Shown in pieces: positions 1 through 64,000 of a stretch of DNA of 64,000 nucleotides. The stretch is taken from IMG/VR virus record IMGVR_UViG_3300027917_000033, positions 1-64,000 of that record; one strand, 5' to 3'. The number at the start of each line of letters is the position of its first letter. Within the stretch, counting starts at the first letter, position 1. This stretch comes from a virus. A program made the translations under genes and the position numbers. The notes beneath the pieces were generated by a model. That model was given only the letters and a program-made list of their open reading frames with translations. It did no database searches and was not told the origin of the DNA.

Positions 1-63
1 CGTCCGGGGGGGGGAGGGGGGGGGACCACGGGGAAGGGGGGAGGAGGCCCGGTGGGGGGTGGG
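1..63. repeat. G-rich low-complexity run at window start
   Basis: Several G5-G9 runs; may be a contig-end artefact or a G-quadruplex-prone terminus. Confidence 0.5.
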
Positions 64-91
64 CGATTTAATCTTTCGCGAGAGGAATATT

Positions 92-287
<196 letters not shown>

Positions 288-453
288 AAAAGTATTTTAA
301 AAGTATTTCGGAGGAGTTGATGGCTAGCTTCATAGAGGAAATGGCACCAATGTTCAGCTGGTGGTCACTCGTTTGGTTCATTACCGTGGTGGTTCTATTC
401 ATTCCAATAATCGTGACACATATCCTAACACGTGACTCATATGAGCATGAAGA

Positions 454-816
454 TTGATGTACAAGACCTTCCTGACGAAGACCATCCTGACGATCAACCA
501 CGATCATTTAATGGGCGGCAACTTGGCGGCGTTATGCATGTATGAATTCTTAAAGAATGACGCCACAATCCACACCACCACCATATACGAGCATGAGCTC
601 AAGAAATCTCACTCGGTATTCCAGATATCGAAGGGTGGTAAGAATGCTGACATAGTAGTATATGAAGATGGCAGAGTATTGTGCAAAAAATGGCTTAGCA
701 GAGGCATCACTGGACTAAAGGACCTAAAGTTTTGTGACCAACTTGGTACGCTCAAGACTAATTTATACGACCCAGAATGCTTCGATAAGATAAAGAAGTT
801 CATCACTAATTCCTAG
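454..816 (+). CDS. DPxS-motif family protein
   Basis: YEFLKND helix, IVVYEDG strand, C-terminal NLYDPECFDKIKKFI. Confidence 0.75.
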   Translation: MMYKTFLTKTILTINHDHLMGGNLAALCMYEFLKNDATIHTTTIYEHELKKSHSVFQISKGGKNADIVVYEDGRVLCKKWLSRGITGLKDLKFCDQLGTLKTNLYDPECFDKIKKFITNS

Positions 817-847
817 AAAACCGATCCCCAGATAGCAAACATAACAT
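804..847 (+). promoter_or_regulatory. Duplicated intergenic element with candidate promoter (gcaaacataac)
   Basis: cactaattcctagaa + aaccgatccc(c/t)agatagcaaacataacata recurs, split, at 3806-3820 and 3976-4007. Confidence 0.6.
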
Positions 848-850
848 AGG

Positions 851-1225
851 ATGGCGATCATGAAATGTCCGCGAAAAGCTGTATCGTATTCATTTCCGTA
901 CGATACGCACACGTACACCCAGCACATCCAGGATTACCAGTGCATCATAAGTCGCTACCTTCAAGAAATCTTCCCCTCCCTCATAATAGACGACGAAACT
1001 TGGTTGGACGTTATTACCATCAGCCACAAGAGAGTGGACACTTGGAAGCAGCTCAGCGATGGTCCATTTGTGGATATTATAATACGGCGGAACGGTAGAG
1101 TGGTGGTAAAGTACGTGGGAGATACGGATCATGAGGATGCCCAAGTGGAAGTGGAAGAGGTTGAGGTCTCCTTGTATGATCCAGAATCGTTGCCAAGGAT
1201 CTCAGAAATTGTGAGTAAGTTATGA
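851..1225 (+). CDS. DPxS-motif family protein
   Basis: SRYLQE, IIIRRNG, SLYDPESLPRISEIV. Confidence 0.8.
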   Translation: MAIMKCPRKAVSYSFPYDTHTYTQHIQDYQCIISRYLQEIFPSLIIDDETWLDVITISHKRVDTWKQLSDGPFVDIIIRRNGRVVVKYVGDTDHEDAQVEVEEVEVSLYDPESLPRISEIVSKL

Positions 1226-1641
1226 AGCTTAAGAACCTGCACGAAGCGGTACACCATACGGGGCCTGACGACTACAACATGATCGATCTAATCGTGCAGT
1301 ATATCGAGAAGAATACGAAGGGGCTGCGTGCGCACATCGTGCCGTCCTCAATCATCGGGACCGGGGGTGAAAAAATAATCGTTTCCGCAAAGGGGGAAGA
1401 CTGGAAACATACCAATTATCCGCCATCGGAATATTTCCGTAAGCCCCGTACCTCTCGATTGCTGAGCACGGTCGTCCCTAAGACACCGTTCGTCTCTATC
1501 CTACTATATGGTGACGGCCAGGTATTCATGAATTATGTCTCGATGGTCGTCAGCCACAGTAAGACCGTCTCCATTTATGAACCGGATTCTTTACAGAGAA
1601 TCGTGAAATTCATTGTGCAGGCGTATGAATACCCTACATGA
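1222..1641 (+). CDS. DPxS-motif family protein with MKLxxLxE leader
   Basis: MKLKNLHE; SIYEPDSLQRIVKFI; ATGA overlap. Confidence 0.85.
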   Translation: MKLKNLHEAVHHTGPDDYNMIDLIVQYIEKNTKGLRAHIVPSSIIGTGGEKIIVSAKGEDWKHTNYPPSEYFRKPRTSRLLSTVVPKTPFVSILLYGDGQVFMNYVSMVVSHSKTVSIYEPDSLQRIVKFIVQAYEYPT

Positions 1642-1652
1642 GAGCGCTGGCC

Positions 1653-2009
1653 GTGAGACTTAAGACCTTATTTGAGAGCGCAGAGGCCTACGGTGATCTG
1701 CTCCTTGCCTATCTGAACGAAAGGGGTATAGAAGCCAAGACCCGTCACCCTAAAATGAGTCTTGGTAGCTCAGAATATAAAGACGGGACGATGAGGTGCA
1801 TGACTATTGTGGTCGATATGCCTCAGAGGCCAACTTCTGAGTTACCACCGATTATCAGGATTCGGACCTTTGAAGATGGCCACACATTGGCATGGTGGAT
1901 AGGGGGCCCACCTAGGCCCAAAAATTTGGGCCTTAAGACGAACATGCACGACCCGGATTCTTACCAGAAGATAGAAGCCTTCATTAGGGAGCATCTTGAT
2001 GAGGCTTAA
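1653..2009 (+). CDS. DPxS-motif family protein with MKLxxLxE leader (likely GTG start at 1653)
   Basis: (M)RLKTLFE; YLNERGI; NMHDPDSYQKIEAFI. Confidence 0.8.
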   Translation: MRLKTLFESAEAYGDLLLAYLNERGIEAKTRHPKMSLGSSEYKDGTMRCMTIVVDMPQRPTSELPPIIRIRTFEDGHTLAWWIGGPPRPKNLGLKTNMHDPDSYQKIEAFIREHLDEA

Positions 2010-2718
2010 ATCCCTACATGAGAGCGCTGGCCGTGAGGTGGCCAATCTCCTCAGGGCATACCTGGAGGAGAACGGGATAGAAGTATCTCAGTTTAGAGAA
2101 TGGTCTATCAACAGTTCTCTGGGGATACAGAGAGGAGATAGGTGGGCACGCATAATGGTGCACGACAGTGGTAGAATAGACATTTCGTTAACCAGGGACA
2201 GGGGACCGAGCTACTGGAAGTGGGGGACTCCGCATCTAGACAAGCATCGCGTATTCAACTTCCACGATCCTGACTCCTTCCAGAAAGTGGAAGCCTTAAT
2301 TAGGGATCACTTGGACGTAGATGCACCTGGGCCAAGATTGCCGAGCCTACCCATCCATGAGAGCCAAAGGGTAGCGGATCCGTATACGGTAGCCGAGCTA
2401 CTGGCGAAGTTTATACGCGATGCCAGGCTTCCTGGCTACCCTACTGTAGAGGAGCCCTACAAGAAGTATAAGTTCCGGAACCTTGTAGGTCACTGTGCGA
2501 CCATTATTGTCAGGCGGCTTGCGCCTTCTACATCTGGGTTCGACCAAATAGCCAACATAGTTGTACACGAGGATGGTGACCTCATATGGCGGGTAGGTTT
2601 GTGTATCTCGGGTTGTGAAAATCCGATAATTGGGGTCTCTCAATACAGGGACAATTTCCACCGCCCAGAGTCGTTTGAGAAGATAGTGAATACGCTACGG
2701 GATTGGTGGATGAGATAA
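1996..2718 (+). CDS. Two-domain DPxS-motif family protein
   Basis: MRLKSLHE; YLEENGI; NFHDPDSFQKV and NFHRPESFEKI. Confidence 0.85.
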   Translation: MMRLKSLHESAGREVANLLRAYLEENGIEVSQFREWSINSSLGIQRGDRWARIMVHDSGRIDISLTRDRGPSYWKWGTPHLDKHRVFNFHDPDSFQKVEALIRDHLDVDAPGPRLPSLPIHESQRVADPYTVAELLAKFIRDARLPGYPTVEEPYKKYKFRNLVGHCATIIVRRLAPSTSGFDQIANIVVHEDGDLIWRVGLCISGCENPIIGVSQYRDNFHRPESFEKIVNTLRDWWMR

Positions 2719-2786
2719 TATGTTCAAACTCGACGACATCCGAGTGGACTGATCTGGGCCACCCACCACTTGAAAGGGGGAGCACG

Positions 2787-2867
2787 ATGAAATGTCCAAT
2801 GGGAGGCTGTTCTCGATGCGGGATCATGTGTGCTGGCGGGAAGCCAAAACCAAGACCCACCAAATGA
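2787..2867 (+). CDS. Cys-rich micro-protein (26 aa)
   Basis: MKCPMGGCSRCGIMCAGGKPKPRPTK; gggggag RBS; ATGA-coupled to next ORF. Confidence 0.45.
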   Translation: MKCPMGGCSRCGIMCAGGKPKPRPTK

Positions 2868-2947
2868 ACTGCTTTGCAAGGATCCTGATGTCAGGGAAAC
2901 CTTGTAGGAAATATGCCAGAATCCGCGAAGTCGGAAACCAAAGATGA
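2864..2947 (+). CDS. Micro-protein (27 aa)
   Basis: MNCFARILMSGKPCRKYARIREVGNQR; ATGA overlaps on both sides. Confidence 0.4.
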   Translation: MNCFARILMSGKPCRKYARIREVGNQR

Positions 2948-3306
2948 AACTTAGTAACCTGTACGAGAGCGCGAGGGACTTCACGAGGATCATTTATGAG
3001 TTCCTGAATGGCACGGAGGTGGCCGGGTCGATGCAGCTGATAGGCGGTGAATTGGCCCATTTCGTCAGAATATACGACGATCATGAGGCTATTACAGACA
3101 TCAAGGCAAACAACGTCGGAGAAGCAACCATAAAAGTGCGCAGGAGGATTCCACGCATGAAGTGGCCTAATTATGAACGGGACACACTTGGCCGGTGGTG
3201 GGCCACTGGGGGTCTGGCATTGGTGTTCGAGGCGAAGATCGACCTGTACGAACCGGGGAGCCTGGAGAAACTATTGGATTACGTGAGATTCCGGAAGACC
3301 GTATGA
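2944..3306 (+). CDS. DPxS-motif family protein with MKLxxLxE leader
   Basis: MKLSNLYE; DLYEPGSLEKLLDYV. Confidence 0.85.
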   Translation: MKLSNLYESARDFTRIIYEFLNGTEVAGSMQLIGGELAHFVRIYDDHEAITDIKANNVGEATIKVRRRIPRMKWPNYERDTLGRWWATGGLALVFEAKIDLYEPGSLEKLLDYVRFRKTV

Positions 3307-3632
3307 AGCTGTACGACCCTGATGAGTTACTGTCTTTTCTCTATAATTGCAAAATTACTGCCGATGATTTGTTGCTTGAGAAGATACTGGGGGAGTATCT
3401 AACAGAGAACGGAATTGAGGTGTACATGGACGGTGGGCTAGTTACGGTAAAGAAGGGGGTCTCTACTCAATTCTGCTTCGATTGCCTTTGCCTTCCTGGT
3501 ATTATCAGAGTGTTCTACATTGACAAAGTAAACTGGTCCCGTAGTGGGTTTGTTGATGAAGAGTTCTCGATATATGATCCGGAAGAATTGGAAAGGATGA
3601 TTAAATTTATTAAGGATTATCCTCGATCTTGA
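3303..3632 (+). CDS. DPxS-motif family protein (start at ATG 3303)
   Basis: ATGA overlap; YLTENGI; SIYDPEELERMIKFI. Confidence 0.8.
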   Translation: MKLYDPDELLSFLYNCKITADDLLLEKILGEYLTENGIEVYMDGGLVTVKKGVSTQFCFDCLCLPGIIRVFYIDKVNWSRSGFVDEEFSIYDPEELERMIKFIKDYPRS

Positions 3633-3811
3633 CGGCGATGAACAGAAAGTATGCCTGGATGGCCAGAGAAACAGAGTGGTTCAAGAACATGACAGAACCA
3701 CTGGAGATATTGCGTAGGCCTTTGGGAAGCCCTCGAAGCGTACGAAAAGTATGGCCGTCTAGGTTCTCAATGCGAAATATCGCAAACCGAAAAATCCGAA
3801 AATACCACTAA
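3629..3811 (+). CDS. Small basic hypothetical protein
   Basis: Coupled ORF in the same operon; no motif. Confidence 0.5.
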   Translation: MTAMNRKYAWMARETEWFKNMTEPLEILRRPLGSPRSVRKVWPSRFSMRNIANRKIRKYH

Positions 3812-3841
3812 TTCCTAGAAGTATGGAATTCGAGGTACATA

Positions 3842-3994
3842 GTGGCAAAGAAGGCTAAGAAGCTTGGTAGCCTAAGTAAGCTGAAGATTCTTCGCGCTTA
3901 TAATCTAGCTACAGATTCACTTACAATCAAAAGCGCTAACAAGACCAAGCGTAAGGCATCTGCACGCCCTCGAAAAAAACCGATCCCTAGATAG
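3842..3994 (+). CDS. Small Lys/Arg-rich protein (50 aa)
   Basis: GTG start after gaggt RBS; MAKKAKKLGSLSKLKILRAYNL...RKKPIPR. Confidence 0.55.
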   Translation: MAKKAKKLGSLSKLKILRAYNLATDSLTIKSANKTKRKASARPRKKPIPR

Positions 3995-4006
3995 CAAACA
4001 TAACAT

Positions 4007-4234
4007 ATGGAAGTAGACCCGTCACAGTTAATTGTTTCCTACTTGCACGAGAACGGCATAAAAGCAACCAATAGACCGGTTCACCCAGGATTGATTGTAT
4101 TTGTTGCAAATGAGGGGTGGAGATACGTAGATGTGGAGGATCATTTAGTGACAATAGATAAGTTCAAGGGTGACCTACACGATCCCGCATGCCTACAGAG
4201 ATTAACAGAATACCTGTGGAAATTGGGTGCGTGA
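4007..4234 (+). CDS. DPxS-motif family protein (minimal, 75 aa)
   Basis: YLHENGI; DLHDPACLQRLTEYL. Confidence 0.8.
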   Translation: MEVDPSQLIVSYLHENGIKATNRPVHPGLIVFVANEGWRYVDVEDHLVTIDKFKGDLHDPACLQRLTEYLWKLGA

Positions 4235-4608
4235 AACTAAAGACACTGCGTGAAACGACCGATGACGAAACTAAAATAGTGGTAGATTCCATCGTTGAAT
4301 ATTTCGTGGACAATGGAATTTTTGCTTGGAATCGCCACTACATGAACGGGGAAAAGACAAATGAAATATGTGTGAATGCTGGTGAGGGGCTGAAGATAAT
4401 TATGCTCTACCTTTTCCCACATAGGATACTGATAGGGTTTAATGCTATGCATCTGTCTTACAAACAGAAGAAAATACTACAATACGTGACACCCAGATTC
4501 TTAGGTGAAGTCAATATCAACGATCCGGATTCTTATTCAAAATTGCTGAAGATAGTTAAGAAGGCACTAAATGAAGTTAAAGATCTTATACAATTAGGAA
4601 CAACATGA
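4231..4608 (+). CDS. DPxS-motif family protein with MKLxxLxE leader (GTG start)
   Basis: (M)KLKTLRE; YFVDNGI; NINDPDSYSKLLKIV. Confidence 0.8.
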   Translation: MKLKTLRETTDDETKIVVDSIVEYFVDNGIFAWNRHYMNGEKTNEICVNAGEGLKIIMLYLFPHRILIGFNAMHLSYKQKKILQYVTPRFLGEVNINDPDSYSKLLKIVKKALNEVKDLIQLGTT

Positions 4609-4967
4609 AATTAGAAAATTTATACGAACGGGAACATGATGATAGTGATGTTGTAACAGTTGCCAACGCACTCATGACGTACCTGTCTGATAATGGAATT
4701 ATGAGCGTCAAAATTGGACATCCATTCCCGAGTGTCTATGATGATGGTTCGTGGGCAAAAGTGCAACAAATAATGGTGGGTAATATAACGATAGTTGTGC
4801 GCAGTAACGGAGTGGTGCGTATATGGCCATCGACAAAAGATACAAGGTATTTAGCATTAGAAGTCGATATACACGATCCAGATTCTTTCCCAAAGGTACT
4901 TGAATTCGTCAAGGCACAAAGCAATGCACGTGAAGACGTAATCGGTAGACACCGTCTGGGCTATTAA
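4605..4967 (+). CDS. DPxS-motif family protein with MKLxxLxE leader
   Basis: MKLENLYE; YLSDNGI; DIHDPDSFPKVLEFV. Confidence 0.85.
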   Translation: MKLENLYEREHDDSDVVTVANALMTYLSDNGIMSVKIGHPFPSVYDDGSWAKVQQIMVGNITIVVRSNGVVRIWPSTKDTRYLALEVDIHDPDSFPKVLEFVKAQSNAREDVIGRHRLGY

Positions 4968-5445
4968 TGAAGGAGGTGTCCGTGTGCCCACATGATGATT
5001 TCGACATCTTGTATGAAGATGAATTCTATGAAATTGTAGTAAGAAAATGTAAGGACTGTGGGCAAATCGAAGTAAACGCGGAGTGGGCTGATGTCGAGTG
5101 GCTCAGGTCCATTATAGCTGATATAGATTGATAATATGAAGCTTAATACACTATACGAAACGCTGGGTTCGGATTACCCAAGAGAAACAGTTATACGAGC
5201 ATTGTATAAATACCTTGTTGATAATGGTATCCCACGGTCGAAGATTGACGATGGTTTGTCCGCAGTCCTATATATTGGCGGAAGTCCTGGATCTTCGCCA
5301 CGTCGTAATTATATCAGGATTATCGACCCTGAAGATCACATTATTCATGTGGCGTATCATGGGGATCGTCCTCATTATTTAGCATTAGAAGTCGATATAC
5401 ACGATCCAGATTCTTTCCCAAAGGTACTTGAATTCGTCAAGGCAC
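4848..5445 (+). repeat. Identical 70-bp direct repeat (4848-4917 and 5376-5445)
   Basis: Both copies encode YLALEVDIHDPDSFPKVLEFVKA in different genes. Confidence 0.95.
4982..5131 (+). CDS. Small zinc-ribbon-like protein (49 aa)
   Basis: aaggaggtg RBS; CPH...CKDCG. Confidence 0.6.
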   Translation: MCPHDDFDILYEDEFYEIVVRKCKDCGQIEVNAEWADVEWLRSIIADID

Positions 5446-5801
5446 GTAAAGACGTGGTCGGTGAGTCGTTATATGAAGATCACCCATTACTGATCAACTT
5501 GATTGCCCAATATTTATTGGATAACGGAATCAGAAGCGAGAAGCTGGGTTCTTTTGGTAGCGCCCAGCTAGTCGTACCACCTGTATCACGCGCATCTCTG
5601 AAGTCTCCAGGTTTGCCATCTCGCCAGCAGATCAGGATTTGGGCTTTTGACAATGGGTTAATAGATGCCATCCATTATACCAATCCCAACATCGCCTCAC
5701 CTTTCAGGGTGCATTTGAACGTTCATGATCCAGGTAGTCTGGAAAAGTTGAAAGACTTCATCATGAAATTCGAAGATGTTTGGACGGCAGCTATAGCGTG
5801 A
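5136..5801 (+). CDS. Two-domain DPxS-motif family protein
   Basis: MKLNTLYE; YLVDNGI and YLLDNGI; DIHDPDSF and NVHDPGSL. Confidence 0.85.
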   Translation: MKLNTLYETLGSDYPRETVIRALYKYLVDNGIPRSKIDDGLSAVLYIGGSPGSSPRRNYIRIIDPEDHIIHVAYHGDRPHYLALEVDIHDPDSFPKVLEFVKARKDVVGESLYEDHPLLINLIAQYLLDNGIRSEKLGSFGSAQLVVPPVSRASLKSPGLPSRQQIRIWAFDNGLIDAIHYTNPNIASPFRVHLNVHDPGSLEKLKDFIMKFEDVWTAAIA

Positions 5802-6178
5802 AGCTATACACGCAGCTAATCTATGAATTTCTAAAAGAAAACGGAATCCAGTCTTATCATACGACAATTCTTAACTATGATTGCATTTTCATAACGATGG
5901 ACCCCCACTTCGCGGCAGAAGATTACCCTGGGGGATTCTTCAGGACCAACGAGTATAGTGCGATAGGGATATGGCCAAATGACAACGGTGTGGTGACGAT
6001 GGAATATGAAAATCCAGATTATAAGCCAGCTAGGACACTTCCATATGGCGGTGTCCGCCACATACACAAGTGGTATCCAGACACGATGGATGTCAACATA
6101 CATGATCCTAACAGCCTACAGGAAATACTGGCATTCATCAAGAAGTACCCAGACACATTTGATAGAAACTATACATGA
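5798..6178 (+). CDS. DPxS-motif family protein (GTG start)
   Basis: FLKENGI; NIHDPNSLQEILAFI. Confidence 0.8.
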   Translation: MKLYTQLIYEFLKENGIQSYHTTILNYDCIFITMDPHFAAEDYPGGFFRTNEYSAIGIWPNDNGVVTMEYENPDYKPARTLPYGGVRHIHKWYPDTMDVNIHDPNSLQEILAFIKKYPDTFDRNYT

Positions 6179-6462
6179 AACTCAATAACTTGTCAGAATC
6201 AGACGCCGAAAGGGCAAACCTGACATTGAGGGTGATCTATATGTGGTTGTTAGAAAACGGATGGTATGCTAATGCCATCAATATGCATGATTGGGAGAAT
6301 GTAATATTGTTTGATAATATCAGCATAGAAATAGATTATGACGGGGATGTACAAGCTATAACTAATGAAGAACCACATCACAGTATATATATTGATTTAC
6401 ATGATCCACAATGTTTTGGCAAATTAGCTGAATTCCTTAATGAGTACGAGCCAAAGAAATGA
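6175..6462 (+). CDS. DPxS-motif family protein with MKLxxLxE leader
   Basis: MKLNNLSE; WLLENG; DLHDPQCFGKLAEFL. Confidence 0.85.
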   Translation: MKLNNLSESDAERANLTLRVIYMWLLENGWYANAINMHDWENVILFDNISIEIDYDGDVQAITNEEPHHSIYIDLHDPQCFGKLAEFLNEYEPKK

Positions 6463-6788
6463 ATATAATCGCCGGGCAACTAGATTTTAGGACAATTACG
6501 ACTTGCCTGAAAGAATATCTTAATGACAATGGCATCACGAGGGTAATAACAGTAGGTGAGAATCTGTTAACATGCGCAGACCTGACGATATCTCTTAACG
6601 GGTATAGCAAGGAGATACAAAACAGTTCTTGGGCAACCATAGAAATATTTGATGATGGAAAATATAAACTGGTCATAGTTGTACGCCGTAGAGACCGATA
6701 TAGTAATGAGATCAATTATGGCTCTGTTTATGATCCTGATAGCTTTCCTAAGATACTTGAATCTATAAAGAAGCGCTATGAAAATTAG
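6459..6788 (+). CDS. DPxS-motif family protein
   Basis: YLNDNGI; SVYDPDSFPKILESI. Confidence 0.85.
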   Translation: MNIIAGQLDFRTITTCLKEYLNDNGITRVITVGENLLTCADLTISLNGYSKEIQNSSWATIEIFDDGKYKLVIVVRRRDRYSNEINYGSVYDPDSFPKILESIKKRYEN

Positions 6789-7488
6789 CGAGTTATACGA
6801 ATCGACACTACTATGGAGTACTCCCAATAATCGGAGAAAGGTGAACGCTTGGGCCAAAGCTATCAGTGAATACCTCAAGGAAGAAGGTTTCCCGGCGCAC
6901 CGCCCATGTATAGATGAGATAGTGGTCGCCAAAGAATATGGAACCCACCCCCACACTAGAATAGTTGTAAACACAGATGGGCAAATAAGTGTGTGGCACG
7001 TGGGGCCTACCACAAAGCCATTTGAAGTGTCTATTTACGATCCGGACAGCTTCGAGATAATAAAAGAGTTCGTTAGTCGCTACAAATATGACCTTATAAT
7101 AAGTCGTGACGACTGGGTACGAGGACGAGGGCCTGTCGCCGAAGATACATGGCAGACAATGGCGGCAAGTTCAGAAGCGCTCGCCGCTTTAGCGTCATAC
7201 CTAGAAGATGATGGTTTTTATATAAAATCTCTTGTGCCATGGCGCACTATCACTGGCAGCAAAGGTCACTATCTCAGTGTGTATATGTCACCAGAAGAAA
7301 GCCGACGGGCAGAGTTTTTTAGACTAGTAGTAAGTTTACCAGATGATTCGCTAAAAGCAAGAATATACAGGTTGGGACCTGCTGCTCAACATTTATACGG
7401 AGAAATGTCAAACATGTTATTTGACTTGGCAGAACCGGGTTCATTCCGAAAAATAGCAGCAAGAATGCGCGAGCTGGCCGGGTATTAG
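6778..7488 (+). CDS. Two-domain DPxS-motif family protein
   Basis: MKISELYE; YLKEEGF and YLEDDGF; SIYDPDSF and DLAEPGSF. Confidence 0.85.
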   Translation: MKISELYESTLLWSTPNNRRKVNAWAKAISEYLKEEGFPAHRPCIDEIVVAKEYGTHPHTRIVVNTDGQISVWHVGPTTKPFEVSIYDPDSFEIIKEFVSRYKYDLIISRDDWVRGRGPVAEDTWQTMAASSEALAALASYLEDDGFYIKSLVPWRTITGSKGHYLSVYMSPEESRRAEFFRLVVSLPDDSLKARIYRLGPAAQHLYGEMSNMLFDLAEPGSFRKIAARMRELAGY

Positions 7489-7502
7489 TATTTTAAATCC
7501 TA

Positions 7503-7772
7503 ATGGGTTGTACTACTGCATCATGTATCCGTATGCTTGTAGAAGAACTGGGTTTACGGTGTTCAGAAATCCGTCCCCCCACGTTGCTTAACCCATGTCT
7601 ATATATCTATAAACGTGGCCAAGCTCCTATCATGTGCCACATAAGAGATAATGGCAACATTGACCTAAAGGCGACATATAGCAAAATAACCGTCAATATT
7701 TATGACCCAGAGTCGTTCCCTCGCATTAAAAAATTCATAGAAGCGGCGTTCTCCTCGCGCTACAAGTGGTGA
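7503..7772 (+). CDS. DPxS-motif family protein
   Basis: NIYDPESFPRIKKFI. Confidence 0.8.
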   Translation: MGCTTASCIRMLVEELGLRCSEIRPPTLLNPCLYIYKRGQAPIMCHIRDNGNIDLKATYSKITVNIYDPESFPRIKKFIEAAFSSRYKW

Positions 7773-7830
7773 TCCGATAAACACTTCATAGAAAAACTAA
7801 TCTCTGATAATAAACCAACAAAAATAGAGG

Positions 7831-8001
7831 ATGGTAAAATTTGGAAGAATCTTGTGCTTCTTTGGCTTGCACGATTGGGTGGAGAGCAATTGCCCGATCC
7901 GCAAAAAGCTTGGTAGAGGATATTTTGTATACTGGGAATGTACCAGATGCTCTACTAGGGCTATTTCGTCTGGTGACAATACCAAAGTTATTGAGCACTA
8001 A
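7831..8001 (+). CDS. Small Cys/His zinc-finger-like phage protein (56 aa)
   Basis: LCFFGLHDW...ECTRC; gagg RBS; caaaaatag upstream. Confidence 0.6.
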   Translation: MVKFGRILCFFGLHDWVESNCPIRKKLGRGYFVYWECTRCSTRAISSGDNTKVIEH

Positions 8002-8132
8002 CAATGATGTTACGCCAATATTCAGAAGAAGCAAATAAAGTTATTGAAGACGGATGCAAAACGAGGCCAGCGGCGAGGGCATGGAGTGCAAGATCGACAA
8101 GCATTCCCAAAAGCATTGAATTGGCTTAAGAG

Positions 8133-8489
8133 GTGGATCACAAAGCCGTAGGTTTGTATCATTGTATGTCGCTATTGCATGATTATCTTGGGGAAAATGG
8201 GATAAAATGTAATTTATTTACACCAAGGGACATAATTGTTAATTTCAGCAAGAATGCCTCAGCGGTGGTACAAATTAGTAATAATGGAAAGATTTCTATA
8301 CACTCCACACATACTAAACTAATCCAACACTCCACACATACTAAACTAATCCAACACGGTAAATCGCGTCCACCAATCTGCGGCACCACCACCAGTATCG
8401 TATTAGCAGAGTTTGATATATACGATCCGGGAAGTTTCCCAGAAGTGTCTGCACAATTAAAGCTAATGGCTAGCATAATAAATGATTGA
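8133..8489 (+). CDS. DPxS-motif family protein with internal 9-aa duplication
   Basis: YLGENGI; DIYDPGSFPEV; HSTHTKLIQ twice (8301-8354). Confidence 0.85.
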   Translation: MDHKAVGLYHCMSLLHDYLGENGIKCNLFTPRDIIVNFSKNASAVVQISNNGKISIHSTHTKLIQHSTHTKLIQHGKSRPPICGTTTSIVLAEFDIYDPGSFPEVSAQLKLMASIIND

Positions 8490-8796
8490 TGAAGTAGAAG
8501 CAGTATTGGAAAGCCTGTGTGCCTGGTTGGAAACGGAGGGGATTGCAGCTATTTATTCTAAAGTGTGGAAGCAGATCCACATAGTAGACGTCACAGGATC
8601 GGTGATTGTCGCAATAATTAGAATGAGTTACGGAGGCGACGGACCATGGCTGTCAATCAAAAATGATTCGGTAAGCTCGCTGATGCCTTTTGGCAACGCT
8701 CCATATACCAATCAGAGTATATCATTGTTTGAACCGGATGCTTTCGAAAAAGTGGCAAAATCATTAAAGATTTCTTTGAAATTTAATAGAAAATGA
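8482..8796 (+). CDS. DPxS-motif family protein
   Basis: WLETEGI; SLFEPDAFEKV. Confidence 0.8.
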   Translation: MIDEVEAVLESLCAWLETEGIAAIYSKVWKQIHIVDVTGSVIVAIIRMSYGGDGPWLSIKNDSVSSLMPFGNAPYTNQSISLFEPDAFEKVAKSLKISLKFNRK

Positions 8797-9062
8797 AAGC
8801 GTACGACAGAATTATATCAAAGTCAGAGAAATTAGCAATGGTAGGCCAGTATGTGGAAGACCATGGTTACGTTGTTGAAGATTCTCCAATTGAAGGTTAC
8901 ATAAAAGTTACCTACGAGGACTACGTTGTTGCCATGATAGGCGACAAAACTGGTTCAGAAGTGCTTGTACTGGGTGATGGAGCGAGAACGTTCAATATCG
9001 CCAATCCAAAATCGTTACAGCAAATAATTAAACATATTAGCAAACTCAAACGTAAACTGTGA
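8793..9062 (+). CDS. DPxS-motif family protein
   Basis: YVEDHGY; NIANPKSLQQII. Confidence 0.75.
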   Translation: MKAYDRIISKSEKLAMVGQYVEDHGYVVEDSPIEGYIKVTYEDYVVAMIGDKTGSEVLVLGDGARTFNIANPKSLQQIIKHISKLKRKL

Positions 9063-9439
9063 AATTAAAGCATTTACATGAAGACGTTTCCGACGTCCAG
9101 ATCGTAATACATACAATATATGAATACTTGAGTGAACGAACTGGCCGCCCAAGAGAAGTGCCATTGTATCCATCTAAACCAGATATTGAAGGTACAGGCA
9201 ATGCAACACTTAACGTTTATAGTCCTGAAGGTTGGCTAATCACAACATTTGTTGTGAAGGACGGGACTTTTGTCTATGCACGAGGGCCGTGGGGCAGCAG
9301 AGTTCCTGGGGGACATTTCAACCTAGCGGATCCAAATTCGTTAGAAGAAATGAGGGAATTATGCTATAATATATACAACGGAAAGAAAAAGCGATCTTAT
9401 GGAAGAACACGACTAAGGCCTAGGCAGGGAACTCCTTGA
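9059..9439 (+). CDS. DPxS-motif family protein with MKLxxLxE leader
   Basis: MKLKHLHE; NLADPNSLEEM. Confidence 0.85.
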   Translation: MKLKHLHEDVSDVQIVIHTIYEYLSERTGRPREVPLYPSKPDIEGTGNATLNVYSPEGWLITTFVVKDGTFVYARGPWGSRVPGGHFNLADPNSLEEMRELCYNIYNGKKKRSYGRTRLRPRQGTP

Positions 9440-9821
9440 TATATTTCCATCCGACTTCAGCTAACAATCCCTTATCAATAATTTCGTCCATTATATAAAA
9501 GCAATCTGGGTTCGCCAAACTGACTTTCACCATGCCCTTTACCTCTTGATATCTATCGCAATCATCAAAACAATCAAACGAAGTTCTTTCGAGCCTGTTG
9601 CATTCACTGCACGTGAACGATTGCGGTATACCTATCATTAATTCGACTTCGTGGTCTGCTAGGCGTGTAGTGTCAAATGACTTTTCTATGTTGATTTCTA
9701 TTTCGTTTTCTTCTGTTTGAACCCAGAATCTGACAGTTCTGTCATATTCACCATAAACTTCAACGAATATCCTTTTATTTGATTTTAACCACTGCCTCAA
9801 TATGTCTGCACTGCCATTCAT
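9420..9821 (-). CDS. Divergent DPxS-family protein with Cys insert
   Basis: WLKSN helix; CSEC...CFDDC; SLANPDCF. Confidence 0.6.
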   Translation of the reverse strand: MNGSADILRQWLKSNKRIFVEVYGEYDRTVRFWVQTEENEIEINIEKSFDTTRLADHEVELMIGIPQSFTCSECNRLERTSFDCFDDCDRYQEVKGMVKVSLANPDCFYIMDEIIDKGLLAEVGWKYIKEFPA

Positions 9822-9824
9822 ACA

Positions 9825-10085
9825 TTAGTCGATACGCCAGACTCTGAAACCTATCACTTCGTAGTCATCGTTTCTAACAGTTCTGGTGGTGTATTTCTGG
9901 TTCTTTCTTTTGCCCCAAATAGACGCCGCACTACTCACAACACTGAGCGGATCTTTCGAATGGGCAACATCTTCAAGCGGAACAAAGAATGAGTCGCCAA
10001 CCCTCATTTTGATGAATGGATATTTTCTGTTAGCGCCGTAGTCTATTTCTGGAATTTCCTGTCCTTGTTCTACTTCGTATTTCAT
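9825..10085 (-). CDS. Small phage DNA-binding-type protein
   Basis: KYPFxxMxVGDSFFVP...FRVWR pattern common in phage small proteins. Confidence 0.6.
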   Translation of the reverse strand: MKYEVEQGQEIPEIDYGANRKYPFIKMRVGDSFFVPLEDVAHSKDPLSVVSSAASIWGKRKNQKYTTRTVRNDDYEVIGFRVWRID

Positions 10086-10091
10086 GCGTCC

Positions 10092-10700
10092 TCATTTCGG
10101 CGGTGGCCAGACTCCGTCTATTATATGATCCCTAATAGCCTCTTTTACAGTTAAGTATAATTCATCATTGATTTTGGCTGCCAATGATTTCGGTTTTTTG
10201 CGCATTATCTTGGCAAGCTTCTTAATAGTGTCATCCTCGATCTTATCATCCCACAATACCCTTGATTTCTGTTTTTTGGAGTCTGCTTCGCCATATTCCA
10301 TAGATGACGAATGGAACATAAAATAGGTATTTGGTGTAGCAAACCGTCTCTTCTTTGGACCAAATGCAACCAATTCTGCGGCTGCCGATTCAACTCTCCC
10401 AGTAGCAATTAAGTTGACTGGGCTCTTAGATCTGAATATAGCATCCAACATGACGTATGACTCATGTACTTCTCCGCCATCGGAGTTAATAAAAATGTTG
10501 ATATGCTCTCTGGAATCTTGATTCAATAGTACTAAGGACCAGATTAGCTTTGCTGCCATGCTGGCGTCTATTTCACCAGATAAATAAATTGTCCTTGTCT
10601 TCAGATTGTAAAACAATTCATCTCTGATATTGACAGATACCTTGGGTGCTGGAATTGTTACTTTAGTTTTCGGCTTAGTATCTGTCTTTTTGGGTGGCAT
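10092..10700 (-). CDS. clpP: ATP-dependent Clp protease proteolytic subunit homologue
   Basis: RTIYLSGEID, INSDGG, catalytic Ser (VESAA) and His (FMFH), EAI...IID; likely start MPPKK at 10700. Confidence 0.85.
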   Translation of the reverse strand: MPPKKTDTKPKTKVTIPAPKVSVNIRDELFYNLKTRTIYLSGEIDASMAAKLIWSLVLLNQDSREHINIFINSDGGEVHESYVMLDAIFRSKSPVNLIATGRVESAAAELVAFGPKKRRFATPNTYFMFHSSSMEYGEADSKKQKSRVLWDDKIEDDTIKKLAKIMRKKPKSLAAKINDELYLTVKEAIRDHIIDGVWPPPK

Positions 10701-10701
10701 C

Positions 10702-11697
10702 TTAATCCCAGTCTTTTTCGAGTGGCTCCGAATATGTAATATCATCCATTCTAATAGTCGGGATATACTGGCCTGCCACCTCAAGTTCCAGTATCCATCC
10801 ACCAATGACTGGGTGCAGCCCCAGCCGCTTCAAGAAAGTATTCTGTGATTCAAAGCACGGAACCATGTATGCTTTGACATCTAGATAATCGATGTAAAGC
10901 ATACTATGAAGATGCCCAGCGGCTAGAATCTTTGGTCTGGCTTCTGGCGTCAAACTCTCAATGAATTTCTGCAGCTTATAACTCAGGGCGTAGGATTTAC
11001 CGCCCATAGGGTGGTGCAGATACATCTTGATATCATCTGTCAGATTCACGTACGCACCTGCCTGACCTAAATACTTCATGTCGTTACGGGCATCGGCAAG
11101 AGCGTGGCCGATATCGGCCCCACCCCTCTGGTACCATGACAGATCGTGGTTGCCTGTTATGAAGTACGTCGTAATTCCGGCTTCATTTGGATAGTACTCG
11201 ACACCATACTCAAGAGCACTATCGAAACCGGCGATAAAAATTTCGTATTCTTGCCCCCGGTACACCTTGCCATCACCAGCAAAAATGTCACCTGAGTGGT
11301 ATACCTTGGTAACACCTGCATCAGAACATCTTTTATAAAAATCTTTTAGGTGTGTCAGTTGCTGGTTGTGGCTGCACAGATGTGTGTCACTTACCAGACC
11401 GATCCGATGCACGGTGCCGGATTTCAATTTGTGGTCGAAGATCTGGTCCTCTGGCCTGTCAAGATCAACCTTATGGATGAAATATCTTCCATCTTTGTCT
11501 TGTTCTACAGCGACGTTGATCTTAGCCAAATCCACCAACATGGCATTCAAGCCTTTAGGTGGCACATTCAGCTCGTTGCACAGGCCATTAAAATCGTGCT
11601 TTGGCTTTTCGAGAAGAGCAATGAGCTTTTCTCTTGGTGTCTGCCTCGACTTGGGCTTCGAGGCAGCTACGGCCTTCTTTCTTTTCTTGCTAGCCAT
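10702..11697 (-). CDS. Calcineurin-like metallophosphoesterase with N-terminal HTH-like region
   Basis: SDTH, SGD, GNHD, HP, GHLH motifs. Confidence 0.85.
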   Translation of the reverse strand: MASKKRKKAVAASKPKSRQTPREKLIALLEKPKHDFNGLCNELNVPPKGLNAMLVDLAKINVAVEQDKDGRYFIHKVDLDRPEDQIFDHKLKSGTVHRIGLVSDTHLCSHNQQLTHLKDFYKRCSDAGVTKVYHSGDIFAGDGKVYRGQEYEIFIAGFDSALEYGVEYYPNEAGITTYFITGNHDLSWYQRGGADIGHALADARNDMKYLGQAGAYVNLTDDIKMYLHHPMGGKSYALSYKLQKFIESLTPEARPKILAAGHLHSMLYIDYLDVKAYMVPCFESQNTFLKRLGLHPVIGGWILELEVAGQYIPTIRMDDITYSEPLEKDWD

Positions 11698-12579
11698 TTA
11701 GTCCTCCGAGAGGAAAACATCGAACCTCTTCAACACGTCGCCCGGGAGTGCTAATCTTATTTTGCCACTTTTGCATATTTTCTTTATAATAGGTGCAGAC
11801 CTTAAAATCTCGCGTCTCATAAAAGTTATATCTCTTTCGTATTCAAGTATTTTCTGTTCGAGATCAGCGATGCTCATTCCGACGTTTCTGCCGTATGCTT
11901 TTCTTTCAACTTTTTTGTGATCTCTTGGTTTTTTACTCTGCGTGACTTTGCTTAATGATACCTTTATTAAGTGTGGATGCCTACGATGGATGTTCGATAC
12001 GGCTGTTTTTAATTCATTCATAGCGACTTTCGGCCTGTTCCTGAACTTGTCAACGATGAGCATCTGGCCTTGAGGTTTTAGTGACCTAAGCAACCCGCCA
12101 GCATCAACTGGAAACTTGCCGTCGTCAATGAACATCTGTACTTCTTCGCTACAGTCATTGACAGCCATCCAAATCCTAGCAGCTCTTTCTTTTACACCGC
12201 ACGCCTTTGCTATGTCTTTTACGGGTACGCCGTACTTGTCATTCAAGATCTTAAGATAATGAGCTCTTTGGCTTGGGTAAAACCCTTGGCGGTGGTGATT
12301 GATGGTCAACCTGAGGAAGCTCGCGTAAGCATCGGGGCCCATCCCGTTTTGTGGCTTCCTTACAGATGCTTTTATTTTGTTCCATTTCAACCTTCTGGCC
12401 GCTTGTACCCTTCTACTACCATCGGCTAATATGTATTCGTTGTCACTAGCTACAACAATTACGGGATCTTTCAAACCTTCTGTCTCTAATGAGCTAGTGA
12501 TGGTGCCATCGTCTTTTTCTATACGACGATGCTTTAAAGGCACCCTGATAGACGCTAGATCAATGTTTCTGATTCTCAT
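11698..12579 (-). CDS. ParB/Srx N-terminal domain protein with HTH
   Basis: SLETEGLKDPVIV...LADGSRRVQA; DIAKACGV. Confidence 0.8.
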   Translation of the reverse strand: MRIRNIDLASIRVPLKHRRIEKDDGTITSSLETEGLKDPVIVVASDNEYILADGSRRVQAARRLKWNKIKASVRKPQNGMGPDAYASFLRLTINHHRQGFYPSQRAHYLKILNDKYGVPVKDIAKACGVKERAARIWMAVNDCSEEVQMFIDDGKFPVDAGGLLRSLKPQGQMLIVDKFRNRPKVAMNELKTAVSNIHRRHPHLIKVSLSKVTQSKKPRDHKKVERKAYGRNVGMSIADLEQKILEYERDITFMRREILRSAPIIKKICKSGKIRLALPGDVLKRFDVFLSED

Positions 12580-13462
12580 TGTTTGTCCAAAAAGGAGAAT
12601 AATCAACAGATGCTTTGTCTAGTAGCCGCCTTACTTCCTTTACCACCAAAGCATCTTGTAATGCCATAACGCTATTTGTGTACTGTTTTGTTACAACCCT
12701 CTTTTCTTCGCTCATTGTCCTTAGCTCATCGTTCAAAGCCCGCTGCCTGGCTTGAACAGCCCTGGTGGAAATACTATCAATCTTGCGAATTGACCTGACT
12801 TCTTGCTTTAACGATCTACCCTTGAGCCCTTTTTCAATAGCACGGTTTATTATTAATACCTGCTCTCTCATATTTGTAAGTTGTGTAATCGCCAGGGCGT
12901 CGTCTAAGCTAAATCTGCCATTACCGAGATGCTTCCTTAGGGCTGGCGTAGCGTGTTCTAATGCCCTCAATATACCTCTGACGGTCTTGACGCGCATATT
13001 GTATTTCTCTGCTATTTCATTGATAGAAAGCAAACCACGGTCAGCTTCCATCAGCTGCGCGACTTCGTATGCCGTCAACTGCTTCCTTGCTTCATTTTCA
13101 ATGAAAAACCTTTTGACCCTTTCCTTATTGTCTATCATTACGATTTCGGCTGGTATAGTTTCAAGACCGACTTCTTTGGCCGCACGCAGCCTCCTATGGC
13201 CCCACACCAACTGATATTTCCAGTCCTTACCCTTGCCACGCTTGCGAGCTTTCCCGCGTTTTCTCTCTTTAATTGGTGTAACCTGGATTCTTACCAACAC
13301 ACCATACTGTCTGATACTATCCTTCAATTGCTCAAAATCATCTTTTCTGGATTGGCGATCGAGGAATGGCTTGATTTCATCAATTGGTATATCGATTTCT
13401 TGAACCATATGATTCATCCATAATAGCAAATGAGATGCCTTCCATTTATATATTTGGCTCAA
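12560..13462 (-). CDS. ParB/Srx N-terminal domain protein with HTH
   Basis: LKDSIRQYGVL...LVWGHRRLRAA, ENEARKQL; start may be at 13408. Confidence 0.85.
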   Translation of the reverse strand: MSQIYKWKASHLLLWMNHMVQEIDIPIDEIKPFLDRQSRKDDFEQLKDSIRQYGVLVRIQVTPIKERKRGKARKRGKGKDWKYQLVWGHRRLRAAKEVGLETIPAEIVMIDNKERVKRFFIENEARKQLTAYEVAQLMEADRGLLSINEIAEKYNMRVKTVRGILRALEHATPALRKHLGNGRFSLDDALAITQLTNMREQVLIINRAIEKGLKGRSLKQEVRSIRKIDSISTRAVQARQRALNDELRTMSEEKRVVTKQYTNSVMALQDALVVKEVRRLLDKASVDYSPFWTNNENQKH

Positions 13463-13542
13463 AGTTTAAAGACGATATATCTTCTTGGCAAGAGAATACA
13501 ACAGAAACCATTCTTTGGTACCAAGGACGTATTTTAATTATT

Positions 13543-13935
13543 ATGGATGAATTATTACTAATACAAGATGGAATTAATCATAACTTGGAGCGCGGAATAA
13601 TAATTAATTGGGAGTCTCCACCATATATAATATGGAATATGAGAAGATGCGCAGGAAGTGTAATAATTCGCATACCACACATAATTATTATAGATGACTA
13701 TCATGGACTAAATAATGGAAAATTTGACATTCACGAACCAGAATCACTACAGAAGTCTGCAGCACTCATATCACTAATATGTAAAAAACATAGGGCTAGG
13801 ATCAAGCACGAGAGAATCAAACAGAGGAAATTGGACCGCAAATGGATAGAACCCCAGAGTAAGGCGATGAAGAGCATCATGAGAGCGGAGAAATTCAACA
13901 ATAAAAATCTTATACACCCAAAGCGAGGAAGATAG
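13543..13935 (+). CDS. Hypothetical protein with DPxS-like motif
   Basis: FDIHEPESLQK; likely start MDELL after gtattttaa motif. Confidence 0.6.
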   Translation: MDELLLIQDGINHNLERGIIINWESPPYIIWNMRRCAGSVIIRIPHIIIIDDYHGLNNGKFDIHEPESLQKSAALISLICKKHRARIKHERIKQRKLDRKWIEPQSKAMKSIMRAEKFNNKNLIHPKRGR

Positions 13936-14103
13936 AATACAAGATACAGCACTAGGTTAAATGGCTATTTTGATGCGATGACAAAAAGAGGAGCAAGCTG
14001 CAATTGCCGCAGCATGACGATTGGGATTGCTTGGATGATCTAGGGTCAGTTTGGTAAGGTAGCCAACCTCGCCAGGGCTAGAATCAGCTCACAAATATAA
14101 AAC

Positions 14104-14205
14104 ATGGATGAAAGAGAAAAAGTAAGCTGTTTCTGGTGCGCCGCAATAATCCTTTCCACCGTTATAGCATGCGTAGTCTTTGGTCTATTCGTCTATTACA
14201 ATTAG
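14104..14205 (+). CDS. Small membrane protein (33 aa)
   Basis: One hydrophobic stretch; caaatataa just upstream. Confidence 0.45.
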   Translation: MDEREKVSCFWCAAIILSTVIACVVFGLFVYYN

Positions 14206-14217
14206 CAAAAATAATTT

Positions 14218-14466
14218 GTGGACGAAGCCAAAAACCGCTTTGTATGTTGCGCTTGCAGACGCATGCAGACCAGCCTAGATGAAGAAGCTGCAGAGCTTAT
14301 TGGCTGGCGCAAAATAGACAATAAATGGGAGTGCCCTTTTTGTACTGGTAACACAGGAATGCTAGAAAGAATATTTGAAAATCTCGAAGACATGGAAGAA
14401 GTCTTTGGCGAAGATAACGAAGAAGATGATGACGAAGATGAAACTAAGGATGATTTAGATGACTAA
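14218..14466 (+). CDS. Zinc-finger protein with acidic tail
   Basis: CCAC...GW...CPFC; D/E-rich C-terminus. Confidence 0.7.
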   Translation: MDEAKNRFVCCACRRMQTSLDEEAAELIGWRKIDNKWECPFCTGNTGMLERIFENLEDMEEVFGEDNEEDDDEDETKDDLDD

Positions 14467-14773
14467 GCCATGGCCCAGATCAAAAACTGCAAATATTGGT
14501 GTTATTGCTGGTGCGCGCATAATTGATGGTAAGCCAAAAACCTCTTCAAGTACTATATCAAAGATATGCAATATGATGGATAAAATTGAAACCAAAAAGA
14601 AAGCATCAAAAGGTGATTATGAGTTGCCTAGATTGCCACCTAAAGGAATGCGGTTTGGACCGCCAAAGCCTCTCGGAAGCCACGGGGAGCCACAAAAGGC
14701 TCCGATTAATACCAGAATAGCCTCTAACCGACGAACGGGCAAGGGAAGCCAAAAGAAACACATCGAAGGTTAA
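14459..14773 (+). CDS. Basic low-complexity hypothetical protein
   Basis: K/P/G-rich ORF overlapping the previous stop. Confidence 0.55.
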   Translation: MTKPWPRSKTANIGVIAGARIIDGKPKTSSSTISKICNMMDKIETKKKASKGDYELPRLPPKGMRFGPPKPLGSHGEPQKAPINTRIASNRRTGKGSQKKHIEG

Positions 14774-14985
14774 ACGGAGATATCATCCCTGGCTATCAGT
14801 AACCCCTCTGGTGTCTTTCCGATTATCAATCCATATGATACTCTGAATTTTCTCCGTATTTCGTATAATAATATTGTACATGTATCGCAGACCGGCATGT
14901 TTATGCCGTTGCGCGAGATATAAGTAAGATCCTCTGTCAATCGTTGTATTGGGCTGTTGCACAAAAAACAGCTGTCTGGTTTCAT
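14770..14985 (-). CDS. Small zinc-finger protein
   Basis: CFLC...CDTC; coupled. Confidence 0.6.
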   Translation of the reverse strand: MKPDSCFLCNSPIQRLTEDLTYISRNGINMPVCDTCTILLYEIRRKFRVSYGLIIGKTPEGLLIARDDISV

Positions 14986-15380
14986 TCTTCTGGAATTGCC
15001 TGAATCAATTCTCCGAATTCTGCTTCTGGATCAAAATCAGCTTCATAGGCCATAGCAACCACACCTGGTTCGACACCTTTGGGTGTTGTCAAGCCCTGCA
15101 GTATGCACCTATCACTAACTTCCACTGCTTTAATGCACAGTTCTGTCCAATCTTTCATGTTTTTGTAATAGTACAACCCCTTATGGGGAACACCTTCTTC
15201 TACTATTGTCCTAACCTCAAGCACGCCGCTCTCGTTTGGCACCGCTTCGATGATATCGTATACGTTGACGTCTCCCATAATAATATTAAGAGATTTATAT
15301 AGATTATTCTTCCTGTCTATTACCTGGGCTATGATTAATTCATTGCCGCATAATATATTAGCCAGACCTGGATCCCTCAT
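14982..15380 (-). CDS. Hypothetical protein
   Basis: Part of a coupled minus-strand run. Confidence 0.65.
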   Translation of the reverse strand: MRDPGLANILCGNELIIAQVIDRKNNLYKSLNIIMGDVNVYDIIEAVPNESGVLEVRTIVEEGVPHKGLYYYKNMKDWTELCIKAVEVSDRCILQGLTTPKGVEPGVVAMAYEADFDPEAEFGELIQAIPEE

Positions 15381-15702
15381 CCGTGCTCTCCTTAATGATT
15401 GGGTTAAGCGTTATTCTCGCCATAAAAAGATCGCCATCAGTATAATCGATCGGATCGAGTTCTATTCTTCTGATCTCATCAATGTGTTTGCCGTCTATTT
15501 CGCATTTAAACTGAAATCTTCTGATATGTGATGGTTTTTGGGATTGGTCTATAGATCTTATCTTTAACGATCCGATTTCGGCATCAACAGATGACACTTT
15601 TGTCAATACTTCGATTCCAAATTCACGAATCAGACTCATGACGTCTTGGTATTTAGATCCTGCAGCTTCTCTAAGCTTGCTCTGAAACTCTAACGAGTTC
15701 AT
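15358..15702 (-). CDS. Hypothetical protein
   Basis: Coupled ORF. Confidence 0.65.
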   Translation of the reverse strand: MNSLEFQSKLREAAGSKYQDVMSLIREFGIEVLTKVSSVDAEIGSLKIRSIDQSQKPSHIRRFQFKCEIDGKHIDEIRRIELDPIDYTDGDLFMARITLNPIIKESTDEGSRSG

Positions 15703-15893
15703 TTAATCCTCCGCTTTTGTTTCCTATATATGTTAAGCACAACTAGCTTCCCATCTTTATCCTCGACCACTCTTGTAGTTAACCCCTGCTGCTTCGCGCC
15801 TTCGAAAGCTACCGTCTCTGGAGTCAATTTGAAGTCAAGCATTGGCATATCATGCCATTTGCCGCTATCGTCTTGGAATTGTGCTCTTTTCAT
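15699..15893 (-). CDS. Hypothetical protein
   Basis: Coupled ORF. Confidence 0.6.
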   Translation of the reverse strand: MKRAQFQDDSGKWHDMPMLDFKLTPETVAFEGAKQQGLTTRVVEDKDGKLVVLNIYRKQKRRIK

Positions 15894-16273
15894 ACTTTAC
15901 CCCGCTTTCTGTTTATTCTTTCTCTCGCCGCTTTCCTAGCGTGTTCTCGCTGGCACTTTACACATCTTTTTATTTGGCTCACGTTCTGTGGTCTTACCGA
16001 TCTATAATCACCACAATTTATACATTTTATACTGTATGTTTCGCCGTCAAATTCTAATTCAGTATCGTCTCCGATGTCTTTAACATATTCAATCGGGATT
16101 GTGCGCTGGTTACCTTCGTCATCATAAACATCAGCGAATAATCCACAATCGTTTTTGTATTCCCTTATGAAAATCCCAGTAAATCCTTCGACAAGCACCT
16201 CGATACCAACCACCTTTGTTTTAAATGTAGTTACTTTTATCGGATCACCTTTGGCATATGTATCAGTTGCCAA
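15890..16273 (-). CDS. SH3/KOW-like plus zinc-finger protein
   Basis: KGDPIKV strand pattern; CINC...CVKC. Confidence 0.6.
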   Translation of the reverse strand: MATDTYAKGDPIKVTTFKTKVVGIEVLVEGFTGIFIREYKNDCGLFADVYDDEGNQRTIPIEYVKDIGDDTELEFDGETYSIKCINCGDYRSVRPQNVSQIKRCVKCQREHARKAARERINRKRGKV

Positions 16274-16889
16274 GCAGCTTCTCCATCAACATGGTGTCTA
16301 CCACTGATTTCCATAGCCTGCTCTTGCCAAATTTGTCTTTGATTCTTGATTCAAGGTATTCCAGGTCAGTGTCATTTAGAATGCCCTGCATGTCATTGAT
16401 TGCTTTTTCTATCATGGCCTTTGATGCAAATTTCATCCCAGTACCTTGTGTCTTTAGCAATGATACGCGTGTTCCTTTGATATCAACATAGATTTCAGAA
16501 TTTTCATTCTTTTCCTTGTTCCACTTGACACACAAGTCAATGTAGTTTATTTCCCTTTTAGCTACTTGCCCAGGCTTCCATGAAACTAATTCTTCTTTTG
16601 CTACGATTGGGACGTTAAGTCCAACATCGACCAACAAGTCCATTTTTTCCGCAAAATATGAGTCATCAAGATGTTCCATGCCTTCTGGTTTCTTAATTGG
16701 TGGCAACCCAAGATAATCTCTCAGAGTTTTATGCTCTTTGTATTTGAATTTATTGTCACAATGAGATTCCCAATGCTTCAAACATAATGGGTACCATCTA
16801 TAATACAAAATGGATGTTTGACCATTGCAATGGCCGACGCAACATCTTAATTTATTTTCTGGTATGCGCTTCTTTTTTCTCTTTTCCAT
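16263..16889 (-). CDS. Hypothetical protein with N-terminal Cys/His cluster
   Basis: CCVGHC...CLKH; likely start MEKRK after gtatttaa motif. Confidence 0.65.
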   Translation of the reverse strand: MEKRKKKRIPENKLRCCVGHCNGQTSILYYRWYPLCLKHWESHCDNKFKYKEHKTLRDYLGLPPIKKPEGMEHLDDSYFAEKMDLLVDVGLNVPIVAKEELVSWKPGQVAKREINYIDLCVKWNKEKNENSEIYVDIKGTRVSLLKTQGTGMKFASKAMIEKAINDMQGILNDTDLEYLESRIKDKFGKSRLWKSVVDTMLMEKLLGN

Positions 16890-16913
16890 AAACGTTAAAT
16901 ACGGGTTACTGAC

Positions 16914-17261
16914 ATGAAGTGGCACGACGAAGAACTGGCATTGAATGGCACACCAAGCGATGTTTTGGCAAGTCTTATTGGCAAAGCTGATGTTAGCGAC
17001 GACAAAGTCGTTGTGTCACTGTGTGTGTATATTTCGCATATGCAAGAGACTGCATCAGTGGTATGGAAAAGTAAAACTATCAGATTGTGGAAACAGTTTG
17101 ATACTATCACAGCTGAAGACATATCAGATAAGTTCGCCATATGGGTTTCTAAGTTTCATAGCAGGACAAAAGATTTTCTTCAGCTCATTAGAAATTGTGC
17201 AATCAAAGCGAAACCAGATGCTATGAAATGGTTTATGGCTAAATACCAATTTTGGAAATGA
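16914..17261 (+). CDS. Hypothetical protein
   Basis: Fills the gap between minus-strand genes. Confidence 0.6.
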   Translation: MKWHDEELALNGTPSDVLASLIGKADVSDDKVVVSLCVYISHMQETASVVWKSKTIRLWKQFDTITAEDISDKFAIWVSKFHSRTKDFLQLIRNCAIKAKPDAMKWFMAKYQFWK

Positions 17262-18234
17262 CTAAGTTACATTTATCTGCTTCGTTATAATACCCAAACG
17301 CTTCGAACATCGTCTGTATCCTGCTGAGGTAAGTATGCTTCCTTATCACCTCTGATCTTAATTTTATAGCCTGAGCCTGTCTTTCCTCTGGCGACATTTT
17401 AATATATGTATCACATAGGTCCATGTAGTTATCTGGGTCTGTTGCTAGCGGTAGAGCGTCGGACGAGAAAAATCTGTCGATACCATGCACTGGGTCTGAA
17501 ACTGCAAGTGCTCCACTAGCTGCAACTTTGAATATCCTTTCTGGAATATCTATACCATATTTCGTGGTGTGTGGTTCTACAACACATGGACATATTTTGG
17601 CAGAATTGAACAGTGACTGCACCTGGCCCTGTGAAGCCTTTCCTTTCCATAAATCCTTAGGGCCACTCCACCCAAGCCAAATCGTTTTGTATTTCCTCGC
17701 TACGGGCAATAAATACTTGTCCATATTTATTGCCTTATATCCCCAGTATCCGCCTACCCAACCGACATCACAGACTAAATTTGGAACGGTTGGGCCAGGA
17801 GCATACAGCGTTGTATCAGCCGCATTTGGCATCCCAACAATGTCTATGTCATGGTCCCTCTTCCATCTATACCACCACTGAACCATATCATCTTGTAGAC
17901 CATATCCAAAAACAAATATCGGATTCTGCGCCAAAGTCCATTTTATCGCATCAGCACTTTCGTTGATAACTGGACCACCTGGAACCTGCATAACTTCATC
18001 ACAATACGGGTTGACATGGATGGCTACTTTTGCCTTGTGTCCGCGTGGGAGTTGTTGACGCCACCCAGAACAACCAATATAAATATCAGGAGGATTCCTG
18101 TCCCAGGTGTTTTGGTCGCCGTCCCATAGCAACGGCTTGTGGCCCATTATTCTTAACGCATTACACCATCCCTTCGCTATTTCAAAAAATGCGCCGGACT
18201 TAGAATTGGTTACAAATACGGTGAGTTTAGACAT
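17239..18234 (-). CDS. GT-B glycosyltransferase (CgeB/GT4-like)
   Basis: NAAD...DVGWVG, ERIFKVAASGA, HTYLSRI. Confidence 0.8.
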   Translation of the reverse strand: MSKLTVFVTNSKSGAFFEIAKGWCNALRIMGHKPLLWDGDQNTWDRNPPDIYIGCSGWRQQLPRGHKAKVAIHVNPYCDEVMQVPGGPVINESADAIKWTLAQNPIFVFGYGLQDDMVQWWYRWKRDHDIDIVGMPNAADTTLYAPGPTVPNLVCDVGWVGGYWGYKAINMDKYLLPVARKYKTIWLGWSGPKDLWKGKASQGQVQSLFNSAKICPCVVEPHTTKYGIDIPERIFKVAASGALAVSDPVHGIDRFFSSDALPLATDPDNYMDLCDTYIKMSPEERQAQAIKLRSEVIRKHTYLSRIQTMFEAFGYYNEADKCNLVISKIGI

Positions 18235-20131
18235 ATTTCCCCGCTTCTGAATATTTTGCTTTAATTTGTGCCACTAAATGATTTAAATACTCTAGCCTAC
18301 TCATGTCCCTGTTTATAGCTTTTAGTAAGTCTTTGTTTCGTGCATGCCTATCATTCCACCCTGGAGTTCTTGAATGCCAGAGATGGAACATATCAACAGA
18401 ACGTGTATTGAAGAATCTGGTATTATCCTTCAGTCTTTCGAAGAAATCGCAGTCTTCTACACCATACCCCTCAAATGCTTCATTGAAACCACCAACTTTA
18501 TAATAAAACTCTTTCTTGAAGGCTATTGATCCGCCCTCAAAATACCCAACTGCCCTCTCGCAGTTATATCCTCTACTAAGATTGCCAATCTGGCACATAT
18601 GCAACGTAGATTGCCGATCAAGATACAGGACTTTAGATCCGATATGGCATGAATCAAATCTTATTAACACATCAACAATTCGTGCCACGTAATCTACTGG
18701 AACGATTATGTCAGCATCGTGTAAGATCACGTTTTCGTACGATGTAGCAGAAACTGCAGCGTTGAAAGCTTTTGATTTATTAAAATCCTGGTTTGGTCTC
18801 TGATTGGCAACAAACATGTAACGGAATGGTTCACCTTCTTTGCCATTAAATCTTCGTTCTTGATCTTGTTCTACCACAATGATTTCTATTTCTGGATATC
18901 TCTGTGCTTTAATGTTTCTGATCACCATATTGACGCAGTCTGATCTTCCAATATCTCTTACCGGTATGACTACTGATATGGCAGGAACATTGGCTTTTGA
19001 CGTAGCACTTATGTGAATTCTGCTTTTATCATTGCGCAGATTAGCATACTTGGCCTTGTTCTCCCTAAGGTGCTGCCCCTTTGTAATCAATGCAGATTTT
19101 TCTCTATGTATGGCAAAGAACCTGTCAGATCCTTCTACGTCGTGGAACCCGTATGGCTGTAACCCGGCAACACCAACCCTGTTTGACCAGTCCACATGTT
19201 CCATGCCATACTGGCTTAAAGCTTCATCGAAATAACCAACTGCATCAAACGCTTTGTCATCAAAAGCCATTACAGCACCATGCGGCTTGTCGGTTACTGA
19301 ATATATTATTTTGCCATTGACTGATTTCTTCTGGCTCTGCTGCCTTGACGCACCGTGCAATCCTTCTTGGCGATAACAGAAATGATGGTACCCAGTATTC
19401 TGCATTGCTTCAAAATAGAATCTCTCCCAAGCGTGTGATAGAATTTCGACATCGTCATTTAATATGATTTTGTATTTAAACCGTTTTAAACAATTCATTA
19501 GCCGGTTTGTGTTGCCAGCTATGCCAATATTTGTTGAATTCTTTAATACTATGATGTCTGGCTGTTTGTCCAACCAATCTTTTAAGCTTTCATTTGTTGA
19601 TCCATCGTCGCTTATAAATATAGTCGTCCTTGACAGATCTGTGTACTTCCTAATTGAGCCAATTAATCTCTGTAGCGGCTTTAACCTGTTAAAGCTTAGA
19701 ACACCGACACCTATTCCATCACTTATCGCCACCTGTACATCTTGAACAGCTTGATTGTAAAGATCCGCAGCGTGACCCAGTGCTTTACCAACTATTGGTT
19801 TATTGCCAACGTATCTGGACCTCCCGCTTCTTACCCCCCTGAATGATTTCTTGACAACCTGCCTAGCCCTTCTAACCGTCCTCATCGACTTCTGTTTTTC
19901 GCCCATCACCCTGATATTTGGTACCTCTTGGACGACATTCATCTGTGGTGGTGATAGATTGTCTTCACCAAGAATTCTGACGACTCTTAGAAATTTTGGT
20001 GTGTATCGATCGATGAACCAGTCTGATAGGACTATTTTAGAGAATTTTGATACCCTTACCTGTTCCCTGTTGGGACCGACGATTTGAATAGCGTGTGGAT
20101 TCGGATTAACATATTCTACTAGTCTAGCCAT
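18227..20131 (-). CDS. Double GT-A (family 2-like) glycosyltransferase
   Basis: SDDGS, LNDD, YGMEHVD; second domain ISVVIP, HDAD, GGFNEAFEGYGVED, HLWH. Confidence 0.85.
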   Translation of the reverse strand: MARLVEYVNPNPHAIQIVGPNREQVRVSKFSKIVLSDWFIDRYTPKFLRVVRILGEDNLSPPQMNVVQEVPNIRVMGEKQKSMRTVRRARQVVKKSFRGVRSGRSRYVGNKPIVGKALGHAADLYNQAVQDVQVAISDGIGVGVLSFNRLKPLQRLIGSIRKYTDLSRTTIFISDDGSTNESLKDWLDKQPDIIVLKNSTNIGIAGNTNRLMNCLKRFKYKIILNDDVEILSHAWERFYFEAMQNTGYHHFCYRQEGLHGASRQQSQKKSVNGKIIYSVTDKPHGAVMAFDDKAFDAVGYFDEALSQYGMEHVDWSNRVGVAGLQPYGFHDVEGSDRFFAIHREKSALITKGQHLRENKAKYANLRNDKSRIHISATSKANVPAISVVIPVRDIGRSDCVNMVIRNIKAQRYPEIEIIVVEQDQERRFNGKEGEPFRYMFVANQRPNQDFNKSKAFNAAVSATSYENVILHDADIIVPVDYVARIVDVLIRFDSCHIGSKVLYLDRQSTLHMCQIGNLSRGYNCERAVGYFEGGSIAFKKEFYYKVGGFNEAFEGYGVEDCDFFERLKDNTRFFNTRSVDMFHLWHSRTPGWNDRHARNKDLLKAINRDMSRLEYLNHLVAQIKAKYSEAGKYV

Positions 20132-20145
20132 TTCGCAATATATAC

Positions 20146-20523
20146 TTACTTAAGGATAAAGTCTGAATGGTCTTTATCTGGAGGTGGGTAGCTCGGAGAA
20201 GATTGTCTTGGTGGTTTAGCTTTGGCACTATAGCCATAGTACCATCTTTTCCTGTCTTGTGAATGTTTTTTATTCATTGGTTGCCAAACCAATTTTTTAG
20301 GTTGTGTCGTCTGATCTCCAAATTGTACCTGGGATTTGTTAAAGTTGTCTTCGTCGTCGTCTTCCATCAACCCGAATACCGGCCTGCTATTTGCAAACGA
20401 CAAGTACCAGCGCATGTGGCCGCGTGGTTTGGATACTTCAGCGTCTGCTTTGTTACTTAAAATCGATGGCTTGAATGCAATCGCGCCAACAAGAGTAGTT
20501 TCGTATATCAAGTCTAGTTTCAT
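20146..20523 (-). CDS. Hypothetical protein with MKLxxIxE leader
   Basis: MKLDLIYE. Confidence 0.65.
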   Translation of the reverse strand: MKLDLIYETTLVGAIAFKPSILSNKADAEVSKPRGHMRWYLSFANSRPVFGLMEDDDEDNFNKSQVQFGDQTTQPKKLVWQPMNKKHSQDRKRWYYGYSAKAKPPRQSSPSYPPPDKDHSDFILK

Positions 20524-20862
20524 CTAATCTCCTGGGAAAAGATCGGCAACATCGGCTCCCTTTGCTGCGCTTCTTACAATCTTTTCGTTTAAACTATTGG
20601 CTATCGACATTAATTGGTCGGCAATTGCTGACAGATTTGATCTGGTCGAATGGTCGTCGTATCTGCTACCCAGAACTATCCCTACTTTGTTGACGTCTGA
20701 CGCTGTTTTAACGAGCCAATCCTGTGCTCTTGTGAGTAGATCGACGCCATCTTCGGTGGATTTTTGGGCAGCTTCGGATTCTTCTTGTGGTGCCTCTGGC
20801 GCTTCTTCCGCTCCCAGCCCAAGTAAGCTATCGTAGTTTTCTTCTGGTTTTTCTAGTGGCAT
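20524..20862 (-). CDS. Hypothetical acidic helical protein
   Basis: Coupled ORF. Confidence 0.65.
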   Translation of the reverse strand: MPLEKPEENYDSLLGLGAEEAPEAPQEESEAAQKSTEDGVDLLTRAQDWLVKTASDVNKVGIVLGSRYDDHSTRSNLSAIADQLMSIANSLNEKIVRSAAKGADVADLFPGD

Positions 20863-21418
20863 CTGCTGTGCTCAATCCATAAAGCGGCAATATTTTACCA
20901 TCTCTAATAATAGTTTTGAACGAACTATGCTTTAAAATCACATATCCCAATTCAGGCAGCTTTTCCTTTAAATCATCGTCAAATTGCTTTATGTCTATGA
21001 TTTTCTGTGTTTGGACAACATTACCGCAAAGGTCTTTCAGCATTCCAGGGCCAGCCATTTTGTCTAGTGAAACTCTTATGTCGACCAACATATCATCTGA
21101 GAAGTAAAACTGCGCAAATTCAATTCTTCCAGCTTTCATTAATGGCAATAGTTTATCAACATGCTCGCGAGCGCCATCTGGAGGGTCTATCATATTGCCG
21201 TCAAAATCCCCGCACCTTATGCCGATATTGCCTTCGTGGTTGAAGACCAATATAGAATACCCACTCAATTTATATCCTTCAATGACGTATACCAGCCTAC
21301 CACTGAGCTCTGGTACTTCATCTATCGCCAGTATTGGTGGATAAGATTGTGGTATTGGTAGGTCAGATATACCAGACAATGGTGCTTTTGATGCTTTTGA
21401 TTGCGGCATACTTTCCAC
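20828..21418 (-). CDS. Hypothetical protein, faint ligase/nucleotidyltransferase resemblance
   Basis: YKLSG resembles KxDG; weak. Confidence 0.45.
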   Translation of the reverse strand: MESMPQSKASKAPLSGISDLPIPQSYPPILAIDEVPELSGRLVYVIEGYKLSGYSILVFNHEGNIGIRCGDFDGNMIDPPDGAREHVDKLLPLMKAGRIEFAQFYFSDDMLVDIRVSLDKMAGPGMLKDLCGNVVQTQKIIDIKQFDDDLKEKLPELGYVILKHSSFKTIIRDGKILPLYGLSTADATRKTRRKLR

Positions 21419-21731
21419 CTTTAGATGTATGTATATCGGCGATGTCTATGATCTTTTTGGCTTTCTCCATCTTTTTATTGCGGAGTAGCAGCAAAAGCAT
21501 TGGTAACCCTGCTGTAACTACTTCAATTGTTCCGTCACTGCCCAACTGGCTAACTACACCATACCAATGTGTTAACCAACCATGATGCACTAAGAAGTCA
21601 CCAATCGCAGGCTTCCATTCTGAAATAGTATTATAATGCGCTAGATCAACCTGCAAGTTTTTCATATCCATCCCAAAATCCTCAACGCCCAAGCAATACA
21701 AATGCTGATTGGGATTATATTGATAGCCCAT
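21363..21731 (-). CDS. Hypothetical protein
   Basis: WKPAIGDF SH3-like pattern. Confidence 0.65.
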   Translation of the reverse strand: MGYQYNPNQHLYCLGVEDFGMDMKNLQVDLAHYNTISEWKPAIGDFLVHHGWLTHWYGVVSQLGSDGTIEVVTAGLPMLLLLLRNKKMEKAKKIIDIADIHTSKGGKYAAIKSIKSTIVWYI

Positions 21732-21821
21732 CTAGCCATCATTTTGGTTGGCGGATTGCCTATGAATAAGCTACGTATATAAAACCACGCAGAGGCAATT
21801 CCTACGCCGATGAATAATACT

Positions 21822-22196
21822 TCAATTATCTCTTTTAAGTTCGCCATTCCAAGGATTAAATACCCACTTGACATCATCGACCATCCACACAATGGACGTT
21901 CCCTCCCTGCGCCCACCCATTTTGTCTCTTATGAAAATATCAAGACCTGGGATCGAATCGTTTACAACCAATGGCGCTGGTTTATAGCCGCCAAATGCAT
22001 CTTCGTCTACGTTTTTGATATGCTCTTTCGAATCGATCCTAGTTTTTATTAAATTGAAACTATCAAGCAACGTCTTTCTCGCCTGCGATTCCACTCCTGG
22101 CTGGTATCTCTGCAGCATCTTTCTCAGTTCTATTTCGTTCCTGATAACCACTTTCTGTGGCTGCTCCTCCTTCTTCATTCGTGCCTCCGAAAGCAA
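21822..22196 (-). CDS. Hypothetical protein
   Basis: ORF in minus-strand run. Confidence 0.6.
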   Translation of the reverse strand: MLSEARMKKEEQPQKVVIRNEIELRKMLQRYQPGVESQARKTLLDSFNLIKTRIDSKEHIKNVDEDAFGGYKPAPLVVNDSIPGLDIFIRDKMGGRREGTSIVWMVDDVKWVFNPWNGELKRDN

Positions 22197-22584
22197 TGAT
22201 AAACGGATCTTTATTCAACCATCTGTTTATCGGTTCATGGGTAATATTTGACAGTCTGTGTAGCACGAGTATCTTGACTATATAATTGGCCGAACCAAAT
22301 AATATAGCCTGAAATACCGAATCAGCCAATCCAATTTTGGCGAAAATCTGGCCTAACTGGTTGTTAGCTGTTATGATATCCCCGGGAACAAACAGAGCGG
22401 CGACTACACAAACCCAAACCGAAAGGCAATATCCACAACTTAGTAGTGTGTTTAAATACCACCCAAGGATCTTGGCCTGTGTAAGTTTGTCCCTCATGAT
22501 TATAAAAATTTCTGACTCTGTTTCTATTTCAACCGCTGCTTCTATAGCTATAACCGCAGCAGCCCATATCAGTATGTCGTTCAT
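22063..22584 (-). CDS. Membrane protein (DUF1360-like CxxCxSVW)
   Basis: LLSCGYCLSVW and hydrophobic helices. Confidence 0.65.
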   Translation of the reverse strand: MNDILIWAAAVIAIEAAVEIETESEIFIIMRDKLTQAKILGWYLNTLLSCGYCLSVWVCVVAALFVPGDIITANNQLGQIFAKIGLADSVFQAILFGSANYIVKILVLHRLSNITHEPINRWLNKDPFIIAFGGTNEEGGAATESGYQERNRTEKDAAEIPARSGIAGEKDVA

Positions 22585-22772
22585 TGTTTAGCCCTATATG
22601 CACAGGCCGGATTTGCGCATTTCAGAGTGACCCTTGGTTTTCTGGTGCCATAGTCATATGCATGTATTTTCCTTAAGATCGAACCACACATTGGGCACTT
22701 TTTCCCTCCTCTTCCGCTCCTCACTCTGATGCTTCTTGTTCCGACTTTTTTGGCCTTGCCGCAACATGCCAT
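22581..22772 (-). CDS. Small basic zinc-ribbon protein
   Basis: MACCGK...CPMC...CANPAC. Confidence 0.65.
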   Translation of the reverse strand: MACCGKAKKVGTRSIRVRSGRGGKKCPMCGSILRKIHAYDYGTRKPRVTLKCANPACAYRAKQ

Positions 22773-23302
22773 TTTTTATCCCTTTGAAACATAAACTCCG
22801 GATTTACACTGGAAATCAGTGTCTTCCACCTAAATATTTTTGGGGTTGGTACATCATCATACACATCCAGAGTAAATCTTGGAGTATTGTTTGGTATTCC
22901 TAACGCTGACTCTCCTTCTTCCGTTAAAGCTACGAAATCTTCTTGGTAATCTGGCTTAAACATCATGAATGGCAGTTTGTGTATGGACACAGCATCCTCT
23001 ATGCATTGCTTCCACCAACCTGTGAAAGCCGCTATCTCTGGATTTTTCAGTATAGCGACGAAGCTAAATGATTTTCTGCTTTTGGCTTCAACTGAGAATA
23101 CGAAATGCTTATTGTCACAAATTATATCACCACAAAATACATAATCTGCGACTTTTACCCCTCCAGCTTTATTCCATCCGCCAGAGCCAGGAGTCTTGCG
23201 AAAATTTACTCCGGTAAAATCGGTAAGTAATTTGGCTGCTCTGGATTCATACCTCTTACCCTTTGCCTTTGATCTTTTCCCTATTTTGCTGTGATCAGCC
23301 AT
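22721..23302 (-). CDS. Holliday junction resolvase (Hjc-like PD-(D/E)xK)
   Basis: KGKRYE, RKTPGSGG, GDI, VEAK. Confidence 0.8.
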   Translation of the reverse strand: MADHSKIGKRSKAKGKRYESRAAKLLTDFTGVNFRKTPGSGGWNKAGGVKVADYVFCGDIICDNKHFVFSVEAKSRKSFSFVAILKNPEIAAFTGWWKQCIEDAVSIHKLPFMMFKPDYQEDFVALTEEGESALGIPNNTPRFTLDVYDDVPTPKIFRWKTLISSVNPEFMFQRDKKWHVAARPKKSEQEASE

Positions 23303-23331
23303 ACATTTTATTTACGGTTGGAATGGCAAAA

Positions 23332-23353
23332 GTAAATATAGATAGAAGGAGGA
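23332..23353 (+). promoter_or_regulatory. Candidate late promoter gtaaatatagata plus AGGAGG RBS
   Basis: Same 13-mer at 30499, also before AGGAGG and a + strand gene. Confidence 0.55.
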
Positions 23354-23357
23354 AATT

Positions 23358-23603
23358 ATGGCTACAGCTCACGTCGTAACATATGGACCGAAGCGGATTG
23401 GGGCCGATGGAGAAGCACTTGGGCAGGGGGCCCTTATTTCAGAACATGCTACATCCAGCACGGAAATGAGGATATTTCCGAATAATAATGTACCAAATTC
23501 TGAAAATTATCCAACTATCGAAGCATATTTGACGAATGAAGCGACTGACGGATTTGAGCCCAAAATAATTACAAACACTATGATAGTTACGTATAAGCCG
23601 TAA
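23358..23603 (+). CDS. Hypothetical (possibly virion) protein
   Basis: Strong RBS; isolated + strand gene. Confidence 0.7.
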   Translation: MATAHVVTYGPKRIGADGEALGQGALISEHATSSTEMRIFPNNNVPNSENYPTIEAYLTNEATDGFEPKIITNTMIVTYKP

Positions 23604-24492
23604 GATTCTGGAATGGTCCGAGATATCTCGGTAGGTCAACTTTAAGTCCCCGCACTTTATTATCCATAATTGTCTTTTCTATCCTGACACGGTTAAATTT
23701 AACTGGTGAAAATTGTTTCGCCTCAACATATGCGCTGTTGTCTGCTAGATATGGGCACAATGACAAATCAATTAATTTCCTATTGGTATTAAATAGTTCG
23801 TGCCCAACATGCACCAACTCCCCGTCGATCATGGCAACGGCTTTGTCCGAATCCAAAAACTTTTGTCTCTTCTTGGGGTCTTCTGCCATCTCTCTTGATC
23901 TGACTTCACCTACATTGTAATAACCAATTAGATTGTCGGACTTGTCGCCCATTAGTGCCTTAGTTACAATGACATCGATGGACGGCTTTGGCAACACTTG
24001 TTGGTCTTTTGATAACGGATTATATATTGAAACATGGCCGTATTTGTATGGAATCTGCTGGAAGTCCCCGTCACTTGATACAATTACAGTTTTTCCATTG
24101 TTTATCGAGCAGAATGCATATATTAAATCGTCTGCTTCCATAGCAGGCACGTAGTATTGTCTACAATTCATGTCCTGGAAAAACAGAATAGCTAAACTTA
24201 ATTGGCGTTTCAATTCTTCGCGTATATTGAACCCTAGATCCTTGTACTTATCAACCCTGTGCTCTTTATAATATGGCAGTATGCCTCTGCGCCATACTTC
24301 GTTTCTTGGGGCATCCCAAAAGACATGCACGGCTTTGGGTTTTAGTAGATTAATATAATTGCTTAGAAACCTTATCAGTATTACCGCATAATCATGCCCA
24401 GTACTCTTAAAATAAGAGTCGTAATAGCCAGCAAAAATTGCTCGATATATCGAGTTTTTGCCATCAATTAGTAGGTGTTCAACATCTTCCAT
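23587..24492 (-). CDS. 5'-3' exonuclease / flap endonuclease (T4 RNase H-like)
   Basis: LLIDG, VFWD, YKEHR, EADDLI, SSDGDF, GDKSDN. Confidence 0.9.
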   Translation of the reverse strand: MEDVEHLLIDGKNSIYRAIFAGYYDSYFKSTGHDYAVILIRFLSNYINLLKPKAVHVFWDAPRNEVWRRGILPYYKEHRVDKYKDLGFNIREELKRQLSLAILFFQDMNCRQYYVPAMEADDLIYAFCSINNGKTVIVSSDGDFQQIPYKYGHVSIYNPLSKDQQVLPKPSIDVIVTKALMGDKSDNLIGYYNVGEVRSREMAEDPKKRQKFLDSDKAVAMIDGELVHVGHELFNTNRKLIDLSLCPYLADNSAYVEAKQFSPVKFNRVRIEKTIMDNKVRGLKVDLPRYLGPFQNLTAYT

Positions 24493-24500
24493 ATAAGGAA

Positions 24501-24524
24501 TGGGGGCAGGTTTCCCTGCCCCCA
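24501..24524. terminator. 10-bp stem hairpin downstream of the SSB gene
   Basis: tgggggcagg-tttc-cctgccccca. Confidence 0.55.
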
Positions 24525-24551
24525 CCCGCACTACCATGAGCACCGGAGAGG

Positions 24552-25598
24552 TTAGATATTATCGTCCTTAATTTGCCCCATTAGTTTTTGTAACTCAGGA
24601 TCATCGATTTCACTAACTGAAGATTGTGGCTCTGGCGCTGATTTTGGTGCTGGCGCTGACGCCTTCTCTGGTTGCGTCGATTTGGTGCTGCTTGGCATAC
24701 ACTCCTCTTCGTCTTCGTCACTCTTTGGCGTGCTTTTCTTTGGTGCATCCTTAGGCGTTTCAAGGGCATCTGTGCTTCCGGTGCCGACTTTACTCAGCAT
24801 TTCGGTCAGAGCAGCAACATCTCTAGGTGGCACCTTATCCCAGATATCAAAACGCTGGTCAAGAATCGTTTGAATTTCATCGCTTGAATCTGCCAACTGG
24901 TATTTGCTGGTCAAAAACTTGGACTTTTCGTAGTTATTGTACCCGCCCTTGTGCGTTATTTCAAGCTGGAAGATCAAGCATTCGTGTGGATCATAGAAGA
25001 TGCCCCATGGAAGCGGATCCTCAGCATCTCCTGGTCCACTACGCATTAATACTTCTTCAGTCTTATCAAAGACTGTTTTTGGCATATTGTACCACATCAC
25101 CTTACCATGTAGGTCAGTTGGGTTAACTTTCGACGGTGGGAAGTAAATGTTGACATTGAATGATGGCCTCGGCAGATATAGCTTGCTGATCCTCCTGCGT
25201 TCTTCTTCAATGTCAGTCTGGTTTCTGAGCTCGAAGCCCAGCTCACACCATGGGCATTGCTCGTCGTCAAATAGCCTTGGGCATCCGTATGGCCTAGTAT
25301 TGATCCAATGCAGCCCGCCATTTACCGAGAAAGATACTTCTACAAGTCGTCTCTCTTCGATGGTTTCGGCTGATGGTTCTTGCCCGGCAACTTTATACAT
25401 GGTTTTTGTTACTGTGCCCCCAGCGCACTTCTCCCCCTTTATCAGCCCAGGCAATATGATAAATCTGAATTTAGCTGTTTCATCAGGTTTTACGTTAGGG
25501 GGCCTAAATTGATTTGGGTCTCTACTCCCACTTTTCTGTTCTTTCATTCCCTTTTGAATTTTAGCTAACAATTTTTGCCTCTGTTCTGAATCCATCAC
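24552..25598 (-). CDS. gp32-like single-stranded DNA-binding protein
   Basis: FRFIILP, H...CP...CPWCE zinc site, YEKSKF, acidic tail; replication context. Confidence 0.8.
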   Translation of the reverse strand: MMDSEQRQKLLAKIQKGMKEQKSGSRDPNQFRPPNVKPDETAKFRFIILPGLIKGEKCAGGTVTKTMYKVAGQEPSAETIEERRLVEVSFSVNGGLHWINTRPYGCPRLFDDEQCPWCELGFELRNQTDIEEERRRISKLYLPRPSFNVNIYFPPSKVNPTDLHGKVMWYNMPKTVFDKTEEVLMRSGPGDAEDPLPWGIFYDPHECLIFQLEITHKGGYNNYEKSKFLTSKYQLADSSDEIQTILDQRFDIWDKVPPRDVAALTEMLSKVGTGSTDALETPKDAPKKSTPKSDEDEEECMPSSTKSTQPEKASAPAPKSAPEPQSSVSEIDDPELQKLMGQIKDDNI

Positions 25599-25603
25599 TC
25601 CTC

Positions 25604-26089
25604 CTAAGTCGATTCTCTCTGCTCTTGGCGCTTAAATCCAGCTAATGACCGGAGATGGTCAGATTTCATCTTGATTGCGTCAACTATGTTGTATAACTTA
25701 CCCATAGTTCTATTCGCAAGGATAAGTTGAGTCTCTATCCTTAATAGCTCATCATCCTTTTCGACCAATTCCCTAAATACCTTTTCCGGGATTTTTGGCC
25801 AATCTTCTTTTCTCGATTCCTGTATGATCATTTCATAGGCTATAGCTCTTCTCCTTTTTGCTTTTCTATCTAAACTTGCTACTGTCGCTTTCTGTTCGCT
25901 ATATACAGCAGCCCAAAATGCAAACTCTTGCGGAGTTGTAGTTAGGTCTTCCTCCAATGTTTCGTAGTCAATCTTTAAATCGGGTCTGAAGTCTCTTTCT
26001 ACGATATTCTTTTCACCCATATCGACTCTGATTCTGATAACCCGCTTTATTAAATCTTCACTCAGATTCTCTGAGAACCAGTCCTTCAT
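25604..26089 (-). CDS. UvsY-like recombination mediator
   Basis: Helical ~160 aa between SSB and polymerase; C-terminal IVDAIKMKS..LR pattern. Confidence 0.55.
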   Translation of the reverse strand: MKDWFSENLSEDLIKRVIRIRVDMGEKNIVERDFRPDLKIDYETLEEDLTTTPQEFAFWAAVYSEQKATVASLDRKAKRRRAIAYEMIIQESRKEDWPKIPEKVFRELVEKDDELLRIETQLILANRTMGKLYNIVDAIKMKSDHLRSLAGFKRQEQREST

Positions 26090-27195
26090 CTGAAATCCCT
26101 ATAAAATTTCCATTCTTTCCAAACCTTCCCGATATATACTCTCAACGGGAATCTTGGGAACTCATCTAGCGGCTTTATCATGATATCAGATGCGGCTTTT
26201 ATGATATGTGGAACCAATCCGGGCCTGCTAGCAAATACGACCGAATCATGTGTTTCAGTCACCAGATACTTCTTTAATTCAGGTGCCATGCGTATCAAGC
26301 TTGATTGCATAGCATGCGCAACCGTTCCCTGCAGCACAGCATTAAATACACTTTTTTCGTCTCTGTCACCAATTTTAAATCGTCTACCTAGCAAAGAACT
26401 CAGGTAGCCATCCTTTGCCAACTTTTGTGCCTGTTTGATCATCCACTCTCTTAATTCAGGAAATACTTCCAATATTGGTGACTCCAAATCTATCGAGTAT
26501 ATTGTTCTAAGATATAGTCTTTTGCATTCATCACGAGGTATGTCTAATGCTTCGCTCAGCATCGTGTGTGGGTCTGACTTCTGAAAGCTCTCATTTAGGT
26601 ATTCGTCATTAGAAAACGCTGCGGCAGCTCTAATGTCAGCTGCTATCCAATCAAGACAGACTAATACGTCTTCGTCATTGCCGGTGTTTATTGGCGTACC
26701 ATTCGTTATGCCTTGCATGTTATATCTAGTACATCTAGACCTACCTGTAAACGTATCCAATTCATAGCTAGGGTAGACACGTTGCTCATCTAGGTACAAT
26801 TCTCTGCTTTCCATAACCTTATAGACTTCAGCGCTTCTGCCAAGCAAGTTCCGCCATTTGGTCGGTTGTGGGTTGGCGCTGATGATTGTTTGGAATAACA
26901 TCGCAAGTTGCTTGTCGCTTGCTCCGTTCGGTACGTGAATATTTAACTGGTTAAGCTTGCTGGTATCGAGTATGTTGAAAGCGTAGAGATGTGCTTTAGG
27001 GTTGTTTAGTAGAACCTGTGTTTTGCTTGATGTAATTATTTCTGATATCTGACTGATAGTTTTGTTAACTTCATACAAAGTTTTCCCGGTCCCCTTAGCA
27101 TACAATGGGTATGTGCTATTGTGCTCGCCATCGTTTATAAATGTAACTAGCGGCTTTGGTGGCGTGTTGCTATCGAATGCCGTAAAGATGATCAT
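26086..27195 (-). CDS. Minimal family A DNA polymerase domain
   Basis: TFTGR, motif A LDWIAADIR, motif B RxxxKxxxxxxxY, QGT, motif C THDS. Confidence 0.85.
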   Translation of the reverse strand: MIIFTAFDSNTPPKPLVTFINDGEHNSTYPLYAKGTGKTLYEVNKTISQISEIITSSKTQVLLNNPKAHLYAFNILDTSKLNQLNIHVPNGASDKQLAMLFQTIISANPQPTKWRNLLGRSAEVYKVMESRELYLDEQRVYPSYELDTFTGRSRCTRYNMQGITNGTPINTGNDEDVLVCLDWIAADIRAAAAFSNDEYLNESFQKSDPHTMLSEALDIPRDECKRLYLRTIYSIDLESPILEVFPELREWMIKQAQKLAKDGYLSSLLGRRFKIGDRDEKSVFNAVLQGTVAHAMQSSLIRMAPELKKYLVTETHDSVVFASRPGLVPHIIKAASDIMIKPLDEFPRFPLRVYIGKVWKEWKFYRDFR

Positions 27196-27584
27196 GTATA
27201 ATATTGGCGCTTCTTCTTCGGCTTTCGTAGATTGTTTTTTATCTCGTCAACTTCTCCGGGTTGCCTAAGACTTGCGTATGGGTCTTCTCCTTTGTCTAGC
27301 TTGTATAGATCCATGTCTCTTTGACAACCTTTTCTGTCGAGATAGCCATATCCACGAATGTAAGATACTGGTGCGCCAATGCCCTCAAGAGTTTTGATGG
27401 CTTCTCCGTTGCATAGAGGGCACTTGATAGGTGGGTCCAATAACATCCGATGTCTTTCTTCCCATACTAAATCACCGCTCTTTACAGCGACAATTGTATT
27501 TTTTATGGTATTCTTTTTGCCTGTTTGTTTCTTAAGATCATCAAATTTACACCCCTTAGCACATCTATAATGATATGTTGGCAT
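27192..27584 (-). CDS. FmdB-family zinc-ribbon protein
   Basis: MPTYHYRC...CPLC. Confidence 0.75.
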   Translation of the reverse strand: MPTYHYRCAKGCKFDDLKKQTGKKNTIKNTIVAVKSGDLVWEERHRMLLDPPIKCPLCNGEAIKTLEGIGAPVSYIRGYGYLDRKGCQRDMDLYKLDKGEDPYASLRQPGEVDEIKNNLRKPKKKRQYYT

Positions 27585-28925
27585 TTAACCTCCTATGGCT
27601 TTGTATGGATCTACCTGGACAACCATTGTATCATAATTTACTTTAGCGCTCAATGTTCTGAATCTCGGCCCATTCCTGTTTTTGGCTATATAAAATCTGA
27701 TACGATTCTGCTTGTATTCGTCAGGAGTTTGGTTTAGACTAACCACATAATCTGAAGGCATCATTTTGCCATATGATTCTGCTGCGCGATTGACGTCGAT
27801 CAAATTGCCGCCATCACCAGGTCCGTTCTTGCCTTTGTCTTTCTTGACTTCCCTATTTGTCTGTGTTGCAGTAAACAGCAATACATTTTCCTTCTTGGCC
27901 AACCCACGCAACTCAGTAGATACGCTCTTTTGCTTTATATAATCTTCCTTATTATATGCGGACCGCCTTGAAACCATCAGCTCCAAATAATCGATGATAA
28001 CCACATCAGGGTTCCAGCCCTTCGTCCTCTTTAACCACTTTATGACCTGGTGTATAGTATCGACACTAATTTCATCTGGCGGAAACTCATAAATTATTAT
28101 ATCACCGCTAGACCCGGCACGTTCTCTATCAATTCGTTCAACCATTCTGTCTTTGTTTGAATATCTTTGTGAAATCGGCATTCTAGTAAAGACACCGCTG
28201 TACCTCAATTTAGTCTTGTGTGTTGAGATCTCCAATGTTATGTGCAGGACTTTCTGGTTTGCTCTGAAGCACATAGCACCGGTATTGACTAGTATCATAG
28301 TTTTCCCAATACCGGTTGGTGCCATCCAGACAAAAACATCGCCCTTTGTTGGCCCACCCTCATTGATCCATCTATCAAGATCTTTAAAGCCGGTCGTAAG
28401 TTTTACCTCTGTGCTTGTATCAAATATCGTTTGATATGTCTTAAAGAATTGATCACCAGTCTGTGATACATCTACTATCCTTTGGGCATTTTCTACTATG
28501 TCGCCCAATGAGTCAAAATCGCCTCTGTCATATGCATCCATTGCGTCTTTGCTGTATAGTAAACCGTAAGCTTTTTCTCTTGCCCATCCGATAAGAGTGT
28601 CTTTGACAACCGGGATCTCCCTTGGATCAGATTCGCGGTCGATTATGTCTATGACGTCCTGGTATTCGTCATCTACTGTAAGCCTTTTTAATGCTATATC
28701 TTTAACCATCTCCCGTGTTGGTACGATTTCGTGCTGCTCATACAACATATCTATGATTGCGAACACGTATTGTACGGCAGGATTGTTGAAATATTTTACG
28801 TCGAGGTGTTGGCCAACTGAACTATAAAATTCTGGTGAGGAGAATGCTAATGATATTATTGCTTTTTCTTCATTTGGTCCAAATGGTTGGTTAAGACTCT
28901 GATCCATTAGGAAAATGCTTATCAA
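27585..28925 (-). CDS. dnaB: Replicative DnaB-like (gp41-type) helicase
   Basis: APTGIGKT, ITLE, IIDYL, TATQTNR, KNRNG. Confidence 0.92.
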   Translation of the reverse strand: MISIFLMDQSLNQPFGPNEEKAIISLAFSSPEFYSSVGQHLDVKYFNNPAVQYVFAIIDMLYEQHEIVPTREMVKDIALKRLTVDDEYQDVIDIIDRESDPREIPVVKDTLIGWAREKAYGLLYSKDAMDAYDRGDFDSLGDIVENAQRIVDVSQTGDQFFKTYQTIFDTSTEVKLTTGFKDLDRWINEGGPTKGDVFVWMAPTGIGKTMILVNTGAMCFRANQKVLHITLEISTHKTKLRYSGVFTRMPISQRYSNKDRMVERIDRERAGSSGDIIIYEFPPDEISVDTIHQVIKWLKRTKGWNPDVVIIDYLELMVSRRSAYNKEDYIKQKSVSTELRGLAKKENVLLFTATQTNREVKKDKGKNGPGDGGNLIDVNRAAESYGKMMPSDYVVSLNQTPDEYKQNRIRFYIAKNRNGPRFRTLSAKVNYDTMVVQVDPYKAIGG

Positions 28926-29226
28926 TCAGTTCATTGATTTTGTTTAGTTTTCTGGTTAGGGCAGCTCTAACCAGAAGAAAGGCTTCCTCCATGCCTATCA
29001 GTTCTCTTTCATCAAAATACATCGTCCTTGGGTTCTTGAGATCTACCATGTCCATGACAGTAGCTTCAGATGGCAATCTCTGAGCAACGTCTATTGTGTA
29101 AAGCCATTTGCCCCTTATCCTGGTGACCCCTGTAATTTGATACGCTTCTAAATGACCGATTTTGGCCGATGCTAGAAGATATACTATATCAGTTATGCTC
29201 CACGTCGGCGCAGGCGTCGTCGTCAT
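28891..29226 (-). CDS. Hypothetical protein
   Basis: ORF between recA and helicase. Confidence 0.65.
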
Positions 29227-30238
29227 TCTTGATTCTCCTAAGCGGCATCATTTCATCTAGAACTGCTTCCATCAGCTCGTCATAGATTTCCTGGTTATTT
29301 TTGAGGAATTCTACAGCCGCTTGTTTTCCATTGCCGACTCTAAAATCATTGTAACTATACCATGATCCTGACTTGTCAAGCTTTTTGCTCTTCACGCCAA
29401 GATCAATAATTTCCGATTCCCTACATATTCCTTCACTAAAAACGATGTCGAATTCTGCTTTCCTGAATGGTGGTGCTACTTTATTCTTAATGACATTGGC
29501 TCTTACCCTGTTGCCTATTTTGTCTTTACCGTCTCCACTGTCTCCACCTCCCTTGGGTGCATCGATAGATGACACACGCCTCAAATCGATTCGCACGGAG
29601 GCATAAAATTTCAATGCACGCCCACCGGGAGTGGTTTCTGGGCTGCCAAACATCACGCCTATTTTCTCCCTCAATTGGTTGATAAAAACTAGCGCGGTCT
29701 TGCTTTTATTAACGATACCTTTAAGCCTACGACAGGCTTTCGACATCAATTTAGCCTGGGCACCGATATTCGCATCCTTGTACTCACCGTCTAATTCAGC
29801 CTGTGGAACCAATGCGGCCACCGAGTCAATTATTACAATGTCTATTTTGTTTGATTTACACAGGATCTCAGCTATTTCAAGAGCCTCTTCGCCACTATCT
29901 GGCTGTGAAATCATCAACTCATCGATATTAACGCCGATATTTCTGGCGTATTGAAAATCCAATGCGTGTTCTACGTCAACAAACGCTGCCGTACCACCTC
30001 GTTTTTGGGCTTGTGCTATGGTTTCTAGCGCGAGGGTCGTCTTGCCGCTTGCTTCTGGGCCGAATACCTCGCATATGCGCCCCCTCGGGATTCCGCCAAC
30101 GCCAAGAGCTATATCTAAATTAATAGACCCGCTTGGAATTGATTCAATGTTCTTGTTGACGACTGTATCACCACGGATAATTGCGCCTTCGCCAAATTTC
30201 TTGCGTATTTCTTCAAAAGGATCAATCTGATCTACCAC
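29189..30238 (-). CDS. recA: RecA recombinase
   Basis: [56 protein letters not shown]. Confidence 0.98.
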
Positions 30239-30476
30239 TTTTGTGCTCCTTAATCTTCCGGTTTATATAGCTTTGTGGGCTGTAAGACGCGACTAGTCTT
30301 ATCGCGTTCAATGGCGCTCTCACTATTGTTTCGTCTTTGGCTATCATCACATCATATCCGACTATAGCTACTATTGACCAGTCGCCGTCTGGTGTGGCTG
30401 CTCTGCCACGTGGGCCAGATACGAATTTAATATTCTTAGCAGAGATAATTCTAACTATGTCAAATTGCTTTAGCAA
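30222..30476 (-). CDS. Hypothetical SH3-like protein
   Basis: FDIVRI...WSIV. Confidence 0.6.
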
Positions 30477-30528
30477 TTTCTCAGCATCCTAATCAAATGT
30501 AAATATAGATAAGGTATAGGAGGAAAGA

Positions 30529-31221
30529 ATGGCTCTCACCGATAAAGAAAAAGCTTTACTAGAAGCAATTTCTACCATGCTTAAGCAGGACGCAAAGCTT
30601 GGGTTGCCCATTTCTAGCGAGACCTCACATACTTCTCAGTTTAGGTGGGAAGGTATTGATGACGCTTTCGCGCTGAAAGTATCTAAGTCTCCATTTGCTG
30701 AATCTATCAGCTCGGCTTTCTTTGCTGTGCATAGCCACAAATATATTGACAATCCGACGTTCAAATTATCTTTTGACAGAGAGATGTCCGCCAGGGCTGT
30801 ACCGACGCCAGAGAAAGAACGTGCATTCAAATACTTAGAAGAAATGACAAAGGAACTATCCGGCACCAAACTATCTGAACATGATGCTGGATGGAATCCT
30901 AATATAGCAGATATTGCCGATATGACAAGGAATGCTGATAATAGGGATTCAGAACAGAGCAAGCCATTCACTGGTGGTGGGCCCGCCCCAGATGGTGAAA
31001 GGGGCGGGAAGGGTGGAATCTACATGGAAGGATTCGAAGACGAAATCAAACACGACGGCTGGACGATAACATATAAGGTCACACCGGCTGATGATTCCAT
31101 GAAACTCACGTTGGTAGAGGCCAAAAACGAGTCTGAATCGGTGGTTGATCAAGAAGAGATCCTCAAAAAACTCGATATGGCTGAAGAAGAATTCTGGAAA
31201 TTAATTGCTAATGGTAATTGA
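30529..31221 (+). CDS. Hypothetical protein
   Basis: AGGAGG RBS and candidate late promoter at 30499. Confidence 0.75.
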   Translation: MALTDKEKALLEAISTMLKQDAKLGLPISSETSHTSQFRWEGIDDAFALKVSKSPFAESISSAFFAVHSHKYIDNPTFKLSFDREMSARAVPTPEKERAFKYLEEMTKELSGTKLSEHDAGWNPNIADIADMTRNADNRDSEQSKPFTGGGPAPDGERGGKGGIYMEGFEDEIKHDGWTITYKVTPADDSMKLTLVEAKNESESVVDQEEILKKLDMAEEEFWKLIANGN

Positions 31222-31528
31222 TGAGCAATCACTCCAAACAATATCTAGCAGGCTAAGAAACCCGCTCGAAAGAATATGTCTAACCGGTATTGATGAATGG
31301 AATCCCATATTCTCAAATGGATATGGGTTTGGCAGTGATAAATTAGTCATACGGATGAAACCTGTCCACGATATCGACACAGATATAATTGGAATAGATA
31401 CCAATCACATATTAGAAGTATTGCGTATAATGATCGGTGACATATGCTCCATTGAAGATCTAGAAGTTGTGCAGAGAGATGGATGCACAGGATTCTTTAT
31501 TGTAGTAGATCTTAATGAACTTATCTAA
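31205..31528 (+). CDS. Hypothetical protein
   Basis: Coupled ORF. Confidence 0.65.
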   Translation: MLMVIDEQSLQTISSRLRNPLERICLTGIDEWNPIFSNGYGFGSDKLVIRMKPVHDIDTDIIGIDTNHILEVLRIMIGDICSIEDLEVVQRDGCTGFFIVVDLNELI

Positions 31529-31832
31529 TTTACACACGATGAGAATAGCTTTTGACAAATACAAAGCTTTGCTAACTAAAGAACTAGACCCCAATAGCCC
31601 AGAATTAACCGGGCAGCCAGCAGAGCCAACACTAGGCCTGCCATCACAACCAGCTAGAAGTGGTGTACAGGACACCCCGCTTAAAACGCGCCACAGGAAA
31701 TATTTCGGCGCATATACAAATCAACCAGCCACTGATAAGATTGGGTACCCAGATCAGGTGTGGAGCAACATCAAATCATTAAGCCCTAGCAGCAAGAAAA
31801 TCAGACCATACAACGTCAACAGCCATCATTGA
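31515..31832 (+). CDS. Hypothetical protein
   Basis: Coupled ORF. Confidence 0.6.
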   Translation: MNLSNLHTMRIAFDKYKALLTKELDPNSPELTGQPAEPTLGLPSQPARSGVQDTPLKTRHRKYFGAYTNQPATDKIGYPDQVWSNIKSLSPSSKKIRPYNVNSHH

Positions 31833-32590
31833 CGTTCAAAAATACCGCCACCATTACACTTTGGGCATGTTTGCTTTGGGTCTGTGCGAGCCTTGCCGCT
31901 GCCGCCGCATGCAGGGCAATCATTGATATTGTATCCACTTTTGCCGAAATGGTGAGAGTTGTCATTGGCCTTCGATGCTGCTGCCATAGATTCAAACCTT
32001 CTCTGTAGTTCGCGATTTCCAGTCTTAACAATTCTTATGTCGGTATTTCCGCCTTCGTTGTCAAATATCCTCTTTGGTAGCGGAATTGGTCCTCTGGTTG
32101 ATGTCTCGACTACTTGATTCTCTTTGGCAGTAGTTTGTATTTTGCAATATGCGAGATCCTTTTGGCTGTATCCTGAGTGGCTTTCGACGCCGCTTGGCGG
32201 TTGTGTTGTTGGCTCTACTGGTGTGGGGCTCTCTGCTATCGGCTCAGCAATTGGCTGCTTTGTTTGCCTGTTTTTCTGGGGCACCAGCTTATGTGGTTTT
32301 GTGCTTATTGGTGCTGGTTTATGAACTGGTGGTTGCTTGCTTATAACTGGTATATTGTTGATATCAACCCCAAGCTCAGCAGCAAGTTCCTGGAGCTGTT
32401 TCATTTTCTGCTGTCGCTTCTGTTCTTCAAGCCTATTCTTACTATCTCTTTCGAGTTGCTGTCTGATAGACTTTGGGGTCTGGTCTTCGCAATTCTCACA
32501 CAAAGCTACAGTATGTGGTTGTCCATCAACTTTAACGGTCAGGGTAGTATTTAAATTGACAGAACCACAAAACAAACATTTACCGGCCAT
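31826..32590 (-). CDS. Zinc-finger protein with DnaJ-type CxxCxGxG repeats
   Basis: CLFC...CENC; CPACGGSG, CPKCNGGG. Confidence 0.75.
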   Translation of the reverse strand: MAGKCLFCGSVNLNTTLTVKVDGQPHTVALCENCEDQTPKSIRQQLERDSKNRLEEQKRQQKMKQLQELAAELGVDINNIPVISKQPPVHKPAPISTKPHKLVPQKNRQTKQPIAEPIAESPTPVEPTTQPPSGVESHSGYSQKDLAYCKIQTTAKENQVVETSTRGPIPLPKRIFDNEGGNTDIRIVKTGNRELQRRFESMAAASKANDNSHHFGKSGYNINDCPACGGSGKARTDPKQTCPKCNGGGIFERQ

Positions 32591-32601
32591 GGAGACCTCC
32601 G

Positions 32602-33003
32602 ATGGAAGATAAGATAGAAATCATCGAACTTGGATTGGACGAAGATCTTAAGAAGGATATTGAGGATTCGGCTAAATTGTCAGACGACATACAAATTAAA
32701 TTGAAAAACCAAGTACAAGGTATGACCAAACAAATGATAAATAAGAAAGCCCAAGAAAAGAAAAAATGGGAAGGAAAGTTAGATATTATATATGAAATTC
32801 TGTTAGAATCATACGAACGTGATCCACAGAAGCATGTTCCCAAAACTACCATAATAGAAGCCATATCGTGTAGTGACAAAGAACTATCAAGTACGATCTT
32901 GCGGTTTAAGCGTTATTTAAGAACCACCAAGGAAGACAAGTGGACATTGATGCGTAAAAAGGTTAGGGGCATAACTAGTTACGCACTTGCTCCCTTTGCC
33001 TAA
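32602..33003 (+). CDS. Hypothetical (possible winged-helix) protein
   Basis: Helical ORF; weak. Confidence 0.6.
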   Translation: MEDKIEIIELGLDEDLKKDIEDSAKLSDDIQIKLKNQVQGMTKQMINKKAQEKKKWEGKLDIIYEILLESYERDPQKHVPKTTIIEAISCSDKELSSTILRFKRYLRTTKEDKWTLMRKKVRGITSYALAPFA

Positions 33004-33700
33004 GCCCAACAATCAATCTGCACAGCAAGCTAACCTGTCTACTAAAAGCCTCTTTTCTAACTTTGTCGGCTAAATTTCTAGGAGATGGATGATATATTGC
33101 AAATATTTTCTTGCCAGCCAATTCTGAGTGAGTTAGCTTCCCAAGGGCTTTTGCGTATATTGCGTCCGGGCAGAAATGGTTGAATGAAATAGCTCCAAGC
33201 GTAATCAAAAAATCTGGGTTTAATATGGCAAGTTCCATTTGCAAGAACGGGTGGCATTTCTGGATACTATCATACTCTGGCTTAGCATTATTTTCTGTAT
33301 AGCATTTGCAAATGTTGGTTATGTAAAAATCCTTCCGTTCTAAACCATTCTTTTCTATTTCTCTGTTGAAATTTATGCCAGCTTGCCCCACGAATGGTTC
33401 ATCCTGATGGCACTCATTGACTCCTGGATTTTGCCCGACTATCATATACTTACTAGGTGTCATAGTGCTAAATACATGCTGGTCATACCCGTAGTGTTTT
33501 CTGCCGAGATGGCACATGATGCAATCTTTACAAGTGTCTCTTAGCGATCTCAGCATTGTTATTCTGTCGTCGTTCACTGGTTTCCAATCGAAGTGTCTGA
33601 TCTCCCTAACAATTCTATCTTCTTCACTGTTGTACACTAAATAATTTCCGAATCGAAGTGGCAATATCATAAAAATAATCCCATCTAGCATTACTACCAA
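32975..33700 (-). CDS. udg: Uracil-DNA glycosylase, family 4 (Fe-S)
   Basis: CxxCHL, GQNPG..E...PFVGQAG, TNICKC, ITLG, YHPS. Confidence 0.92.
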   Translation of the reverse strand: MVVMLDGIIFMILPLRFGNYLVYNSEEDRIVREIRHFDWKPVNDDRITMLRSLRDTCKDCIMCHLGRKHYGYDQHVFSTMTPSKYMIVGQNPGVNECHQDEPFVGQAGINFNREIEKNGLERKDFYITNICKCYTENNAKPEYDSIQKCHPFLQMELAILNPDFLITLGAISFNHFCPDAIYAKALGKLTHSELAGKKIFAIYHPSPRNLADKVRKEAFSRQVSLLCRLIVGLRQREQVRN

Positions 33701-34526
33701 TACATGTTATGCCATCTTCTTCTAAGCGCGATAGGATTCCAGCCGGTGGAGCGCCAAGTGGGAAAGCTTCCTTGATGCTTGTTTCGGCTATTATTTTATA
33801 TCTATTCTTCGTCATACGTGAAAATAACTCTTCGGCGAATGGGACCGATTCATTTGAAAAGAATTGATATAGCCCATCACCAATCATATTAACTTTCCAA
33901 AATGGGATTTGTTTGTCACCTATGAATACTCTTTGAGCGCCTTCTAAATTGAAGAAATTAGTATTTATCAAGAATAAGTAGTAATCGGAGGATTCCAGAT
34001 CAGCCTGCATTCCACAGATATTCATCAAAGCGTTTAGTGGTATAGTGCTGATGATAGAGTCGTACTGGGTTGGTTTGTCATTTATTACGATGTAATGGTC
34101 TTTAATTGACGATACAACGGTATTAATATTTCTTTTAATTTCGTCGCTATACTTGTCAAGCAGCAAATCGTGCAAGAATTTTGCGGCAATGAACGCAGAA
34201 CCCTCATTGCAAAGAAGGTGCGATGCTAACGGGTGTGGATTGTCACCATAAATCTTATCTATAACCGGCCCAATCCAGGCTTTCTTGTTAAATAGTAACT
34301 CCCCACCGAGCGACACCGCCACTGGGAAATACAGTGGGATTGCATTGATGGCCAAGTCGTCTAATAGTTTTGTTGTCTCATCAGTGCGTTTTATTTCAGC
34401 GTCTGCTGTCGGTATGTTGAACGAATAGTATCGTGACTTTTTAAATGGAATAATCTTATAACTCGGCCCAAGAACATGGCGAGCTATAAGGCCGTTTATA
34501 CCGCTGCCCAATACGAACTTATTCAA
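33624..34526 (-). CDS. FAD-dependent oxidoreductase-like protein
   Basis: N-terminal LGSGING dinucleotide motif, IISTIPL, CIGxxARWDY. Confidence 0.65.
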   Translation of the reverse strand: MNKFVLGSGINGLIARHVLGPSYKIIPFKKSRYYSFNIPTADAEIKRTDETTKLLDDLAINAIPLYFPVAVSLGGELLFNKKAWIGPVIDKIYGDNPHPLASHLLCNEGSAFIAAKFLHDLLLDKYSDEIKRNINTVVSSIKDHYIVINDKPTQYDSIISTIPLNALMNICGMQADLESSDYYLFLINTNFFNLEGAQRVFIGDKQIPFWKVNMIGDGLYQFFSNESVPFAEELFSRMTKNRYKIIAETSIKEAFPLGAPPAGILSRLEEDGITCIGSNARWDYFYDIATSIRKLFSVQQ

Positions 34527-35040
34527 CCTTCATTTCCCCGGATGCGATTGGATCTTCAAACCAATCAATGTCATCGCCTTCAATCTTTGGTTCGATTGTC
34601 TTTGGTTCTGGCTCTGGTGGCTCTGGTGGCTCTACAATTTCTGGCACTTCCTTTGCCTCTTCCAGTTTTTGCTTTTGCGGCACATCGAGATATGCGTTTT
34701 CTATTTCCTTCTTCAACCCTTCTGCTCGCTTCAACTGTTCAACAGCACTAAGTTTAATCATTTCAATTTCTTTTTCACCAGCCCTGCAATTCGTACATAT
34801 TACCCTTTCTTTGTCCTCTTCCTTGATTATGTCCTTGACGGTAAATTGAATCATTTGGGCGCATTTTGGACACACTGTAATGTACACTGTTGGCAATATC
34901 AAATTGCCATCTTTATCGCGTCCTTGACCAGTATAATCCTTCCCATCCCATTGGGTCGGCCTAGCGTCAACAAATTCATCGCCTATACAAATGTTGCGCA
35001 GCTCAAAGGCTGGAATCGAATTTTCTCCTTTCACGACCAT
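34519..35040 (-). CDS. Zinc-finger hypothetical protein
   Basis: CPKC...CTNC; Pro/Glu tail. Confidence 0.65.
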   Translation of the reverse strand: MVVKGENSIPAFELRNICIGDEFVDARPTQWDGKDYTGQGRDKDGNLILPTVYITVCPKCAQMIQFTVKDIIKEEDKERVICTNCRAGEKEIEMIKLSAVEQLKRAEGLKKEIENAYLDVPQKQKLEEAKEVPEIVEPPEPPEPEPKTIEPKIEGDDIDWFEDPIASGEMKVE

Positions 35041-35474
35041 CCCCCTTTCTTATCGCGGTTTTGTCTAGATTCAAGAAGGTGCTTCTTCCATTTTTCGCCA
35101 CATTCGAAACACATATTGAAGTCCATATGCTTGGGAATTACTTCAGATGGTCCCTCTTCTTTTTTGTTTTTATCTACTACCACCTTGGTTACAATTAATT
35201 GGTAGTACGTGAAAGACGCTCCCTTGCTGTACTTCGGGCACGAATCACATTTTATCTGTAAAGGGGTGATAGGGCCAAGGTTTTCAATACACTTATTCTT
35301 GATGTTAGCAAAGCATGATTCACATATATCACATGAATCAATCATTTTGGGCGGCGATGAAAACCCACCGTTAACTGAAATTTCTACTCTGTCGAACGAA
35401 TAATACGTGAAATCATTTCTATATGCCGACGTACAGATATCACACTCTATACCATCCTTTGATTTAAGAAGCAT
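35031..35474 (-). CDS. Double zinc-finger protein
   Basis: CDIC, CESC, CDSC, CFEC. Confidence 0.7.
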   Translation of the reverse strand: MLLKSKDGIECDICTSAYRNDFTYYSFDRVEISVNGGFSSPPKMIDSCDICESCFANIKNKCIENLGPITPLQIKCDSCPKYSKGASFTYYQLIVTKVVVDKNKKEEGPSEVIPKHMDFNMCFECGEKWKKHLLESRQNRDKKGGWS

Positions 35475-37827
35475 CTTTCATCTCCAGTGGAAGGATAATC
35501 GACCCAGGCCTTATGTTGAAACTAGAGTATTCTTCCTTCCATGCAACCCTGATTCGTATTCCGACTCCTTCCTGAAACAAAGATGGGTCATTAATTGACA
35601 ATTCGCTATTCCAGACCATGATTTTGGCCAGTTCTACACCATCAGTCACCATCATTTGCATGAATTCACCACTAGCGCCTCTGCGCATTTCTAAACTTTC
35701 TATTACAGCTTCCAGTATTCCATGTGTTTTGGCGTCTGTTACAGTGTGGCCTTCGCAATTGTAGGCATCAAGCGGCGAGTTCCAATAATACCCAAGATAC
35801 TGTTTCTCAAACGCGAGTTTTTCGGTAAACTTGTAATCGTCATATAGTTCTTCTATCTTAGTTAATGTTGGGTTTGGTTTTGGTTTCCAATTTTCTATGC
35901 TCTTAGGCACCTTTTTTCTGTTTGGGTATTGCACAAGATACTCAGCTTTTCTACGCTGTCGTTCCTTTATTATATCAGATTCTTGCCATGCAAGTTTTTC
36001 GTTGACTTCTTTCTTGATTTCCTTGTGTTCTTGGCCGGAAGTAGTATATTTGTAAAGGTACCAATGCCACAAAGCTCGCCGGTTTGGGCATATTTCGTTA
36101 AATGCGCCTAGCTTTATTAATCTCTCAAAAACTGTTTTATTCTTACCCGCTTGGACTATGAACTCATCTATTGAATCTGTGCTTCTTTCGCCAGCTATTT
36201 TCTGGGCAGCTTTGATACCTATACCTTTTATGCTTTCAAGCCCAGGCGTAACCATGTCTCCGTCAACAGAGAAAGTCGGCCCAAGCTTGCGAAAATTAAT
36301 AGCACCAAACTTAACACCTTCGGCTCTGGCTATACCCATATATCTAACTAATTTGTCGTGTTTACAATTAGACATCACCGCAGCCCACCATTCTGCTGGG
36401 TAATGTGATTTGAGCCACAAACACCTGTACGAAATAATTACGTAGGCTATCGCATGGCTAAGGTTGAAACAATACCTAGCAAATGATTCGATTTTGCTCC
36501 ACCATTCAATTGCCTTTGCGCCCCCTATTGTCTTGGTTGCGCCATCTATTACTTTGTCTTTAACCTTGGCAAGCTTGTCGGCCCACTTTTTGGCAACGGC
36601 TTTGCGTGCTGCTTCAGCTTCTGGGATTGAGAATCCACATATGTCGGTGAAGAATCTACTTAATTGTTCTTGGAACACTATAATATTGTATGTGTCTTTT
36701 AATATCGCTGTAATCCTTGGGTCCTCGTCGTCCTTCCATGATTGGCTGCTTGAATCTCTGCGTTTGATATATTCATCAACTAGAGGCAATGGCCCTGGTC
36801 TGCCAAGAGACGTATAAATCACCAGATCATTAAAGTTTTTAACACCGCCCTTTTGCAGAATGCTCTTGGCGAGGTCTGTCTCAAACTGAAAAATTGTTTC
36901 TACTCGTTTCTGGTCAGCCATTTTGATGGCCAGTGGATCACTAAACCTTATCGGTTCTCGTTTCCCATCGGCAAATACTTCCCATCCAGCTCGATCTTCT
37001 TCCGGGTCCATATTATCCCAATCTATGACCACCCCCCTATTGCCTTCAATTAATTTCTTGCAGTTCCAAATGTGTAACAAATTGGTTAGGCCAAGTATAT
37101 CGAATTTGACGAATCCAAATTTTGATAGCTGCGTGCTCCTGCCTTCTGTCCATGAAGAGGTCCATTGGCCGCCGCTTATTGTCAATGGAATATGGTCTTT
37201 GACAGGAACACTAGAGATAATCAGCCCACCAGCATGCCTACCCTGCGTTTTGATAAGTTTCACAAGTTTGTACGCCAGTGAGACTACGTTCTGGTTTCTG
37301 TCGGCATAATCTTTAAATGCCGGATAAGCATCCGCTGCCTCATCATAATCCATGTCATCAAACTCATCCGGGAGTGTCTTTGTAAGCTTTTGTATTTCGT
37401 CTATGTCTATCCCAAGAGTCCTGCATGTGTCGATTAATGCTAACTTTGGCTTGTACGTCTGCCATAAGCCGACACTGCACACCTTATCGACTCCGTATGT
37501 ATCGGCAGCATACTTCTTAATGTGGTCTCTAGCGATTGGGAGGAAATCAGAATCAATATCTGGATAATCAGGATGATATTGAATGTTTGGTTTTATGCCA
37601 GCTTCTACCGGATCGATATCGGTCAGGCCAAGTAGATGCAGCAAAACAAGACCGTTTGGATTGTCGTCGAGTTTCTCATTCTTTTCATATAATTCAACCC
37701 AGTAATCGGCCATTCCTTGCAATTCTATCTGTTCAAACTCGTATGATAGGCGTTTAGAATATGGCTTTGTGTCCGGTTTCTTAGTTAATGCAACGAGTGC
37801 AATCTTTTTGAGCTCATTCCAAGTCAT
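35464..37827 (-). CDS. dnaE: DNA polymerase III alpha, catalytic/C-terminal part
   Basis: PDIDSDF, GRHAGG, KFDILGL, IFQFE, RPGP, YCFNLSHA, IKGIG, OB-like end. Confidence 0.92.
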   Translation of the reverse strand: MTWNELKKIALVALTKKPDTKPYSKRLSYEFEQIELQGMADYWVELYEKNEKLDDNPNGLVLLHLLGLTDIDPVEAGIKPNIQYHPDYPDIDSDFLPIARDHIKKYAADTYGVDKVCSVGLWQTYKPKLALIDTCRTLGIDIDEIQKLTKTLPDEFDDMDYDEAADAYPAFKDYADRNQNVVSLAYKLVKLIKTQGRHAGGLIISSVPVKDHIPLTISGGQWTSSWTEGRSTQLSKFGFVKFDILGLTNLLHIWNCKKLIEGNRGVVIDWDNMDPEEDRAGWEVFADGKREPIRFSDPLAIKMADQKRVETIFQFETDLAKSILQKGGVKNFNDLVIYTSLGRPGPLPLVDEYIKRRDSSSQSWKDDEDPRITAILKDTYNIIVFQEQLSRFFTDICGFSIPEAEAARKAVAKKWADKLAKVKDKVIDGATKTIGGAKAIEWWSKIESFARYCFNLSHAIAYVIISYRCLWLKSHYPAEWWAAVMSNCKHDKLVRYMGIARAEGVKFGAINFRKLGPTFSVDGDMVTPGLESIKGIGIKAAQKIAGERSTDSIDEFIVQAGKNKTVFERLIKLGAFNEICPNRRALWHWYLYKYTTSGQEHKEIKKEVNEKLAWQESDIIKERQRRKAEYLVQYPNRKKVPKSIENWKPKPNPTLTKIEELYDDYKFTEKLAFEKQYLGYYWNSPLDAYNCEGHTVTDAKTHGILEAVIESLEMRRGASGEFMQMMVTDGVELAKIMVWNSELSINDPSLFQEGVGIRIRVAWKEEYSSFNIRPGSIILPLEMKDAS

Positions 37828-38198
37828 TCTTCCCTACATAATTGTCTAGCCTCGTCGCTTTTATCAAATACCACCTGTATATCTTTATCAATAATCAGAT
37901 CTCTTATTTCTTCAACTAGCTCTCTGTTGGATTTCGGCGTAAGGTCCCATGTAATTTCCTTTCCGTCTGTTTTATATTTCGTCATATTTGCTACATATTG
38001 GTTCGGCGTAGTTACTGTGACGTTCTCAATCTTGACACCCATTGCGGCAAATTTCATAGCTAATAGTTCAACACTATTAACTGTTGCGTTATCTCCGCCA
38101 TCATACACAAATGTCTTCTTTTTGTCCTTGTCTTTAACGATCACACAGAACTTAGTACCGTATTTGCCACTGACGATACCAGCCGTTTCAATCTTCAT
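37824..38198 (-). CDS. Degenerate RNase HI-fold protein
   Basis: TVNSVELLA, TTPNQYV, SNRELVEEI resemble RNase HI but two catalytic Asp are missing. Confidence 0.5.
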   Translation of the reverse strand: MKIETAGIVSGKYGTKFCVIVKDKDKKKTFVYDGGDNATVNSVELLAMKFAAMGVKIENVTVTTPNQYVANMTKYKTDGKEITWDLTPKSNRELVEEIRDLIIDKDIQVVFDKSDEARQLCREE

Positions 38199-38611
38199 GA
38201 AAGCATCTCCAAGTGTGGTATCCCAACAGACTTTGCTAATCTTTTGGCCGTTTTTAATGATGATTTGTGCCAGTCCAGAATGGCATCAACGTCGCCTTTG
38301 TCTACATCTGGCATAGTTTTCCCAATTGTCGATATTTCTTCGGGCCTAAGATTCAATATTTCGCAGAATCCAAACACTAGTGCGCGTAACGTGTGTATGA
38401 TCATGGCACCAACGTCTTCGACAATTCTTGACTCGTCTCCATTTTCATATGCTGCTGCAATCAATGATTCAACAACATCCGGCCATTTAAACATTGAATG
38501 TACAGCTATGAATTGGGTTCTACCAGCGCCTACAATCGATATATAGGCTGCTTCTAATTGCTTGGTTTTATTGATTAACTCTTTTAACTGATTTAATTTC
38601 GTTGGCGTCAT
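38195..38611 (-). CDS. Hypothetical protein
   Basis: Coupled ORF. Confidence 0.65.
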   Translation of the reverse strand: MTPTKLNQLKELINKTKQLEAAYISIVGAGRTQFIAVHSMFKWPDVVESLIAAAYENGDESRIVEDVGAMIIHTLRALVFGFCEILNLRPEEISTIGKTMPDVDKGDVDAILDWHKSSLKTAKRLAKSVGIPHLEMLS

Positions 38612-38945
38612 ATATGTCTAACTTTAATTCTCCTTCGGCTATTCTTATGCCCGATTCAGTACCTTGTATCAGTAGGTGATTGTAAGGTAAGATATTCAAA
38701 GCTATTCTCTTATTCGATGGTATCCGCCACACCCTACCTATTTTGTTATCATAAATATTTACAATTGTGGATATCATTTCCTTTAGTTTCGATATGTTGT
38801 CCAACCTGGCAAAAAACCTCAATTCGTTTGTGAAGTTTTTGTGCGTTGTATTCAAATAGCAATCATCACTGTTTCCAGTCGGATCTATCATTATACTAAT
38901 AGCGCAGAACCCTCTCGACCTTAGTAACTCTATTGCATCGATCAT
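38568..38945 (-). CDS. Hypothetical protein
   Basis: Coupled ORF. Confidence 0.6.
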   Translation of the reverse strand: MIDAIELLRSRGFCAISIMIDPTGNSDDCYLNTTHKNFTNELRFFARLDNISKLKEMISTIVNIYDNKIGRVWRIPSNKRIALNILPYNHLLIQGTESGIRIAEGELKLDIYDANEIKSVKRVNQ

Positions 38946-40333
38946 TCTGCTTTTACATTCAACAGATAACCACCCCTGCTTGGTGACAAAAACCTATTAA
39001 ACGACAGCTTCCATTTTAGTGGATTGAGGCTATGAATTCCTAGCAGATAACATAGCAGTGAGCCGCCCGCTGATCCTCGCGCTGGGCCAACGTCCCATCC
39101 ATTATCTCTTGAATATTGTACTAAATCCATCATTATCAGGAAGTATGATGCAAAACCTTTTGATATTATTCTCTTAAGCTCCTTTTCTACCTGTTGTTTG
39201 TGAGTTACCATTTCGCCGTCCATATGGTATTTAGTCTCGTCGTTGAATAAATTGTGCTTTTTTAGTCTGTCAAATGCAAGCAATGTCAGTTTTCTGTCGG
39301 CATCTGGTATAGACGGCAATTTTGGCGATAGGTCCGGATCGAATCCGTCGCACTTATCTGCTGCGATAATTGTATTGTCACATATCTCTTCGAATTTGTC
39401 GATTGTTACACCATTGCTGTAGCCTTCATCATAAAATGTGGTCCTTAAGTCCGCTCTCGTCTTAAAGAACTGTTCATCCGAATTGACTATAAATAATTCC
39501 GGGTTATCCATCGTGGTGTTCTGGTCTATTGCCATCATGCATTTTTGAACTTCGAAGTCCTCTCTCTTGATGTAGTGACTATCGTTGGTCAACACACCCT
39601 TTATCCTGAATTTATCAGACCAGCCAGCACACATCGCGAACGCCTCTATAGATCCTTCTAGGTCTTTGCCTGGCATTTGCATTTCAATGTACAAGTCATC
39701 TCCGAATATTTCATACATTTTGTGCAACCAATCTTTGGCGATGTCCAAATACCTCTTGGCCGCCGATCTGTTTTTTTCTTTCATGGCCAAGTATGCTAAC
39801 CTGATTTCGTGGCATAGCGGGCCGTTTAGGCAGCCAGTTAATACAAGCAAGCCTTCCCTATGCTTGTCCAGTCTATCGAGCCAAACCCTTGGTTTGTAAT
39901 AGAATCCTATATCCCACGCAGTTGATGTCATATGAATTAGGTTACGATACCCAACTTTGTTTTTGGCCAGTACTGTCAAATGTCTTTGCCTCCTCAAGCG
40001 TTCATATCTCTCAGGGTCAACCAGCTTCAAGGAGGCCCATTTTTGTCCACTAGCCTGGAATTCTTTTAATTCATTGTGATAATCATTGTAGTACACTTCG
40101 CAACCTGCGATGAATTTCACCTTATGCTTTTTGGCGGCAAAATATGCGTCTGGAAATGATGCTAGACTACCATGGTCTGTGATTGCTACGGCTGGCATTC
40201 CAAGTTCAACGCATCTTTCCATATAATCGTTTGGTGATGCTATTCCGTCCAATGGTGAAAATATTGAATGGGTGTGTAGATGGACGAAATTAGTTGGACC
40301 TGGATATTTATCTGCCATCTGGCTCGACGTCAC
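38942..40333 (-). CDS. dnaE: DNA polymerase III alpha, N-terminal part (PHP domain)
   Basis: FVHLHTHS, AITDHG, GCE, YYKPR, TNDSHY, GPARGSAGGSL, FNRFL. Confidence 0.92.
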   Translation of the reverse strand: MTSSQMADKYPGPTNFVHLHTHSIFSPLDGIASPNDYMERCVELGMPAVAITDHGSLASFPDAYFAAKKHKVKFIAGCEVYYNDYHNELKEFQASGQKWASLKLVDPERYERLRRQRHLTVLAKNKVGYRNLIHMTSTAWDIGFYYKPRVWLDRLDKHREGLLVLTGCLNGPLCHEIRLAYLAMKEKNRSAAKRYLDIAKDWLHKMYEIFGDDLYIEMQMPGKDLEGSIEAFAMCAGWSDKFRIKGVLTNDSHYIKREDFEVQKCMMAIDQNTTMDNPELFIVNSDEQFFKTRADLRTTFYDEGYSNGVTIDKFEEICDNTIIAADKCDGFDPDLSPKLPSIPDADRKLTLLAFDRLKKHNLFNDETKYHMDGEMVTHKQQVEKELKRIISKGFASYFLIMMDLVQYSRDNGWDVGPARGSAGGSLLCYLLGIHSLNPLKWKLSFNRFLSPSRGGYLLNVKAE

Positions 40334-40610
40334 TGACTCTTCTTAGTCTTTTCCTAGCGGCTAGCAATTTATTTTTTATCTCGTGGAGCAAGTCGTAACG
40401 CCCATCAGAATCGTCACTTTCACACAATTCAATGACTTCGCCAATCATTTCAATTGCATTCTGGACGAGGACGACAACTGCCTGTTTCTTTTTGAACACC
40501 TCAGCAGTCTTTAATTTTGGATCGCCAATTATTTTTAGGAATATCTGGCGTTTTGCAAATTTTGCTTCAGTAGCAAGCTCTTCCATGTCCATATTCACCA
40601 CATCCTCCAT
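40308..40610 (-). CDS. Hypothetical protein
   Basis: Helical ORF overlapping dnaE start. Confidence 0.65.
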   Translation of the reverse strand: MEDVVNMDMEELATEAKFAKRQIFLKIIGDPKLKTAEVFKKKQAVVVLVQNAIEMIGEVIELCESDDSDGRYDLLHEIKNKLLAARKRLRRVSDVEPDGR

Positions 40611-40637
40611 TCACCACATATTAAATACTATATATAC

Positions 40638-40672
40638 GCAACGAGGCGGAGTCGTCATCTCCGCCTCGTTGC
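40638..40672. terminator. Perfect 14-bp inverted repeat
   Basis: gcaacgaggcggag-tcgtcat-ctccgcctcgttgc. Confidence 0.65.
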
Positions 40673-40700
40673 AGAAGGAGCTGCCCGAGTGGACTAAAGG

Positions 40701-40958
40701 CTATTCATAGGCGAATTCAGTCGCCAAATCATACAAATCCTCATCACTTTGGTCGATTAATGTTGGGATTAAATAATTCCACCATCTTACTAATATAGAA
40801 CATTCGCTTCCATTTAAAATGATTGGGCGTCCCGATCTTAATTTCCTCGCAATTGTTTTATCGGCTTCTATCGTATCCCCTACGAACTGATACCACGTGA
40901 TGGCTGTCATCACGAGGTTTGGTGGCAATACCACCAATCTTTTCGTAGTCTCTGCCAT
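40701..40958 (-). CDS. Hypothetical protein
   Basis: ggag RBS; gtatttt motif upstream. Confidence 0.65.
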   Translation of the reverse strand: MAETTKRLVVLPPNLVMTAITWYQFVGDTIEADKTIARKLRSGRPIILNGSECSILVRWWNYLIPTLIDQSDEDLYDLATEFAYE

Positions 40959-41021
40959 GTTAAATCTCCGTTTACGCCTATTTACTAAAATACATCTGTA
41001 ACCACAAGTATATAAGCGAAA

Positions 41022-42776
41022 TTAAGCCGCGACATATGACTCCACGAATCTAACCGAGCAGGTCCAATCCCATGTCTCTGAATTGTTTCCAGTTATCCTA
41101 ACCCTTATGCTATCGCCACTAGTATCAAGTGCGGCTTGTAACGTAGAGCCAGTTCCAGCCGATTGATTATTTCCAAGCGGCCCGCCAGCAGGAACCAAGA
41201 CAGCACCGTCAAGAGCTGCATCCAAATACGCCAGTTGATCATCATGCCCAAAAGACGCAGCGTCATCTGATGTTCTCTTTTTGGCTGCAATTAGGATCAA
41301 TAGTGAATATGCCTTCCACGGTTCAAGAGGCATATCCAATATTGTCTGTGTTGTATTGGTGGTAGTTTGCAAGTACTTTATGATTTCGCAACTTTGCGAA
41401 TGGCCAAGACCAGAAGTCCTGTTCGAGCCGAAAGCTTTCTGGTCAGCTCTGTAAGCATCGGCGTAATATCCCTGGGCGAAGCCACGTGCGGCATATGAAC
41501 GGCAGTTTTCGCCTTGGCAGAACGACCATTCTGCGTTGTTAACTACTGTATTGCTGGAGCCCTGCAGAAATGAGTTGTTCTCATCGGCAGTATTACCATA
41601 TCCCTGCAACAAATTATAGTCGTTGTTACTCGCTTGTACTGTATTAGTATCGCCTTGTATGAAATTGAAATTGTTTCCAGCGCCAGAACAAGTATTATCT
41701 GTCCCTTGCATGAAGTTGCCAGAATTGCCAGTGCCAGTGATGTTGTTACTTAAGCCCTGCAGGAAACAATAGTCGGCCCCGGCAATGCCATTACTCTTAC
41801 CTTGTATGAAATTGTAATTGTAATACCCATACTCACCGAACACACCACCAGTGTAATTGCCATACCCTTGTGTCATACACCCATAACTTTTTCTAGATAC
41901 AGCATTGCCCTCGCCCTGTGCAAAACTATTCTTGCCACGACCTGCACCATATGGTCCAACAGCGGCGGCTATGTTGTTTGTGTCACCTTGTGCGAAAGAA
42001 GACGCAGAATTGCCGTAGATGGTATTGTTATAACCCTGTGCCATACTATTCGGCGATGATGCGTATATTATGTTCGTGTCGCCCTGTGCAAAGCAGTTGT
42101 CTGAATATACATCGTTGTCGCTGCCGATTGCAGAGCTATTCGATACTGCTGTCGGATAAGCTCCAACTGTATTGCCAGTGCCTTGGGCTATGCCTTGAGA
42201 AGCATATACAGAAATCGAGGAGCCCTGCACAAGCATGTCATAGGTATTAGCACCATAATATCCGACTACCAGGGTTGCGCCTTGAGCGAACGCACGCTGC
42301 GTGTAGTTGACGACGACGTTGCCTTGTACCATGGCTATCTGACCGTAGCTAAGAGCGCCTTTACCTTGCGCAAACACGTAAGCCGCACCAACTGACCCGG
42401 CCCCATAGCCCTGTCCCATCACACAATTTGAATTAGCTATAATACCACGCCCCTGCGCTAACGAATAGTTGCCGTTTGCAGACGATGACCAACCTTGGGC
42501 AAACGAGCCAACGCCGCTCGCGGATGCAGAGTTGCCTTGCGCGAACGAATGGTTACCACCGGCAGCCGAAGAGTTTCCCTGAGCAAGCGCGTTGTCACCA
42601 GCTGCCGTGGGGGCCACTGCACCCTTACCAATGCCAGCATTCGTGCCAGCGCCATCAGTGAAGAAGCCTGTGCCATCTGGTGCTGGGATTTCGATAGCAC
42701 CAATCATCTCCGTGATCATTTCCCATTCACGCTGCATCCCAGCCCATTTGTCAGGGAATGTGTCTAATACGCTCAT
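41022..42776 (-). CDS. Fibre/adhesin-like protein with YadA-head-type beta-roll repeats
   Basis: Many ~14-15-aa repeats containing [AFML]QG; G/N/S-rich. Confidence 0.75.
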   Translation of the reverse strand: MSVLDTFPDKWAGMQREWEMITEMIGAIEIPAPDGTGFFTDGAGTNAGIGKGAVAPTAAGDNALAQGNSSAAGGNHSFAQGNSASASGVGSFAQGWSSSANGNYSLAQGRGIIANSNCVMGQGYGAGSVGAAYVFAQGKGALSYGQIAMVQGNVVVNYTQRAFAQGATLVVGYYGANTYDMLVQGSSISVYASQGIAQGTGNTVGAYPTAVSNSSAIGSDNDVYSDNCFAQGDTNIIYASSPNSMAQGYNNTIYGNSASSFAQGDTNNIAAAVGPYGAGRGKNSFAQGEGNAVSRKSYGCMTQGYGNYTGGVFGEYGYYNYNFIQGKSNGIAGADYCFLQGLSNNITGTGNSGNFMQGTDNTCSGAGNNFNFIQGDTNTVQASNNDYNLLQGYGNTADENNSFLQGSSNTVVNNAEWSFCQGENCRSYAARGFAQGYYADAYRADQKAFGSNRTSGLGHSQSCEIIKYLQTTTNTTQTILDMPLEPWKAYSLLILIAAKKRTSDDAASFGHDDQLAYLDAALDGAVLVPAGGPLGNNQSAGTGSTLQAALDTSGDSIRVRITGNNSETWDWTCSVRFVESYVAA

Positions 42777-42814
42777 ATCTCACCTTGTTATCTGGCCTAT
42801 GTTATATTTGAATA

Positions 42815-43618
42815 TTATCTGTATCCGAAGAACTGGTTAAAGAATGAATGCGATCTCATAATGTGCATTACTACTGTTGGGTTGATTATATTCTTCCATT
42901 CGTCCATAGGTGGAGCCTTGACTTCTCCGCATCCCTCGTGCGGGAATTTATGCAAATAATACGCATCTGGGTCGGTTGAGGTATTTTCTACGTTTTTGAA
43001 ATCATGTTCGTAGTAGTCTTCTTCCAATATGTCATAAATTTCGCGCATCATTGCGTCCGGTCGATCTACCAATCTTTCATACCTTACAAAATTAACTGGC
43101 AATTTACGATTTATGATATCGTAAATGCCGTTCAGGGGTCCGCCGACGATCCCCTGATTGCTAAACGCAAATTCTGCCCTTCCCATCATCGTCTTGCGTT
43201 CGCTGTTTTGTGCATAATCGAATAGTGGATTTTTACGATGCTGTTTTTCTATAGACGCGAATACCTCACGTAAATCTCTTATCATAACTAATATTTTGCT
43301 GTTTGGGTACACCCGTCTCAGCGGCATAACTAAATGAGTCCACCCACGGCTTTTGTCAAATATTACAGCCCTGTCGTCGTTTCTCGCGTGCCAATTATCC
43401 GAGAATGCGCGCAAAGAACGTTCGAGGCGATCTTCTGTGCCTTTACGATCAGCGTCTAGATCACCTTTAACTTCGAAAGCGTTGCTCCACGTGTTTATTA
43501 TGTTGTTCCATATAAGTGGCAACGCACTGGTGCTAGTCGCCCAGAATTTTGGGTTTTGGTTCAAGATATTACACAGGAGTGTGCTTCCACTCCTAGGCAG
43601 GCCGGTTATGACGTGCAT
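42815..43618 (-). CDS. Sulfotransferase
   Basis: GLPRSGSTLL (5'-PSB loop), DKSR, RDLREVFAS (3'-PB), RYERL. Confidence 0.88.
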   Translation of the reverse strand: MHVITGLPRSGSTLLCNILNQNPKFWATSTSALPLIWNNIINTWSNAFEVKGDLDADRKGTEDRLERSLRAFSDNWHARNDDRAVIFDKSRGWTHLVMPLRRVYPNSKILVMIRDLREVFASIEKQHRKNPLFDYAQNSERKTMMGRAEFAFSNQGIVGGPLNGIYDIINRKLPVNFVRYERLVDRPDAMMREIYDILEEDYYEHDFKNVENTSTDPDAYYLHKFPHEGCGEVKAPPMDEWKNIINPTVVMHIMRSHSFFNQFFGYR

Positions 43619-43905
43619 CAGACGTTAATATCCTCGTCGCCAGACATTTTGTGGGTATTGACAAAGGCTCTCATGTTATTTATCATTGAGACAGCTTCGT
43701 CTTTGTCAGCCCCCAGCAAATCAAGTATTGCAGCTTTGTTGCCTGGCGCGGCGGCGACGATGCCTTTGATGTTTTTCAATATTTGCCGTTGAATCCTTAC
43801 CGAACGACCAAGCGCCCTCCTGATGGTGATTGCTGCTTGTTCGTTTTTCTGTGTGTTTGTTAGAGAGATTTGGCCCCGTGCTTTTGCGTTGTCTGCTAGG
43901 CCCAT
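43618..43905 (-). CDS. Hypothetical protein
   Basis: aggag RBS before MGLAD; caaatataa upstream. Confidence 0.65.
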   Translation of the reverse strand: MGLADNAKARGQISLTNTQKNEQAAITIRRALGRSVRIQRQILKNIKGIVAAAPGNKAAILDLLGADKDEAVSMINNMRAFVNTHKMSGDEDINV

Positions 43906-43949
43906 CGTGTTGTCTCCTGCATAATTTTTATTATATTTGAATAGGCTGT

Positions 43950-44345
43950 TTCCCACCAACCGCATCCCACTAACTAAAGAGTTGGTGGTTAGAAGGGCGA
44001 CTCTAAAAGTTTGGAAGACCGAAATGAAGGTCGGAAAACCAATTTCTTAAAGATGCTACCTTCGCGGCGGTACCTAAACGGGTCTACGATTGTTTCCTTC
44101 GCTTTCCCGACCCATTGGAGGCTCAACCGCCGGGTGCCTTCACACCCGAAGCCCAGAGGCCATCTCACGATGCTGACTGGTCCCAGTTATGAACAGCGAA
44201 ATTCACTGGGGAGCACTCGGTCCCAATAGGATTTTACGACATCTTTTGATGAAGGCCCGACGTGAACTGGTTGTTTAAAGCCTAACCCGCACAAGCGTCC
44301 GTGGGTCAAGCGGGCACCACGGAAGAACGTTTTGAACGGCTTCAA
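43950..44345. ncRNA. Candidate structured non-coding RNA (family unknown)
   Basis: ~400-nt gap without credible ORF; nested stems and an H-type pseudoknot (44286-44323). Confidence 0.5.
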
Positions 44346-44387
44346 CTTAGATACATTTGACTGACGAACGCGCAAAAATAGCGTAGA

Positions 44388-44876
44388 ATGAAACTAAAAT
44401 CATTGTATGAATCTGAGTCTGATGAATCTCGCATAAAACGACTTCGGGATTCTGTAACAATACCATCATCTAAAAATATTTATAATGACATGATCGGAGT
44501 GTCGGAAAGACTGGCGATAGTTGGGCAATATTTAAGTGATTGGGGCTTTCCAGTTGACCCAGTAAGTAAACCATCAACTGGTCATCCCCCATTCATACGG
44601 GTATGGAATAATGAACACAAAACCGGTGTCGTTGCAATATCTGTTAGAGCATTGGTATCGGGTTATAAAGTATTTGGGATTCCTACAATTGGCCCATCTG
44701 AAGTGTTTATAGAAAAACTTGGTAGCAATATGCGAAGAAAGTCAGCGAATCTGTGGGCCAAAAAAGTCGATTTGGCTAAACCTAATGCACTGCAAACAAT
44801 AAAACAAATAGTCGAAGAAATGGTTTTTCTGCCAAACCAAAGACGTGATCATTTAGTGGACCCAGATGAATCCTGA
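44388..44876 (+). CDS. DPxS-family protein with MKLxxLxE leader
   Basis: MKLKSLYE; ERLAIVGQYLSDWGF resembles 8793 ORF; DLAKPNALQTI. Confidence 0.8.
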   Translation: MKLKSLYESESDESRIKRLRDSVTIPSSKNIYNDMIGVSERLAIVGQYLSDWGFPVDPVSKPSTGHPPFIRVWNNEHKTGVVAISVRALVSGYKVFGIPTIGPSEVFIEKLGSNMRRKSANLWAKKVDLAKPNALQTIKQIVEEMVFLPNQRRDHLVDPDES

Positions 44877-45390
44877 AGAAATAGCCAAGTTGATCACGGA
44901 AGATCCCGACGTCTTCGAAGACTGGGATGAAGCTGATATAGGATTGGTGGAAACGATGAATCCAGAGGATATAGCCAAGTTGATCACGGAAGATCCGGAC
45001 ACTCCGGACATTCTGGATCTCGTAAGTCAAAAATTATTCGAATTAGGCTATAGCCACGAGAACAGGTGGGGCGGATTATTGATTCGCCCTGAGCAGCTGA
45101 ACATCGAAGGCGTAGAAGACTGCGAAGGGCTTTATATCGAAGATAAAGGCCAAGCCAACATTAACATGATCATGATAGACAAGAACGCGCCTGAGGCTTT
45201 CGGTCCTGGAGACTTCACGCCATGGTGGTCGGGGACCTTCCTGAAGAACATCTGGCGTCGACCAACAGGTTACTTTGACTATTGGTATCCATTGAATTTG
45301 GCTGATCCCGAAGAATATGAAGAATTTGAAGAAATTCTTAAATGGTCGATGGAAGATTGGAGAGGCTATTGGAGACTGGGTCAACTGTGA
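44866..45390 (+). CDS. Protein with two ITEDPD leaders and a DPxS-like domain
   Basis: MNPEEIAKLITEDPD, MNPEDIAKLITEDPD; NLADPEEY. Confidence 0.85.
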   Translation: MNPEEIAKLITEDPDVFEDWDEADIGLVETMNPEDIAKLITEDPDTPDILDLVSQKLFELGYSHENRWGGLLIRPEQLNIEGVEDCEGLYIEDKGQANINMIMIDKNAPEAFGPGDFTPWWSGTFLKNIWRRPTGYFDYWYPLNLADPEEYEEFEEILKWSMEDWRGYWRLGQL

Positions 45391-46229
45391 ACCCTAAAGA
45401 TATAGCCCGGATGATTACTGAAGACCCGGATATGACGGAAGATATAGACGACCTGACAATATTGGGGTGGTTCAAAGAATATCTTGAAAATAGCCCGATT
45501 ATTGCGAAGGCTTTTGAACACGGTCGCTTTGGCAAGTTCATCAGGTACGATTTTGAAAACTTTGGGCCTGTCCAGAGCAAACCGTGGGTGCGTCTCAATA
45601 TAACGACATCTGCACACAGTGGCGCTGTAATTGTACACAATGGCAAACTTGAATTATTTAATTATTTCATGCCAAAAACGCGCATCGTAGACTTGGCTGA
45701 TCCGAACGCATTTGAACGTGCTACAGAGATTATAGTAGAGCTATTGTTCGCTGGTCCTGCTCGTCGGGCTTTCCAGACAGAGGAAATGAATCGCCCTGAC
45801 CCAGAAAATACAATCAGGTTGGTCGAAGAAGACCCGAACGCTAAGTCTATAGAAGAAATAGCGAGTGAGGTGCGTTTAAAGGCAAGCCAACTAGGGATTG
45901 ATCTTCCACCGACATCGGTCATGTGGACAGATAAAGACACTAGTCATTATGATTTTAAAGATATCTATATAAGCCAAAGGGATGCTGATGATGCATTTGC
46001 GATTGTGGCGCACGAATATGGACACGTTTTGTATGATATGCTGTCAAAAGAACAGCAAGACATGTGGTTTGAGTTGGTGAATAAAGAAGTCTTCAATGGC
46101 AAATTATATCCTGCCCATGGTGACGAAGTTTTTGCTAGAAGTTTCCAACACGTGATCGCAAATGAGTCAGAACCAGCTTATGAAGCTGCTAGAGATGCAT
46201 TTTTTAAAATAATGTCATATGAATCCTAA
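45387..46229 (+). CDS. ITEDPD leader + DPxS domain + zincin metallopeptidase domain
   Basis: GTG start coupled to prior stop; DLADPNAF; HEYGH...DEVFA. Confidence 0.75.
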   Translation: MNPKDIARMITEDPDMTEDIDDLTILGWFKEYLENSPIIAKAFEHGRFGKFIRYDFENFGPVQSKPWVRLNITTSAHSGAVIVHNGKLELFNYFMPKTRIVDLADPNAFERATEIIVELLFAGPARRAFQTEEMNRPDPENTIRLVEEDPNAKSIEEIASEVRLKASQLGIDLPPTSVMWTDKDTSHYDFKDIYISQRDADDAFAIVAHEYGHVLYDMLSKEQQDMWFELVNKEVFNGKLYPAHGDEVFARSFQHVIANESEPAYEAARDAFFKIMSYES

Positions 46230-46953
46230 AGACATAGCTCGGCTGATCACTGAAGATCCTGATATCTTTAACGAAGACTGGGAAGAATTAGGCATCGAAG
46301 ATCCATTTGCTATTGATGAAGACGAAATTAAAAAGAAATGGACTGCGGCATTAATGGATGCGATGGGCCAAGAATGGGCGTCAATACTAAATGAGAATGA
46401 TAAGGAGCAGATCCTTGCTGATCAAGATAAGTTCGTAGAGATATTAAAATATGCTAAGGAGGTGGCAGAGAAAAGATACCCGCAGTATACTGTAGACGAG
46501 TATTTGCGTAATGCCGCCATATCTGTGGTGGCTTTCCAGGTGAACATGAGAACGCCCAAGAAGGCTCCTCCAGAAACTCCGCCAGAGACGAAGTATACGG
46601 TTTTCCTCTCAGACCCAGAAATGATGCTGGAATTAACCACCAACCCGCAAAACTGGAAGAATTACATAGCGATTATCAAAAGAGAGCTAGGAGACGGTCC
46701 TTATTATTGGCAGCAATTTGATTCTGATACTGGAATGTTATACAATGGACTTTATGCTTACCCAGTGCCAGACGAGCACGTGCTGGAATATTATGACGTA
46801 TGGTGGATGTATGTAAATATTATCGAAAAAATAACAGACCCTGAAGAGATTGCCAATACCATACCAGCAATGGGCGACTATAACCTAGGTGGCATCGTGG
46901 TATTCAAAAACATGAATGATTTGCTTACTAGGTGGGAGCCACTTAGTTTATAA
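46219..46953 (+). CDS. ITEDPD-leader hypothetical protein
   Basis: MNPKDIARLITEDPD. Confidence 0.8.
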   Translation: MNPKDIARLITEDPDIFNEDWEELGIEDPFAIDEDEIKKKWTAALMDAMGQEWASILNENDKEQILADQDKFVEILKYAKEVAEKRYPQYTVDEYLRNAAISVVAFQVNMRTPKKAPPETPPETKYTVFLSDPEMMLELTTNPQNWKNYIAIIKRELGDGPYYWQQFDSDTGMLYNGLYAYPVPDEHVLEYYDVWWMYVNIIEKITDPEEIANTIPAMGDYNLGGIVVFKNMNDLLTRWEPLSL

Positions 46954-46976
46954 AGGCCGGGTTATCTGGCCTTTTT
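46952..46976 (+). terminator. Rho-independent terminator
   Basis: aaaggccgg-gttat-ctggccttttt. Confidence 0.7.
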
Positions 46977-46986
46977 ATGAGAGAAT

Positions 46987-47712
46987 ATGGAACCGATAGA
47001 CATAGCTCGGCTGATTACGGAAGACCCGGATATTGCAGCCGATTTCTTTCATGGATACAGATCGTATGGCGACAGAACCAATATGTTGAGGATTTTGGAA
47101 AATGGCATAGCCGTCCCAGATACTATGGAAACATATTGGAGTTGGGATCCTATTCTTTATTATTGGTATAACAAAGACGCAACGCCGGGATATAAGAAAG
47201 GGAGACTTGTTGGTAATATCGTAGAGGTAAGGTTCACAGAAAATGATCCGAACGTGGGTGGTTTTGGGGATGGCCAGCCTCTATATGCGTATATGGTGGC
47301 TAGAGACAAAGAGTGGGTTGACAAACATCATATGGCTAAAGCGGAAAATCTACTAGACGAATTACCACCTGCAATGAAAAAATCATTCCTAGACCTGCAG
47401 CAGCAAATTACAGGAGATCCAAAATGGCGTGGTGATTGGATGTTTGCTGGCATTTTGCCTGACTACCACAAACAGGCAGCTGTTGATTGGTTTAGAGATG
47501 CAAGACGATACTTGTCGGCAGTTGGTACGGCATCTAGTCATGAATTTAATTATGTTGGCCCTATCATTTCGTTTGGTGACCCAAATAATACTTCAATAGT
47601 TGGTATTTACGAATTATACAAAGATACCGGAGAAATCTACAAGGCATATTATACTTGTGGATTGTCGAAAATCGGATCGGACCTTTTCGCGTCACACAGA
47701 AAAACAACATGA
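46987..47712 (+). CDS. ITEDPD-leader protein, possible ADP-ribosyltransferase fold
   Basis: MEPIDIARLITEDPD; FFHG...ILENGI...YWS...HEF. Confidence 0.55.
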   Translation: MEPIDIARLITEDPDIAADFFHGYRSYGDRTNMLRILENGIAVPDTMETYWSWDPILYYWYNKDATPGYKKGRLVGNIVEVRFTENDPNVGGFGDGQPLYAYMVARDKEWVDKHHMAKAENLLDELPPAMKKSFLDLQQQITGDPKWRGDWMFAGILPDYHKQAAVDWFRDARRYLSAVGTASSHEFNYVGPIISFGDPNNTSIVGIYELYKDTGEIYKAYYTCGLSKIGSDLFASHRKTT

Positions 47713-47819
47713 AGAAGCCAATTGAAGTTAAGCCGCAGCCAATTAGTTATGGCTGTGTAGGATTGGCTTTATTTGCACTGGCGGTTATCATCACAATTGT
47801 TATTGGGATTTATCTATGA
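47709..47819 (+). CDS. Small membrane protein (36 aa)
   Basis: ATGA-coupled on both sides; one hydrophobic helix. Confidence 0.55.
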   Translation: MKKPIEVKPQPISYGCVGLALFALAVIITIVIGIYL

Positions 47820-48247
47820 ATACAAAAGACATAGCCATGTTAATCACTGAGGATCCAGATGTGGCCGAATCGCTAAGAATACTCATTTTAGATGATGATC
47901 CACATCCTGATGACCCAGACAACTTTTCAAAAGCTGGCCAATTCAGAATTAAGGCATTCAAGAAGAAGTTTATCGGGCATGTTGTTAAATGGGTTAGAAC
48001 CGCTGAACAGGCTATAGATGAACTAGCAAACAACGACTGGGATGTGTTGTTCCTGGATCACGATCTTGGTGGCGAAATATATGTAGATTCTGGGCCTGGT
48101 ACAGGTTACGAAGTGGCCGTGTGGCTTGAGAAAAACCCAGACAGACAGCCACCGCAGATATTCTTACACAGCCTAAATTCTGTTGGTAGGCAAAATATGC
48201 AAGCGGCCTTACCAAATGCAACGCAAACGCCGTTCGCGTGGAAATAG
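47816..48247 (+). CDS. ITEDPD leader + cyclic-phosphate-processing-type receiver (cREC) domain
   Basis: ILILDDD, VRT, LFLDHDLG, TGYEVA, HSLNSVG. Confidence 0.8.
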   Translation: MNTKDIAMLITEDPDVAESLRILILDDDPHPDDPDNFSKAGQFRIKAFKKKFIGHVVKWVRTAEQAIDELANNDWDVLFLDHDLGGEIYVDSGPGTGYEVAVWLEKNPDRQPPQIFLHSLNSVGRQNMQAALPNATQTPFAWK

Positions 48248-48284
48248 AGGCAAAGATAATTTATGAATACATTGTGTGCGAAAC

Positions 48285-48692
48285 ATGAATGATATTAAGA
48301 AAATAGCAGGCCTGATCACTGAAGATCCTGATGTGATACAGGAAACCGGTTTATCAGATTTGTATGAACAAGAAGCAGAATTATTAAAAGCATTATGGGG
48401 ATACCTTGAGGAAGAAGGGATCCAAATGGAGGCCGGGTCTCATCTAACTCGTGGTGTGCCAAAAGGTATGACCAGGCATCCTGAAACTGGGCCGCAATTG
48501 TGGAGAAGATCTCCAAATGGTAGGATTGATATCTGGAAAACACCAGGGCGACTGGCAAAGAGTGACCACGATTACACTGCATCTTACGATGCCGGGTGGT
48601 CATCTAAAGGGCGTTTATATTTTAGATTCAATGTATGTGACCCGGAATCGTTCCCAAAGGTTAGGGATTTCATTTTAAAGCATACAACATGA
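48285..48692 (+). CDS. ITEDPD leader + DPxS-family domain
   Basis: IAGLITEDPD; LSDLYE; YLEEEGI; NVCDPESFPKVRDFI. Confidence 0.85.
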   Translation: MNDIKKIAGLITEDPDVIQETGLSDLYEQEAELLKALWGYLEEEGIQMEAGSHLTRGVPKGMTRHPETGPQLWRRSPNGRIDIWKTPGRLAKSDHDYTASYDAGWSSKGRLYFRFNVCDPESFPKVRDFILKHTT

Positions 48693-49048
48693 AACCAGAA
48701 GACATAGCGAAAAGAATCACTGAAGATCCTGATGTGATACAGGGAATGCCAGATTTGGTTGTGCCATACACCCTGTTTGACGATGATGATTATGAAGTTG
48801 CGGTGTCTGTCGGTGGCGATTTAGACGATACAATGCTCCAGGACATACTGTTTGCCAAAGAAAAACGTACTGGCAGACTATTGGATGGTGACGAATTTGC
48901 CAGTTTGAACGCTGCTGAGGGCATAGATTATATAGGACAACTTGAAGATCGGATTAACGAATATTATGCAGATGCTGGGATGATAGACGACGTCGATGCT
49001 TATAAACGCACTAAGGAAGACGAATTACTTGGAAGACACGGATATTGA
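48689..49048 (+). CDS. ITEDPD-leader acidic hypothetical protein
   Basis: MKPEDIAKRITEDPD; very D/E-rich. Confidence 0.8.
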   Translation: MKPEDIAKRITEDPDVIQGMPDLVVPYTLFDDDDYEVAVSVGGDLDDTMLQDILFAKEKRTGRLLDGDEFASLNAAEGIDYIGQLEDRINEYYADAGMIDDVDAYKRTKEDELLGRHGY

Positions 49049-49425
49049 AATTGCCGGTGTTATATGAAGAAATAGACAAGGCTAGTTATGATGTAGCAGA
49101 ACTGCTCGTAAAATTTTTGCAAGATGTTAAACTTCCTGGCAACCCTGAAATAGACAGCCACTCTCCCCCGTGGCGGGCTGGCCGATCGAGTGCTGCTGCT
49201 GTAATTACAGTTAGAGCACGTATTGCATGGCGTTTTCAATTTCAAGCACTTGCTAGAATAATTGTGTATGATGATGGAACGATTGACCTGGCAACTGGAT
49301 TGTGTAAAAAGGGCGATATGGTACCAAGGATTGGCGCGAGTCATTGGCAATATAATTATTATGACCCAAAATCATTTGGGAACATAGAGAGACGTCTTAA
49401 AGAGTTGTTCGGTAAATATTTTTAA
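49045..49425 (+). CDS. DPxS-family protein, paralogue of second domain of 1996-2718
   Basis: VAELLVKF...LPG, IIVYDDG, GLC, IG, NYYDPKSF. Confidence 0.8.
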   Translation: MKLPVLYEEIDKASYDVAELLVKFLQDVKLPGNPEIDSHSPPWRAGRSSAAAVITVRARIAWRFQFQALARIIVYDDGTIDLATGLCKKGDMVPRIGASHWQYNYYDPKSFGNIERRLKELFGKYF

Positions 49426-49432
49426 TATAGCA

Positions 49433-49490
49433 GGGGCGAAGCTCACGAAGCTTCGCCCCCTGGTGTTGATCTCCGACGATCAACACCTTT
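49433..49490 (+). terminator. Two tandem hairpins, second followed by ttt
   Basis: ggggcgaagct/agcttcgcccc and ggtgttgatc/gatcaacacc. Confidence 0.65.
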
Positions 49491-49515
49491 AGCACCCCGT
49501 TTTAATTTTGATGTT

Positions 49516-49728
49516 ATGATATTATGGGTACTGATGGATCCGAAGAATATGTCTCCGGTACTTCCGGGCTCAACTTGGATATATCGCGGTCTGATGATCT
49601 TTGTTGTCGAAAGTTATGCAATAGATGACGAATGGATCATTACTGCGGTAACTAGGGATGGAGATTCGATGGTTATTTCTACAAATATAGAGAAATGGCT
49701 TGAAGATGCCGATTATCTGGAGACATAA
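49516..49728 (+). CDS. Hypothetical protein
   Basis: Short ORF in + run. Confidence 0.55.
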   Translation: MILWVLMDPKNMSPVLPGSTWIYRGLMIFVVESYAIDDEWIITAVTRDGDSMVISTNIEKWLEDADYLET

Positions 49729-49729
49729 G

Positions 49730-50083
49730 ATGGTTGACTTTGTGCATCCGTTCCCAGGCAAGAAACCAGGTGACAAAATCACGAAGCAAGAGCTGATTAG
49801 TGCTCTTCGCCTGTCACTATGTGCTGAAGAAGAAGCAACTCATCTTTACGACACAATAGCCGAATATACAGATGACGAAAGAGTCAAAAAAGTCATGAAG
49901 GATGTGGCCAATGAAGAACAGGTACACGTTGGCGAATTCCAAAAATTATTAGATCTCATGGAAGATGACGAAGAGGAGAAAGTAGGGGAGGGTAAGAAAG
50001 AAGCCGAAGAGAAAATAGAATCTATACAGAAACAGATAGCAGATTTTATCACAGAGGACCCGGATTGGTCCGTTAGTAAATAA
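49730..50083 (+). CDS. Ferritin-like (rubrerythrin/encapsulated-ferritin type) protein with C-terminal ITEDPD
   Basis: AEEEATHLY...DVANEEQVHVGEF di-iron pattern; QIADFITEDPD at end. Confidence 0.82.
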   Translation: MVDFVHPFPGKKPGDKITKQELISALRLSLCAEEEATHLYDTIAEYTDDERVKKVMKDVANEEQVHVGEFQKLLDLMEDDEEEKVGEGKKEAEEKIESIQKQIADFITEDPDWSVSK

Positions 50084-50087
50084 TTAT

Positions 50088-50684
50088 GTGGATCGTACGC
50101 TACATATAGTATGCGGCGGACATAACGCCGGTAAATCGGTCTTTTCAAGATACTTGCAGATAGGTAAGAAAAATATCTATAGGCTGTGTTTTGAAGAAGT
50201 TGCATATAGTATAGGTGTTGGCCCAAATCAAGACAAGATTTTCTATCAAATGCTTATGCTGTTTTTGAACAGTGGTGATGCAATTGTAGAGGGCATCAGA
50301 TTCAACGACAGGGAAATGAGGGAAAGAGTGATAACAATAGCTGGTGCGATGTCGCCCAGAATTGTTGCATATGTGATGAAACGACCAGTAGAAGATTGTT
50401 ACGATGAGTATTATTCCAATGATGAAGTAGAAATTAGCCACACACTAGATTACCCTAAATTAGACGAGGGTGTCAATAGAGTTATTTCTGTGTCATGGGT
50501 AGACTCAACAGAGCCAGTAGTATACGGTGATGAAGTATTGATGGTAAAACCAAAACTGACCACTGTTTATGAAATTGACGACAAAAGCCCAATTGTTGTT
50601 AAGCCAAAGAAGAATATAATCAAACGTAAATTGGAACGCAATAAACGCAGTTATATTATTGAGAAGCCAAAAAAGAATGGTTGA
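50088..50684 (+). CDS. P-loop kinase-like protein
   Basis: IVCGGHNAGKS; PKLDEG; PNK/AAA_33-like. Confidence 0.55.
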   Translation: MDRTLHIVCGGHNAGKSVFSRYLQIGKKNIYRLCFEEVAYSIGVGPNQDKIFYQMLMLFLNSGDAIVEGIRFNDREMRERVITIAGAMSPRIVAYVMKRPVEDCYDEYYSNDEVEISHTLDYPKLDEGVNRVISVSWVDSTEPVVYGDEVLMVKPKLTTVYEIDDKSPIVVKPKKNIIKRKLERNKRSYIIEKPKKNG

Positions 50685-52824
50685 AATTCCGTCACCACCA
50701 AGATTGCCTACATATGGTATGACAGATGGCGACCAGGTAATGGATGGTAATGGAAATATTTATGAATACAATGCTGAGAAAAACGAATGGATTTATCGAG
50801 GGCAGATAGAAGTCCCCGCACAGGTATCGTACGAAAATGATGGTGTGATATATCCGGAAGTATATCGAAGATTGGCTTTAATCCAGGAACTATTAGATCG
50901 TGGCATAGACTTTGGGCTATTTAAACTTGATACACCTGGCAGGATTCCATATTACTACTACTTTTATTCGTCTGACGATTTGATCAGGTTTTACCCACAA
51001 TCGAACAGCAGGCTTGGTATTGAAATTGATCGCCCCAGGTTGTATCAGAAACTGCTGAGAAACTGCTGTGTCGGTCCTAAGGGTGAGACTGGAGCAAAAG
51101 GCACAACTGGTCGTGCTGGGATACCGGCAGCCGATGAAGAATTTAAATCACCGACGACCGTTACGTCTGGTAGTTTCGAATTTTCTACGACAGTTAATAC
51201 ACCAATAGACACTGATATTTCTATTAGGTTGTTCAGGGGCAACACGGTCCTTGTTGAATACCTGGTCTCAATTGCCAGTAGCTCTGACATCATCACTGCT
51301 GGAGGGGCTCAAAATTTAACAGATATTGAGAAGCAAGCGGCAGAATTAGAATTTGAAGCGAGAGGTAAAGTTGAAGAAGGCAAAATTGAAGACGCTATCG
51401 ATAAGTATCAACAAATTGTTGGTTTGGGGGTTGGTGTAGAACGCGTACAACTGATAATCGATTCTCTACAAGAGACGAACCAAGTGCCAGATGAGCAGAT
51501 ACCATTGACTATCATTATTTATGATGATGACATAAATGTAGACATAACGAACACTGAAATTAATTTTGATCCTGACAATAACAGATTGTGGGGGATGCTA
51601 TCGTTTACAGCTGGCGACGGTGATATCGCTAGCTGGCAGTATAAGGCAAGACAGAGAGGACCAAAGGGGTCAGCTGGCAGTGATGGGTCGGCCTTTCTTG
51701 AAGTTACCTCTCAGACGATAGGCGATTCATCAGTCACTAGTGGTTCTGCGGTAGTGTCGGTCAGGAAATCTGATTTAACAAATAACATAGTATATCTATC
51801 AAGCGATTTACCAACGGATGTATGTGTTAGTAATCTGGCACTAAGTGCGAGCACTTTGCCAATCGGAGACATTCTGTCATCAAAATATGTTTCGGCCAAA
51901 GTGACTACTAGGCGTTGTAAAGACATTGGATCATATGAATATAAGCAGCCTGAATACAGCACACCACCATTAGAACTACCTGCATGGGAGCCAACACCAG
52001 ATTGTGTTTCGGCAGCTAGGTATAGTTCTTACAAATTTGAATGGTGGGACTCGACAGATCCTAAGTATCCATTTAGGATAGTAACTCCGCCGAGGCCAAA
52101 TGACCAATGTTGTCAAGAACCGTTCTTCTGGTGTCCAAATGTAGGAGATAACCCCTGTGGCGTCAACCATTGGAGGTGTGGTGGTCTTGAGAAACTTCCA
52201 AGTGGTGCTGCAAATGCGCAGGGCCTGTCCTGTGATGGGACTGCTATGGAGCCAATCATAAAAGCTCCACAACCACACCCACCTGATTGTGATTGCGACT
52301 GTGACAGCCCTATTGCTTTTGAATTGCAAGATGGTGGTTTGTTAATAGGGACTGTTATTCTGGGGCCAACTGGCGAAGACAGCCATTCGCTCGTCGAATA
52401 TAGTGTAATAGATGGTAGAACTGACACCTACAAAATCAATTTTAAATCGTCTGGATCAATGCAGGCGACTATTAGTTTAGATTGGAAGCCGGAAATTTGT
52501 GGGGGTAAAGATAAAGAAGAAAAGAATTGTCAATTTATTGAAGAATGTGAAGTTCATACTACGGTGGTGTTTGAAGACAATAATCAGAATGCAGAAATAG
52601 ATGGTGGAGGTGCTTCTGAAATCACGACTCTTCCTGGCTATGCTACATTTAATATTACACCATTGTCAGGGACTGAAGTCGATGTGAACATGAGCATCAT
52701 GGTTAATGATACTAGATCGCAGTGCTGCAGAGGCTATTCGATCAGGATTGGCGGTAGTTATACAGGAACGCCAGTTCAGAGTACTGGTGATGTTCAAATT
52801 GTTGATATGAACTGGACACCATGA
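50677..52824 (+). CDS. Large Cys-rich probable virion protein with short collagen-like segments
   Basis: GPKGETGAKGTTGRAG, GPKGSAGSDG; many CC/CxC motifs. Confidence 0.65.
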   Translation: MVEIPSPPRLPTYGMTDGDQVMDGNGNIYEYNAEKNEWIYRGQIEVPAQVSYENDGVIYPEVYRRLALIQELLDRGIDFGLFKLDTPGRIPYYYYFYSSDDLIRFYPQSNSRLGIEIDRPRLYQKLLRNCCVGPKGETGAKGTTGRAGIPAADEEFKSPTTVTSGSFEFSTTVNTPIDTDISIRLFRGNTVLVEYLVSIASSSDIITAGGAQNLTDIEKQAAELEFEARGKVEEGKIEDAIDKYQQIVGLGVGVERVQLIIDSLQETNQVPDEQIPLTIIIYDDDINVDITNTEINFDPDNNRLWGMLSFTAGDGDIASWQYKARQRGPKGSAGSDGSAFLEVTSQTIGDSSVTSGSAVVSVRKSDLTNNIVYLSSDLPTDVCVSNLALSASTLPIGDILSSKYVSAKVTTRRCKDIGSYEYKQPEYSTPPLELPAWEPTPDCVSAARYSSYKFEWWDSTDPKYPFRIVTPPRPNDQCCQEPFFWCPNVGDNPCGVNHWRCGGLEKLPSGAANAQGLSCDGTAMEPIIKAPQPHPPDCDCDCDSPIAFELQDGGLLIGTVILGPTGEDSHSLVEYSVIDGRTDTYKINFKSSGSMQATISLDWKPEICGGKDKEEKNCQFIEECEVHTTVVFEDNNQNAEIDGGGASEITTLPGYATFNITPLSGTEVDVNMSIMVNDTRSQCCRGYSIRIGGSYTGTPVQSTGDVQIVDMNWTP

Positions 52825-53177
52825 GACTGTGCGACCTACATGAAGCAGCCGATAAAATGGCTGCTATAAAGAGAAAAGTTAGAAAAAGAATAATGAAGGG
52901 CGATAGTAGGCTCAAGAAGTTATTAAAATCCACAAATTATAGTATTGACAATGTGATTTACGCAATCAAGAAGGGTGAATGTATGAGCAACCCGGCTTCC
53001 GATGCGAAAGCATTGGGACCAACTTATTTAGAGCAAACCATCTCTAATATCTTACGTGACATGCTTCAAGATAGAGAATTCCCAATCATGAAGCTAAACA
53101 GCATCAGGAAATACTTTGGGTTAGTTAGATTGAACCACAAGGAATTAAGACTTATATCCTATAAAACTTCTGTTTAA
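52821..53177 (+). CDS. Basic hypothetical protein with MRLxxLxE leader
   Basis: MRLCDLHE. Confidence 0.65.
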   Translation: MRLCDLHEAADKMAAIKRKVRKRIMKGDSRLKKLLKSTNYSIDNVIYAIKKGECMSNPASDAKALGPTYLEQTISNILRDMLQDREFPIMKLNSIRKYFGLVRLNHKELRLISYKTSV

Positions 53178-53224
53178 TTCTCCCACCCTGTTACGTATCG
53201 GTATTTGACCTGTATATAAAGCGT

Positions 53225-54283
53225 ATGGACAAGATTATCATAGCTGCGGACATACACTGTGGTGTCAGAGGCAAGCTTGATGACTGCCTGTGGGCTTTAA
53301 AGACCATAAGACAATATGCTAGCGATAATAGCATCGATGTGGTAGTGATCTTGGGCGACTTATTCCATGACAGGGTTAATTTAAACATCAAAGTGATATC
53401 TGGTGTTGCAGATTTTCTCGATGAAGCGAAGTACAAGTACAACCAGGAATGGTTGTTATTTCCTGGCAACCATGACATGTTCATGAGGCATTCGTGGAAC
53501 GTTAATTCGCTCCGTCCGATAAAAAGGCTAGTTACCCTTATTGATGATGTAGCATTAGTCCGTATAGAAGACAGAAAATTCAGAATTGTGCCATTTATAC
53601 AAAAAGAAGAAGTGTTCAGCCGTGTTCTAGACAGGATGGAAGAGAAAATAAGCGGAGATGAGGTATTGTTGACCCATGCCGGTATTTCCGGTGCGAAATA
53701 TAATTCATGTTTTTTGATGCAGCATTGGGGCATTATAGATTTCACAAACACCAATTTCTCAAAGGTGTTTGCTGGTCATTTCCACTGCATGCAAGAATAT
53801 GGGAATGTACACATACCTGGTAGTCCTATTCCATTTAGATTCGATGAAGGCATGGTTGACCACGGGTTCTTTGAATTTGATCTTAATACTAACCAGACGA
53901 AATTCGTTAATATAAATGTCGGCAGAGAGCTGGTAGGCGGTTCGTTGCCACCAGATTATGTGACTATTCCGATAAATGATTTAAGTGATGTTGATGTATC
54001 GAACAACAACATAAGAGTATTTCTTGATCAGGAGAACAAATCGAGGGATGAATTAGACAGAATCAGGAAAGATTTGATGGATCGTGGCGCTATTAAAGTA
54101 GCATGGATGAAGACGAAAGAAGAAGACAGAGAGGTTCCTAGCGGTACAGCATCTCTGGAGCCATCGTCGTTATTAGAAAAATTCATCGAGTTTGATAAGC
54201 CTAAAGGTCTCAATAAGCAATTGCTTCTTTCATTAAACAAGCAGATTATGGAAGAAGCGTTCGACGCGAACCCAAATGAATAA
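53225..54283 (+). CDS. sbcD: SbcD/Mre11 (gp47-like) nuclease
   Basis: ADIH, LGDLFH, GNHD, TH, GHFH, GSP; adjacent Rad50. Confidence 0.9.
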   Translation: MDKIIIAADIHCGVRGKLDDCLWALKTIRQYASDNSIDVVVILGDLFHDRVNLNIKVISGVADFLDEAKYKYNQEWLLFPGNHDMFMRHSWNVNSLRPIKRLVTLIDDVALVRIEDRKFRIVPFIQKEEVFSRVLDRMEEKISGDEVLLTHAGISGAKYNSCFLMQHWGIIDFTNTNFSKVFAGHFHCMQEYGNVHIPGSPIPFRFDEGMVDHGFFEFDLNTNQTKFVNINVGRELVGGSLPPDYVTIPINDLSDVDVSNNNIRVFLDQENKSRDELDRIRKDLMDRGAIKVAWMKTKEEDREVPSGTASLEPSSLLEKFIEFDKPKGLNKQLLLSLNKQIMEEAFDANPNE

Positions 54284-56432
54284 GTTGATCATATCAAGTG
54301 TTGAATTCAAAAATTTTCTCAGTTATGGAGACTATGAAACCCAAGTACGCTTGGAGGATAGCGGCCCAGTCCTGATAGTTGGTGACAAATCAGAAAATGG
54401 TTCGAGAGATTTTGGCAATAGTAATGGCGCTGGGAAATCGACAATAACGACAGCCATCCTATGGTGTTTGTTTGGCAGGACATTTAACAAGGCGAAGCCA
54501 GGCGACAAGGTAGTAAATTGGTATACTGGGAAAAATTGTTATGTCACGATTAGAACAGCCGATGGTTGGAAGATCACGAGGACCAGGAAATCTGATAACG
54601 ATAATGAACTGGCTATAAATTATAACGGCGAAGACAAGACATTATCGACACCGACCAATACACAAAAATTTTTAGATAGACAATTTGGGCTTGATTTCGA
54701 TATATTCACGTCTAGTATGTTCTTCGGGCAGTTTTCAGCACCATTCTTAGGGTTGGGCGATCAAAAGAGGAAAGCTGCCCTGGAGAGGTTGTTAAACTTA
54801 GATAAACTCAATTTATGGTCATTAATTTCGAAAGATAAGGCTAAGAAATCAGAATCAGCGATTGGGAAATGTACGATAAAGATAAACGGGTATGAATCTG
54901 AGTTAGCTAAGCACCAAGAGCATAAAGACGCCATGGAGAAACTTGCCGATGATTATGAAAAAGTCAAAGCTGGTAAACTTGCGCAACTGCGCAAAAATGT
55001 AAATCTTAAAGAAAAAGAACGTGATTCAATAATAGTTCCAGACGTTGACAGACTTAGGATCAGGTGGGATGCTATCAACAAAATCCACGAGAAATTAAAG
55101 GATTATGAAACCAGGAGGAATACTACTTCAAATCAAATTGCACAATTGAAATCAAGTATACAGAGAAACATTCAAACGATAGAAAAGCATCAAGATCAAC
55201 TAAAAGGGTTTGAAAGTTATGATATTGACTCCATACGCTTGCAGAATGCTGAAAATAATAAGAACGATGACGAGAGAGCTAGGATTAAGTCGGTTATAGA
55301 TAACCTTAGAAGAAACTTGATAATGAGGCAGGCCACAAAGGACGCCAAACTATCATCTATAACCGAATGGGAATCTCAATCTGGCAAAATATGTCCAAAC
55401 TGTAAACAAAACATAGATCCAGATCATACCAGCCACATCTGTGACCCCATACAAAAGGAAATCAATGAGATTTCCGAACAAATTGAAAGACTAAACAGAG
55501 AAATCGATGAATGGAATGAAAAATTCGGTCAAATAGCAGAAAACATCAGGCTTATATCTGTTGAGGAAGCCATTAAAATAAATTCATCATCAACAATGAT
55601 GAAAGAAGAAGTAAACAGGATGAAGTCTGAGAATGAGGCGTCTATCGAAACAATAGATAAACTGAGTTCAGAAGTTTCGTCAATCAATGTGTTAATAAGT
55701 AAAGTTGGTGAACAAATACAAAAGTCTATCCCGGATATGACAATTGACGAAGCTCTTGAAATAAAGCACAGTAGGAAATTGGTTGAGAATGAAATATTAG
55801 AACTGAACAACAAAATCAATGAGCTCAACAGGGAAAACAATCCGCATGAAGCATCATTGAATTTGATAAAGAACCAAATAAAATCAACGACTGATAATAT
55901 GAACAAAGCGATTGAAGCCAGAGACAGGTTGCAATTGCTATATTCGCACCTAACTTATATCCAATCTGCCTATGGCGACAGGAAGAAAATCAAGAAATTT
56001 ATATTGACTAACCTCATTCCGTCATTGAATCAGAGAGTACAATATTACTTGGAATCATTCGAATGTGATTTTGGCATCGAATTTACACCAACATTGTCCA
56101 TATTGCCGTCTAAATGGGATTATGAATTCTGTTCGGGTGGCGAACAGAAGAGGATAGATATGGCGATAATGTTCGCGCTGTATGACTTGTACGTTGATAT
56201 GTATGGTCAGCAGTGTAACGTTATGGTTCTTGACGAAGTAGATGGTAGATTAGATAGCACAGGTATCGAATCATTTATATCAATTATAATGAATGACTTC
56301 TGCAAGAAGGATGGGATACATCCTGACACAATAATGGTCATTAGCCACAGACAAGAGATGCTCGATGTGTTTCCATCGAAACTGTTGGTGAGGATGGAAG
56401 AGGGATTCTCTTTTATAGAACCTATTATTTAG
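54276..56432 (+). CDS. sbcC: SbcC/Rad50 (gp46-like) ATPase
   Basis: NFLSYG, NGAGKS, coiled coil with CPNC hook, SGGE, LDE, ISH. Confidence 0.92.
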   Translation: MNKLIISSVEFKNFLSYGDYETQVRLEDSGPVLIVGDKSENGSRDFGNSNGAGKSTITTAILWCLFGRTFNKAKPGDKVVNWYTGKNCYVTIRTADGWKITRTRKSDNDNELAINYNGEDKTLSTPTNTQKFLDRQFGLDFDIFTSSMFFGQFSAPFLGLGDQKRKAALERLLNLDKLNLWSLISKDKAKKSESAIGKCTIKINGYESELAKHQEHKDAMEKLADDYEKVKAGKLAQLRKNVNLKEKERDSIIVPDVDRLRIRWDAINKIHEKLKDYETRRNTTSNQIAQLKSSIQRNIQTIEKHQDQLKGFESYDIDSIRLQNAENNKNDDERARIKSVIDNLRRNLIMRQATKDAKLSSITEWESQSGKICPNCKQNIDPDHTSHICDPIQKEINEISEQIERLNREIDEWNEKFGQIAENIRLISVEEAIKINSSSTMMKEEVNRMKSENEASIETIDKLSSEVSSINVLISKVGEQIQKSIPDMTIDEALEIKHSRKLVENEILELNNKINELNRENNPHEASLNLIKNQIKSTTDNMNKAIEARDRLQLLYSHLTYIQSAYGDRKKIKKFILTNLIPSLNQRVQYYLESFECDFGIEFTPTLSILPSKWDYEFCSGGEQKRIDMAIMFALYDLYVDMYGQQCNVMVLDEVDGRLDSTGIESFISIIMNDFCKKDGIHPDTIMVISHRQEMLDVFPSKLLVRMEEGFSFIEPII

Positions 56433-56444
56433 CAAATATAAACT

Positions 56445-56990
56445 ATGATTAATCCCAAAACACAGAACCGTATTAGAAGATCCATCCAAGAAGAGCTGAT
56501 AAAGAGATTGCTTGTTAAATATTTTAAAGATAAAGGATTCTCTGAATCATTCGATAAAATGATATTTCCGCCGATGATATTCGATATGCCATATATGATT
56601 CCAGAGTTATTAAATAGTGTCGAAGTTGTTCCGTTTGTCGAACAAATGGATCCAATAACTAATGTAGTGACGATAGGATGGAATTTATTTGTACTAGGCA
56701 CAAACAGGATGTTTCTTGGTACTTCTACGCATCCCAATCTGATGGAATTCCGCAGAAGTTTGATGGGTCAGCACGGGCAGAAATTGCCAAGCGAAATGAA
56801 AAAGACACCGAAGGCGATTATTGAATTTGTAATGAATATAGTTGGTCGTAACAAGAATGCAATTACGGAATTCCCACCAAATACTAGGATGCCAACCATA
56901 AACAATATGATACCGCCAATTGGTGCTAACAGGCCTAGGATTGGCCCATCGATGTCTGGTGGGTGGTATGAAAGAAATAGGCCGGTTTAA
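56445..56990 (+). CDS. Hypothetical protein
   Basis: gcaaatataa upstream. Confidence 0.7.
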   Translation: MINPKTQNRIRRSIQEELIKRLLVKYFKDKGFSESFDKMIFPPMIFDMPYMIPELLNSVEVVPFVEQMDPITNVVTIGWNLFVLGTNRMFLGTSTHPNLMEFRRSLMGQHGQKLPSEMKKTPKAIIEFVMNIVGRNKNAITEFPPNTRMPTINNMIPPIGANRPRIGPSMSGGWYERNRPV

Positions 56991-57328
56991 CTAAAATCCA
57001 TAAGATCTGCTACCTGATCTGCTTCTTTCCCGAATTTTTCTCTGGGCACTTCTCCGTCGTCTGTATATTCTAAGGTTAGCTGATAAGCACCGCTGTAGCC
57101 TTCTGCTGCTGATACTTTATCCATTAGCTCTGAGCGAACGTGGTCGTCCATTTGCGTCTCTGGCACCCAAACTTTTCTGACTATTTTAACTTTTTTGGCG
57201 ACCGGACCAGCATGAATATTAATTATGTCGCCAACTCTTATTTTGTCTTGTAGCTGGAATGTATATGTCTTCTTGCCAGATTTAATATCTTCCGCGTATT
57301 TGTCGGGCAATTCGATAGCTAAGCTCAT
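56987..57328 (-). CDS. ASCH/PUA-domain protein
   Basis: KYAEDIKSGKKT...VGD. Confidence 0.7.
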   Translation of the reverse strand: MSLAIELPDKYAEDIKSGKKTYTFQLQDKIRVGDIINIHAGPVAKKVKIVRKVWVPETQMDDHVRSELMDKVSAAEGYSGAYQLTLEYTDDGEVPREKFGKEADQVADLMDFS

Positions 57329-57344
57329 TGGTCAATCCTCCGTT

Positions 57345-58976
57345 TTACATTTGAGGAGAATCTGGCCCCATTCCGAGAGCAAGCATTTGGATTTTAATCA
57401 TTGATTCGTATCTCTTAACTTGATTGGCGCTGATTCCTAAATAGTCAGCAATATCAGCCTTTTTGGGGTTGCTGCCATAGGTCTTCTTGAAGTCGGCTGG
57501 CGGGTCCACTTTGATGGCAATATATTTTATGGCCAGATCTGGCAGTTTTTCAAGTAGTGTACGCATAGCATCCCTACTAAGTAAGGAGTTAAAACTTGCG
57601 GACAACATATCCTTGTCTGCTATTTGCGACTCTAGCACATCCCTAACAGTCTTATCGCTATCATTGCTGTGTGGCTCATCAAACGATCTCGTCTGGTTGA
57701 ACCTCGTTTCGACAATCTTTCTTGATATTATTGGCTGATCGCCGTTTGGATATACGTAGATTCCTTCATTTTCTACGGCTTTGACACTAACGTTATAACC
57801 AAGAAACTCGCGTTTGATTTCTGCAATTTTGATTGTCATTGCCCGGGGGAGCAAATTGGTTTCAGTTTTGATCAAATTGTTATCGATTTCAAATTTGATC
57901 GAATCTTTGGAGTTTTGTAGCATTGAGGCGATGAGCTGCAAAGCCACATCCTGGGCTTCACCCTTAACCACTCTCGTTATTTTAGTCATTGGTCTCTTAT
58001 TCTCCTTTAGTATCTGGCCAAAGAATTCCCACCCGAAAGTCTTCATCAACTTGAACATCTGTTTATCGTCAAAGATGACCGACAGGTTGGGCGTCTTGGC
58101 CCTGATGATCAGATGGATCGGACTAAGGCCTTGGATGACGATATAGTGCGGCTTACCTTGTGACACAGTGAACTTGTCTTTTAATTTGTCATAAGCCAGC
58201 TGCATCATTTTGAGATCTGAGCCGATTATTGCTGGTCTAGAACCATAACCAAGTTTGATCCCAGATGGGAAGGCTTGTGTTATGGTTACTTTTTTGCCTA
58301 AATCTGGTCCGGATACAATTTCGACAACATCGCCTGGCCTAATTGGTGTTTTGTCAAACGTCCCGAACGGACCACTAAAAATTTGTCTGTGGCTGTTCCA
58401 CCATGGCGTCATCGGCCCCAATATTGTGCGACCATCCCTGCTTATGGTAAACTTGGTCTGATCGTTTGGGTTACATAACAAACCACGATCACTAATAGAG
58501 ACTGTTTTGGTGCTGTCCGGTGTACAAATATGAATTGTGTGCTCTGGCGGGATTGGCAAATTTTCGTTAATCAATATCGAGACGTTACCAATCTCGATGA
58601 TGTTGTTATCATAAATGATCCCCTTTTTCCTGGATTTTTTGCCATTGACTAAGCATTCACCATATGCACGGTATTCTAGTGGGGTATGGTATGTTACTGA
58701 GAGGACTGCTCTCCATGCAGCGATCCAGAATTCAGTTTCTGCGGCATCTGAAAGATCTCGGTATTCACCCTTTATTGTTCTGGCTAGCTGCTTTTTGAAT
58801 TCGCTTTTGTGCGGGGCCATTTCCGGGTCATCGATCAGTCTTTTGGTAATTTGATCGATGTTTATGCTTTGGTCCCGGTTGAGGTTCTTGGAGGTGAAGT
58901 TGACGAGACTTCCCCTTACGCAAAGACGGGCTACTTGCATCTTCTGCTCCTTCTTTTTTTCTTCCCGAAATGTCAA
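57345..58976 (-). CDS. Divergent sigma70-like factor with large insertion
   Basis: Region 2-like EFWIAAWRAV; region 3.2-like SFDEP...TVRDVL; region 4 HTH DIADYLGISANQVKRY. Confidence 0.55.
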   Translation of the reverse strand: MTFREEKKKEQKMQVARLCVRGSLVNFTSKNLNRDQSINIDQITKRLIDDPEMAPHKSEFKKQLARTIKGEYRDLSDAAETEFWIAAWRAVLSVTYHTPLEYRAYGECLVNGKKSRKKGIIYDNNIIEIGNVSILINENLPIPPEHTIHICTPDSTKTVSISDRGLLCNPNDQTKFTISRDGRTILGPMTPWWNSHRQIFSGPFGTFDKTPIRPGDVVEIVSGPDLGKKVTITQAFPSGIKLGYGSRPAIIGSDLKMMQLAYDKLKDKFTVSQGKPHYIVIQGLSPIHLIIRAKTPNLSVIFDDKQMFKLMKTFGWEFFGQILKENKRPMTKITRVVKGEAQDVALQLIASMLQNSKDSIKFEIDNNLIKTETNLLPRAMTIKIAEIKREFLGYNVSVKAVENEGIYVYPNGDQPIISRKIVETRFNQTRSFDEPHSNDSDKTVRDVLESQIADKDMLSASFNSLLSRDAMRTLLEKLPDLAIKYIAIKVDPPADFKKTYGSNPKKADIADYLGISANQVKRYESMIKIQMLALGMGPDSPQM

Positions 58977-59032
58977 AATATTTGGCCATTTATCTGGAGT
59001 GTATTTTACGCAATAACCTTAAGGAGACAAAA

Positions 59033-59461
59033 ATGTACGTGATATCAGAAGAACTGGAATTTGATTGGACACAATGGCAGCAAGATGGTAATCTCTATGC
59101 CTGGGAGAGGTTGCAAGAACAAATTTACAAGATGTGCATGGGTATCGCAATTAAATTTCGCCCCATAAATGAAGAAGAGCACCGAGAACTGGCACACGAA
59201 TCATTTGTGCTTACTATGGCCAAAATAAGGGATGGACGGCTTACTTTCGACGACAGGGCTCCAGTGTTTAATCTGCTGACAACTACAATTTTCAGGCACC
59301 TGTACAGCCTAAAGAACAAAGACAGCAGGCGGCGTAACGCGATGAATAAATACGCTAAGAAAATCTTGAATAAGTCTCAAACCAAAGAACAATTATCAAC
59401 CTCGCAATTAAATCACATTTGGGACTCTCTGTCAAGTATTGGCGTTACATCGCAAAAATAA
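59033..59461 (+). CDS. gp55-like late sigma factor
   Basis: aaggag RBS; IYKMCMGIA...ELAHES...PVFNLLTTTI resembles gp55 region 2. Confidence 0.55.
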   Translation: MYVISEELEFDWTQWQQDGNLYAWERLQEQIYKMCMGIAIKFRPINEEEHRELAHESFVLTMAKIRDGRLTFDDRAPVFNLLTTTIFRHLYSLKNKDSRRRNAMNKYAKKILNKSQTKEQLSTSQLNHIWDSLSSIGVTSQK

Positions 59462-59465
59462 TTAT

Positions 59466-60458
59466 ATGAAACTGAAACCAAATTTACGCCCAAGACCTAA
59501 TCTACTCAAGACCCCGAAGATACCGGCATCTATATCCGTACAACCTAAGAACGCGGTTAAAATACCTACGATTCATTCGAAGCCAATATCTGTTGTTAGA
59601 GCTGTTACAAGAAATAGGCCAAAACCGGTGGCTAGGCCAAAACCAAGTGGCGTCCAAACAGTTTCGAAGAAAGCTTATGTTGTCAGGAAGCGGTCACTAA
59701 CTAATGTCCGCCCCAGCCATCTGAGGAAAGCACACGATGCTCTTCTTGGGAAGCATACCGACAAGATAAGAGAATTGATCGGCTCCGGACATGGTAGAAT
59801 ATTAATTATTATTGCGTGTGGGCCGTCCGTAAATCAAGCAGATTTCGAAAAGCTGAAAGAGCATTCAAAAATTGACTTTTTATGTGTGAACAAGCCAGAC
59901 ATGAGGGTTTGGCCATCTAAATATTGGGTATTCTGTGACCAGTCCCAATACAATAGGAACCAAGAATATTGGCCAGGGTATAAAGGCACCATTATCAATG
60001 CATCGTCGGTAAGGGCAAACCACCCAAAGCAGATCCTAATAAGAACATTGGCTGGTAAAGGATTTTCTAGAGATATGACTAAGGGGTTTCACATAGGTAG
60101 ATCTACTACATATGCGTCAATGCAAGTGGCACTGTATATGGGATACAACAAAATCTACATTTATGGTTGTGACATGAGTGCTGTTGATGGCCAAATGCAT
60201 AGGTATGGGCAAAACCCTGACGTTTCAAACGAAAATAGGCTGAAGAGATTCGATAAAGAAGCTGAAAATTATGATTGGGCTCTTCGCGGCATGAAGCAGC
60301 ATGAAATAGACAAGTTCTTTTTTTGCTCATCACATAATCCTTATGGTTTTGCCGATATGTTTGGTAGGCTTGACCAAATAGATGCGCATATAACTATTTT
60401 GCGAGAAGCCAATGAATTAATGACCAAGAAAGAAGAATCTGAGCTAGCAAAAATATAA
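59466..60458 (+). CDS. Maf/MptE/sialyltransferase-like Rossmann protein with basic N-terminus
   Basis: IIIACGPSV, CVN, STTYASMQVALYMGYNKIYIYGCD. Confidence 0.7.
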   Translation: MKLKPNLRPRPNLLKTPKIPASISVQPKNAVKIPTIHSKPISVVRAVTRNRPKPVARPKPSGVQTVSKKAYVVRKRSLTNVRPSHLRKAHDALLGKHTDKIRELIGSGHGRILIIIACGPSVNQADFEKLKEHSKIDFLCVNKPDMRVWPSKYWVFCDQSQYNRNQEYWPGYKGTIINASSVRANHPKQILIRTLAGKGFSRDMTKGFHIGRSTTYASMQVALYMGYNKIYIYGCDMSAVDGQMHRYGQNPDVSNENRLKRFDKEAENYDWALRGMKQHEIDKFFFCSSHNPYGFADMFGRLDQIDAHITILREANELMTKKEESELAKI

Positions 60459-60480
60459 TGGATTTTTAAGGGAACGCATT

Positions 60481-60993
60481 ATGGCCAAAAAGGGTGCGCC
60501 AATGGGCAAGGGAAATGTTGGTAAAACTTCTTCAAAGACTTCGGCCAAGGGTGCCCACGGAGGCGGCATTAAATTTGGCCAGGTTGTGCTTGGCAGTGGA
60601 TTCAAGACTATTAACAAGGGAATCAATAAAGCAAAATCTGCAGCAAAGCTACCAAAACCAAAGAATAACATTTCTGAAAGCACAAGCCCGCTAACTAGGC
60701 CTCCAGTGTCGCTTGGGAATGGATTTGGAACAAATCCGTATCTTAGAGCTGAGGCCAAAGCCGTCAGCAAGAAATGGGGGCAGTCTGCGTTAAAGAAAGC
60801 TGCCAAGCCGCCCTCGAAAGGTGGTACCAAAGGCTCTCTGCGCCGCATGATGGGCAAGGGTGAAGGTGAGAAAATAACTAGATCTGAACTTAAGGCGGTG
60901 ATTGATAACCCAAGAAGTTCTGCCAAAAAGAAGCAAAAAGCATTAGCAATATATAATCTTGGTGGTGGGGCGAAGGGCAAAAATGGGAAATAA
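60481..60993 (+). CDS. Lys/Gly-rich basic protein (possible DNA-condensing core protein)
   Basis: Very K/G/A/S-rich; caaaaatataa upstream. Confidence 0.65.
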   Translation: MAKKGAPMGKGNVGKTSSKTSAKGAHGGGIKFGQVVLGSGFKTINKGINKAKSAAKLPKPKNNISESTSPLTRPPVSLGNGFGTNPYLRAEAKAVSKKWGQSALKKAAKPPSKGGTKGSLRRMMGKGEGEKITRSELKAVIDNPRSSAKKKQKALAIYNLGGGAKGKNGK

Positions 60994-61027
60994 ACATTAT
61001 TTGCCTGTTCATGCGTAGTCGTATTTA

Positions 61028-61651
61028 ATGTGCATGAACCTATTAAAAAACACCAGTTGCTATTTGGCAGGCCCGGTTGAGCACGACAAGAAAGCCACAT
61101 CTTGGAGACAGGATGTGGCTTCTTTCTTATCGGCCAGAAGCGTCAGATCGTACGACCCGCTAATTAAACCACCATGGTTGGACGACATATGCCATGTTGA
61201 TCCGTCTTTATATAAAAAAGCACTAGACGGCGAAACGCAGGTAGACGAAATAAACGGCAAAACGATCGAAATAAAGCCGAGCGACGTTATCGAAGCAAAT
61301 CATATGATGCGTGTTGCTTGCATGCGTATCGTACACGCGGTTGATTGGGTGATCTGTTATTTGCCCATCAAATTCACTGTTGGAACGTTCGAAGAAATAT
61401 TCGAAGCAATCCGAGTCGGCAAACCTGTGTTCTTCTGCTGTCCTAATGGCATACCGTCAACATGGATCTTGTCTGCTGTTGCACGGAATATGAACGAACG
61501 AGAGCGCTATTTCTTTGAAGATTGGGATTCACTAAAAGAGCATATTGTTAGCATAGATATGGGTCTTGTAAAGTTGGACCCAGTTAAGTGGATGTTTTTG
61601 GCGTGGCTCGACTGGGACAAGTACCCGATAGAAACACCGGCATGGAGGTGA
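61028..61651 (+). CDS. Nucleoside 2-deoxyribosyltransferase / dNMP N-glycosidase-like protein
   Basis: YLAGP, WR, YDP, GTFEE (catalytic Glu motif GTxxE), KPV. Confidence 0.78.
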   Translation: MCMNLLKNTSCYLAGPVEHDKKATSWRQDVASFLSARSVRSYDPLIKPPWLDDICHVDPSLYKKALDGETQVDEINGKTIEIKPSDVIEANHMMRVACMRIVHAVDWVICYLPIKFTVGTFEEIFEAIRVGKPVFFCCPNGIPSTWILSAVARNMNERERYFFEDWDSLKEHIVSIDMGLVKLDPVKWMFLAWLDWDKYPIETPAWR

Positions 61652-61654
61652 AAA

Positions 61655-62323
61655 ATGTATAATATAACCGGGAAAATGGAAATCAACATGATCACTCCGG
61701 AGATTGATCCCGCCGCAACATCGAACTTTGCCATGAAATATAGATGCCCGGCAATTGTAATGAAGCCAGAATTTGTTCCGGCCATGATTGTTGATAGGTC
61801 AGCGAAGAGCGGGCAGTATAAAATTATTTCCGCAATCGATTTCCCAAACGGTAAGAATTTTGCCCTAGATAAGCTCAAGAACATTGATCCGATGGGGTTG
61901 GAAGTTGATGGTATGGATATCCTACTGTCGCAGAGGGCCGAAATAGATGTGATGAATGAGCTGAAGACTCTGAAAGAGTTGATCAGGCAGACGATAAACC
62001 CGGCCATGAGCATCAGGGTTGTTCTTAGATGTCATAGTTCTGAATGGAGTAACGTTAAGAACTGTTTTGAAGCAATCAAGAAGCACGCCCCCGATATGAT
62101 TCGTGTAGACCCACATCTTGAATTGCCTAAAGTCGGTTTGGAAGAACATATTGAGTGTTATAGGAAACTGCGCGAAGTGATTGCCAAGCCAGTTAAAATC
62201 TCTGGTAATGTTGATCTAAAGACCATCGAAGAGATTAGTAAAATAGATAAGAATGCCAGATTCGACGTCAATCCGAAGCAGGCATATAATATCGTGAACG
62301 AATTAAACAAAAGAGAGGAATAA
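61655..62323 (+). CDS. DeoC-like TIM barrel, catalytic Lys apparently replaced
   Basis: AIDFPNG, DGMDI, IRVVL, DMIRV (cf. DFVKTS), VKISG. Confidence 0.65.
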   Translation: MYNITGKMEINMITPEIDPAATSNFAMKYRCPAIVMKPEFVPAMIVDRSAKSGQYKIISAIDFPNGKNFALDKLKNIDPMGLEVDGMDILLSQRAEIDVMNELKTLKELIRQTINPAMSIRVVLRCHSSEWSNVKNCFEAIKKHAPDMIRVDPHLELPKVGLEEHIECYRKLREVIAKPVKISGNVDLKTIEEISKIDKNARFDVNPKQAYNIVNELNKREE

Positions 62324-63580
62324 ATGTTTAATACTAACGACATCTTCCATCCAGGCAAATTGACTATCTGCATGGATGCCAGTGCAGGGAGTTCTGGCAA
62401 GGGAAAAGTAGCATCATTCATCTGCGAACACGCAGACAATTGGCAATTTTGTTGCAACACGTTCTCGGCTCAGGCTGGACATTGGGTGAAATTCGAAGAT
62501 AAAACATACTTTTATCAGACCTTCAATAGCTGTGCATATTCTGATAAGTATGAAAAGATGTACATAGGGCCCGGCGCTTCTATGGAATACGAGGCCTTTT
62601 TCAACGAGATGGAAGAGAACAATATTGCGCCGGAAAGAATAGGCATCCACCCGCTATGCGCAATCATTCAAGGCAAAGACGCCGCTTTTGAACGCGGAGA
62701 AGTGGATCTGGATGGAAATCCGGCCAAACACACGGGAACTATGGAGAAAGGTTCTACTTGCCACGGGGTGGGAGTCTGTCGTGCCAGGCGCGTCCTGCGC
62801 AGATCAGATGTCTTGTTGGCCAAAGACGTGCCAGAATTGCAAAGGTTTGTATGCGATACGACCGAGGAGATCACAGGCCGTTTGGAAGCTGGTCAGGCTG
62901 GGCTCCTTGAGATAGCACAAGGATTCCAGTTAAGTCTAATGTTGGAGAAAATGTACCCGTTTACAACAAGTAGGAATGTTACCGTTGCCGCTGGCTTCGA
63001 TGATATGATGCTGCCAATAAAGTACGCTGGTGATATCGTCATGAATTGCCGCACATATCCGATTAGGATTAACAGCAACAAATACCTTGACCCAGATGAC
63101 GGCCACCATCTGGTATGGGATGAAATAGAGCAATATAAGAAAGAGGGCAGGGAGATTACGATATACAAAGGCGATTCAGGACCTGGATACAGTGACCAAA
63201 AGGAAATCAGTTGGGATCATCTGACCGAAATCAGCGGGTCGCCAGAACCCATAATGGAAATGACATCCGTAACCAAGCTTCCTAGGAGGGTGTTCACATT
63301 CAGCCAAGAAAATATCAAGCAAGCGATCAAGTACAATGACACTGGTTGCACGATTTATTTGTCGGTGAATTTTGCTAACTATGTCGATCATGAAATTACA
63401 GGCAAACGTGGCGTGGTGGAACAGCCAGCGCTAATTGGTGATAATCTTACTAGCAAATTTAAGGTATGGATACAGCGTAACATATTACCGCTGCTGGGCG
63501 ATAATGTCAAGTTGCGGTTTGTTGGCACCGGACCCCTTACTGATGACATGATTGTGGTTGGCGAAACATGGCCGGAATGA
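62324..63580 (+). CDS. purZ: Adenylosuccinate-synthetase family protein with PurZ signatures
   Basis: GSSGKG, AGH, QGF, YPFTTSR, RTYPIR, TSVTKLPRRVF, NFAN, GTGP. Confidence 0.82.
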   Translation: MFNTNDIFHPGKLTICMDASAGSSGKGKVASFICEHADNWQFCCNTFSAQAGHWVKFEDKTYFYQTFNSCAYSDKYEKMYIGPGASMEYEAFFNEMEENNIAPERIGIHPLCAIIQGKDAAFERGEVDLDGNPAKHTGTMEKGSTCHGVGVCRARRVLRRSDVLLAKDVPELQRFVCDTTEEITGRLEAGQAGLLEIAQGFQLSLMLEKMYPFTTSRNVTVAAGFDDMMLPIKYAGDIVMNCRTYPIRINSNKYLDPDDGHHLVWDEIEQYKKEGREITIYKGDSGPGYSDQKEISWDHLTEISGSPEPIMEMTSVTKLPRRVFTFSQENIKQAIKYNDTGCTIYLSVNFANYVDHEITGKRGVVEQPALIGDNLTSKFKVWIQRNILPLLGDNVKLRFVGTGPLTDDMIVVGETWPE

Positions 63581-64000
63581 AGAAAATTGTGATCACTGGC
63601 GGTGCGGGCTACATCGGGTCGCTTCTCACTGGCAAGTTTATAGACAGTGGGTATGAAGTCGCGGTCATTGATAAGTTATTGTTCGGTGGCGATCATATGC
63701 TGTGCTATAATCGTGACCAATTTTCTTTGCACCCATATGATATAATGGATATGCCAGATGGTCTGCTTAGCTCGATATGCAGTGGTGCCGATGCAGTTGT
63801 ACATTTGGCAGCATTGGTTGGCTTCCCGGCCTGTCAGCAAGTAGGCCCTTCCGTGTCTAAACGTTACAATGTTGATACCACAAAGAAAATGTTTGATATT
63901 GCGAATGCCGAAGGAGTGGAGAGATTCGTTTTTGCATCTACATACAGCAATTATGGTAAATCATCAGATGGTAAGCCTGTAACTGAGGAATCGCCTCTAA
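63577..64000 (+). CDS. NAD-dependent epimerase/dehydratase (truncated by window end)
   Basis: MKKIVITGGAGYIGS, VVHLAALVG, FASTYSNYG; ATGA-coupled to purZ. Confidence 0.9.
   Translation, partial: MKKIVITGGAGYIGSLLTGKFIDSGYEVAVIDKLLFGGDHMLCYNRDQFSLHPYDIMDMPDGLLSSICSGADAVVHLAALVGFPACQQVGPSVSKRYNVDTTKKMFDIANAEGVERFVFASTYSNYGKSSDGKPVTEESPL

What the first reader, a model, noticed from the sequence alone, without database searches (positions are those of the whole stretch)
454..9439. Tandem array of 20 genes / 23 domains of one unrecognised small-protein family
Seen: nearly every + strand ORF here has a helix ending YLx[ED]NG[IF], several short strands (often IxVxxDG), and a closing [DNS][ILM]x[DE]PxS[FL]xK[IV]xxF[IV]; the middles are highly divergent. 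About 7 more members lie at 9420, 13543, 44388, 44866, 45387, 48285 and 49045. I do not recognise the family. Inference: a conserved alpha-beta(n)-alpha scaffold with variable surface, expanded as a binder or anti-defence repertoire, analogous to the polymorphic internal-protein locus of T-even phages.
Basis: partly seen in the sequence, partly recalled or inferred. Interest (0 to 1): 0.85.

Follow-up and report, generated by a model that had tools for sequence, protein, structure and literature searches.

The report
Tagged small-protein gene array, huge phage
An uncultivated giant phage from marine sediment devotes more than thirty genes, twenty of them in one row, to an unnamed small protein with a conserved core and a variable surface; these are probably binders aimed at host proteins, but no function has been shown.

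Summary
Window 454-9439 holds 20 co-directional genes (23 domains) of one ~100-residue family. Each domain is recognised by an HMM built from the other 22 (23 of 23). Eleven more genes on the same 87.8-kb phage fragment match at E<=1e-3.

The family matches nothing in Pfam, PHROGs, PADLOC, NCBIfam or PDB, and was not found in INPHARED phages, IMG/VR or GTDB genomes. A profile search of 1.84 billion proteins found 115 hits, 22 of them the window's own. The rest are singleton metagenome proteins that also cluster on their contigs.

Conserved positions are core, turn and helix-start residues. Loops, length and charge vary. Paralogues are old: 8 of 23 have 40-55% counterparts elsewhere.

Half of the members carry a detachable 8-residue leader (M-K-L-K-T-L-H-E). 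It is kept at protein level and ends in the L-x-E rule of T4-type head proteases. Other members carry a second leader shared with unrelated proteins.

My best reading (confidence about 0.4) is a repertoire of non-enzymatic binders of host proteins, with the tagged ones possibly packed into the capsid and injected. Function, fold and packaging are not shown here.

This scan has noted leader-tagged paralogue arrays before on other phage DNA, with other families and tags.

The parts
454..816 (+). family gene 1 (no leader; likely start ATG 457, overlapping the stop of a 45-aa hydrophobic ORF at 320-457)
   Evidence: family HMM E 3.4e-15; leave-one-out E 5.7e-11
851..1225 (+). family gene 2 (no leader; preceded by the 32-nt repeat 817-848)
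   Evidence: E 6.8e-15; leave-one-out 8e-11; repeat
1222..1641 (+). family gene 3, leader MKLKNLHE
   Evidence: E 5.1e-18; leave-one-out 3e-11; leader
1638..2009 (+). family gene 4, leader MRLKTLFE at GTG 1653; the 26 nt at 1632-1657 are identical to 2012-2037
   Evidence: E 5.6e-24; leave-one-out 4.3e-12
1996..2718 (+). family gene 5, two domains (fusion); leader MRLKSLHE at ATG 1999; a degenerate leader remains in the linker
   Evidence: domains 1.5e-26 and 5.1e-12; leave-one-out 9e-20 and 0.001
2944..3306 (+). family gene 6, leader MKLSNLYE
   Evidence: E 6.4e-14; leave-one-out 1.2e-7
3303..3632 (+). family gene 7 (ORF opens at 3195; likely start ATG 3303, 4-nt overlap)
   Evidence: E 1.2e-11; leave-one-out 9.6e-8
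4007..4234 (+). family gene 8 (75 aa, no leader; preceded by the 32-nt repeat 3976-4007)
   Evidence: E 4e-11; leave-one-out 6.3e-8
4231..4608 (+). family gene 9, leader MKLKTLRE at GTG 4231 (ORF opens at 4189)
   Evidence: E 3.6e-16; leave-one-out 9.8e-11
4605..4967 (+). family gene 10, leader MKLENLYE; its 3' 70 nt (4848-4917) are identical to 5376-5445
   Evidence: E 2.1e-23; leave-one-out 1.6e-20
4967..5131 (+). 54-aa Cys-containing ORF inside the array; not a family member
   Evidence: no HMM hit; no Pfam hit
5136..5801 (+). family gene 11, two domains (fusion), leader MKLNTLYE; the second domain's counterparts elsewhere are free-standing genes with the full leader (P0016, P0116)
   Evidence: domains 9.6e-24 and 1.8e-20; leave-one-out 6.3e-19 and 2.1e-14
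5780..6178 (+). family gene 12 (no leader; counterpart P0013 at 45% identity has it)
   Evidence: E 5e-24; leave-one-out 1.5e-15
6175..6462 (+). family gene 13, leader MKLNNLSE
   Evidence: E 9.4e-21; leave-one-out 1.4e-13; Atlas model pTM 0.72
6459..6788 (+). family gene 14 (no leader)
   Evidence: E 1.3e-20; leave-one-out 5.7e-13
6778..7488 (+). family gene 15, two domains (fusion), leader MKISELYE; the second domain's counterpart P0079 is a free-standing gene with the leader
   Evidence: domains 1.1e-24 and 1.6e-12; leave-one-out 3.7e-15 and 4.2e-5
7503..7772 (+). family gene 16 (no leader)
   Evidence: E 4.9e-16; leave-one-out 3.3e-11
8133..8489 (+). family gene 17 (no leader; holds an exact 27-nt tandem duplication at 8300-8353)
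   Evidence: E 2.8e-16; leave-one-out 2.9e-9
8482..8796 (+). family gene 18 (no leader)
   Evidence: E 5.1e-9; leave-one-out 3.2e-5
8793..9062 (+). family gene 19 (no leader)
   Evidence: E 1.9e-9; leave-one-out 4.4e-4
9059..9439 (+). family gene 20, leader MKLKHLHE (GTG start), basic C-terminal tail shared with counterpart P0046
   Evidence: E 6.5e-16; leave-one-out 1.2e-7
9420..9821 (-). diverged family member on the opposite strand
   Evidence: E 1.1e-4; 0.0029 with the array-only HMM
13384..13935 (+). diverged family member (domain in residues ~69-143)
   Evidence: E 4e-6; 1.2e-4
44388..44876 (+). family member with leader MKLKSLYE and a long linker
   Evidence: E 3.8e-7; 9.7e-7
44866..45390 (+). 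possible member (weak) with two copies of the second leader MNPxDIAxLITEDPD
   Evidence: E 0.018; 0.0089
45342..46229 (+). family domain behind the second leader, followed by a C-terminal part with an HExxH motif
   Evidence: E 3.2e-5; no Pfam hit
48276..48692 (+). family member behind the second leader
   Evidence: E 3.8e-10 with the array-only HMM
49045..49425 (+). family member with leader MKLPVLYE
   Evidence: E 9.4e-11 with the array-only HMM

Best explanation
The region is an operon-like row of 20 genes (23 domains) for a previously unnamed ~100-residue alpha/beta domain. The domain has an N-terminal helix (..Y-L-x-E-N-G-I), several strands with a D-G hairpin, and a last strand running into a C-terminal helix that opens with D-P-x-S-F. 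At least 11 more copies are scattered over the same 87.8-kb fragment of an uncultivated huge phage from marine sediment.

Only core, turn and helix-start positions are conserved. Loops, length and net charge differ from copy to copy, and no catalytic-looking set of residues is invariant. I therefore read the family as a non-enzymatic scaffold that offers many different surfaces. That would make it a repertoire of specific binders, most likely inhibitors or modulators of host proteins such as defence nucleases and other take-over targets.

Half of the copies carry a detachable 8-residue N-terminal leader (consensus M-K-L-K-T-L-H-E) set off from the domain by a linker of variable length. A few copies carry instead a second leader (M-N-P-x-D-I-A-x-L-I-T-E-D-P-D) that also sits on unrelated proteins. 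Both leaders contain the L/I-x-E rule after which T4-type head proteases cut. My working model is that tagged copies are loaded into the prohead, trimmed, and injected with the DNA. Untagged copies would act after they are expressed.

Shown here: the family, the array, the leaders and their selection at protein level, counterparts and clustering in other metagenomes, gene fusions, and recent recombination.

Inferred: the binder role (about 0.5), host-directed or anti-defence use (about 0.4), and capsid loading of tagged copies (about 0.3).
For: Family and array:
- Leave-one-out HMM scores 23 of 23 domains. The contig holds 31 genes at E<=1e-3 against a best shuffled score of 0.18.
- 14 of 20 junctions overlap, 9 of them by 4 nt.

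Scaffold with variable surface:
- Information content peaks at hydrophobic, Gly and Pro positions. The only invariant residue is Pro. The His in the closing motif is kept in only 47%.
- Insertion hot spots lie between the conserved blocks.
- pI ranges from 4.4 to 9.3.
- The Atlas's own models are compact, with pTM 0.68 and 0.72.

No enzyme or known family matches.

The repertoire is old and maintained:
- 8 of 23 domains have foreign counterparts at 40-55% identity over at least 104 residues, higher than to almost any in-array paralogue.
- Own copies are not clustered on the tree: 23 label changes against a shuffled mean of 22.7.

The locus is active:
- a 70-nt exact repeat lies between two paralogues that share only 45% protein identity;
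- a 26-nt exact repeat lies at two gene starts;
- a 27-nt tandem duplication lies inside one gene;
- three fusions have free-standing, tagged counterparts elsewhere.

Leader:
- 13 strict matches on the contig, all on the + strand, 12 of them in family genes. Codons for L3, L6 and E8 vary synonymously.
- 45 of 90 foreign members have it, with L6 in 45/45 and E8 in 40/45.
- A variable linker follows it.
- It also heads two non-family ORFs, 52821 and 20146-20523 on the minus strand.

Second leader: it heads 8 consecutive genes, including a cREC_REC domain protein (PF20274, 3e-19). It also ends a ferritin-like protein.

Precedent (passages read):
- T4 gp21 cuts after L/I-x-E. T4's 10-19-residue leaders load small, divergent internal proteins that are injected (PMC9026906). 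Each of Ip1-3 blocks a different GmrSD nuclease (PMC12373910).
- SPN3US paralogues gp53 and gp54 keep identical 15-residue N-termini although the rest has diverged (PMC5694885).

The phage carries an adenylosuccinate-synthetase-like gene that hits the PurZ PHROG. It may therefore have modified DNA, the usual target of such nucleases (inference).
Against: - No relative has a known function, and no expression or virion data exist.
- Only 10 of 20 array genes carry the leader.
- The L/I-x-E rule is short. It occurs in the first 10 residues of 5 of 65 ORFs of at least 150 aa on this contig, and in the first 20 residues of 15 of 65.
- No head gene or Peptidase_S77 protease is on the fragment (the record is about 24% complete). 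The leader therefore cannot be tied to a protease.
- Unlike T4 internal proteins, the members are homologous to each other and mostly acidic to neutral: median pI 6.2 for the window's 23 domains and 5.7 for 115 members.
- The first leader is nearly confined to this family (12 of 13 strict matches). It could therefore be a family-specific structural or oligomerisation element.
- Counterparts at 40-55% identity in other phages point to slow, conserved evolution rather than a fast arms race.
- The tree is poorly resolved: 11 of 112 inner branches have support of at least 95.
Confidence: 0.4

Rival explanations
1. The proteins are cytoplasmic host take-over or regulatory proteins made after infection, and none is packaged. 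On this reading the 8-residue leader is a family-specific element, for example an extra strand, an oligomerisation or docking peptide, or a stability signal, and not a capsid address.
For: - Half of the genes lack the leader.
- The leader is almost restricted to this family, 12 of 13 strict matches.
- The proteins are not basic.
- The array lies beside replication, ParB-like and ClpP-like genes, with no head genes within 87.8 kb.
Against: - A linker of 0-27 residues separates the leader from the domain, and counterparts differ in having it. It is therefore dispensable for the fold.
- The same domain also occurs behind a different leader that is shared with unrelated proteins.
- Two non-family ORFs carry the first leader.
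Confidence: 0.3
2. The proteins are internal head proteins with a structural role, such as inner-body, scaffold-like or DNA-organising proteins, as in the paralogue families of phiKZ-like phages. On this reading they are not inhibitors of host proteins.
For: - SPN3US head paralogues gp53 and gp54 share identical N-terminal propeptides with Glu-ending cut motifs, while the rest has diverged (PMC5694885, passages read).
- The leader here ends in L-x-E.
- The copy number is large and the paralogues are old and conserved.
Against: - Half of the copies are untagged.
- Charge is mostly acidic to neutral and highly variable, which is unlike DNA-associated proteins.
- The domains are small (about 100 aa) and their loops vary strongly.
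- No head genes lie nearby.
Confidence: 0.12
3. The array is a poly-immunity or antitoxin-like locus. On this reading each small protein neutralises a different toxin or abortive-infection effector, as in the tandem immunity-gene arrays of polymorphic toxin systems (recalled, not read here).
For: The proteins are small, divergent alpha/beta proteins in a long tandem array with variable surfaces.
Against: - No member matches any Pfam immunity family: no family is hit by more than 2 of 115 members.
- No toxin-like gene was seen in or beside the array.
- The leaders are not a feature of immunity proteins.
- The family was not found in 185,579 bacterial and archaeal species genomes by motif scan.
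Confidence: 0.06
4. The array is largely neutral or selfish duplication without a current function, or it is over-called ORFs.
For: No expression data exist. All foreign relatives are singleton metagenome proteins.
Against: - All 20 frames are open, and 14 of 20 junctions overlap.
- Motif residues are kept while codons vary.
- Counterparts at 40-55% identity with intact frames occur in other samples.
- The array itself holds no pseudogene remnants.
Confidence: 0.03

Closest known systems
T4 internal proteins Ip1/Ip2/Ip3 with their capsid targeting sequence, and the polymorphic ip loci of T-even phages (PMC3012670, PMC9026906, PMC12373910; passages read)
   Same: Both are small (8-20 kDa) dispensable-looking proteins in variable loci. 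Both have a short N-terminal leader that is better conserved than the body and ends in an aliphatic-x-Glu motif. IPI is a small alpha/beta protein. In T4 several members each block a different variant of one defence nuclease family, which is the logic proposed here.
   Different: T4 internal proteins are not homologous to each other, are basic, and all carry the leader. Here more than 30 proteins share one fold, are mostly acidic to neutral, and only about half are tagged. There is no sequence similarity to any PHROG family. Neither the protease nor packaging can be checked on this fragment.
Paralogous processed head/ejection proteins of giant phages (SPN3US gp53/gp54, phiKZ inner-body proteins; PMC5694885, passages read)
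   Same: Both are paralogue families in a very large phage. In both, the N-termini are kept nearly identical while the rest diverges, and the leader contains a Glu-ending cut motif.
   Different: Those propeptides are 15 to more than 100 residues long and the proteins are much larger. Their motif is A/S-x-E rather than L-x-E. They are demonstrated virion components, and nothing of the kind is shown here.
Unnamed ~100-residue viral and bacterial hypothetical-protein clusters in the ESM Atlas; DUF1815 (PF08844)
   Same: These are the nearest predicted structures: TM 0.50-0.63 over 82-88 residues for the unnamed clusters. DUF1815 appears weakly in both look-ups, with TM 0.44 and feature score 0.78.
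   Different: They have no known function, and no sequence-level match. The scores are in the range that the tool itself calls leads only.
Tandem immunity-gene arrays of polymorphic toxin systems
   Same: Both are long tandem rows of small, highly divergent alpha/beta proteins that act by specific binding.
   Different: Here there is no toxin partner and no match to immunity families. The context is a phage, and the proteins carry N-terminal leaders.

Membership tests
T4-type internal proteins / capsid-targeting-sequence cargo | Short N-terminal propeptide (10-19 residues in T4) shared by otherwise divergent small proteins | tested here: inconclusive
   An 8-residue leader heads 10 of 20 array genes, plus 44388 and 49045, and two non-family ORFs. 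45 of 90 foreign members have it. It is shorter than in T4 and absent from half of the genes.
T4-type internal proteins / capsid-targeting-sequence cargo | Leader ends in the head-protease motif L/I-x-E | tested here: met
   L6 is kept in 45/45 and E8 in 40/45 foreign leaders. All 13 strict matches on the contig carry the motif by definition of the pattern. The motif is weak on its own: it occurs in the first 10 residues of 5 of 65 long ORFs.
T4-type internal proteins / capsid-targeting-sequence cargo | Genome encodes a gp21-type (Peptidase_S77) prohead protease | tested here: inconclusive
   PF03420 was not found on the 87.8-kb record. The record is about 24% complete and holds no head genes.
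T4-type internal proteins / capsid-targeting-sequence cargo | Proteins present in virions in processed form and ejected into the host | not testable with these tools
   The phage is uncultivated and no proteome is available.
T4-type internal proteins / capsid-targeting-sequence cargo | Basic, DNA-associated proteins | tested here: not met
   pI ranges from 4.4 to 9.3 with median 6.2 for the 23 domains. Of 115 members, 70% are below pI 6.5 and 15% above pI 8.
Any Pfam, PHROG, NCBIfam or PADLOC family | Significant HMM match shared by the members | tested here: not met
   Of 115 members scanned one by one, no Pfam family was hit by more than 2 (best E 0.0073). No PHROG, PADLOC or NCBIfam family was hit by more than 1.
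Proteins of solved structure (PDB) | Profile-to-sequence match | tested here: not met
   With the 115-member profile the best E is 0.11. With the 25-member profile the only hit below 0.01 was a designed WD-type repeat protein, matched through summed D-G hairpins with no single significant stretch.
Polymorphic-toxin immunity proteins | Match to an immunity family and adjacency to a toxin gene | tested here: not met
   There is no Pfam immunity family among the hits. No toxin-like gene was recognised among the neighbours scanned. Adjacency was judged only from those scans.
DUF1815 (PF08844) | Sequence or fold match | tested here: inconclusive
   Atlas structure TM is 0.44 and feature score 0.78, both below the tool's own reliability marks. 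There is no hmmscan hit.

The most novel reading that the evidence does not exclude
A huge marine-sediment phage uses two interchangeable peptide address labels. One is the N-terminal M-K-L-K-T-L-H-E. The other is M-N-P-x-D-I-A-x-L-I-T-E-D-P-D, which also sits at the C-terminus of a ferritin-like protein. On this reading the labels load a cargo set into its capsid for injection. The bulk of that cargo would be a family of more than 30 members built on one small scaffold with diversified surfaces. That would be a phage-encoded, germline 'antibody-like' repertoire of inhibitors, each aimed at a different host defence or take-over target.
Probability: 0.2. Interest if true: 0.85.

Novelty: new variant of a known kind. 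Interest (0 to 1): 0.62.

Why it matters
If the reading holds, this would be one of the largest single-fold accessory families seen in one phage: at least 31 genes on an 88-kb fragment. It would show that huge phages can build counter-defence or take-over repertoires by diversifying one scaffold, rather than by collecting unrelated inhibitors as T4 does.

The family gives a ready-made natural library of about 115 divergent versions of one ~100-residue domain. That library could be used to find new host targets or defence systems of sediment bacteria, and as a scaffold for binder engineering.

The detachable leaders, one shared with enzymes, make a long-standing question directly testable: how large phages choose what proteins to pack and inject. 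This would need the head protease and capsid genes of this phage, or a cultivable relative, to be in hand.

If instead the proteins prove to be ordinary cytoplasmic early proteins, the finding is still a new domain family worth a database entry.

Tried and rejected
Known-family explanations were rejected after scans of Pfam, PHROGs, PADLOC, NCBIfam and PDB. The one PDB hit at E 4e-5 (designed Ika8 protein) was rejected. It has no significant single stretch and comes from adding up six D-G-x-h hairpins, and it vanished with the larger profile.

Three of the 115 representative hits were set aside as repeat-driven chance matches before all counts of 'foreign' members: P0057 (552 aa), P0086 (352 aa) and P0112 (597 aa). 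One search used 93 foreign proteins because P0116-P0118 had been added.

Searches for relatives with context found little.
- INPHARED tblastn with the 221-aa two-domain protein gave none at E<=1.
- IMG/VR motif scans gave none confirmed.
- GTDB species genomes gave none confirmed.
- JGI metagenomes gave one 1,393-nt contig.
- Fused forms of at least 260 aa were not found, which the tool itself calls weak evidence.

A nucleotide-level reason for the leader (recombination site or translation signal) was considered. It was judged insufficient because Leu and Glu codons vary synonymously. The A-rich second and fourth codons may still help initiation.

A Ser-His-Asp catalytic reading of the closing motif was rejected because the His is kept in only 47% of members.

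The ClpP-like gene next to the array (10092-10805 minus strand) was considered as the leader's protease or as a degradation partner. Nothing tests this, and no unfoldase was recognised.

No RNA holder is listed for the array, so nothing can be said on expression. Laying contigs of three runs gave no ends, joints or variants within the array.

Sigma-70-type promoter and terminator scans were at shuffle level: 29 promoter-like sites against a mean of 24.1, and 11 terminator-like sites against a mean of 7.4. Three earlier-findings look-ups gave nothing or an error. Two paper searches for paralogue arrays in large phages gave nothing relevant. A third gave only PMC12373910. These searches are the only basis for saying I found no description of this family in print. 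Supplementary files were not consulted (closed).

Full report
WHAT THE WINDOW IS. The window is the first 64 kb of an 87,842-nt IMG/VR virus record classed as linear, with a CheckV completeness of 24%. That implies a genome of several hundred kb (inference).
- The fragment encodes a split PolIII-alpha-type DNA polymerase, a DnaB-like helicase, SbcC/SbcD-like proteins and glycosyltransferases.
- It also encodes an adenylosuccinate-synthetase-like protein that hits the PurZ PHROG.
- The polymerase's best match among 50,697 phage records is a 595-kb uncultured phage, at 29.7% identity.
- No tRNA gene was found.
- The DNA occurs in marine-sediment metagenomes of two studies. In one sample the Logan contigs cover the array without a single difference. 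In the other study two short exact pieces are held.
- The first ~310 nt are G-rich, with a GACGGGCAGAC-type tandem repeat. Their depth comes from unrelated contigs, so they are probably an assembly artefact.

Between 454 and 9439 there are 21 + strand ORFs. Twenty belong to one family, and three of those (1996, 5136, 6778) hold two domains each, giving 23 domains.
- An HMM built from any 22 domains recognises the 23rd in 23 of 23 cases at E<=1e-3, for a database of the contig's 657 ORFs. The worst scores are 0.001 and 4.4e-4, and the best is 1.6e-20.
- Shuffled ORFs reach 0.077 at best.
- By plain BLASTP, 54 of 253 domain pairs reach E<=1e-3. 21 of 23 domains form one connected group. The other two (8482, 9059) are linked by the HMM only.
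- Matches cover almost the whole profile.
- The array is tight: 8,067 of 8,986 nt lie in the 21 ORFs. 14 of 20 junctions overlap, 9 of them by the 4-nt ATGA/GTGA type. There are three larger gaps of 225, 374 and 360 nt.
- A six-frame search found no decayed copies in those gaps.

MEMBERS OUTSIDE THE ARRAY. The HMM built from the array alone finds ten further genes at E<=1e-3. These include 49045 (9e-11), 48276 (4e-10), 86879 minus strand (4e-8), 72795 minus strand (5e-8) and 44388 (1e-6). With the wider 115-row profile, eleven genes outside the array score E<=1e-3 and three more score 0.008-0.03. This gives 31 to 34 genes on 87.8 kb.

THE FAMILY IS UNRECOGNISED AND RARE.
- Ten members scanned singly, and then all 115 members scanned one by one, gave no shared hit. 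No Pfam family is matched by more than 2 of 115. No PHROG, PADLOC or NCBIfam family is matched by more than 1.
- Profile searches of PDB sequences gave nothing credible. The best E with the large profile is 0.11. An earlier hit to a designed repeat protein came from summed D-G hairpins.
- A profile search of 1.84 billion representative proteins gave 115 hits at E<=1e-3. 22 are the window's own, 3 are long repeat proteins that I set aside, and 90 are small proteins of 75-206 aa with the same motifs.
- The ten that I looked up are all singleton clusters, from ENA, NCBI, Logan or JGI assemblies, without names.
- No relative was confirmed in INPHARED, IMG/VR or 185,579 species genomes.
- The foreign members also sit together. 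One 1,393-nt JGI contig holds four in a row, three of them complete. Several share the same longest-contig length: 7,188 nt for four proteins, and 43,418, 6,261, 1,644, 1,292 and 975 nt for two each. I take these to be shared contigs (inference).
- Twelve of 93 foreign proteins end in [YHND]-E-A. This is what an 11-nt overlap with a following ATGA(A/G)GCTTAA start produces, as at 1999-2009 in the window. These genes too are therefore probably followed by a tagged member (inference).

ANATOMY. Across 115 sequences the information-rich columns fall into four blocks.
- An optional N-terminal octapeptide.
- A helix-like block [LA]-[IL]-x-[EA]-Y-L-x-E-N-G-I (Y 71%, L 87%, G 85%).
- Alternating hydrophobic runs around a [DN]-G turn (G 75%).
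- V-[DN]-[LI]-[HY]-D-P-D-S-[FL]-x-K-I-L-x-F-[IV]-K (P 100%, S 87%).

Insertions concentrate at four places between these blocks, with means of 1.9-4.4 residues and maxima of 12-27. Net charge runs from -12 to +5 and pI from 4.4 to 9.3. The only invariant residue is the proline, and the motif's histidine is kept in 47%. The conserved set therefore looks like core, turns and a helix start, not an active site (inference).

The ESM Atlas holds its own models of two members, with pTM 0.68 and 0.72. Their nearest neighbours are unnamed ~100-residue viral and bacterial clusters (TM 0.50-0.63) and, weakly, DUF1815.

THE LEADERS. Ten of the 20 array genes, plus 44388 and 49045, start with M-[KR]-[LI]-x-x-L-x-E.
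- A strict scan of all start codons in six frames gave 13 matches, all on the + strand. Twelve are in family genes and one is in the unrelated 52821 ORF.
- A near-match heads the unrelated 20146-20523 ORF on the minus strand.
- The Leu and Glu codons differ from gene to gene, so the peptide is what is conserved, not the DNA.
- Among foreign members 45 of 90 have the leader. Its consensus is M-K-L-K-T-L-H-E (L6 45/45, E8 40/45, K2 42/45). This is far better kept than the 8% mean column identity of the family alignment.
- A linker of variable length follows it.
- Counterparts differ in having it. 5780 lacks it, while P0013 (45% identical) has it. The second domains of 5136 and 6778 correspond to free-standing tagged genes elsewhere (P0116/P0016 at 54-55%, P0079 at 52%), and a decayed leader remains in the linkers of 1996 and 5136. 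The leader is thus a detachable module.

Three members (44866, 45342, 48276) and foreign P0106 carry instead the peptide M-N-P-x-D-I-A-x-L-I-T-E-D-P-D.
- It heads eight consecutive genes at 44866-49048. Among them are a cREC_REC domain protein (PF20274, 3e-19) and a protein with an HExxH motif.
- It also closes a ferritin-like protein, 49700-50083 (Rubrerythrin, 2.6e-7).
- I found both leaders, before reading this scan's notes. The ferritin lead came from a note, and I then checked it.

EVOLUTION OF THE LOCUS.
- Eight of 23 domains have foreign counterparts at 40-55% identity over at least 104 residues, and a ninth at 39.6%. Within the array only two pairs exceed 35%: 4605/5136a at 45% and 1638/1996a at 38%.
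- On a tree of 115 rows the window's 25 copies are scattered. They need 23 label changes, the shuffled mean is 22.7, and 336 of 500 shuffles are as low. Support is poor, with 11 of 112 inner branches starred.
- Most duplications therefore predate the split from the phages in other samples. The repertoire is old and maintained.
- The locus is also still active. A 70-nt exact repeat joins the 3' ends of 4605 and 5136a, which are only 45% identical as proteins. A 26-nt exact repeat sits at the starts of 1638 and 1996. A 27-nt tandem duplication lies in 8133.
- On the one foreign contig that could be read, only one of four genes has a clear counterpart in the window (55%). Its neighbours match at no more than 42% over short stretches.

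HOW IT MOST LIKELY WORKS. The pieces are: a small stable scaffold with no conserved catalytic residues; surfaces that differ in loops, length and charge; many old paralogues kept side by side; and occasional fusion to other modules. Together they fit a repertoire of specific binders best. In a lytic huge phage the obvious targets are host proteins.

The leaders add a second layer. T4 loads small, mutually unrelated internal proteins into the prohead through a 10-19-residue N-terminal sequence. That sequence is then cut off after L/I-x-E by gp21. The proteins are injected, and Ip1, Ip2 and Ip3 each block a different GmrSD nuclease (PMC9026906, PMC3012670, PMC12373910; passages read). In giant phage SPN3US the head paralogues gp53 and gp54 keep identical 15-residue N-termini with Glu-ending motifs (PMC5694885; passages read). 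Both leaders here contain L/I-x-E.

I therefore propose that tagged members are capsid cargo and untagged ones act from within the infected cell. This step is inferred. The motif is short: it occurs in the first 10 residues of 5 of 65 long ORFs and in the first 20 residues of 15 of 65. No head gene or S77 protease is on the fragment. The proteins are not basic. Half are untagged.

The rivals are, in order:
- cytoplasmic early proteins with a family-specific N-terminal element;
- structural inner-head proteins;
- an immunity-like array;
- functionless duplicates.

COMPARISON AND NOVELTY. The family is not a member of any described family that I could test. It works, at most, like the T-even internal-protein system or the processed head paralogues of giant phages. 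It differs in being one homologous fold expanded to more than 30 copies, in charge, and in partial tagging. This scan has noted leader-tagged paralogue arrays in other large phages (61 notes hold the search words). Those are unchecked AI notes on other families and are not evidence here. I found no paper describing this family. I rate it a new variant of a known kind, with interest 0.62.

There are no expression or virion data. Supplementary files of papers were not seen.

Noticed in passing
window 1-310: The contig's 5' end is G-rich, followed by an 8/12-nt tandem repeat (GACGGGCAGAC type, 155-226) and flanked by a 32-nt direct repeat (92-123 and 261-292). Depth there comes from many unrelated contigs, and the phage's own Logan contig starts at 311. 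It is probably an assembly artefact rather than a genome end.
   Followed up: partly
window 320-457: A 45-aa ORF with one strongly hydrophobic stretch lies directly upstream of the first family gene. It is preceded by GAGGAG, and its stop overlaps the ATG at 457.
   Followed up: partly
window 817-848 and 3976-4007: A 32-nt direct repeat (31 of 32 identical) lies immediately upstream of two untagged family genes (851 and 4007). Its 18-nt core occurs nowhere else in the window, against 0.12 expected by chance. It is a candidate internal promoter, processing or regulatory site.
   Followed up: partly
window 4848-4917 and 5376-5445; 1632-1657 and 2012-2037; 8300-8353: Exact 70-nt and 26-nt repeats lie between paralogues, and there is an exact 27-nt tandem duplication inside gene 8133. 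These are signs of recent recombination or gene conversion in the array.
   Followed up: partly
window 2703-2867, 4967-5131, 7831-8001: Three 54-56-aa Cys-containing ORFs lie in or between array genes. They have no significant family match; 7831-8001 has a faint Antiterm hit at E 0.0044, below the cut-off.
   Followed up: partly
window 44866-50083: A second portable peptide (MNPxDIAxLITEDPD) heads eight consecutive genes. Their bodies include a cREC_REC domain (47816-48247, PF20274 3e-19) and an HExxH protein. The same peptide sits at the C-terminus of a ferritin/rubrerythrin-like protein (49700-50083).
   Followed up: partly
window 52821-53177 (+) and 20146-20523 (-): Two proteins outside the family start with the first leader (MRLCDLHE and MKLDLIYE). 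Neither has a Pfam hit.
   Followed up: partly
window 10092-10805 (-), 10702-11697 (-), 11698-13462 (-): A ClpP-family protease with a Lys/Pro-rich N-terminal extension (PF00574, 4.6e-26), a metallophosphoesterase and two ParB_N-domain proteins lie right after the array on the other strand.
   Followed up: partly
window 62324-63580 (+), 61028-61651 (+): An adenylosuccinate-synthetase-like gene hits the PurZ PHROG (phrog_1211, 4.7e-31; PF00709, 4.7e-15). It lies next to a weak nucleoside deoxyribosyltransferase-like gene. The phage may have a 2-aminoadenine genome; this was not examined further.
   Followed up: no
window 35464-37827 (-) and 38942-40333 (-): The PolIII-alpha-type DNA polymerase appears split into two ORFs that match successive parts of phrog_405, with small genes between them.
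   Followed up: no
window 42815-43618 (-): A sulfotransferase-family gene (PF13469, 1.2e-16) lies in this phage.
   Followed up: no

Follow-up and report, generated by a model that had tools for sequence, protein, structure and literature searches.

According to our analysis, a short peptide tag carried by eight proteins of one phage gene run is probably a capsid-targeting sequence (CTS) of the T4 kind, new in its sequence and belonging to an uncultured clade of giant phages of the T4 superfamily. Capsid loading is favored because the tag stands at the extreme N-terminus in more than 200 protein clusters, because most of the tag-bearing records carry T4-type head genes, because the ITE of the tag equals gp21 sites, because the tag replaces the encapsulin peptide on an EncFtn protein, and because tagged genes occur in the head modules of relatives. 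If this reading is right, proteins packaged by phages would be predictable from sequence alone.

Tag copies and selection on the peptide

The window, i.e., the whole stretch of 64,000 nucleotides analyzed here, belongs to the 87,842-bp IMG/VR record IMGVR_UViG_3300027917_000033. In its six-frame translation, EDPD occurs nine times, always on the + strand and each time within IAxxITEDPD; together with one degenerate copy, these nine exact copies lie on the + strand at 44.8 to 50.1 kb. A DNA-level scan of the full 87,842-bp record with the pattern ATHACNGARGAYCCNGAY gave nine forward and no reverse matches, and the reversed-pattern control gave 0/0 matches. The N-terminal copies start at 44866, 44956, 45387 (with GTG), 46219, 46987, 47816, 48285, and 48689, and the C-terminal copy, IADFITEDPD, lies at 50036 to 50065, all on the + strand. 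An earlier note on this DNA, made from the letters alone, had listed these copies at the same places; the degenerate internal copy that it reported, IRLVEEDPN, also exists, but at 45813 to 45839 (+ strand) and not near 45786. The tag thus forms the N-terminus of seven of the eight tagged proteins, in one of them twice, and stands at the C-terminus of the eighth, which is ferritin-like.

The consensus is M-[DN]-P-[KE]-x-I-A-[RK]-[LM]-I-T-E-D-P-D-[VI]-h-N-E, which we read as a short amphipathic helix that presents I, A, L, and I on the same face and ends in an invariant Asp-Pro-Asp. I-T-E is present in all nine window copies. Among 187 unique tags, the Ala is found in 187 and the residues of D-P-D in 187, 187, and 186, respectively. 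The putative P1 residue is Glu in 172 of them and Asp in the other 15, and no more than about 100 have a second h-x-E.

Over the eight conserved residues of the nine copies (288 comparisons for each codon position), the first two codon positions are 100% identical between pairs of copies and the third only 52%, so selection acts on the peptide, as the earlier note had concluded from codons that vary while residues are kept. Conservation at the DNA level only, as for a regulatory or mobile repeat, was not seen. This also bears on the idea that the tag is a functionless recombination handle or a remnant of recent duplications. The genes are adjacent, one copy is a tandem duplicate, and the codon of the first Ile is ATA in 9/9 copies, as that idea would have it; against it stand the divergent third positions, the retention of the tag on 216 clusters and across records whose proteins are 25 to 56% identical, and the dispersal of the tagged genes of the relative G001 over 90 to 365 kb. 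We regard it as largely refuted and very improbable.

The gene run and its tagged passengers

The cassette sits in a run of + strand genes that follows a gene-free leader (43966 to 44387, + strand), delimited from the ORF list and the upstream sequences. This leader ends in ...GCAAAAATAGCGTAGA-ATG and resembles the CAAACNTA-N4-ATG context that precedes the tagged genes of G001. All the genes described below are on the + strand. The first (44388 to 44876) encodes an untagged DPxS-domain protein of 162 aa with the N-terminus MKLKSLYES (E 3.8e-5 with our family profile). It is followed by a gene (44866 to 45390) for an acidic 174-aa protein with two tandem tags (44866 to 44910 and 44956 to 45000), for which Pfam returned no known domain. 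The 280-aa product of the next gene (45387 to 46229, GTG start) comprises, in order, the tag (45387 to 45431), a DPxS domain (about 45474 to 45740), the degenerate copy, and a C-terminal domain with the motif HEYGH (46011 to 46025); the zincin listed by the earlier note is backed only by this motif and by a Peptidase_M78 match below the cut-off (E 0.019).

The product of the gene at 46219 to 46953 (244 aa) bears the tag in an extended form, MNPKDIARLITEDPDIFNEDWEELGIEDP, and, according to Pfam, has no known domain; the extended form NE[DG]WEELGIEDP is repeated in many database matches. For the 241-aa tagged protein encoded at 46987 to 47712, the suggested ADP-ribosyltransferase gained no support, as there was no Pfam family at E<=1 and no usable Atlas match (Atlas model pLDDT 0.30). 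PARP-domain matches were found on tagged proteins elsewhere, outside the window. The 143-aa tagged protein encoded at 47816 to 48247 is a cREC receiver-type protein, as expected, with its domain at about 47882 to 48211 (cREC_REC, PF20274, E 3.1e-19, 69.9 bits against a gathering cut-off of 27). There follow a 135-aa tagged DPxS-domain protein (48285 to 48692; tag at 48285 to 48332), a very acidic 119-aa protein with the tag form KRITEDPD (48689 to 49048; 31 D+E, 12 K+R), and an untagged DPxS-domain protein with a TTG start and the N-terminus MKLPVLYEE (49045 to 49425, E 1.4e-14). The last member (49730 to 50083) is a 117-aa EncFtn-type protein in which an acidic linker leads to the C-terminal tag, followed by WSVSK.

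In a BLASTP comparison of all 157 ORFs of the record, the tagged proteins were linked to each other only through their first 16 to 39 residues. A profile built from the local paralogs nevertheless places the DPxS domain in two of them, the protein at 48285 to 48692 (E 1.8e-8) and the N-terminal domain of that at 45387 to 46229 (E 1.3e-4), besides the untagged neighbors at 44388 and 49045. The description of the eight passengers as unrelated is therefore true for six of the eight. Their net charge is acidic in 8/8 cases. The genes that surround the cassette are replication and repair genes, not head genes.

Distribution of the tag

A profile built from 53 tags was searched against 1.84 billion representatives and matched 216 protein clusters at E<=0.001. 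Among the best 150 of these, the tag lies within the first 14 residues in 144 and further in in 4, apparently through a wrongly called start in 3 of these; the remaining 2 are spurious. On IMG/VR loci beyond the window, we found 56 unique tagged ORFs, with IA at most 8 residues from the start in 48. One family (P0053, P0057, P0073, and P0107) bears the tag at both termini. The tag is thus portable and almost always N-terminal. Its carriers include cREC, NUDIX, PARP-like, zinc-ribbon, HTH, and DPxS-domain proteins as well as EncFtn; in a set of 58 tagged proteins, Pfam recognized 13 families, each in a single protein, and in a set of 137 the number was again 13. Some of the cargo has hydrophobic, membrane-like segments directly after the tag.

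A scan of 596 Gb of cellular genomes gave 31 single matches, which is the chance level (about 20 expected by our own arithmetic), and none of the 31 has the M-x-P-x-x-IA context. Two of the 31, both bacterial, belong to the BrnA antitoxins (PF14384, with E values of 1.7e-22 and 8.8e-16); in these, ..TDEDIAxxITEDPD.. directly precedes the PF14384 domain with the same spacing as in the tag. The tag might accordingly be a borrowed BrnA-antitoxin-like N-terminal motif that binds, e.g., BrnT-type toxins or partners; a solved structure for comparison with the BrnA motif was looked for, and none was found. PF14384 matches no protein of the window, however, about 20 matches were to be expected by chance in the same scan, and it is hard to see why this motif should have been fused to over 200 unrelated proteins, so we consider this origin highly improbable.

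Head genes and tagged genes in related phage records

The record that contains the window is colinear with G001, a complete genome of 395 kb with terminal repeats, to which 31 of its 157 ORFs match at 25 to 56% identity; the T4-related type of the window phage is suggested solely by this synteny. In its own 87.8-kb record, estimated at 24% of the genome, neither a protease nor a major capsid protein (MCP) gene was found; with Gp23, one ORF of 164 aa gives a match of only 13 bits. The position of the tag, the head genes and head modules of relatives, ITE, and EncFtn favor, rather than demonstrate, the capsid-loading address that the earlier note proposed from a fragment without head genes.

We checked 10 tag-bearing phage records for head genes. 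A full gp23 MCP is present in six (G001 to G004, G008, and G010), and the same six match Peptidase_S77, the gp21-type protease, although G002 does so with a score under the Pfam cut-off. Protease and MCP occur together in each of the two records with a completeness of 98% or more, while in G009 (82% complete, without protease or MCP) the only tag match is non-canonical and internal. A point against capsid loading is G007, which has EncFtn and gp21 but lacks TEDPD tags. In the GenBank phage collection, no annotated MCP of a named phage exceeds 29% identity to those of the clade.

Tagged genes also occur next to head genes. G003 has three tagged ORFs after the MCP gene on the same strand, G001 has a tagged ORF 1.6 kb after its MCP gene, and in G002 a 259-aa ORF with a tag-like N-terminus and a half-tag at its C-terminus lies between the protease gene and the gene upstream of the MCP. 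The tagged genes of G001 share the CAAACNTA-N4-ATG start context, without a Shine-Dalgarno sequence, and this context is absent from the head genes, so the timing of the two sets may differ. That difference, the replication and repair genes around the window cassette, and the membrane-like segments just behind the tag of some cargo would suit a docking peptide for some other common partner (in the phage, a hub or an assembly factor; a membrane site; or host machinery, e.g., a chaperone, protease adaptor, clamp, or RNA polymerase), through which the tagged proteins would meet in the infected cell and not in the virion. Such a peptide would also be in keeping with the invariance of A and D-P-D and with the tolerance of D in place of E, which suggest a motif for binding rather than for proteolysis. 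The tagged genes inside the head modules of G002 and G003 are left unexplained by such docking outside the prohead, which we judge unlikely.

The EncFtn passenger

As the earlier note had recognized, the protein encoded at 49730 to 50083 is ferritin-like (Rubrerythrin in Pfam, E 2.6e-7). Its EncFtn profile (A4) matches the PDB entries 5n5e (E 2e-23), 2e0z (E 5e-23), and 7s8t, EncC (E 5e-13), and its AF2 model (pLDDT 81.7) has two long helices, with 5n5e as the top Foldseek match (E 3e-5). These matches place it in the known encapsulin cargo family EncFtn. The same EncFtn protein is encoded on a contig of 261,688 bp.

Ten of the 80 cellular EncFtn homologues that were kept were inspected, and all 10 end in a PTIGSLK-type encapsulin loading peptide (pattern ..[TS][IV]G[DSPA][LM][KR]..); in 8 of the 10, the next ORF has an encapsulin-like N-terminus, and the 3 tested are Linocin_M18. 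The loading consensus is absent from the C-terminus of the window protein, which reads IADFITEDPDWSVSK. Its phage-type homologues end in ..SPxDIAxLIxD* (9 of the 26 fetched) or carry the full tag, and both the tag and its half-form occupy the position of the encapsulin loading peptide in the alignment with cellular EncFtn. Docking to a partner outside the prohead would not explain why the tag stands exactly at this position on a protein whose cellular relatives are shell cargo.

The putative cleavage motif and the proposed loading pathway

The T4 gp21 protease cuts at sites of the form [L/I]-x-E. In the T4 record, gp23 has FLTE↓AEIGG at the end of its 65-residue propeptide, Alt begins with MELITE, the 19-residue leader of IPI ends in TITE, and IPII and IPIII begin with MKTYQEFIAE; the propeptide lengths of gp23 (65) and IPI (19) are those given in PMC9026906. 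The ITE of the tag thus fits known T4 sites (gp23 LTE, Alt LITE, and IPI ITE); the earlier note had matched it to the [LI]xE protease consensus. In the MCPs of the clade itself, the residues that immediately precede the Pfam Gp23 match read [IL][LF]E↓D[AQ]TTT, P1' being Asp as it is in ITE↓D, and this mirroring of the MCP maturation junction is a further point that docking outside the prohead leaves unexplained. Since the most invariant residues, Ala and Asp-Pro-Asp, lie outside or after the proposed cut and P1 is Asp in 15 of the 187 unique tags, the motif resembles a binding element more closely than it does a mere cleavage site. In T4, Asp at P1 blocks processing and not targeting (PMC9026906).

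The presence of one or two gp21-type hydrophobic-x-Glu sites, and of enzymes among the passengers, might alternatively mean that the tag serves maturation or turnover only, as a pro-sequence that holds enzymes inactive until its removal by a phage or host protease, or as an N-terminal degron that sets the time of decay, without an addressing role. Most passengers, however, have no recognizable enzyme domain by the Pfam counts given above, the C-terminal half-tags stop exactly at the putative cut and are thus not removable, and copies at both termini and the strict invariance of DPD would be unexpected for a degron; we hold this to be quite improbable.

In the capsid-targeting reading, we infer that the tag would dock its carrier onto the assembling prohead, either at the core or scaffold or at the inner face of the gp23-type shell, whereby diverse small proteins and enzymes of the types named above, with EncFtn as a ferroxidase, would be enclosed in the head. 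The gp21-type head protease would then probably trim the tag after ITE and/or the next hydrophobic-x-Glu, and at least some of the cargo may leave with the DNA at infection.

Comparison with known systems

The tagged EncFtn-family protein resembles encapsulin cargo in that a flexible acidic linker leads to a short C-terminal peptide, whose presumed target is a shell of the HK97 fold. It differs in that the phage peptide reads ..DIAxLIxD or IAxxITEDPD and not ..TIGSLK, in that the tag is mostly N-terminal, and in that the Linocin_M18 shell gene was found in 0/5 phage records (control genomes, 3/14 matches).

In phiKZ-like giant phages (SPN3US, phiKZ, and 201phi2-1), head proteins are likewise cut after Glu by a gp21-related protease, and the diverged paralogs gp53 and gp54 have identical N-termini that are thought to be CTS-like (PMC5694885). 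Their propeptides, however, mostly exceed 100 residues, their motif is A/S/G-x-E, they belong to a different phage lineage, and they are not known to be portable across unrelated proteins.

The T4 CTS is likewise among the closest counterparts. The earlier note knew of no description of such a peptide, but this one, found on otherwise unrelated internal proteins and on Alt (PMC3012670, PMC9026906), is of the same kind. Judged by eye, the sequences being too short for an alignment statistic, the tag has no likeness to MKTYQEFIAE or MKTFKEF... beyond h-x-E; its invariant part (A...DPD) runs past the putative cut, outside the leader proper, and it also occurs internally or C-terminally. It is also used on a far larger scale: a single complete genome contains at least 16 tagged genes, and the clusters number 216 in all. 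T4 internal proteins are basic, whereas the window passengers are acidic. Nevertheless, both are peptides of 10 to 20 residues that stand at the very start of fast-evolving proteins with no other relationship, both end in hydrophobic-x-Glu (..ITE in T4 IPI, MELITE in Alt, and LITE in the tag), both can be placed at the two termini of one protein, as are the propeptides of T4 Alt (PMC9026906), and the tag-carrying relatives own genes for a gp21-type protease and a gp23-type MCP.

Peptide tag in the window

In a run of plus-strand genes at 44.4 to 50.1 kb, seven genes begin with M-x-P-x-D-I-A-x-L-I-T-E-D-P-D, one of them with the tag doubled in tandem, and the last gene of the run carries the tag at its C-terminal end as IADFITEDPD; a degenerate internal copy (IRLVEEDPN) lies within one tagged gene at 45813-45839. 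The core IAxxITEDPD occurs nine times, always on the plus strand, and a degenerate DNA pattern of the tag run over the whole record returned 9 forward, 0 reverse and 0 control matches, counts which agree with the copies listed in the earlier note and rule out a chance origin. Over the eight conserved residues of the nine copies, identity is 100% at each of codon positions 1 and 2 and 52% at position 3, and therefore the tag is under selection as a peptide, as had been proposed; the same codon pattern rules out a DNA-level repeat or mobile element as its origin. The first Ile of the tag (44881-50038) is ATA in all nine copies; ATA is the most frequent Ile codon here (808 of 2047), and in other phages this Ile is encoded by ATA in 25 cases, ATT in 13 and ATC in 10. 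Upstream, the cassette adjoins a sulfotransferase-family gene on the opposite strand (42815-43618; Pfam Sulfotransfer_3, E 1.3e-16).

Distribution and logo of the tag

An exact-pattern scan of IMG/VR matched 59 times, in 41 loci of 28 contigs, of which several have 5 to 10 copies. Together with the complete relative G001, these loci supply 56 unique tagged ORFs, in 48 of which IA lies at most 8 residues from the start codon. A profile built from 53 tags was searched against 1.84 billion representative proteins and retrieved 216 at E ≤ 0.001; the representatives are less than 50% identical to one another and therefore stand for more than 200 different passengers. Among the best 150 of the 216, the tag is in the first 14 residues in 144 and further in in 4, the other 2 being spurious; three of the four inward tags are preceded by an in-frame Met, which suggests a mis-called start.

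The logo of 187 unique tags reads M-[DN]-P(132)-[KE]-x-I(177)-A(187)-[RK]-[LMF]-[IL]-T(180)-E(172)/D(15)-D(187)-P(187)-D(186)-[VIE]-h-N(97)-E(109), with 5 to 7 residues ahead of the Ile in 186 of them. The pattern was matched 31 times across 596 Gb of bacterial and archaeal genomes, singly and always internally, versus about 20 matches expected, and none of the 31 has the M-x-P-x-x-IA context; three related Bacteroidota/Cytophagales loci among them have a Met two residues ahead of IA. Two bacterial BrnA antitoxins (PF14384; L085 2483-2794 and L091 7096-7419, both on the minus strand) carry ..TDEDIAxxITEDPD.. directly ahead of the Pfam domain, spaced as in the phage tag. We also observed an identical 30-codon ORF comprising little besides the tag (MNPEEIARLITEDPDLNVDIRDNNWWVITV) on five contigs (L014, L028, L030, L034 and L044), two of which (G008 and G010) have T4-type head genes. 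No near-identical phage to the window was found in GenBank, and tblastn of a 30-residue tag against GenBank phages gave no match, possibly owing to the low-complexity filter.

Tagged proteins and the DPxS family

Pfam recognizes hardly any domain in the tagged proteins. The families found in 58 tagged proteins from the window and IMG/VR include cREC_REC, NUDIX, AAA, AAA_33, Rubrerythrin and PARP, and those found in 137 of the best 150 representatives (five window proteins, six proteins shorter than 55 aa and the two spurious matches were omitted) include GYF, HTH, zinc ribbons, PARP and an RNAP-alpha-CTD-like match; in both scans each family has one member only. One family (P0053, P0057, P0073 and P0107; 261 to 298 aa) bears the tag at both termini of an acidic middle rich in Pro, Gly, Glu and Met. 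Every member of its clusters is unnamed or "hypothetical", and the family is absent from IMG/VR and from the loci collected here.

The eight tagged window proteins all have an acidic net charge. In BLASTP among the 157 ORFs of the record they are linked by the tag alone, which agrees with the earlier description of the passengers as unrelated, except that two of them, 48285-48692 and the N-terminal half of 45387-46229, have the DPxS domain in common. Among the functions suggested earlier, the receiver at 47816-48247 is indeed a cREC receiver-type domain (Pfam E 3e-19) and the ferritin-like protein at 49730-50083 is of the encapsulated-ferritin (EncFtn) type. The putative zincin at 45387-46229 does contain an HEYGH motif, and its Peptidase_M78 match is sub-threshold only; the possible ADP-ribosyltransferase at 46987-47712 found no support.

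The DPxS domain spans about 100 residues with the motifs YLxENGI and hDPDSFxK and matched no Pfam or PHROG family. Around 30 ORFs of the 88-kb record are paralogs at E ≤ 1e-3, some with two domains, mainly at 0.4 to 9.4 kb; the family profile places members at 454-9439, 44388, 45474-45740, 48351-48683 and 49045 in the window, those at 44388 and 49045 being untagged neighbors of the tagged genes, and at 72795, 78227, 83349 and 86879 beyond it. An AF2 model (pLDDT 86.3) has a helix, a five-strand sheet and a helix behind a disordered N-terminal MKLxxLxE; Foldseek against the PDB gave nothing at E ≤ 0.001, the weak top rows including the T4 MotA C-domain (TM 0.41 to 0.44).

N-termini that fit the pattern M-[KR]-L-x-x-[LI]-x-E (e.g., MKLKSLYE) resemble short T4-style leaders and were observed in the window at 1222, 1999, 4605, 5136, 6175, 6778, 9059, 20523 (minus strand), 44388, 49045 and 52821, and in L230 at 17885-18565. 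Homologous DPxS cores bear either this type of start or the ITEDPD tag, and a similar alternation of leaders occurs in G002, where a 259-aa tagged protein has a 226-aa paralog starting with MMRLRTISE (37% identity over 218 aa). Considered as a candidate for a second portable tag, MKLxxLxE begins 10 of the 157 ORFs of the record versus 1 of 622 internal Met, largely within one paralog family, and 5 of 594 ORFs of G001 versus 3 of 2694 internal Met; outside the paralog family the enrichment is weak.

Head genes of the tag-bearing phages

The record, whose bases 1-64000 form the window, is 24% complete according to CheckV, implying a genome of about 360 kb, and no head genes were found in its 87,842 bp, so its clade membership rests on synteny with G001, a 395,473-bp record with direct terminal repeats: 31 of 157 ORFs match at 25 to 56% identity in one colinear block (17 to 65 kb versus 141 to 198 kb in G001). 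G001 shows the T4 head-gene order of large terminase, portal, a 1083-aa acidic protein, a gp21-like protease, two charged proteins and a gp23-like major capsid protein (MCP). Gp23 was matched over its full length (E 1e-78 to 1e-82) in six of the ten tag-bearing records checked, and the same six have a Peptidase_S77 match, which in G002 is split and below the Pfam cutoff. Both tag-bearing records at least 98% complete have the two genes; those without both are fragments 15 to 41% complete, except for G009 (82%), in which a non-canonical internal match is the sole "tag". Of the MCPs in GenBank phages, the closest, at 41% identity, is that of an unannotated 595-kb "uncultured phage", and annotated MCPs of named phages among the matches listed reach at most 29%.

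Some further features of these head genes were observed. In G002, G003, G004 and G008 the MCP and the prohead protease start with the same MLP[TS]R[RS] peptide, after which the protease reads ..LIAETG.., an IAE site like that of the T4 capsid targeting sequence (MCP and protease, respectively: L226 3389-4978 and 5834-6571; L227 12421-14232 frame and 10827-11576; L228 12555-14174 and 10947-11729; L230 11791-13428 and 8293-10215). Small ORFs of 164 to 193 aa, separate from the real MCP gene, contain a segment like the first 40 to 50 residues of mature gp23 (..FT.P.IRKVYP..) at 80602-81096 of the record, beyond the window, at 123937-124068 of G001 and at 8616-8768 of G011. The large terminase ORF of G001 (245643-249056; 1137 aa) has a long insertion past the ATPase motifs which looks intein-like by eye.

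The tag as a putative capsid-targeting leader

The head protease gp21 follows the site rule [L/I]-x-E. In the T4 record, gp23 reads ..FLTE|AEIGG at residue 65, Alt starts with MELITE, the 19-residue leader of IPI ends in ..TITE, and IPII and IPIII read MKTYQEFIAE, so ITE, which in the tag was earlier said to fit the protease consensus, is a bona fide T4 site. The MCPs of the clade contain ..[IL][LF]E|D[AQ]TTT.. immediately ahead of the first Pfam Gp23 position, and hence Asp is at P1' as in ITE|D of the tag. Leaders of 10 to 19 residues direct T4 proteins into the prohead core and are removed by gp21 (PMC9026906). According to our analysis, the best reading of the tag is that of a putative capsid-targeting leader of the T4 kind, which we hold with moderate confidence.

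Gene context points the same way. G003 has three tagged ORFs downstream of the MCP gene on the same strand, G001 a tagged 81-aa ORF 1.6 kb past it, and G002, between the protease gene and the gene upstream of that for the MCP, a 259-aa ORF that starts with ..LIDQVAMLLTEDPT.. and ends in ..VSQIAALLTDTLNY*. Furthermore, cREC, Nudix and PARP/ART domains are discussed in PMC7824862 as jumbo-phage counter-defense or host-hijacking enzymes, and their presence among the passengers would fit cargo acting early after injection.

The EncFtn passenger provides an independent argument. Its profile matches Pyrococcus furiosus EncFtn (E 2e-23), the P. furiosus virus-like particle (E 5e-23) and Myxococcus xanthus EncC and EncB. 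We identified 246 cellular relatives; all ten inspected end in a ..PTIGSLK-type loading peptide, and in eight of them the next ORF has an encapsulin-like N-terminus, with Linocin_M18 in all three tested. Among 26 phage-type homologues fetched (core identity 70 to 89%), the tail is ..S[IV]SPxDIAxLIxD* in nine, which corresponds to the first tag half with the stop exactly at the ITE position; in two a further domain comes after the full tag, two distant homologues have the loading-peptide-like ends SVGSMKQ and SIGNMKS, and the remaining 13 have looser half-tag variants or other tails. No encapsulin gene was found in five phage records, which leaves the capsid as the only HK97-fold shell at hand. 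The EncFtn protein of the window recurs identically on a 261,688-bp contig, and an IMG/VR search for further relatives gave nine loci, none with tags in its flanks.

Other observations limit the assignment. Asp occupies the candidate P1 position in 8% of the tags, which counts against a cut at ITE; according to PMC9026906, Asp at P1 in T4 prevents processing, not targeting. A second site, V-h-x-E, directly past DPD in about 100 of the 187 tags, may be the real or an additional cut, whereas the invariant Ala and Asp-Pro-Asp suggest a binding element; because of these strictly invariant residues, "address" is held more firmly than "cleaved at ITE". G007, a complete relative of 320 kb, has EncFtn and gp21 and no TEDPD tags. 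The earlier suggestion of a peptide that loads proteins into the capsid is therefore partly supported: the T4 precedent, the ITE sites, EncFtn and the gene context speak for it, and the P1 Asp, G007, the separate start context of tagged genes and the lack of enrichment of the T4 late promoter in the window speak against it or limit it. In G007, the N-terminus MHWLMDITKEQL, tried as a portable tag in a test of covariation with EncFtn tails, is enriched but confined to one paralog family.

Alternatively, the tag could reproduce the terminus by which the scaffold-position protein of the phage itself binds the capsid, with passengers docking directly on the inner face of the HK97-fold shell like encapsulin cargo, a reading which we consider unlikely. 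The gene immediately ahead of that for the MCP, where T4 has gene 22, encodes a conserved charged protein; in six of six records (L077 446-1249; L226 5018-5740; L227 11643-12380; L228 11792-12508; L230 11045-11758; L211 11929-13038) it ends in ..[PSGA]DIAxx[MV]D[ED]DLI*, ..IDKIASEMTED* or ..ISAIADMVD* (individually ..IPDIAKDMDEDLI, ..ISDIAAQVDEDLI, ..IGDIAEGMDEDLI, ..VADIAEIMDDDLI, ..MIDKIASEMTED and ..PISAIADMVD). These endings resemble both the first half of the tag (..DIAxLITE) and the tails of phage EncFtn (..SPxDIAxLIxD*, ..DIDKIADEI*), and, as background, 39 of 1198 ORFs have IA..h among their last 16 residues. Since the six proteins are orthologous, they count as one or two observations, and their statistical weight is small. 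In G007, IAD occurs in the last 14 residues of seven proteins versus 1.5 expected, among them the scaffold-position protein, EncFtn and its neighbor, the motif having been picked after looking. The putative scaffold role derives from gene position only; the protein has no PHROG function, and hhalign against T4 gp22 gave a probability of 0.2%.

Start context of tagged genes

Tagged genes may form an expression class of their own, since their start context differs from that of head genes. In G001 this context is CAAACNTA-N4-ATG; 24 ORFs of 40 aa or more have CAAAC[ACG]TA-N4-ATG ahead of them and no Shine-Dalgarno sequence, 11 or more of these ORFs are tagged, and the head genes have ordinary AGGAGG-type Shine-Dalgarno sites. 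Examples are at 91673, 94050, 107186, 121535, 282594 and 290059 in G001 (L055-L074) and at 4007, 9059 and 44388 in the window; some share TATATTTG about 20 nt further upstream. The element is possibly a promoter from which leaderless or short-leader mRNAs start. The T4 late promoter TATAAATA was rejected as a common signal, with five window matches versus 4.5 expected and none upstream of a plus-strand tagged gene.

Significance and comparison with known systems

Should the tag prove to address proteins to the head, a simple motif would suffice to list which proteins an entire clade of uncultured giant phages packages and probably injects, covering no fewer than 216 protein clusters, hardly any of which has a known domain. 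Such a list would supply candidate host-takeover and counter-defense factors, including cREC, NUDIX and PARP-like enzymes, and the motif could serve as a new tag for putting foreign proteins into large capsids. The apparent redirection of EncFtn, an encapsulin cargo family, to the phage head is relevant to the kinship proposed between encapsulins and HK97-fold capsids and raises the question of a ferroxidase role inside the virion. If the tag instead copies a scaffold end, the head of the phage would additionally act as an encapsulin-like compartment with a ferroxidase, a living link between scaffold-shell and cargo-shell recognition.

The earlier note knew of no description of the tag, and we found none in the literature searched. 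No published account was found there of this tag sequence family, of its scale, of its placement at either terminus or of its presence on EncFtn; T4 already exemplifies the principle. For the tag as a leader the T4 precedent is exact in kind, and tags at both termini of one protein family recall T4 Alt, whose propeptides are lost at both ends (PMC9026906). As a head-loading address, the tag would widen the principle of the T4 capsid targeting sequence, which there covers three or four proteins, to dozens of proteins in each genome.

Follow-up and report, generated by a model that had tools for sequence, protein, structure and literature searches.

A PurZ-class gene beside an NDT-fold gene and a lysine-less DERA-like gene in an uncultured phage: a possible nucleotide-pool remodelling module

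The window analysed here comprises the first 64,000 nucleotides of IMG/VR record IMGVR_UViG_3300027917_000033, which in full is an 87,842 bp linear fragment of an uncultured phage, rated 24% complete. Four genes on the plus strand are found at its end, spanning 61028-64566. ORF 1 (61028-61651) encodes a 207-aa protein of the NDT fold, ORF 2 (61655-62323) a 222-aa protein of the DERA (DeoC-like) fold, ORF 3 (62324-63580) a 418-aa homologue of adenylosuccinate synthetase of the Ser-type PurZ class, and ORF 4 (63568-64566, of which 63568-64000 lies in the window) a 332-aa sugar-nucleotide SDR. The genes are separated by +3 nt and 0 nt and then overlap by 13 nt, and are therefore tightly packed, in agreement with the original prediction. 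The operon had also been expected to run past the window end; it does cross it, but stops 566 bp beyond, and a minus-strand ORF (64563-65114) is next. Directly upstream of the unit are three more plus-strand genes (58970-60993). A scan for promoters and terminators gave counts no better than those of shuffled sequences.

The structure of the NDT-fold protein (61028-61651, plus strand) was modelled with AlphaFold2 (pLDDT 88.1), and the best Foldseek matches of the model were the NDT 8pqr (9.6e-6), MilB and DNPH1. By sequence it falls below the Pfam gathering scores of both PF15891 (23.7 bits, cut-off 30) and PF05014 (17.9 bits, cut-off 28.8), and the profile of its family, which has 27 matches in the database searched, found nothing relevant in the PDB. 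From hhalign and the family alignment the candidate residues are Y12, E18, P44, N91, T117-V118-G119, E123 and W146; Y12, E18, P44, G119, E123 and W146 are invariant across 19 family members, and the N91 position is Asn in 17 of the 19. The DmtZ enzyme of PurZ0 phages (2026) is a dAMP hydrolase, which strips adenine and moves the deoxyribose-5-phosphate to the Z base (PMC12884076). The window protein was aligned to DmtZ by hhalign (76.7%, E 2.1e-5; with local settings 19%, E 1.2e-3, 50 columns), and this weak map pairs Y12 with Tyr6, V17 with Val11, E18 with Asp12, P44 with Pro57, N91 with Asn77, V118-G119 with Val98-Gly99, E123 with Glu103 and W146 with Trp124. Every DmtZ functional residue named in the available portion of PMC12884076 (the Tyr6/Asn77/Glu103 triad, Asp12, Val98-Gly99, Pro57 and Trp124) thus has a counterpart. 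Part of the similarity between the two proteins is to be expected from their common superfamily alone.

The neighbouring 222-aa barrel (61655-62323, plus strand) was modelled with a pLDDT of 92.8, and the PDB matches listed by Foldseek are deoxyribose-phosphate aldolases (E down to 1.5e-12, TM 0.69-0.79), the sole exception being a designed Kemp eliminase built on a barrel of DERA type. It also aligns with nine DeoC sequences (hhalign, 72.3%, E 3.3e-5). The NDT-like, DeoC-like barrel and epimerase (SDR) labels originally given to these genes all hold, the first two from Foldseek searches with the AlphaFold2 models and the third from PF01370. The DERA-like family comprises 230 cluster representatives at E <= 0.001, with 16 matches in the database that gave the 27 NDT-like ones. 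None of 14 members matched PF01791 at E <= 10, Pfam scans gave chance matches only, and the family profile retrieved nothing relevant from the PDB; ten longer members contain no fused domain, their tails being disordered and charged. The barrel and DERA have in common an FPxG loop with a Lys seven residues past its glycine. Furthermore, DERA Asp102 corresponds to D88 (acidic, D or E, in 146/146 family representatives) and Lys201 to K181 (kept in 137/146). The Schiff-base Lys167 on strand 6 of E. coli DERA, as placed by hhalign, is R150, a position with Arg in 142/146 representatives and Lys in the other four, and Lys137 is R121 (Arg in 140/146). With the Schiff-base lysine replaced in this way, the protein is probably not an aldolase, as judged from its residues. 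A working DeoC aldolase was rejected on the Arg at both positions, and with it the proposal that a DeoC would consume released deoxyribose-5-phosphate.

Across related loci, what is conserved is a core of two genes, the NDT/DERA-like pair, and the position of PurZ varies. Of the 17 loci that extend far enough upstream, 13 have the NDT-like gene immediately before the DERA-like one, and among the other four is L105, in which the NDT slot is filled by a different, PF05014-like NDT-fold ORF. Co-occurrence of the pair with purZ had been put forward as a check on the prediction, and it was borne out in part: a PurZ-like gene is on the same locus as the pair in 14 of 21 loci, and a Ser-type PurZ-like gene is carried by all five related virus records with the pair, the complete one included, although these are not independent events as the linked loci are relatives with common synteny. 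Adjacency is not conserved, however, as PurZ may adjoin the pair, lie a few kb from it or be 170 kb away. A conserved four-gene operon was ruled out because both the position of PurZ and the presence of the SDR vary among the 21 loci.

This variation bears on a somewhat unlikely reading, in which the pair is unconnected with PurZ and serves general dNMP salvage or pool editing (for instance of dCMP, dUMP or a modified pyrimidine nucleotide), with a mobile PurZ as its neighbour by chance of lineage. In the complete 370 kb relative G004, the pair is 170 kb from PurZ and is followed downstream by a dCTP-deaminase/dUTPase-like gene, an exonuclease and a Nudix gene, and in L006 a dCMP deaminase follows the pair and PurZ is 3.3 kb away, so the pair may serve pyrimidine or general dNMP metabolism. 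The PurZ-like genes of L006 and L009 adjoin large homing-endonuclease-like ORFs, and two PurZ-like genes contain intein-sized insertions. The same database also gave at least 608 matches for the PurZ-like family against the 27 and 16 for the NDT-like and DERA-like families, and a distant NDT-like gene is present in the 595-kb phage LR756511.1, from which PurZ and the DERA-like gene are both absent. Against such a separation are the co-occurrence in all five virus records, the presence of PurZ within a few kb in 14 of the 21 loci, the E18 aligned to DmtZ Asp12, whose acidic side chain fits an amino-purine, and the pairing with the DERA-like gene, which survives replacement of the NDT in L105.

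The 418-aa PurZ-class protein (62324-63580, plus strand) matches PF00709 (55.7 bits) and phrog_1211 (4.7e-31). It does not reach the cut-off of the PurZ profile NF038379 (135.1 bits, cut-off 300), and its score against the archaeal PurA profile NF003295 (135.3 bits, cut-off 368) is on par, so the PurZ label is backed by residues and not by a curated cut-off; its placement relative to archaeal PurA is judged from profile scores and residues. A contig scan steered by the Ser-type motif gave Ser-type loci alone. In its P-loop, GSSGKGK, S23 occupies the position of PurA Asp13 and aligns with S14 of phiVC8, and xGSSGK is found in 118 of the 120 best homologues. PurZ T262, F295 and Y298 correspond to T314, F350 and Y353 (NFANY motif), and N[FY]xNY is present in 114/120. 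The PurA of P. horikoshii has GDEGKG in the same alignment and no NFxNY-type motif, this ATP-site motif being shared with PurZ only. The PurZ Phe12 position is occupied by Ala here and in 99/120 homologues, and by Phe in 13/120. Searched against the PDB, the PurZ-like profile scored 190.5 bits with phiVC8 PurZ, 154.9 with S-2L PurZ, 152.9 with P. horikoshii PurA and 89.6 with PurZ0. The protein also carries an insertion of ~30 residues. It matched 61 phage records at E <= 1e-5, all at <33% identity, with S-2L, SH-Ab 15497 and PMBT28 among the matches listed. The best named PurZ-like match, Flavobacterium phage MaF61, was set aside as a counterpart of the locus, its NDT, DERA-like and SDR neighbours all being absent.

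It had been stated that the window contains no HD-type DatZ or MazG-type MazZ, and indeed no match to PF01966, PF12917 (YfbR-like), PF13023 (HD_3), PF03819 (MazG) or PF04447 (DUF550) was found at E <= 1 across the 87,842-bp record. That the operon stands instead of datZ/mazZ does not follow, as three quarters of the genome are unseen, so the absence says little, and the complete relative G004 has one MazG-domain gene; an HD-family gene was looked for in G004 and none was found. No Dut-type gene was found in the 88-kb record, and no phage adenylosuccinate lyase in six records. The replicase of the window's phage is DnaE-type and not DpoZ. An unlikely reading is that the 418-aa enzyme serves a huge phage as an auxiliary in purine synthesis, acting on ribonucleotides (IMP/GMP) to raise the pools of adenine or 2-aminoadenine ribonucleotides, while the DNA is ordinary. 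The equal PurA and PurZ scores, the missed PurZ cut-off, the Ala at Phe12, the absence of a DatZ-type dATPase even from the complete relative and the DnaE-type replicase would all be consistent with it. The Ser in 118/120 homologues argues otherwise, as Asp13 is catalytic in PurA and conserved in 99% of sequences (PMC12884076), as does the PurZ-only NFxNY motif; moreover, S-2L is itself described as lacking DpoZ in the available part of PMC8065100.

The 332-aa protein (63568-64566, plus strand) is an extended SDR of the epimerase/dehydratase family and matches PF01370 (1.7e-19), and its best NCBIfam match is GalE (96 bits, far below the GalE cut-off). The best solved relative is 6vo6 (1.2e-49), which we take to be Cj1427, a GDP-heptose C4-dehydrogenase. 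As the SDR is present in only five of the 21 related loci, all near relatives of the window, an epimerase as a core pathway member was ruled out. The part in a nucleotide route that had been assigned to it was not borne out either, as the solved structure closest to it belongs to a sugar-nucleotide enzyme; it is most likely a lineage-specific add-on that acts on a nucleotide sugar. Upstream, a 339-aa protein (59439..60458, plus strand) has a basic N-terminal third and a C-terminal part that weakly resembles MptE and sialyl- or Kdo-transferases (PF01973, 4.6e-5, and WaaZ TIGR04437, 1.4e-4, both below cut-off; phrog_4603, 8.7e-7), and a homologue is found upstream of the pair in 15/21 related loci. 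The lysine/glycine-rich, basic 170-aa protein that follows (60481..60993, plus strand) matches no known family, and was detected by tblastn in L003, L004 and weakly L007 among six loci searched. A sugar/glycan module, in which DNA or virion proteins would be decorated with a sugar made and attached by the products of the transferase-like, DERA-like and SDR genes, PurZ being a bystander, would draw on the weak likeness of the 339-aa protein to CMP-sugar transferases, the sugar-nucleotide relative of the SDR and the basic regions of two neighbouring proteins, but is highly improbable given that the SDR is missing from 16/21 loci, that every transferase match is below cut-off and that the constant partner of the DERA-like gene is an NDT-fold gene amid nucleotide-metabolism genes.

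We tentatively prefer, as a possible explanation, that an uncultured jumbo phage with a replicase of the DnaE type remodels its nucleotide pool by means of a module formed by the PurZ-class enzyme, the DmtZ-like NDT and the DERA-derived barrel. The folds, residue patterns and gene linkage of the module are seen directly; the chemistry that follows is predicted. With a succinyl intermediate, the PurZ-class enzyme would aminate a guanine nucleotide on the way to nucleotides of 2-aminoadenine (Z), a step that host adenylosuccinate lyase would complete. The NDT-fold protein, as a putative remote functional analogue of DmtZ, would cut a 5'-phosphorylated deoxypurine nucleotide (most likely dAMP) at its glycosidic bond via a covalent Glu123 intermediate, and would either release the base or hand the deoxyribose-5-phosphate to another base, lowering the adenine pool. 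The barrel, for which the inference is weakest, may bind or convert a sugar phosphate or nucleotide; lacking the Schiff-base Lys, it would probably do so by chemistry other than DeoC-like cleavage. The SDR would be a lineage-specific passenger, most likely with a nucleotide-sugar substrate. Of the adenine-stripping route first proposed, what stands is an NDT-fold gene that adjoins a PurZ-class gene and weakly aligns to DmtZ, and what does not are the DeoC and epimerase steps. With a PurZ-type enzyme, a DmtZ-like neighbour and a lysine-less aldolase-shaped protein together, Z-DNA in this phage is plausible on sequence grounds.

In the available literature, Z genomes and adenine-excluding helpers are those of small phages, exemplified by the 40-55 kb records that the 418-aa protein matched. 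The Ser-type PurZ relatives counted above are on contigs of up to 370 kb, and this family occurs in giant phages; if these do use Z, the base would have a much wider distribution than assumed so far, and a DnaE-type replicase would be compatible with it. A bolder version, which we consider quite unlikely, is that a widespread clade of DnaE-type jumbo phages makes Z-DNA without DatZ, using a long PurZ together with a remote enzyme of the DmtZ type and a Lys-to-Arg DERA-derived barrel that holds or converts deoxyribose-5-phosphate, the NDT and barrel forming a two-part machine in which adenine is taken off dAMP and the sugar phosphate is re-used to make dZMP. The lysine-less DERA-like family itself is unnamed, is consistently coupled to an NDT-fold gene, was not found in the Z-DNA literature searched, and offers biochemistry a concrete target at low cost.

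Compared with the classical PurZ/DatZ/MazZ(/DpoZ) systems of S-2L, phiVC8 and SH-Ab 15497, the window enzyme is alike in its Ser at Asp13 and its T262/F295/Y298 equivalents, and phiVC8 PurZ is its best solved match. It differs in identity (~28%), in length (418 aa against ~340-365), in the Ala for Phe12 and in falling below the NF038379 cut-off, and its phage differs in having a DnaE-type replicase and a jumbo genome, with no HD DatZ found in the fragment or the complete relative. The barrel is like DeoC/DERA in its TIM-barrel fold, FPxG loop and Asp102 and Lys201 equivalents, but belongs to a separate family with Arg at Lys167 and Lys137 and no PF01791 match. Yang et al. (bioRxiv 10.1101/2025.10.22.683976) describe NDT-M2, a purine deoxyribosyltransferase that prefers dA and comes from metagenomes enriched in dZ. 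It too is of the NDT family, and it has a statistical association with dZ phages; it is set apart, by its description in the available part of the preprint rather than by sequence, in its nucleoside substrates, its PF05014 membership and its lack of PurZ co-localisation.

The closest parallel is DmtZ, and the idea of NDT-type adenine removal beside PurZ is already published for other phages. In both cases an NDT-superfamily protein that is sub-cut-off in Pfam (DmtZ scores 18.3 bits on PF05014) is encoded near a Ser-type adenylosuccinate-synthetase homologue, and the Tyr/Asn/Glu triad, the acidic residue after Pro-Val, a Thr-Val-Gly that replaces the 5'-OH-binding Asp-Ser-Gly, Pro57 and the lid Trp are matched. 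The two are nevertheless distinct: there is no BLAST-level similarity, and tblastn with the window NDT matched no DmtZ phage at E <= 1, placing it outside the monophyletic DmtZ group of PurZ0 phages. DmtZ homologues are present in 116 records, all actinobacteriophages of ~43-45 kb and confined to phages of Arthrobacter, Gordonia and Streptomyces. The window NDT is longer than DmtZ by 46 residues, and its AlphaFold2 model shows an inserted hairpin; DmtZ has an adjacent or fused dutZ (Dut-type), of which no counterpart was found in the 88-kb record, and a PurZ0 partner, whereas the 418-aa enzyme is nearer PurZ than PurZ0; and it is the window-type NDT that is followed by a DERA-like gene. The literature searched gave no report joining PurZ with jumbo, huge or mega phages, though supplementary PurZ genome lists and trees may include the clade, and for DmtZ or PurZ with DeoC/DERA only PMC12884076, in the available portion of which DeoC is an assay reagent. 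What looks new here is a DERA-like partner without the lysine, and the setting in a jumbo phage with a DnaE-type replicase.

The window is a piece of a jumbo-phage genome, since proteins identical to two of the studied genes are encoded on a protein-database contig of 261,688 bp and relatives extend to 370,804 bp; its source record is linear, 87,842 bp long and 24% complete (CheckV), of which the window covers the first 64,000 bases. The four genes had been described as tightly packed and as running past the window end, and both points were borne out. The NDT-like gene 1 (61028-61651), the DeoC-like gene 2 (61655-62323), the PurZ-like gene 3 (62324-63580) and the SDR gene 4 (63568-64566, crossing the window end) are all on the + strand, with spacings of 3 nt and 0 nt and then a 13-nt overlap, and the unit stops 566 bp beyond the window as the following ORF is on the opposite strand. 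Three more + strand genes lie upstream (58970-59461, 59439-60458 and 60481-60993). Within 59439-60993, a transferase-like protein has a strongly basic, proline-rich N-terminal region of ~120 residues and the gene after it (60481-60993) encodes a basic, Lys/Gly-rich product; both are conserved upstream of the NDT-like/DERA-like pair, and might bind nucleic acids. A 15-bp perfect hairpin, likely a terminator, is located at genome positions 65592-65624 (L001:5592-5624, + strand), just 3' of a conserved 136-aa gene (65161-65571).

The 418-aa product of gene 3 matches PF00709 (55.7 bits) and phrog_1211. In NCBIfam its scores of 135.1 bits for PurZ and 135.3 bits for archaeal PurA are both under the model cut-offs (300 and 368, respectively), so it is neither by curated thresholds. 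Residues were mapped onto the phiVC8 PurZ chain using the list in bioRxiv 10.1101/2025.10.22.683976. S23 aligns to phiVC8 S14, the Asp13 position of PurA, T314 to T262, F350 and Y353 to F295 and Y298, and W297 and Y289 to W252 and Y244 of PurZ, and the PurZ F12 position is Ala. PMC12884076 reports that every one of 147 phage PurZ-group sequences has Ser at the Asp13 site and that 99% of PurA have Asp there. A profile built from eight members of the gene-3 clade was compared with PDB sequences and scored 190.5 bits with phiVC8 PurZ, 154.9 with S-2L PurZ, 152.9 with P. horikoshii PurA and 89.6 with PurZ0 (7vf6); P. horikoshii PurA differs in having GDEGKG, and shows no NFxNY motif in the alignment with this profile. 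Among the best 120 of 608 database homologues, xGSSGK is found in 118 and N[FY]xNY in 114, and the residue preceding the motif glycine is mostly Ala (99 sequences), with Phe in 13. We conclude from these comparisons that the protein, though long and divergent, probably belongs to the Ser-type PurZ class. Bacterial genomes and MAGs also hold 70 loci (L021-L090) encoding Ser-type (GS[SC]GK) PurA-like proteins with 22-52% identity, and these may be prophage genes or cellular PurZ-like genes. Most are in MAGs of gut Clostridia and Bacilli, with others in Chondromyces and Sorangium, and the 52% identical protein is on a 441-kb Pirellulales MAG contig (L021).

Twenty-one related loci from IMG/VR and metagenomes were scanned with a profile of each gene, the DERA-like gene being the selection criterion and so present in 21/21 by construction. 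A PurZ-like gene is on the same locus in 14, the window-type NDT-like gene is directly upstream of the DERA-like gene in 13, the transferase-like upstream gene occurs in 15 and the SDR in five, counts that are non-independent as the loci share synteny. Scores are identical within L003/L004/L097 and within L008/L099. Four of the eight loci without the NDT-like gene begin within the DERA-like gene or shortly ahead of it, and L101 and L103-L105 have no window-type NDT-like gene at E <= 1e-5. L105, the sole locus of these four that was inspected for a replacement, has between the transferase-like and DERA-like genes another ORF, of 228 aa, that matches PF05014 weakly (E 0.0011). Of the seven loci without a PurZ-like gene, L092, L102 and L107 end <=0.4 kb from the DERA-like gene; downstream sequence amounts to ~1 kb in L104, 2.6 kb in L103 and >3.7 kb in L008/L099.

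L008 is part of G004, a relative of 370,804 bp with terminal repeats, rated 100% complete. Linkage of purZ to the pair is seen in the 14 loci, and a PF00709 gene is present in 5/5 related virus records, but in G004 the PurZ-like gene (375 aa, Ser-type) is 170 kb from the pair, adjoining a homing-endonuclease-like ORF. Next after the pair in that genome come genes for a dCTP-deaminase/dUTPase-like protein, an exonuclease and a Nudix protein, none of which has a homologue in the 88-kb record. In L006 the pair is separated from PurZ, which itself has an intein-sized insertion, by a dCMP deaminase, an exonuclease and a large endonuclease-like ORF. Neither a PF00709 gene nor the DERA-like gene is present in a 595-kb phage that has a distant NDT-like gene. 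The account with the best support, put forward tentatively, is of one nucleotide-pool module in which a PurZ-class enzyme would act with a predicted dNMP N-glycosidase/transferase, remotely DmtZ-like, and with the constant DERA-derived barrel, which has lost the lysine and whose chemistry probably differs from that of DeoC. The main rival, to us only somewhat less likely, is that the pair has a role in nucleotide metabolism at large or in that of pyrimidines and is linked to PurZ by ancestry only.

In the PurZ-like genes of L006 (751 aa; L006:11051-13306) and L105 (>812 aa; L105:5137-7572), the conserved halves are parted by a few hundred extra residues that resemble an intein containing a homing-endonuclease region. 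Endonuclease-like ORFs of 548 and 555 aa adjoin PurZ in L006 and G004 (L009:6218-7885), and in G004 the second gene downstream of the PurZ-like one encodes a DUF6378 protein (PF19905, 9.3e-12; L009:9525-9815).

The original suggestion that these genes stand in for datZ and mazZ was not supported. HD, YfbR-like, HD_3 and DUF550 matches at E <= 1 were absent from the window's record, three fragmentary relatives and the complete G004, so there is no DatZ-type HD enzyme in the one complete relative. MazG was not found in the window's 24%-complete record, but G004 has one 133-aa ORF (PF03819, 28.1 bits) ~132 kb from the pair and thus, if gene order is kept, outside the span of the 88-kb fragment; replacement of mazZ is therefore not supported. 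A Lyase_1 (PurB) gene was not detected in six records. The replicase is a split DnaE-type with a short PolA-like ORF alongside. The DnaE-type matches are in two separate ORFs of 789 and 466 aa (window 37090-39211 and 26086-27195, minus strand), and these and the PolA-like ORF (~370-386 aa) are conserved in G004 and another relative, G001.

Profile scans of gene 2 gave no family match in Pfam, PHROG or NCBIfam. Its structure model (14 homologues) has a pLDDT of 92.8, and the Foldseek PDB matches listed (E down to 1.5e-12, TM 0.69-0.79) are deoxyribose-phosphate aldolases, the single exception being a Kemp eliminase whose design used a DERA-type barrel. With hhalign, the family matched a set of nine DeoC sequences, one from E. 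coli and eight from plasmids, at 72.3% (E 3.3e-5), and at 56% (1.1e-4) in a local run; the DeoC-like label is right as a fold. Against E. coli DeoC, E9 aligns to D16, D88 to D102, R121 to K137, R150 to the Schiff-base lysine K167 and K181 to K201, and the FPxG loops coincide. An exhaustive profile search recovered 230 cluster representatives at E <= 0.001. The window protein and 149 listed matches were aligned, less four under 180 aa, and among these 146 sequences 142 have Arg and four have Lys at position 150, R121 is kept in 140 and K181 in 137, and all have an acidic residue at position 88 and K73. Judged by these residues, the known Schiff-base mechanism of DERA is not available to this protein. 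Many members (P0182, P0220, P0222, P0245, P0264 and others) end in a C-terminal tail of 30-130 residues that is variable, disordered and charged, and in which no Pfam domain was found.

Gene 4 encodes an extended SDR (PF01370), its top NCBIfam match being GalE, far under cut-off, and is a predicted lineage-specific passenger. The nearest solved relative is 6vo6 (1.2e-49), labelled a putative sugar-nucleotide epimerase/dehydratase, which we take to be Cj1427. PMC10680097 describes Cj1427 as a GDP-heptose C4-dehydrogenase.

In the literature, supplements aside, no paper was found that links a DERA-like protein to PurZ or places PurZ in jumbo phages. A role for NDTs in the Z pathway is already published: in phages Ghobes and Wayne, DmtZ acts both as a dAMP hydrolase and as a transferase of deoxyribose-5-phosphate to the Z base (PMC12884076), and dZ-enriched metagenomes yielded an NDT preferring dA (bioRxiv 10.1101/2025.10.22.683976). 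Ghobes DmtZ is gene 53 of KX557278 (L020:42692-43177), the sole ORF of ten checked with Y6, D12, Q13, P57, N77, E103 and W124. Its GenBank label, 'deoxyuridine triphosphatase', looks outdated, since every DmtZ residue named in PMC12884076 is present.

Gene 1 matches Pfam under cut-off (PF15891, 23.7 bits; PF05014, 17.9 bits), and its AlphaFold2 model (19 homologues; pLDDT 88.1) has as top Foldseek PDB matches Chroococcidiopsis NDT (9.6e-6), MilB, DNPH1 and other NDTs. Aligned by hhalign with Ghobes gene 53 and four Arthrobacter phage homologues, the gene 1 family gave 76.7% probability (E 2.1e-5, 102 columns), and in a second run with other settings only 19.1% (E 1.2e-3, 50 columns), where six unrelated alignment pairs gave 0.1-1.3% (E 0.042-0.68). 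Gene 1 residues Y12, V17, E18, H19, P44, N91, T117-V118-G119, E123 and W146 align with DmtZ Y6, V11, D12, Q13, P57, N77, T97-V98-G99, E103 and W124, respectively. A tblastn search of 50,697 phage records with gene 1 returned no DmtZ phage at E <= 1 and two weak matches only, and DmtZ homologues (116 records) are actinobacteriophage genes throughout, which places gene 1 outside the DmtZ group even though its functional residues are the same. The suggestion that an NDT-fold enzyme strips adenine from dAMP or swaps bases is in print for DmtZ (PMC12884076), and the named residues are matched, but the alignment is weak.

Directly after the pair in G004 (L008:7671-8363) is a dCTP-deaminase/dUTPase-fold gene (PF22769, 2.3e-30), whose product has 24% identity over 83 aa (pairwise E 4e-4), a superfamily-level likeness only, to Ghobes gene 55, presumably a DutZ-type gene. 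The G004 gene could be a Dut-type partner such as DmtZ has in PurZ0 phages.
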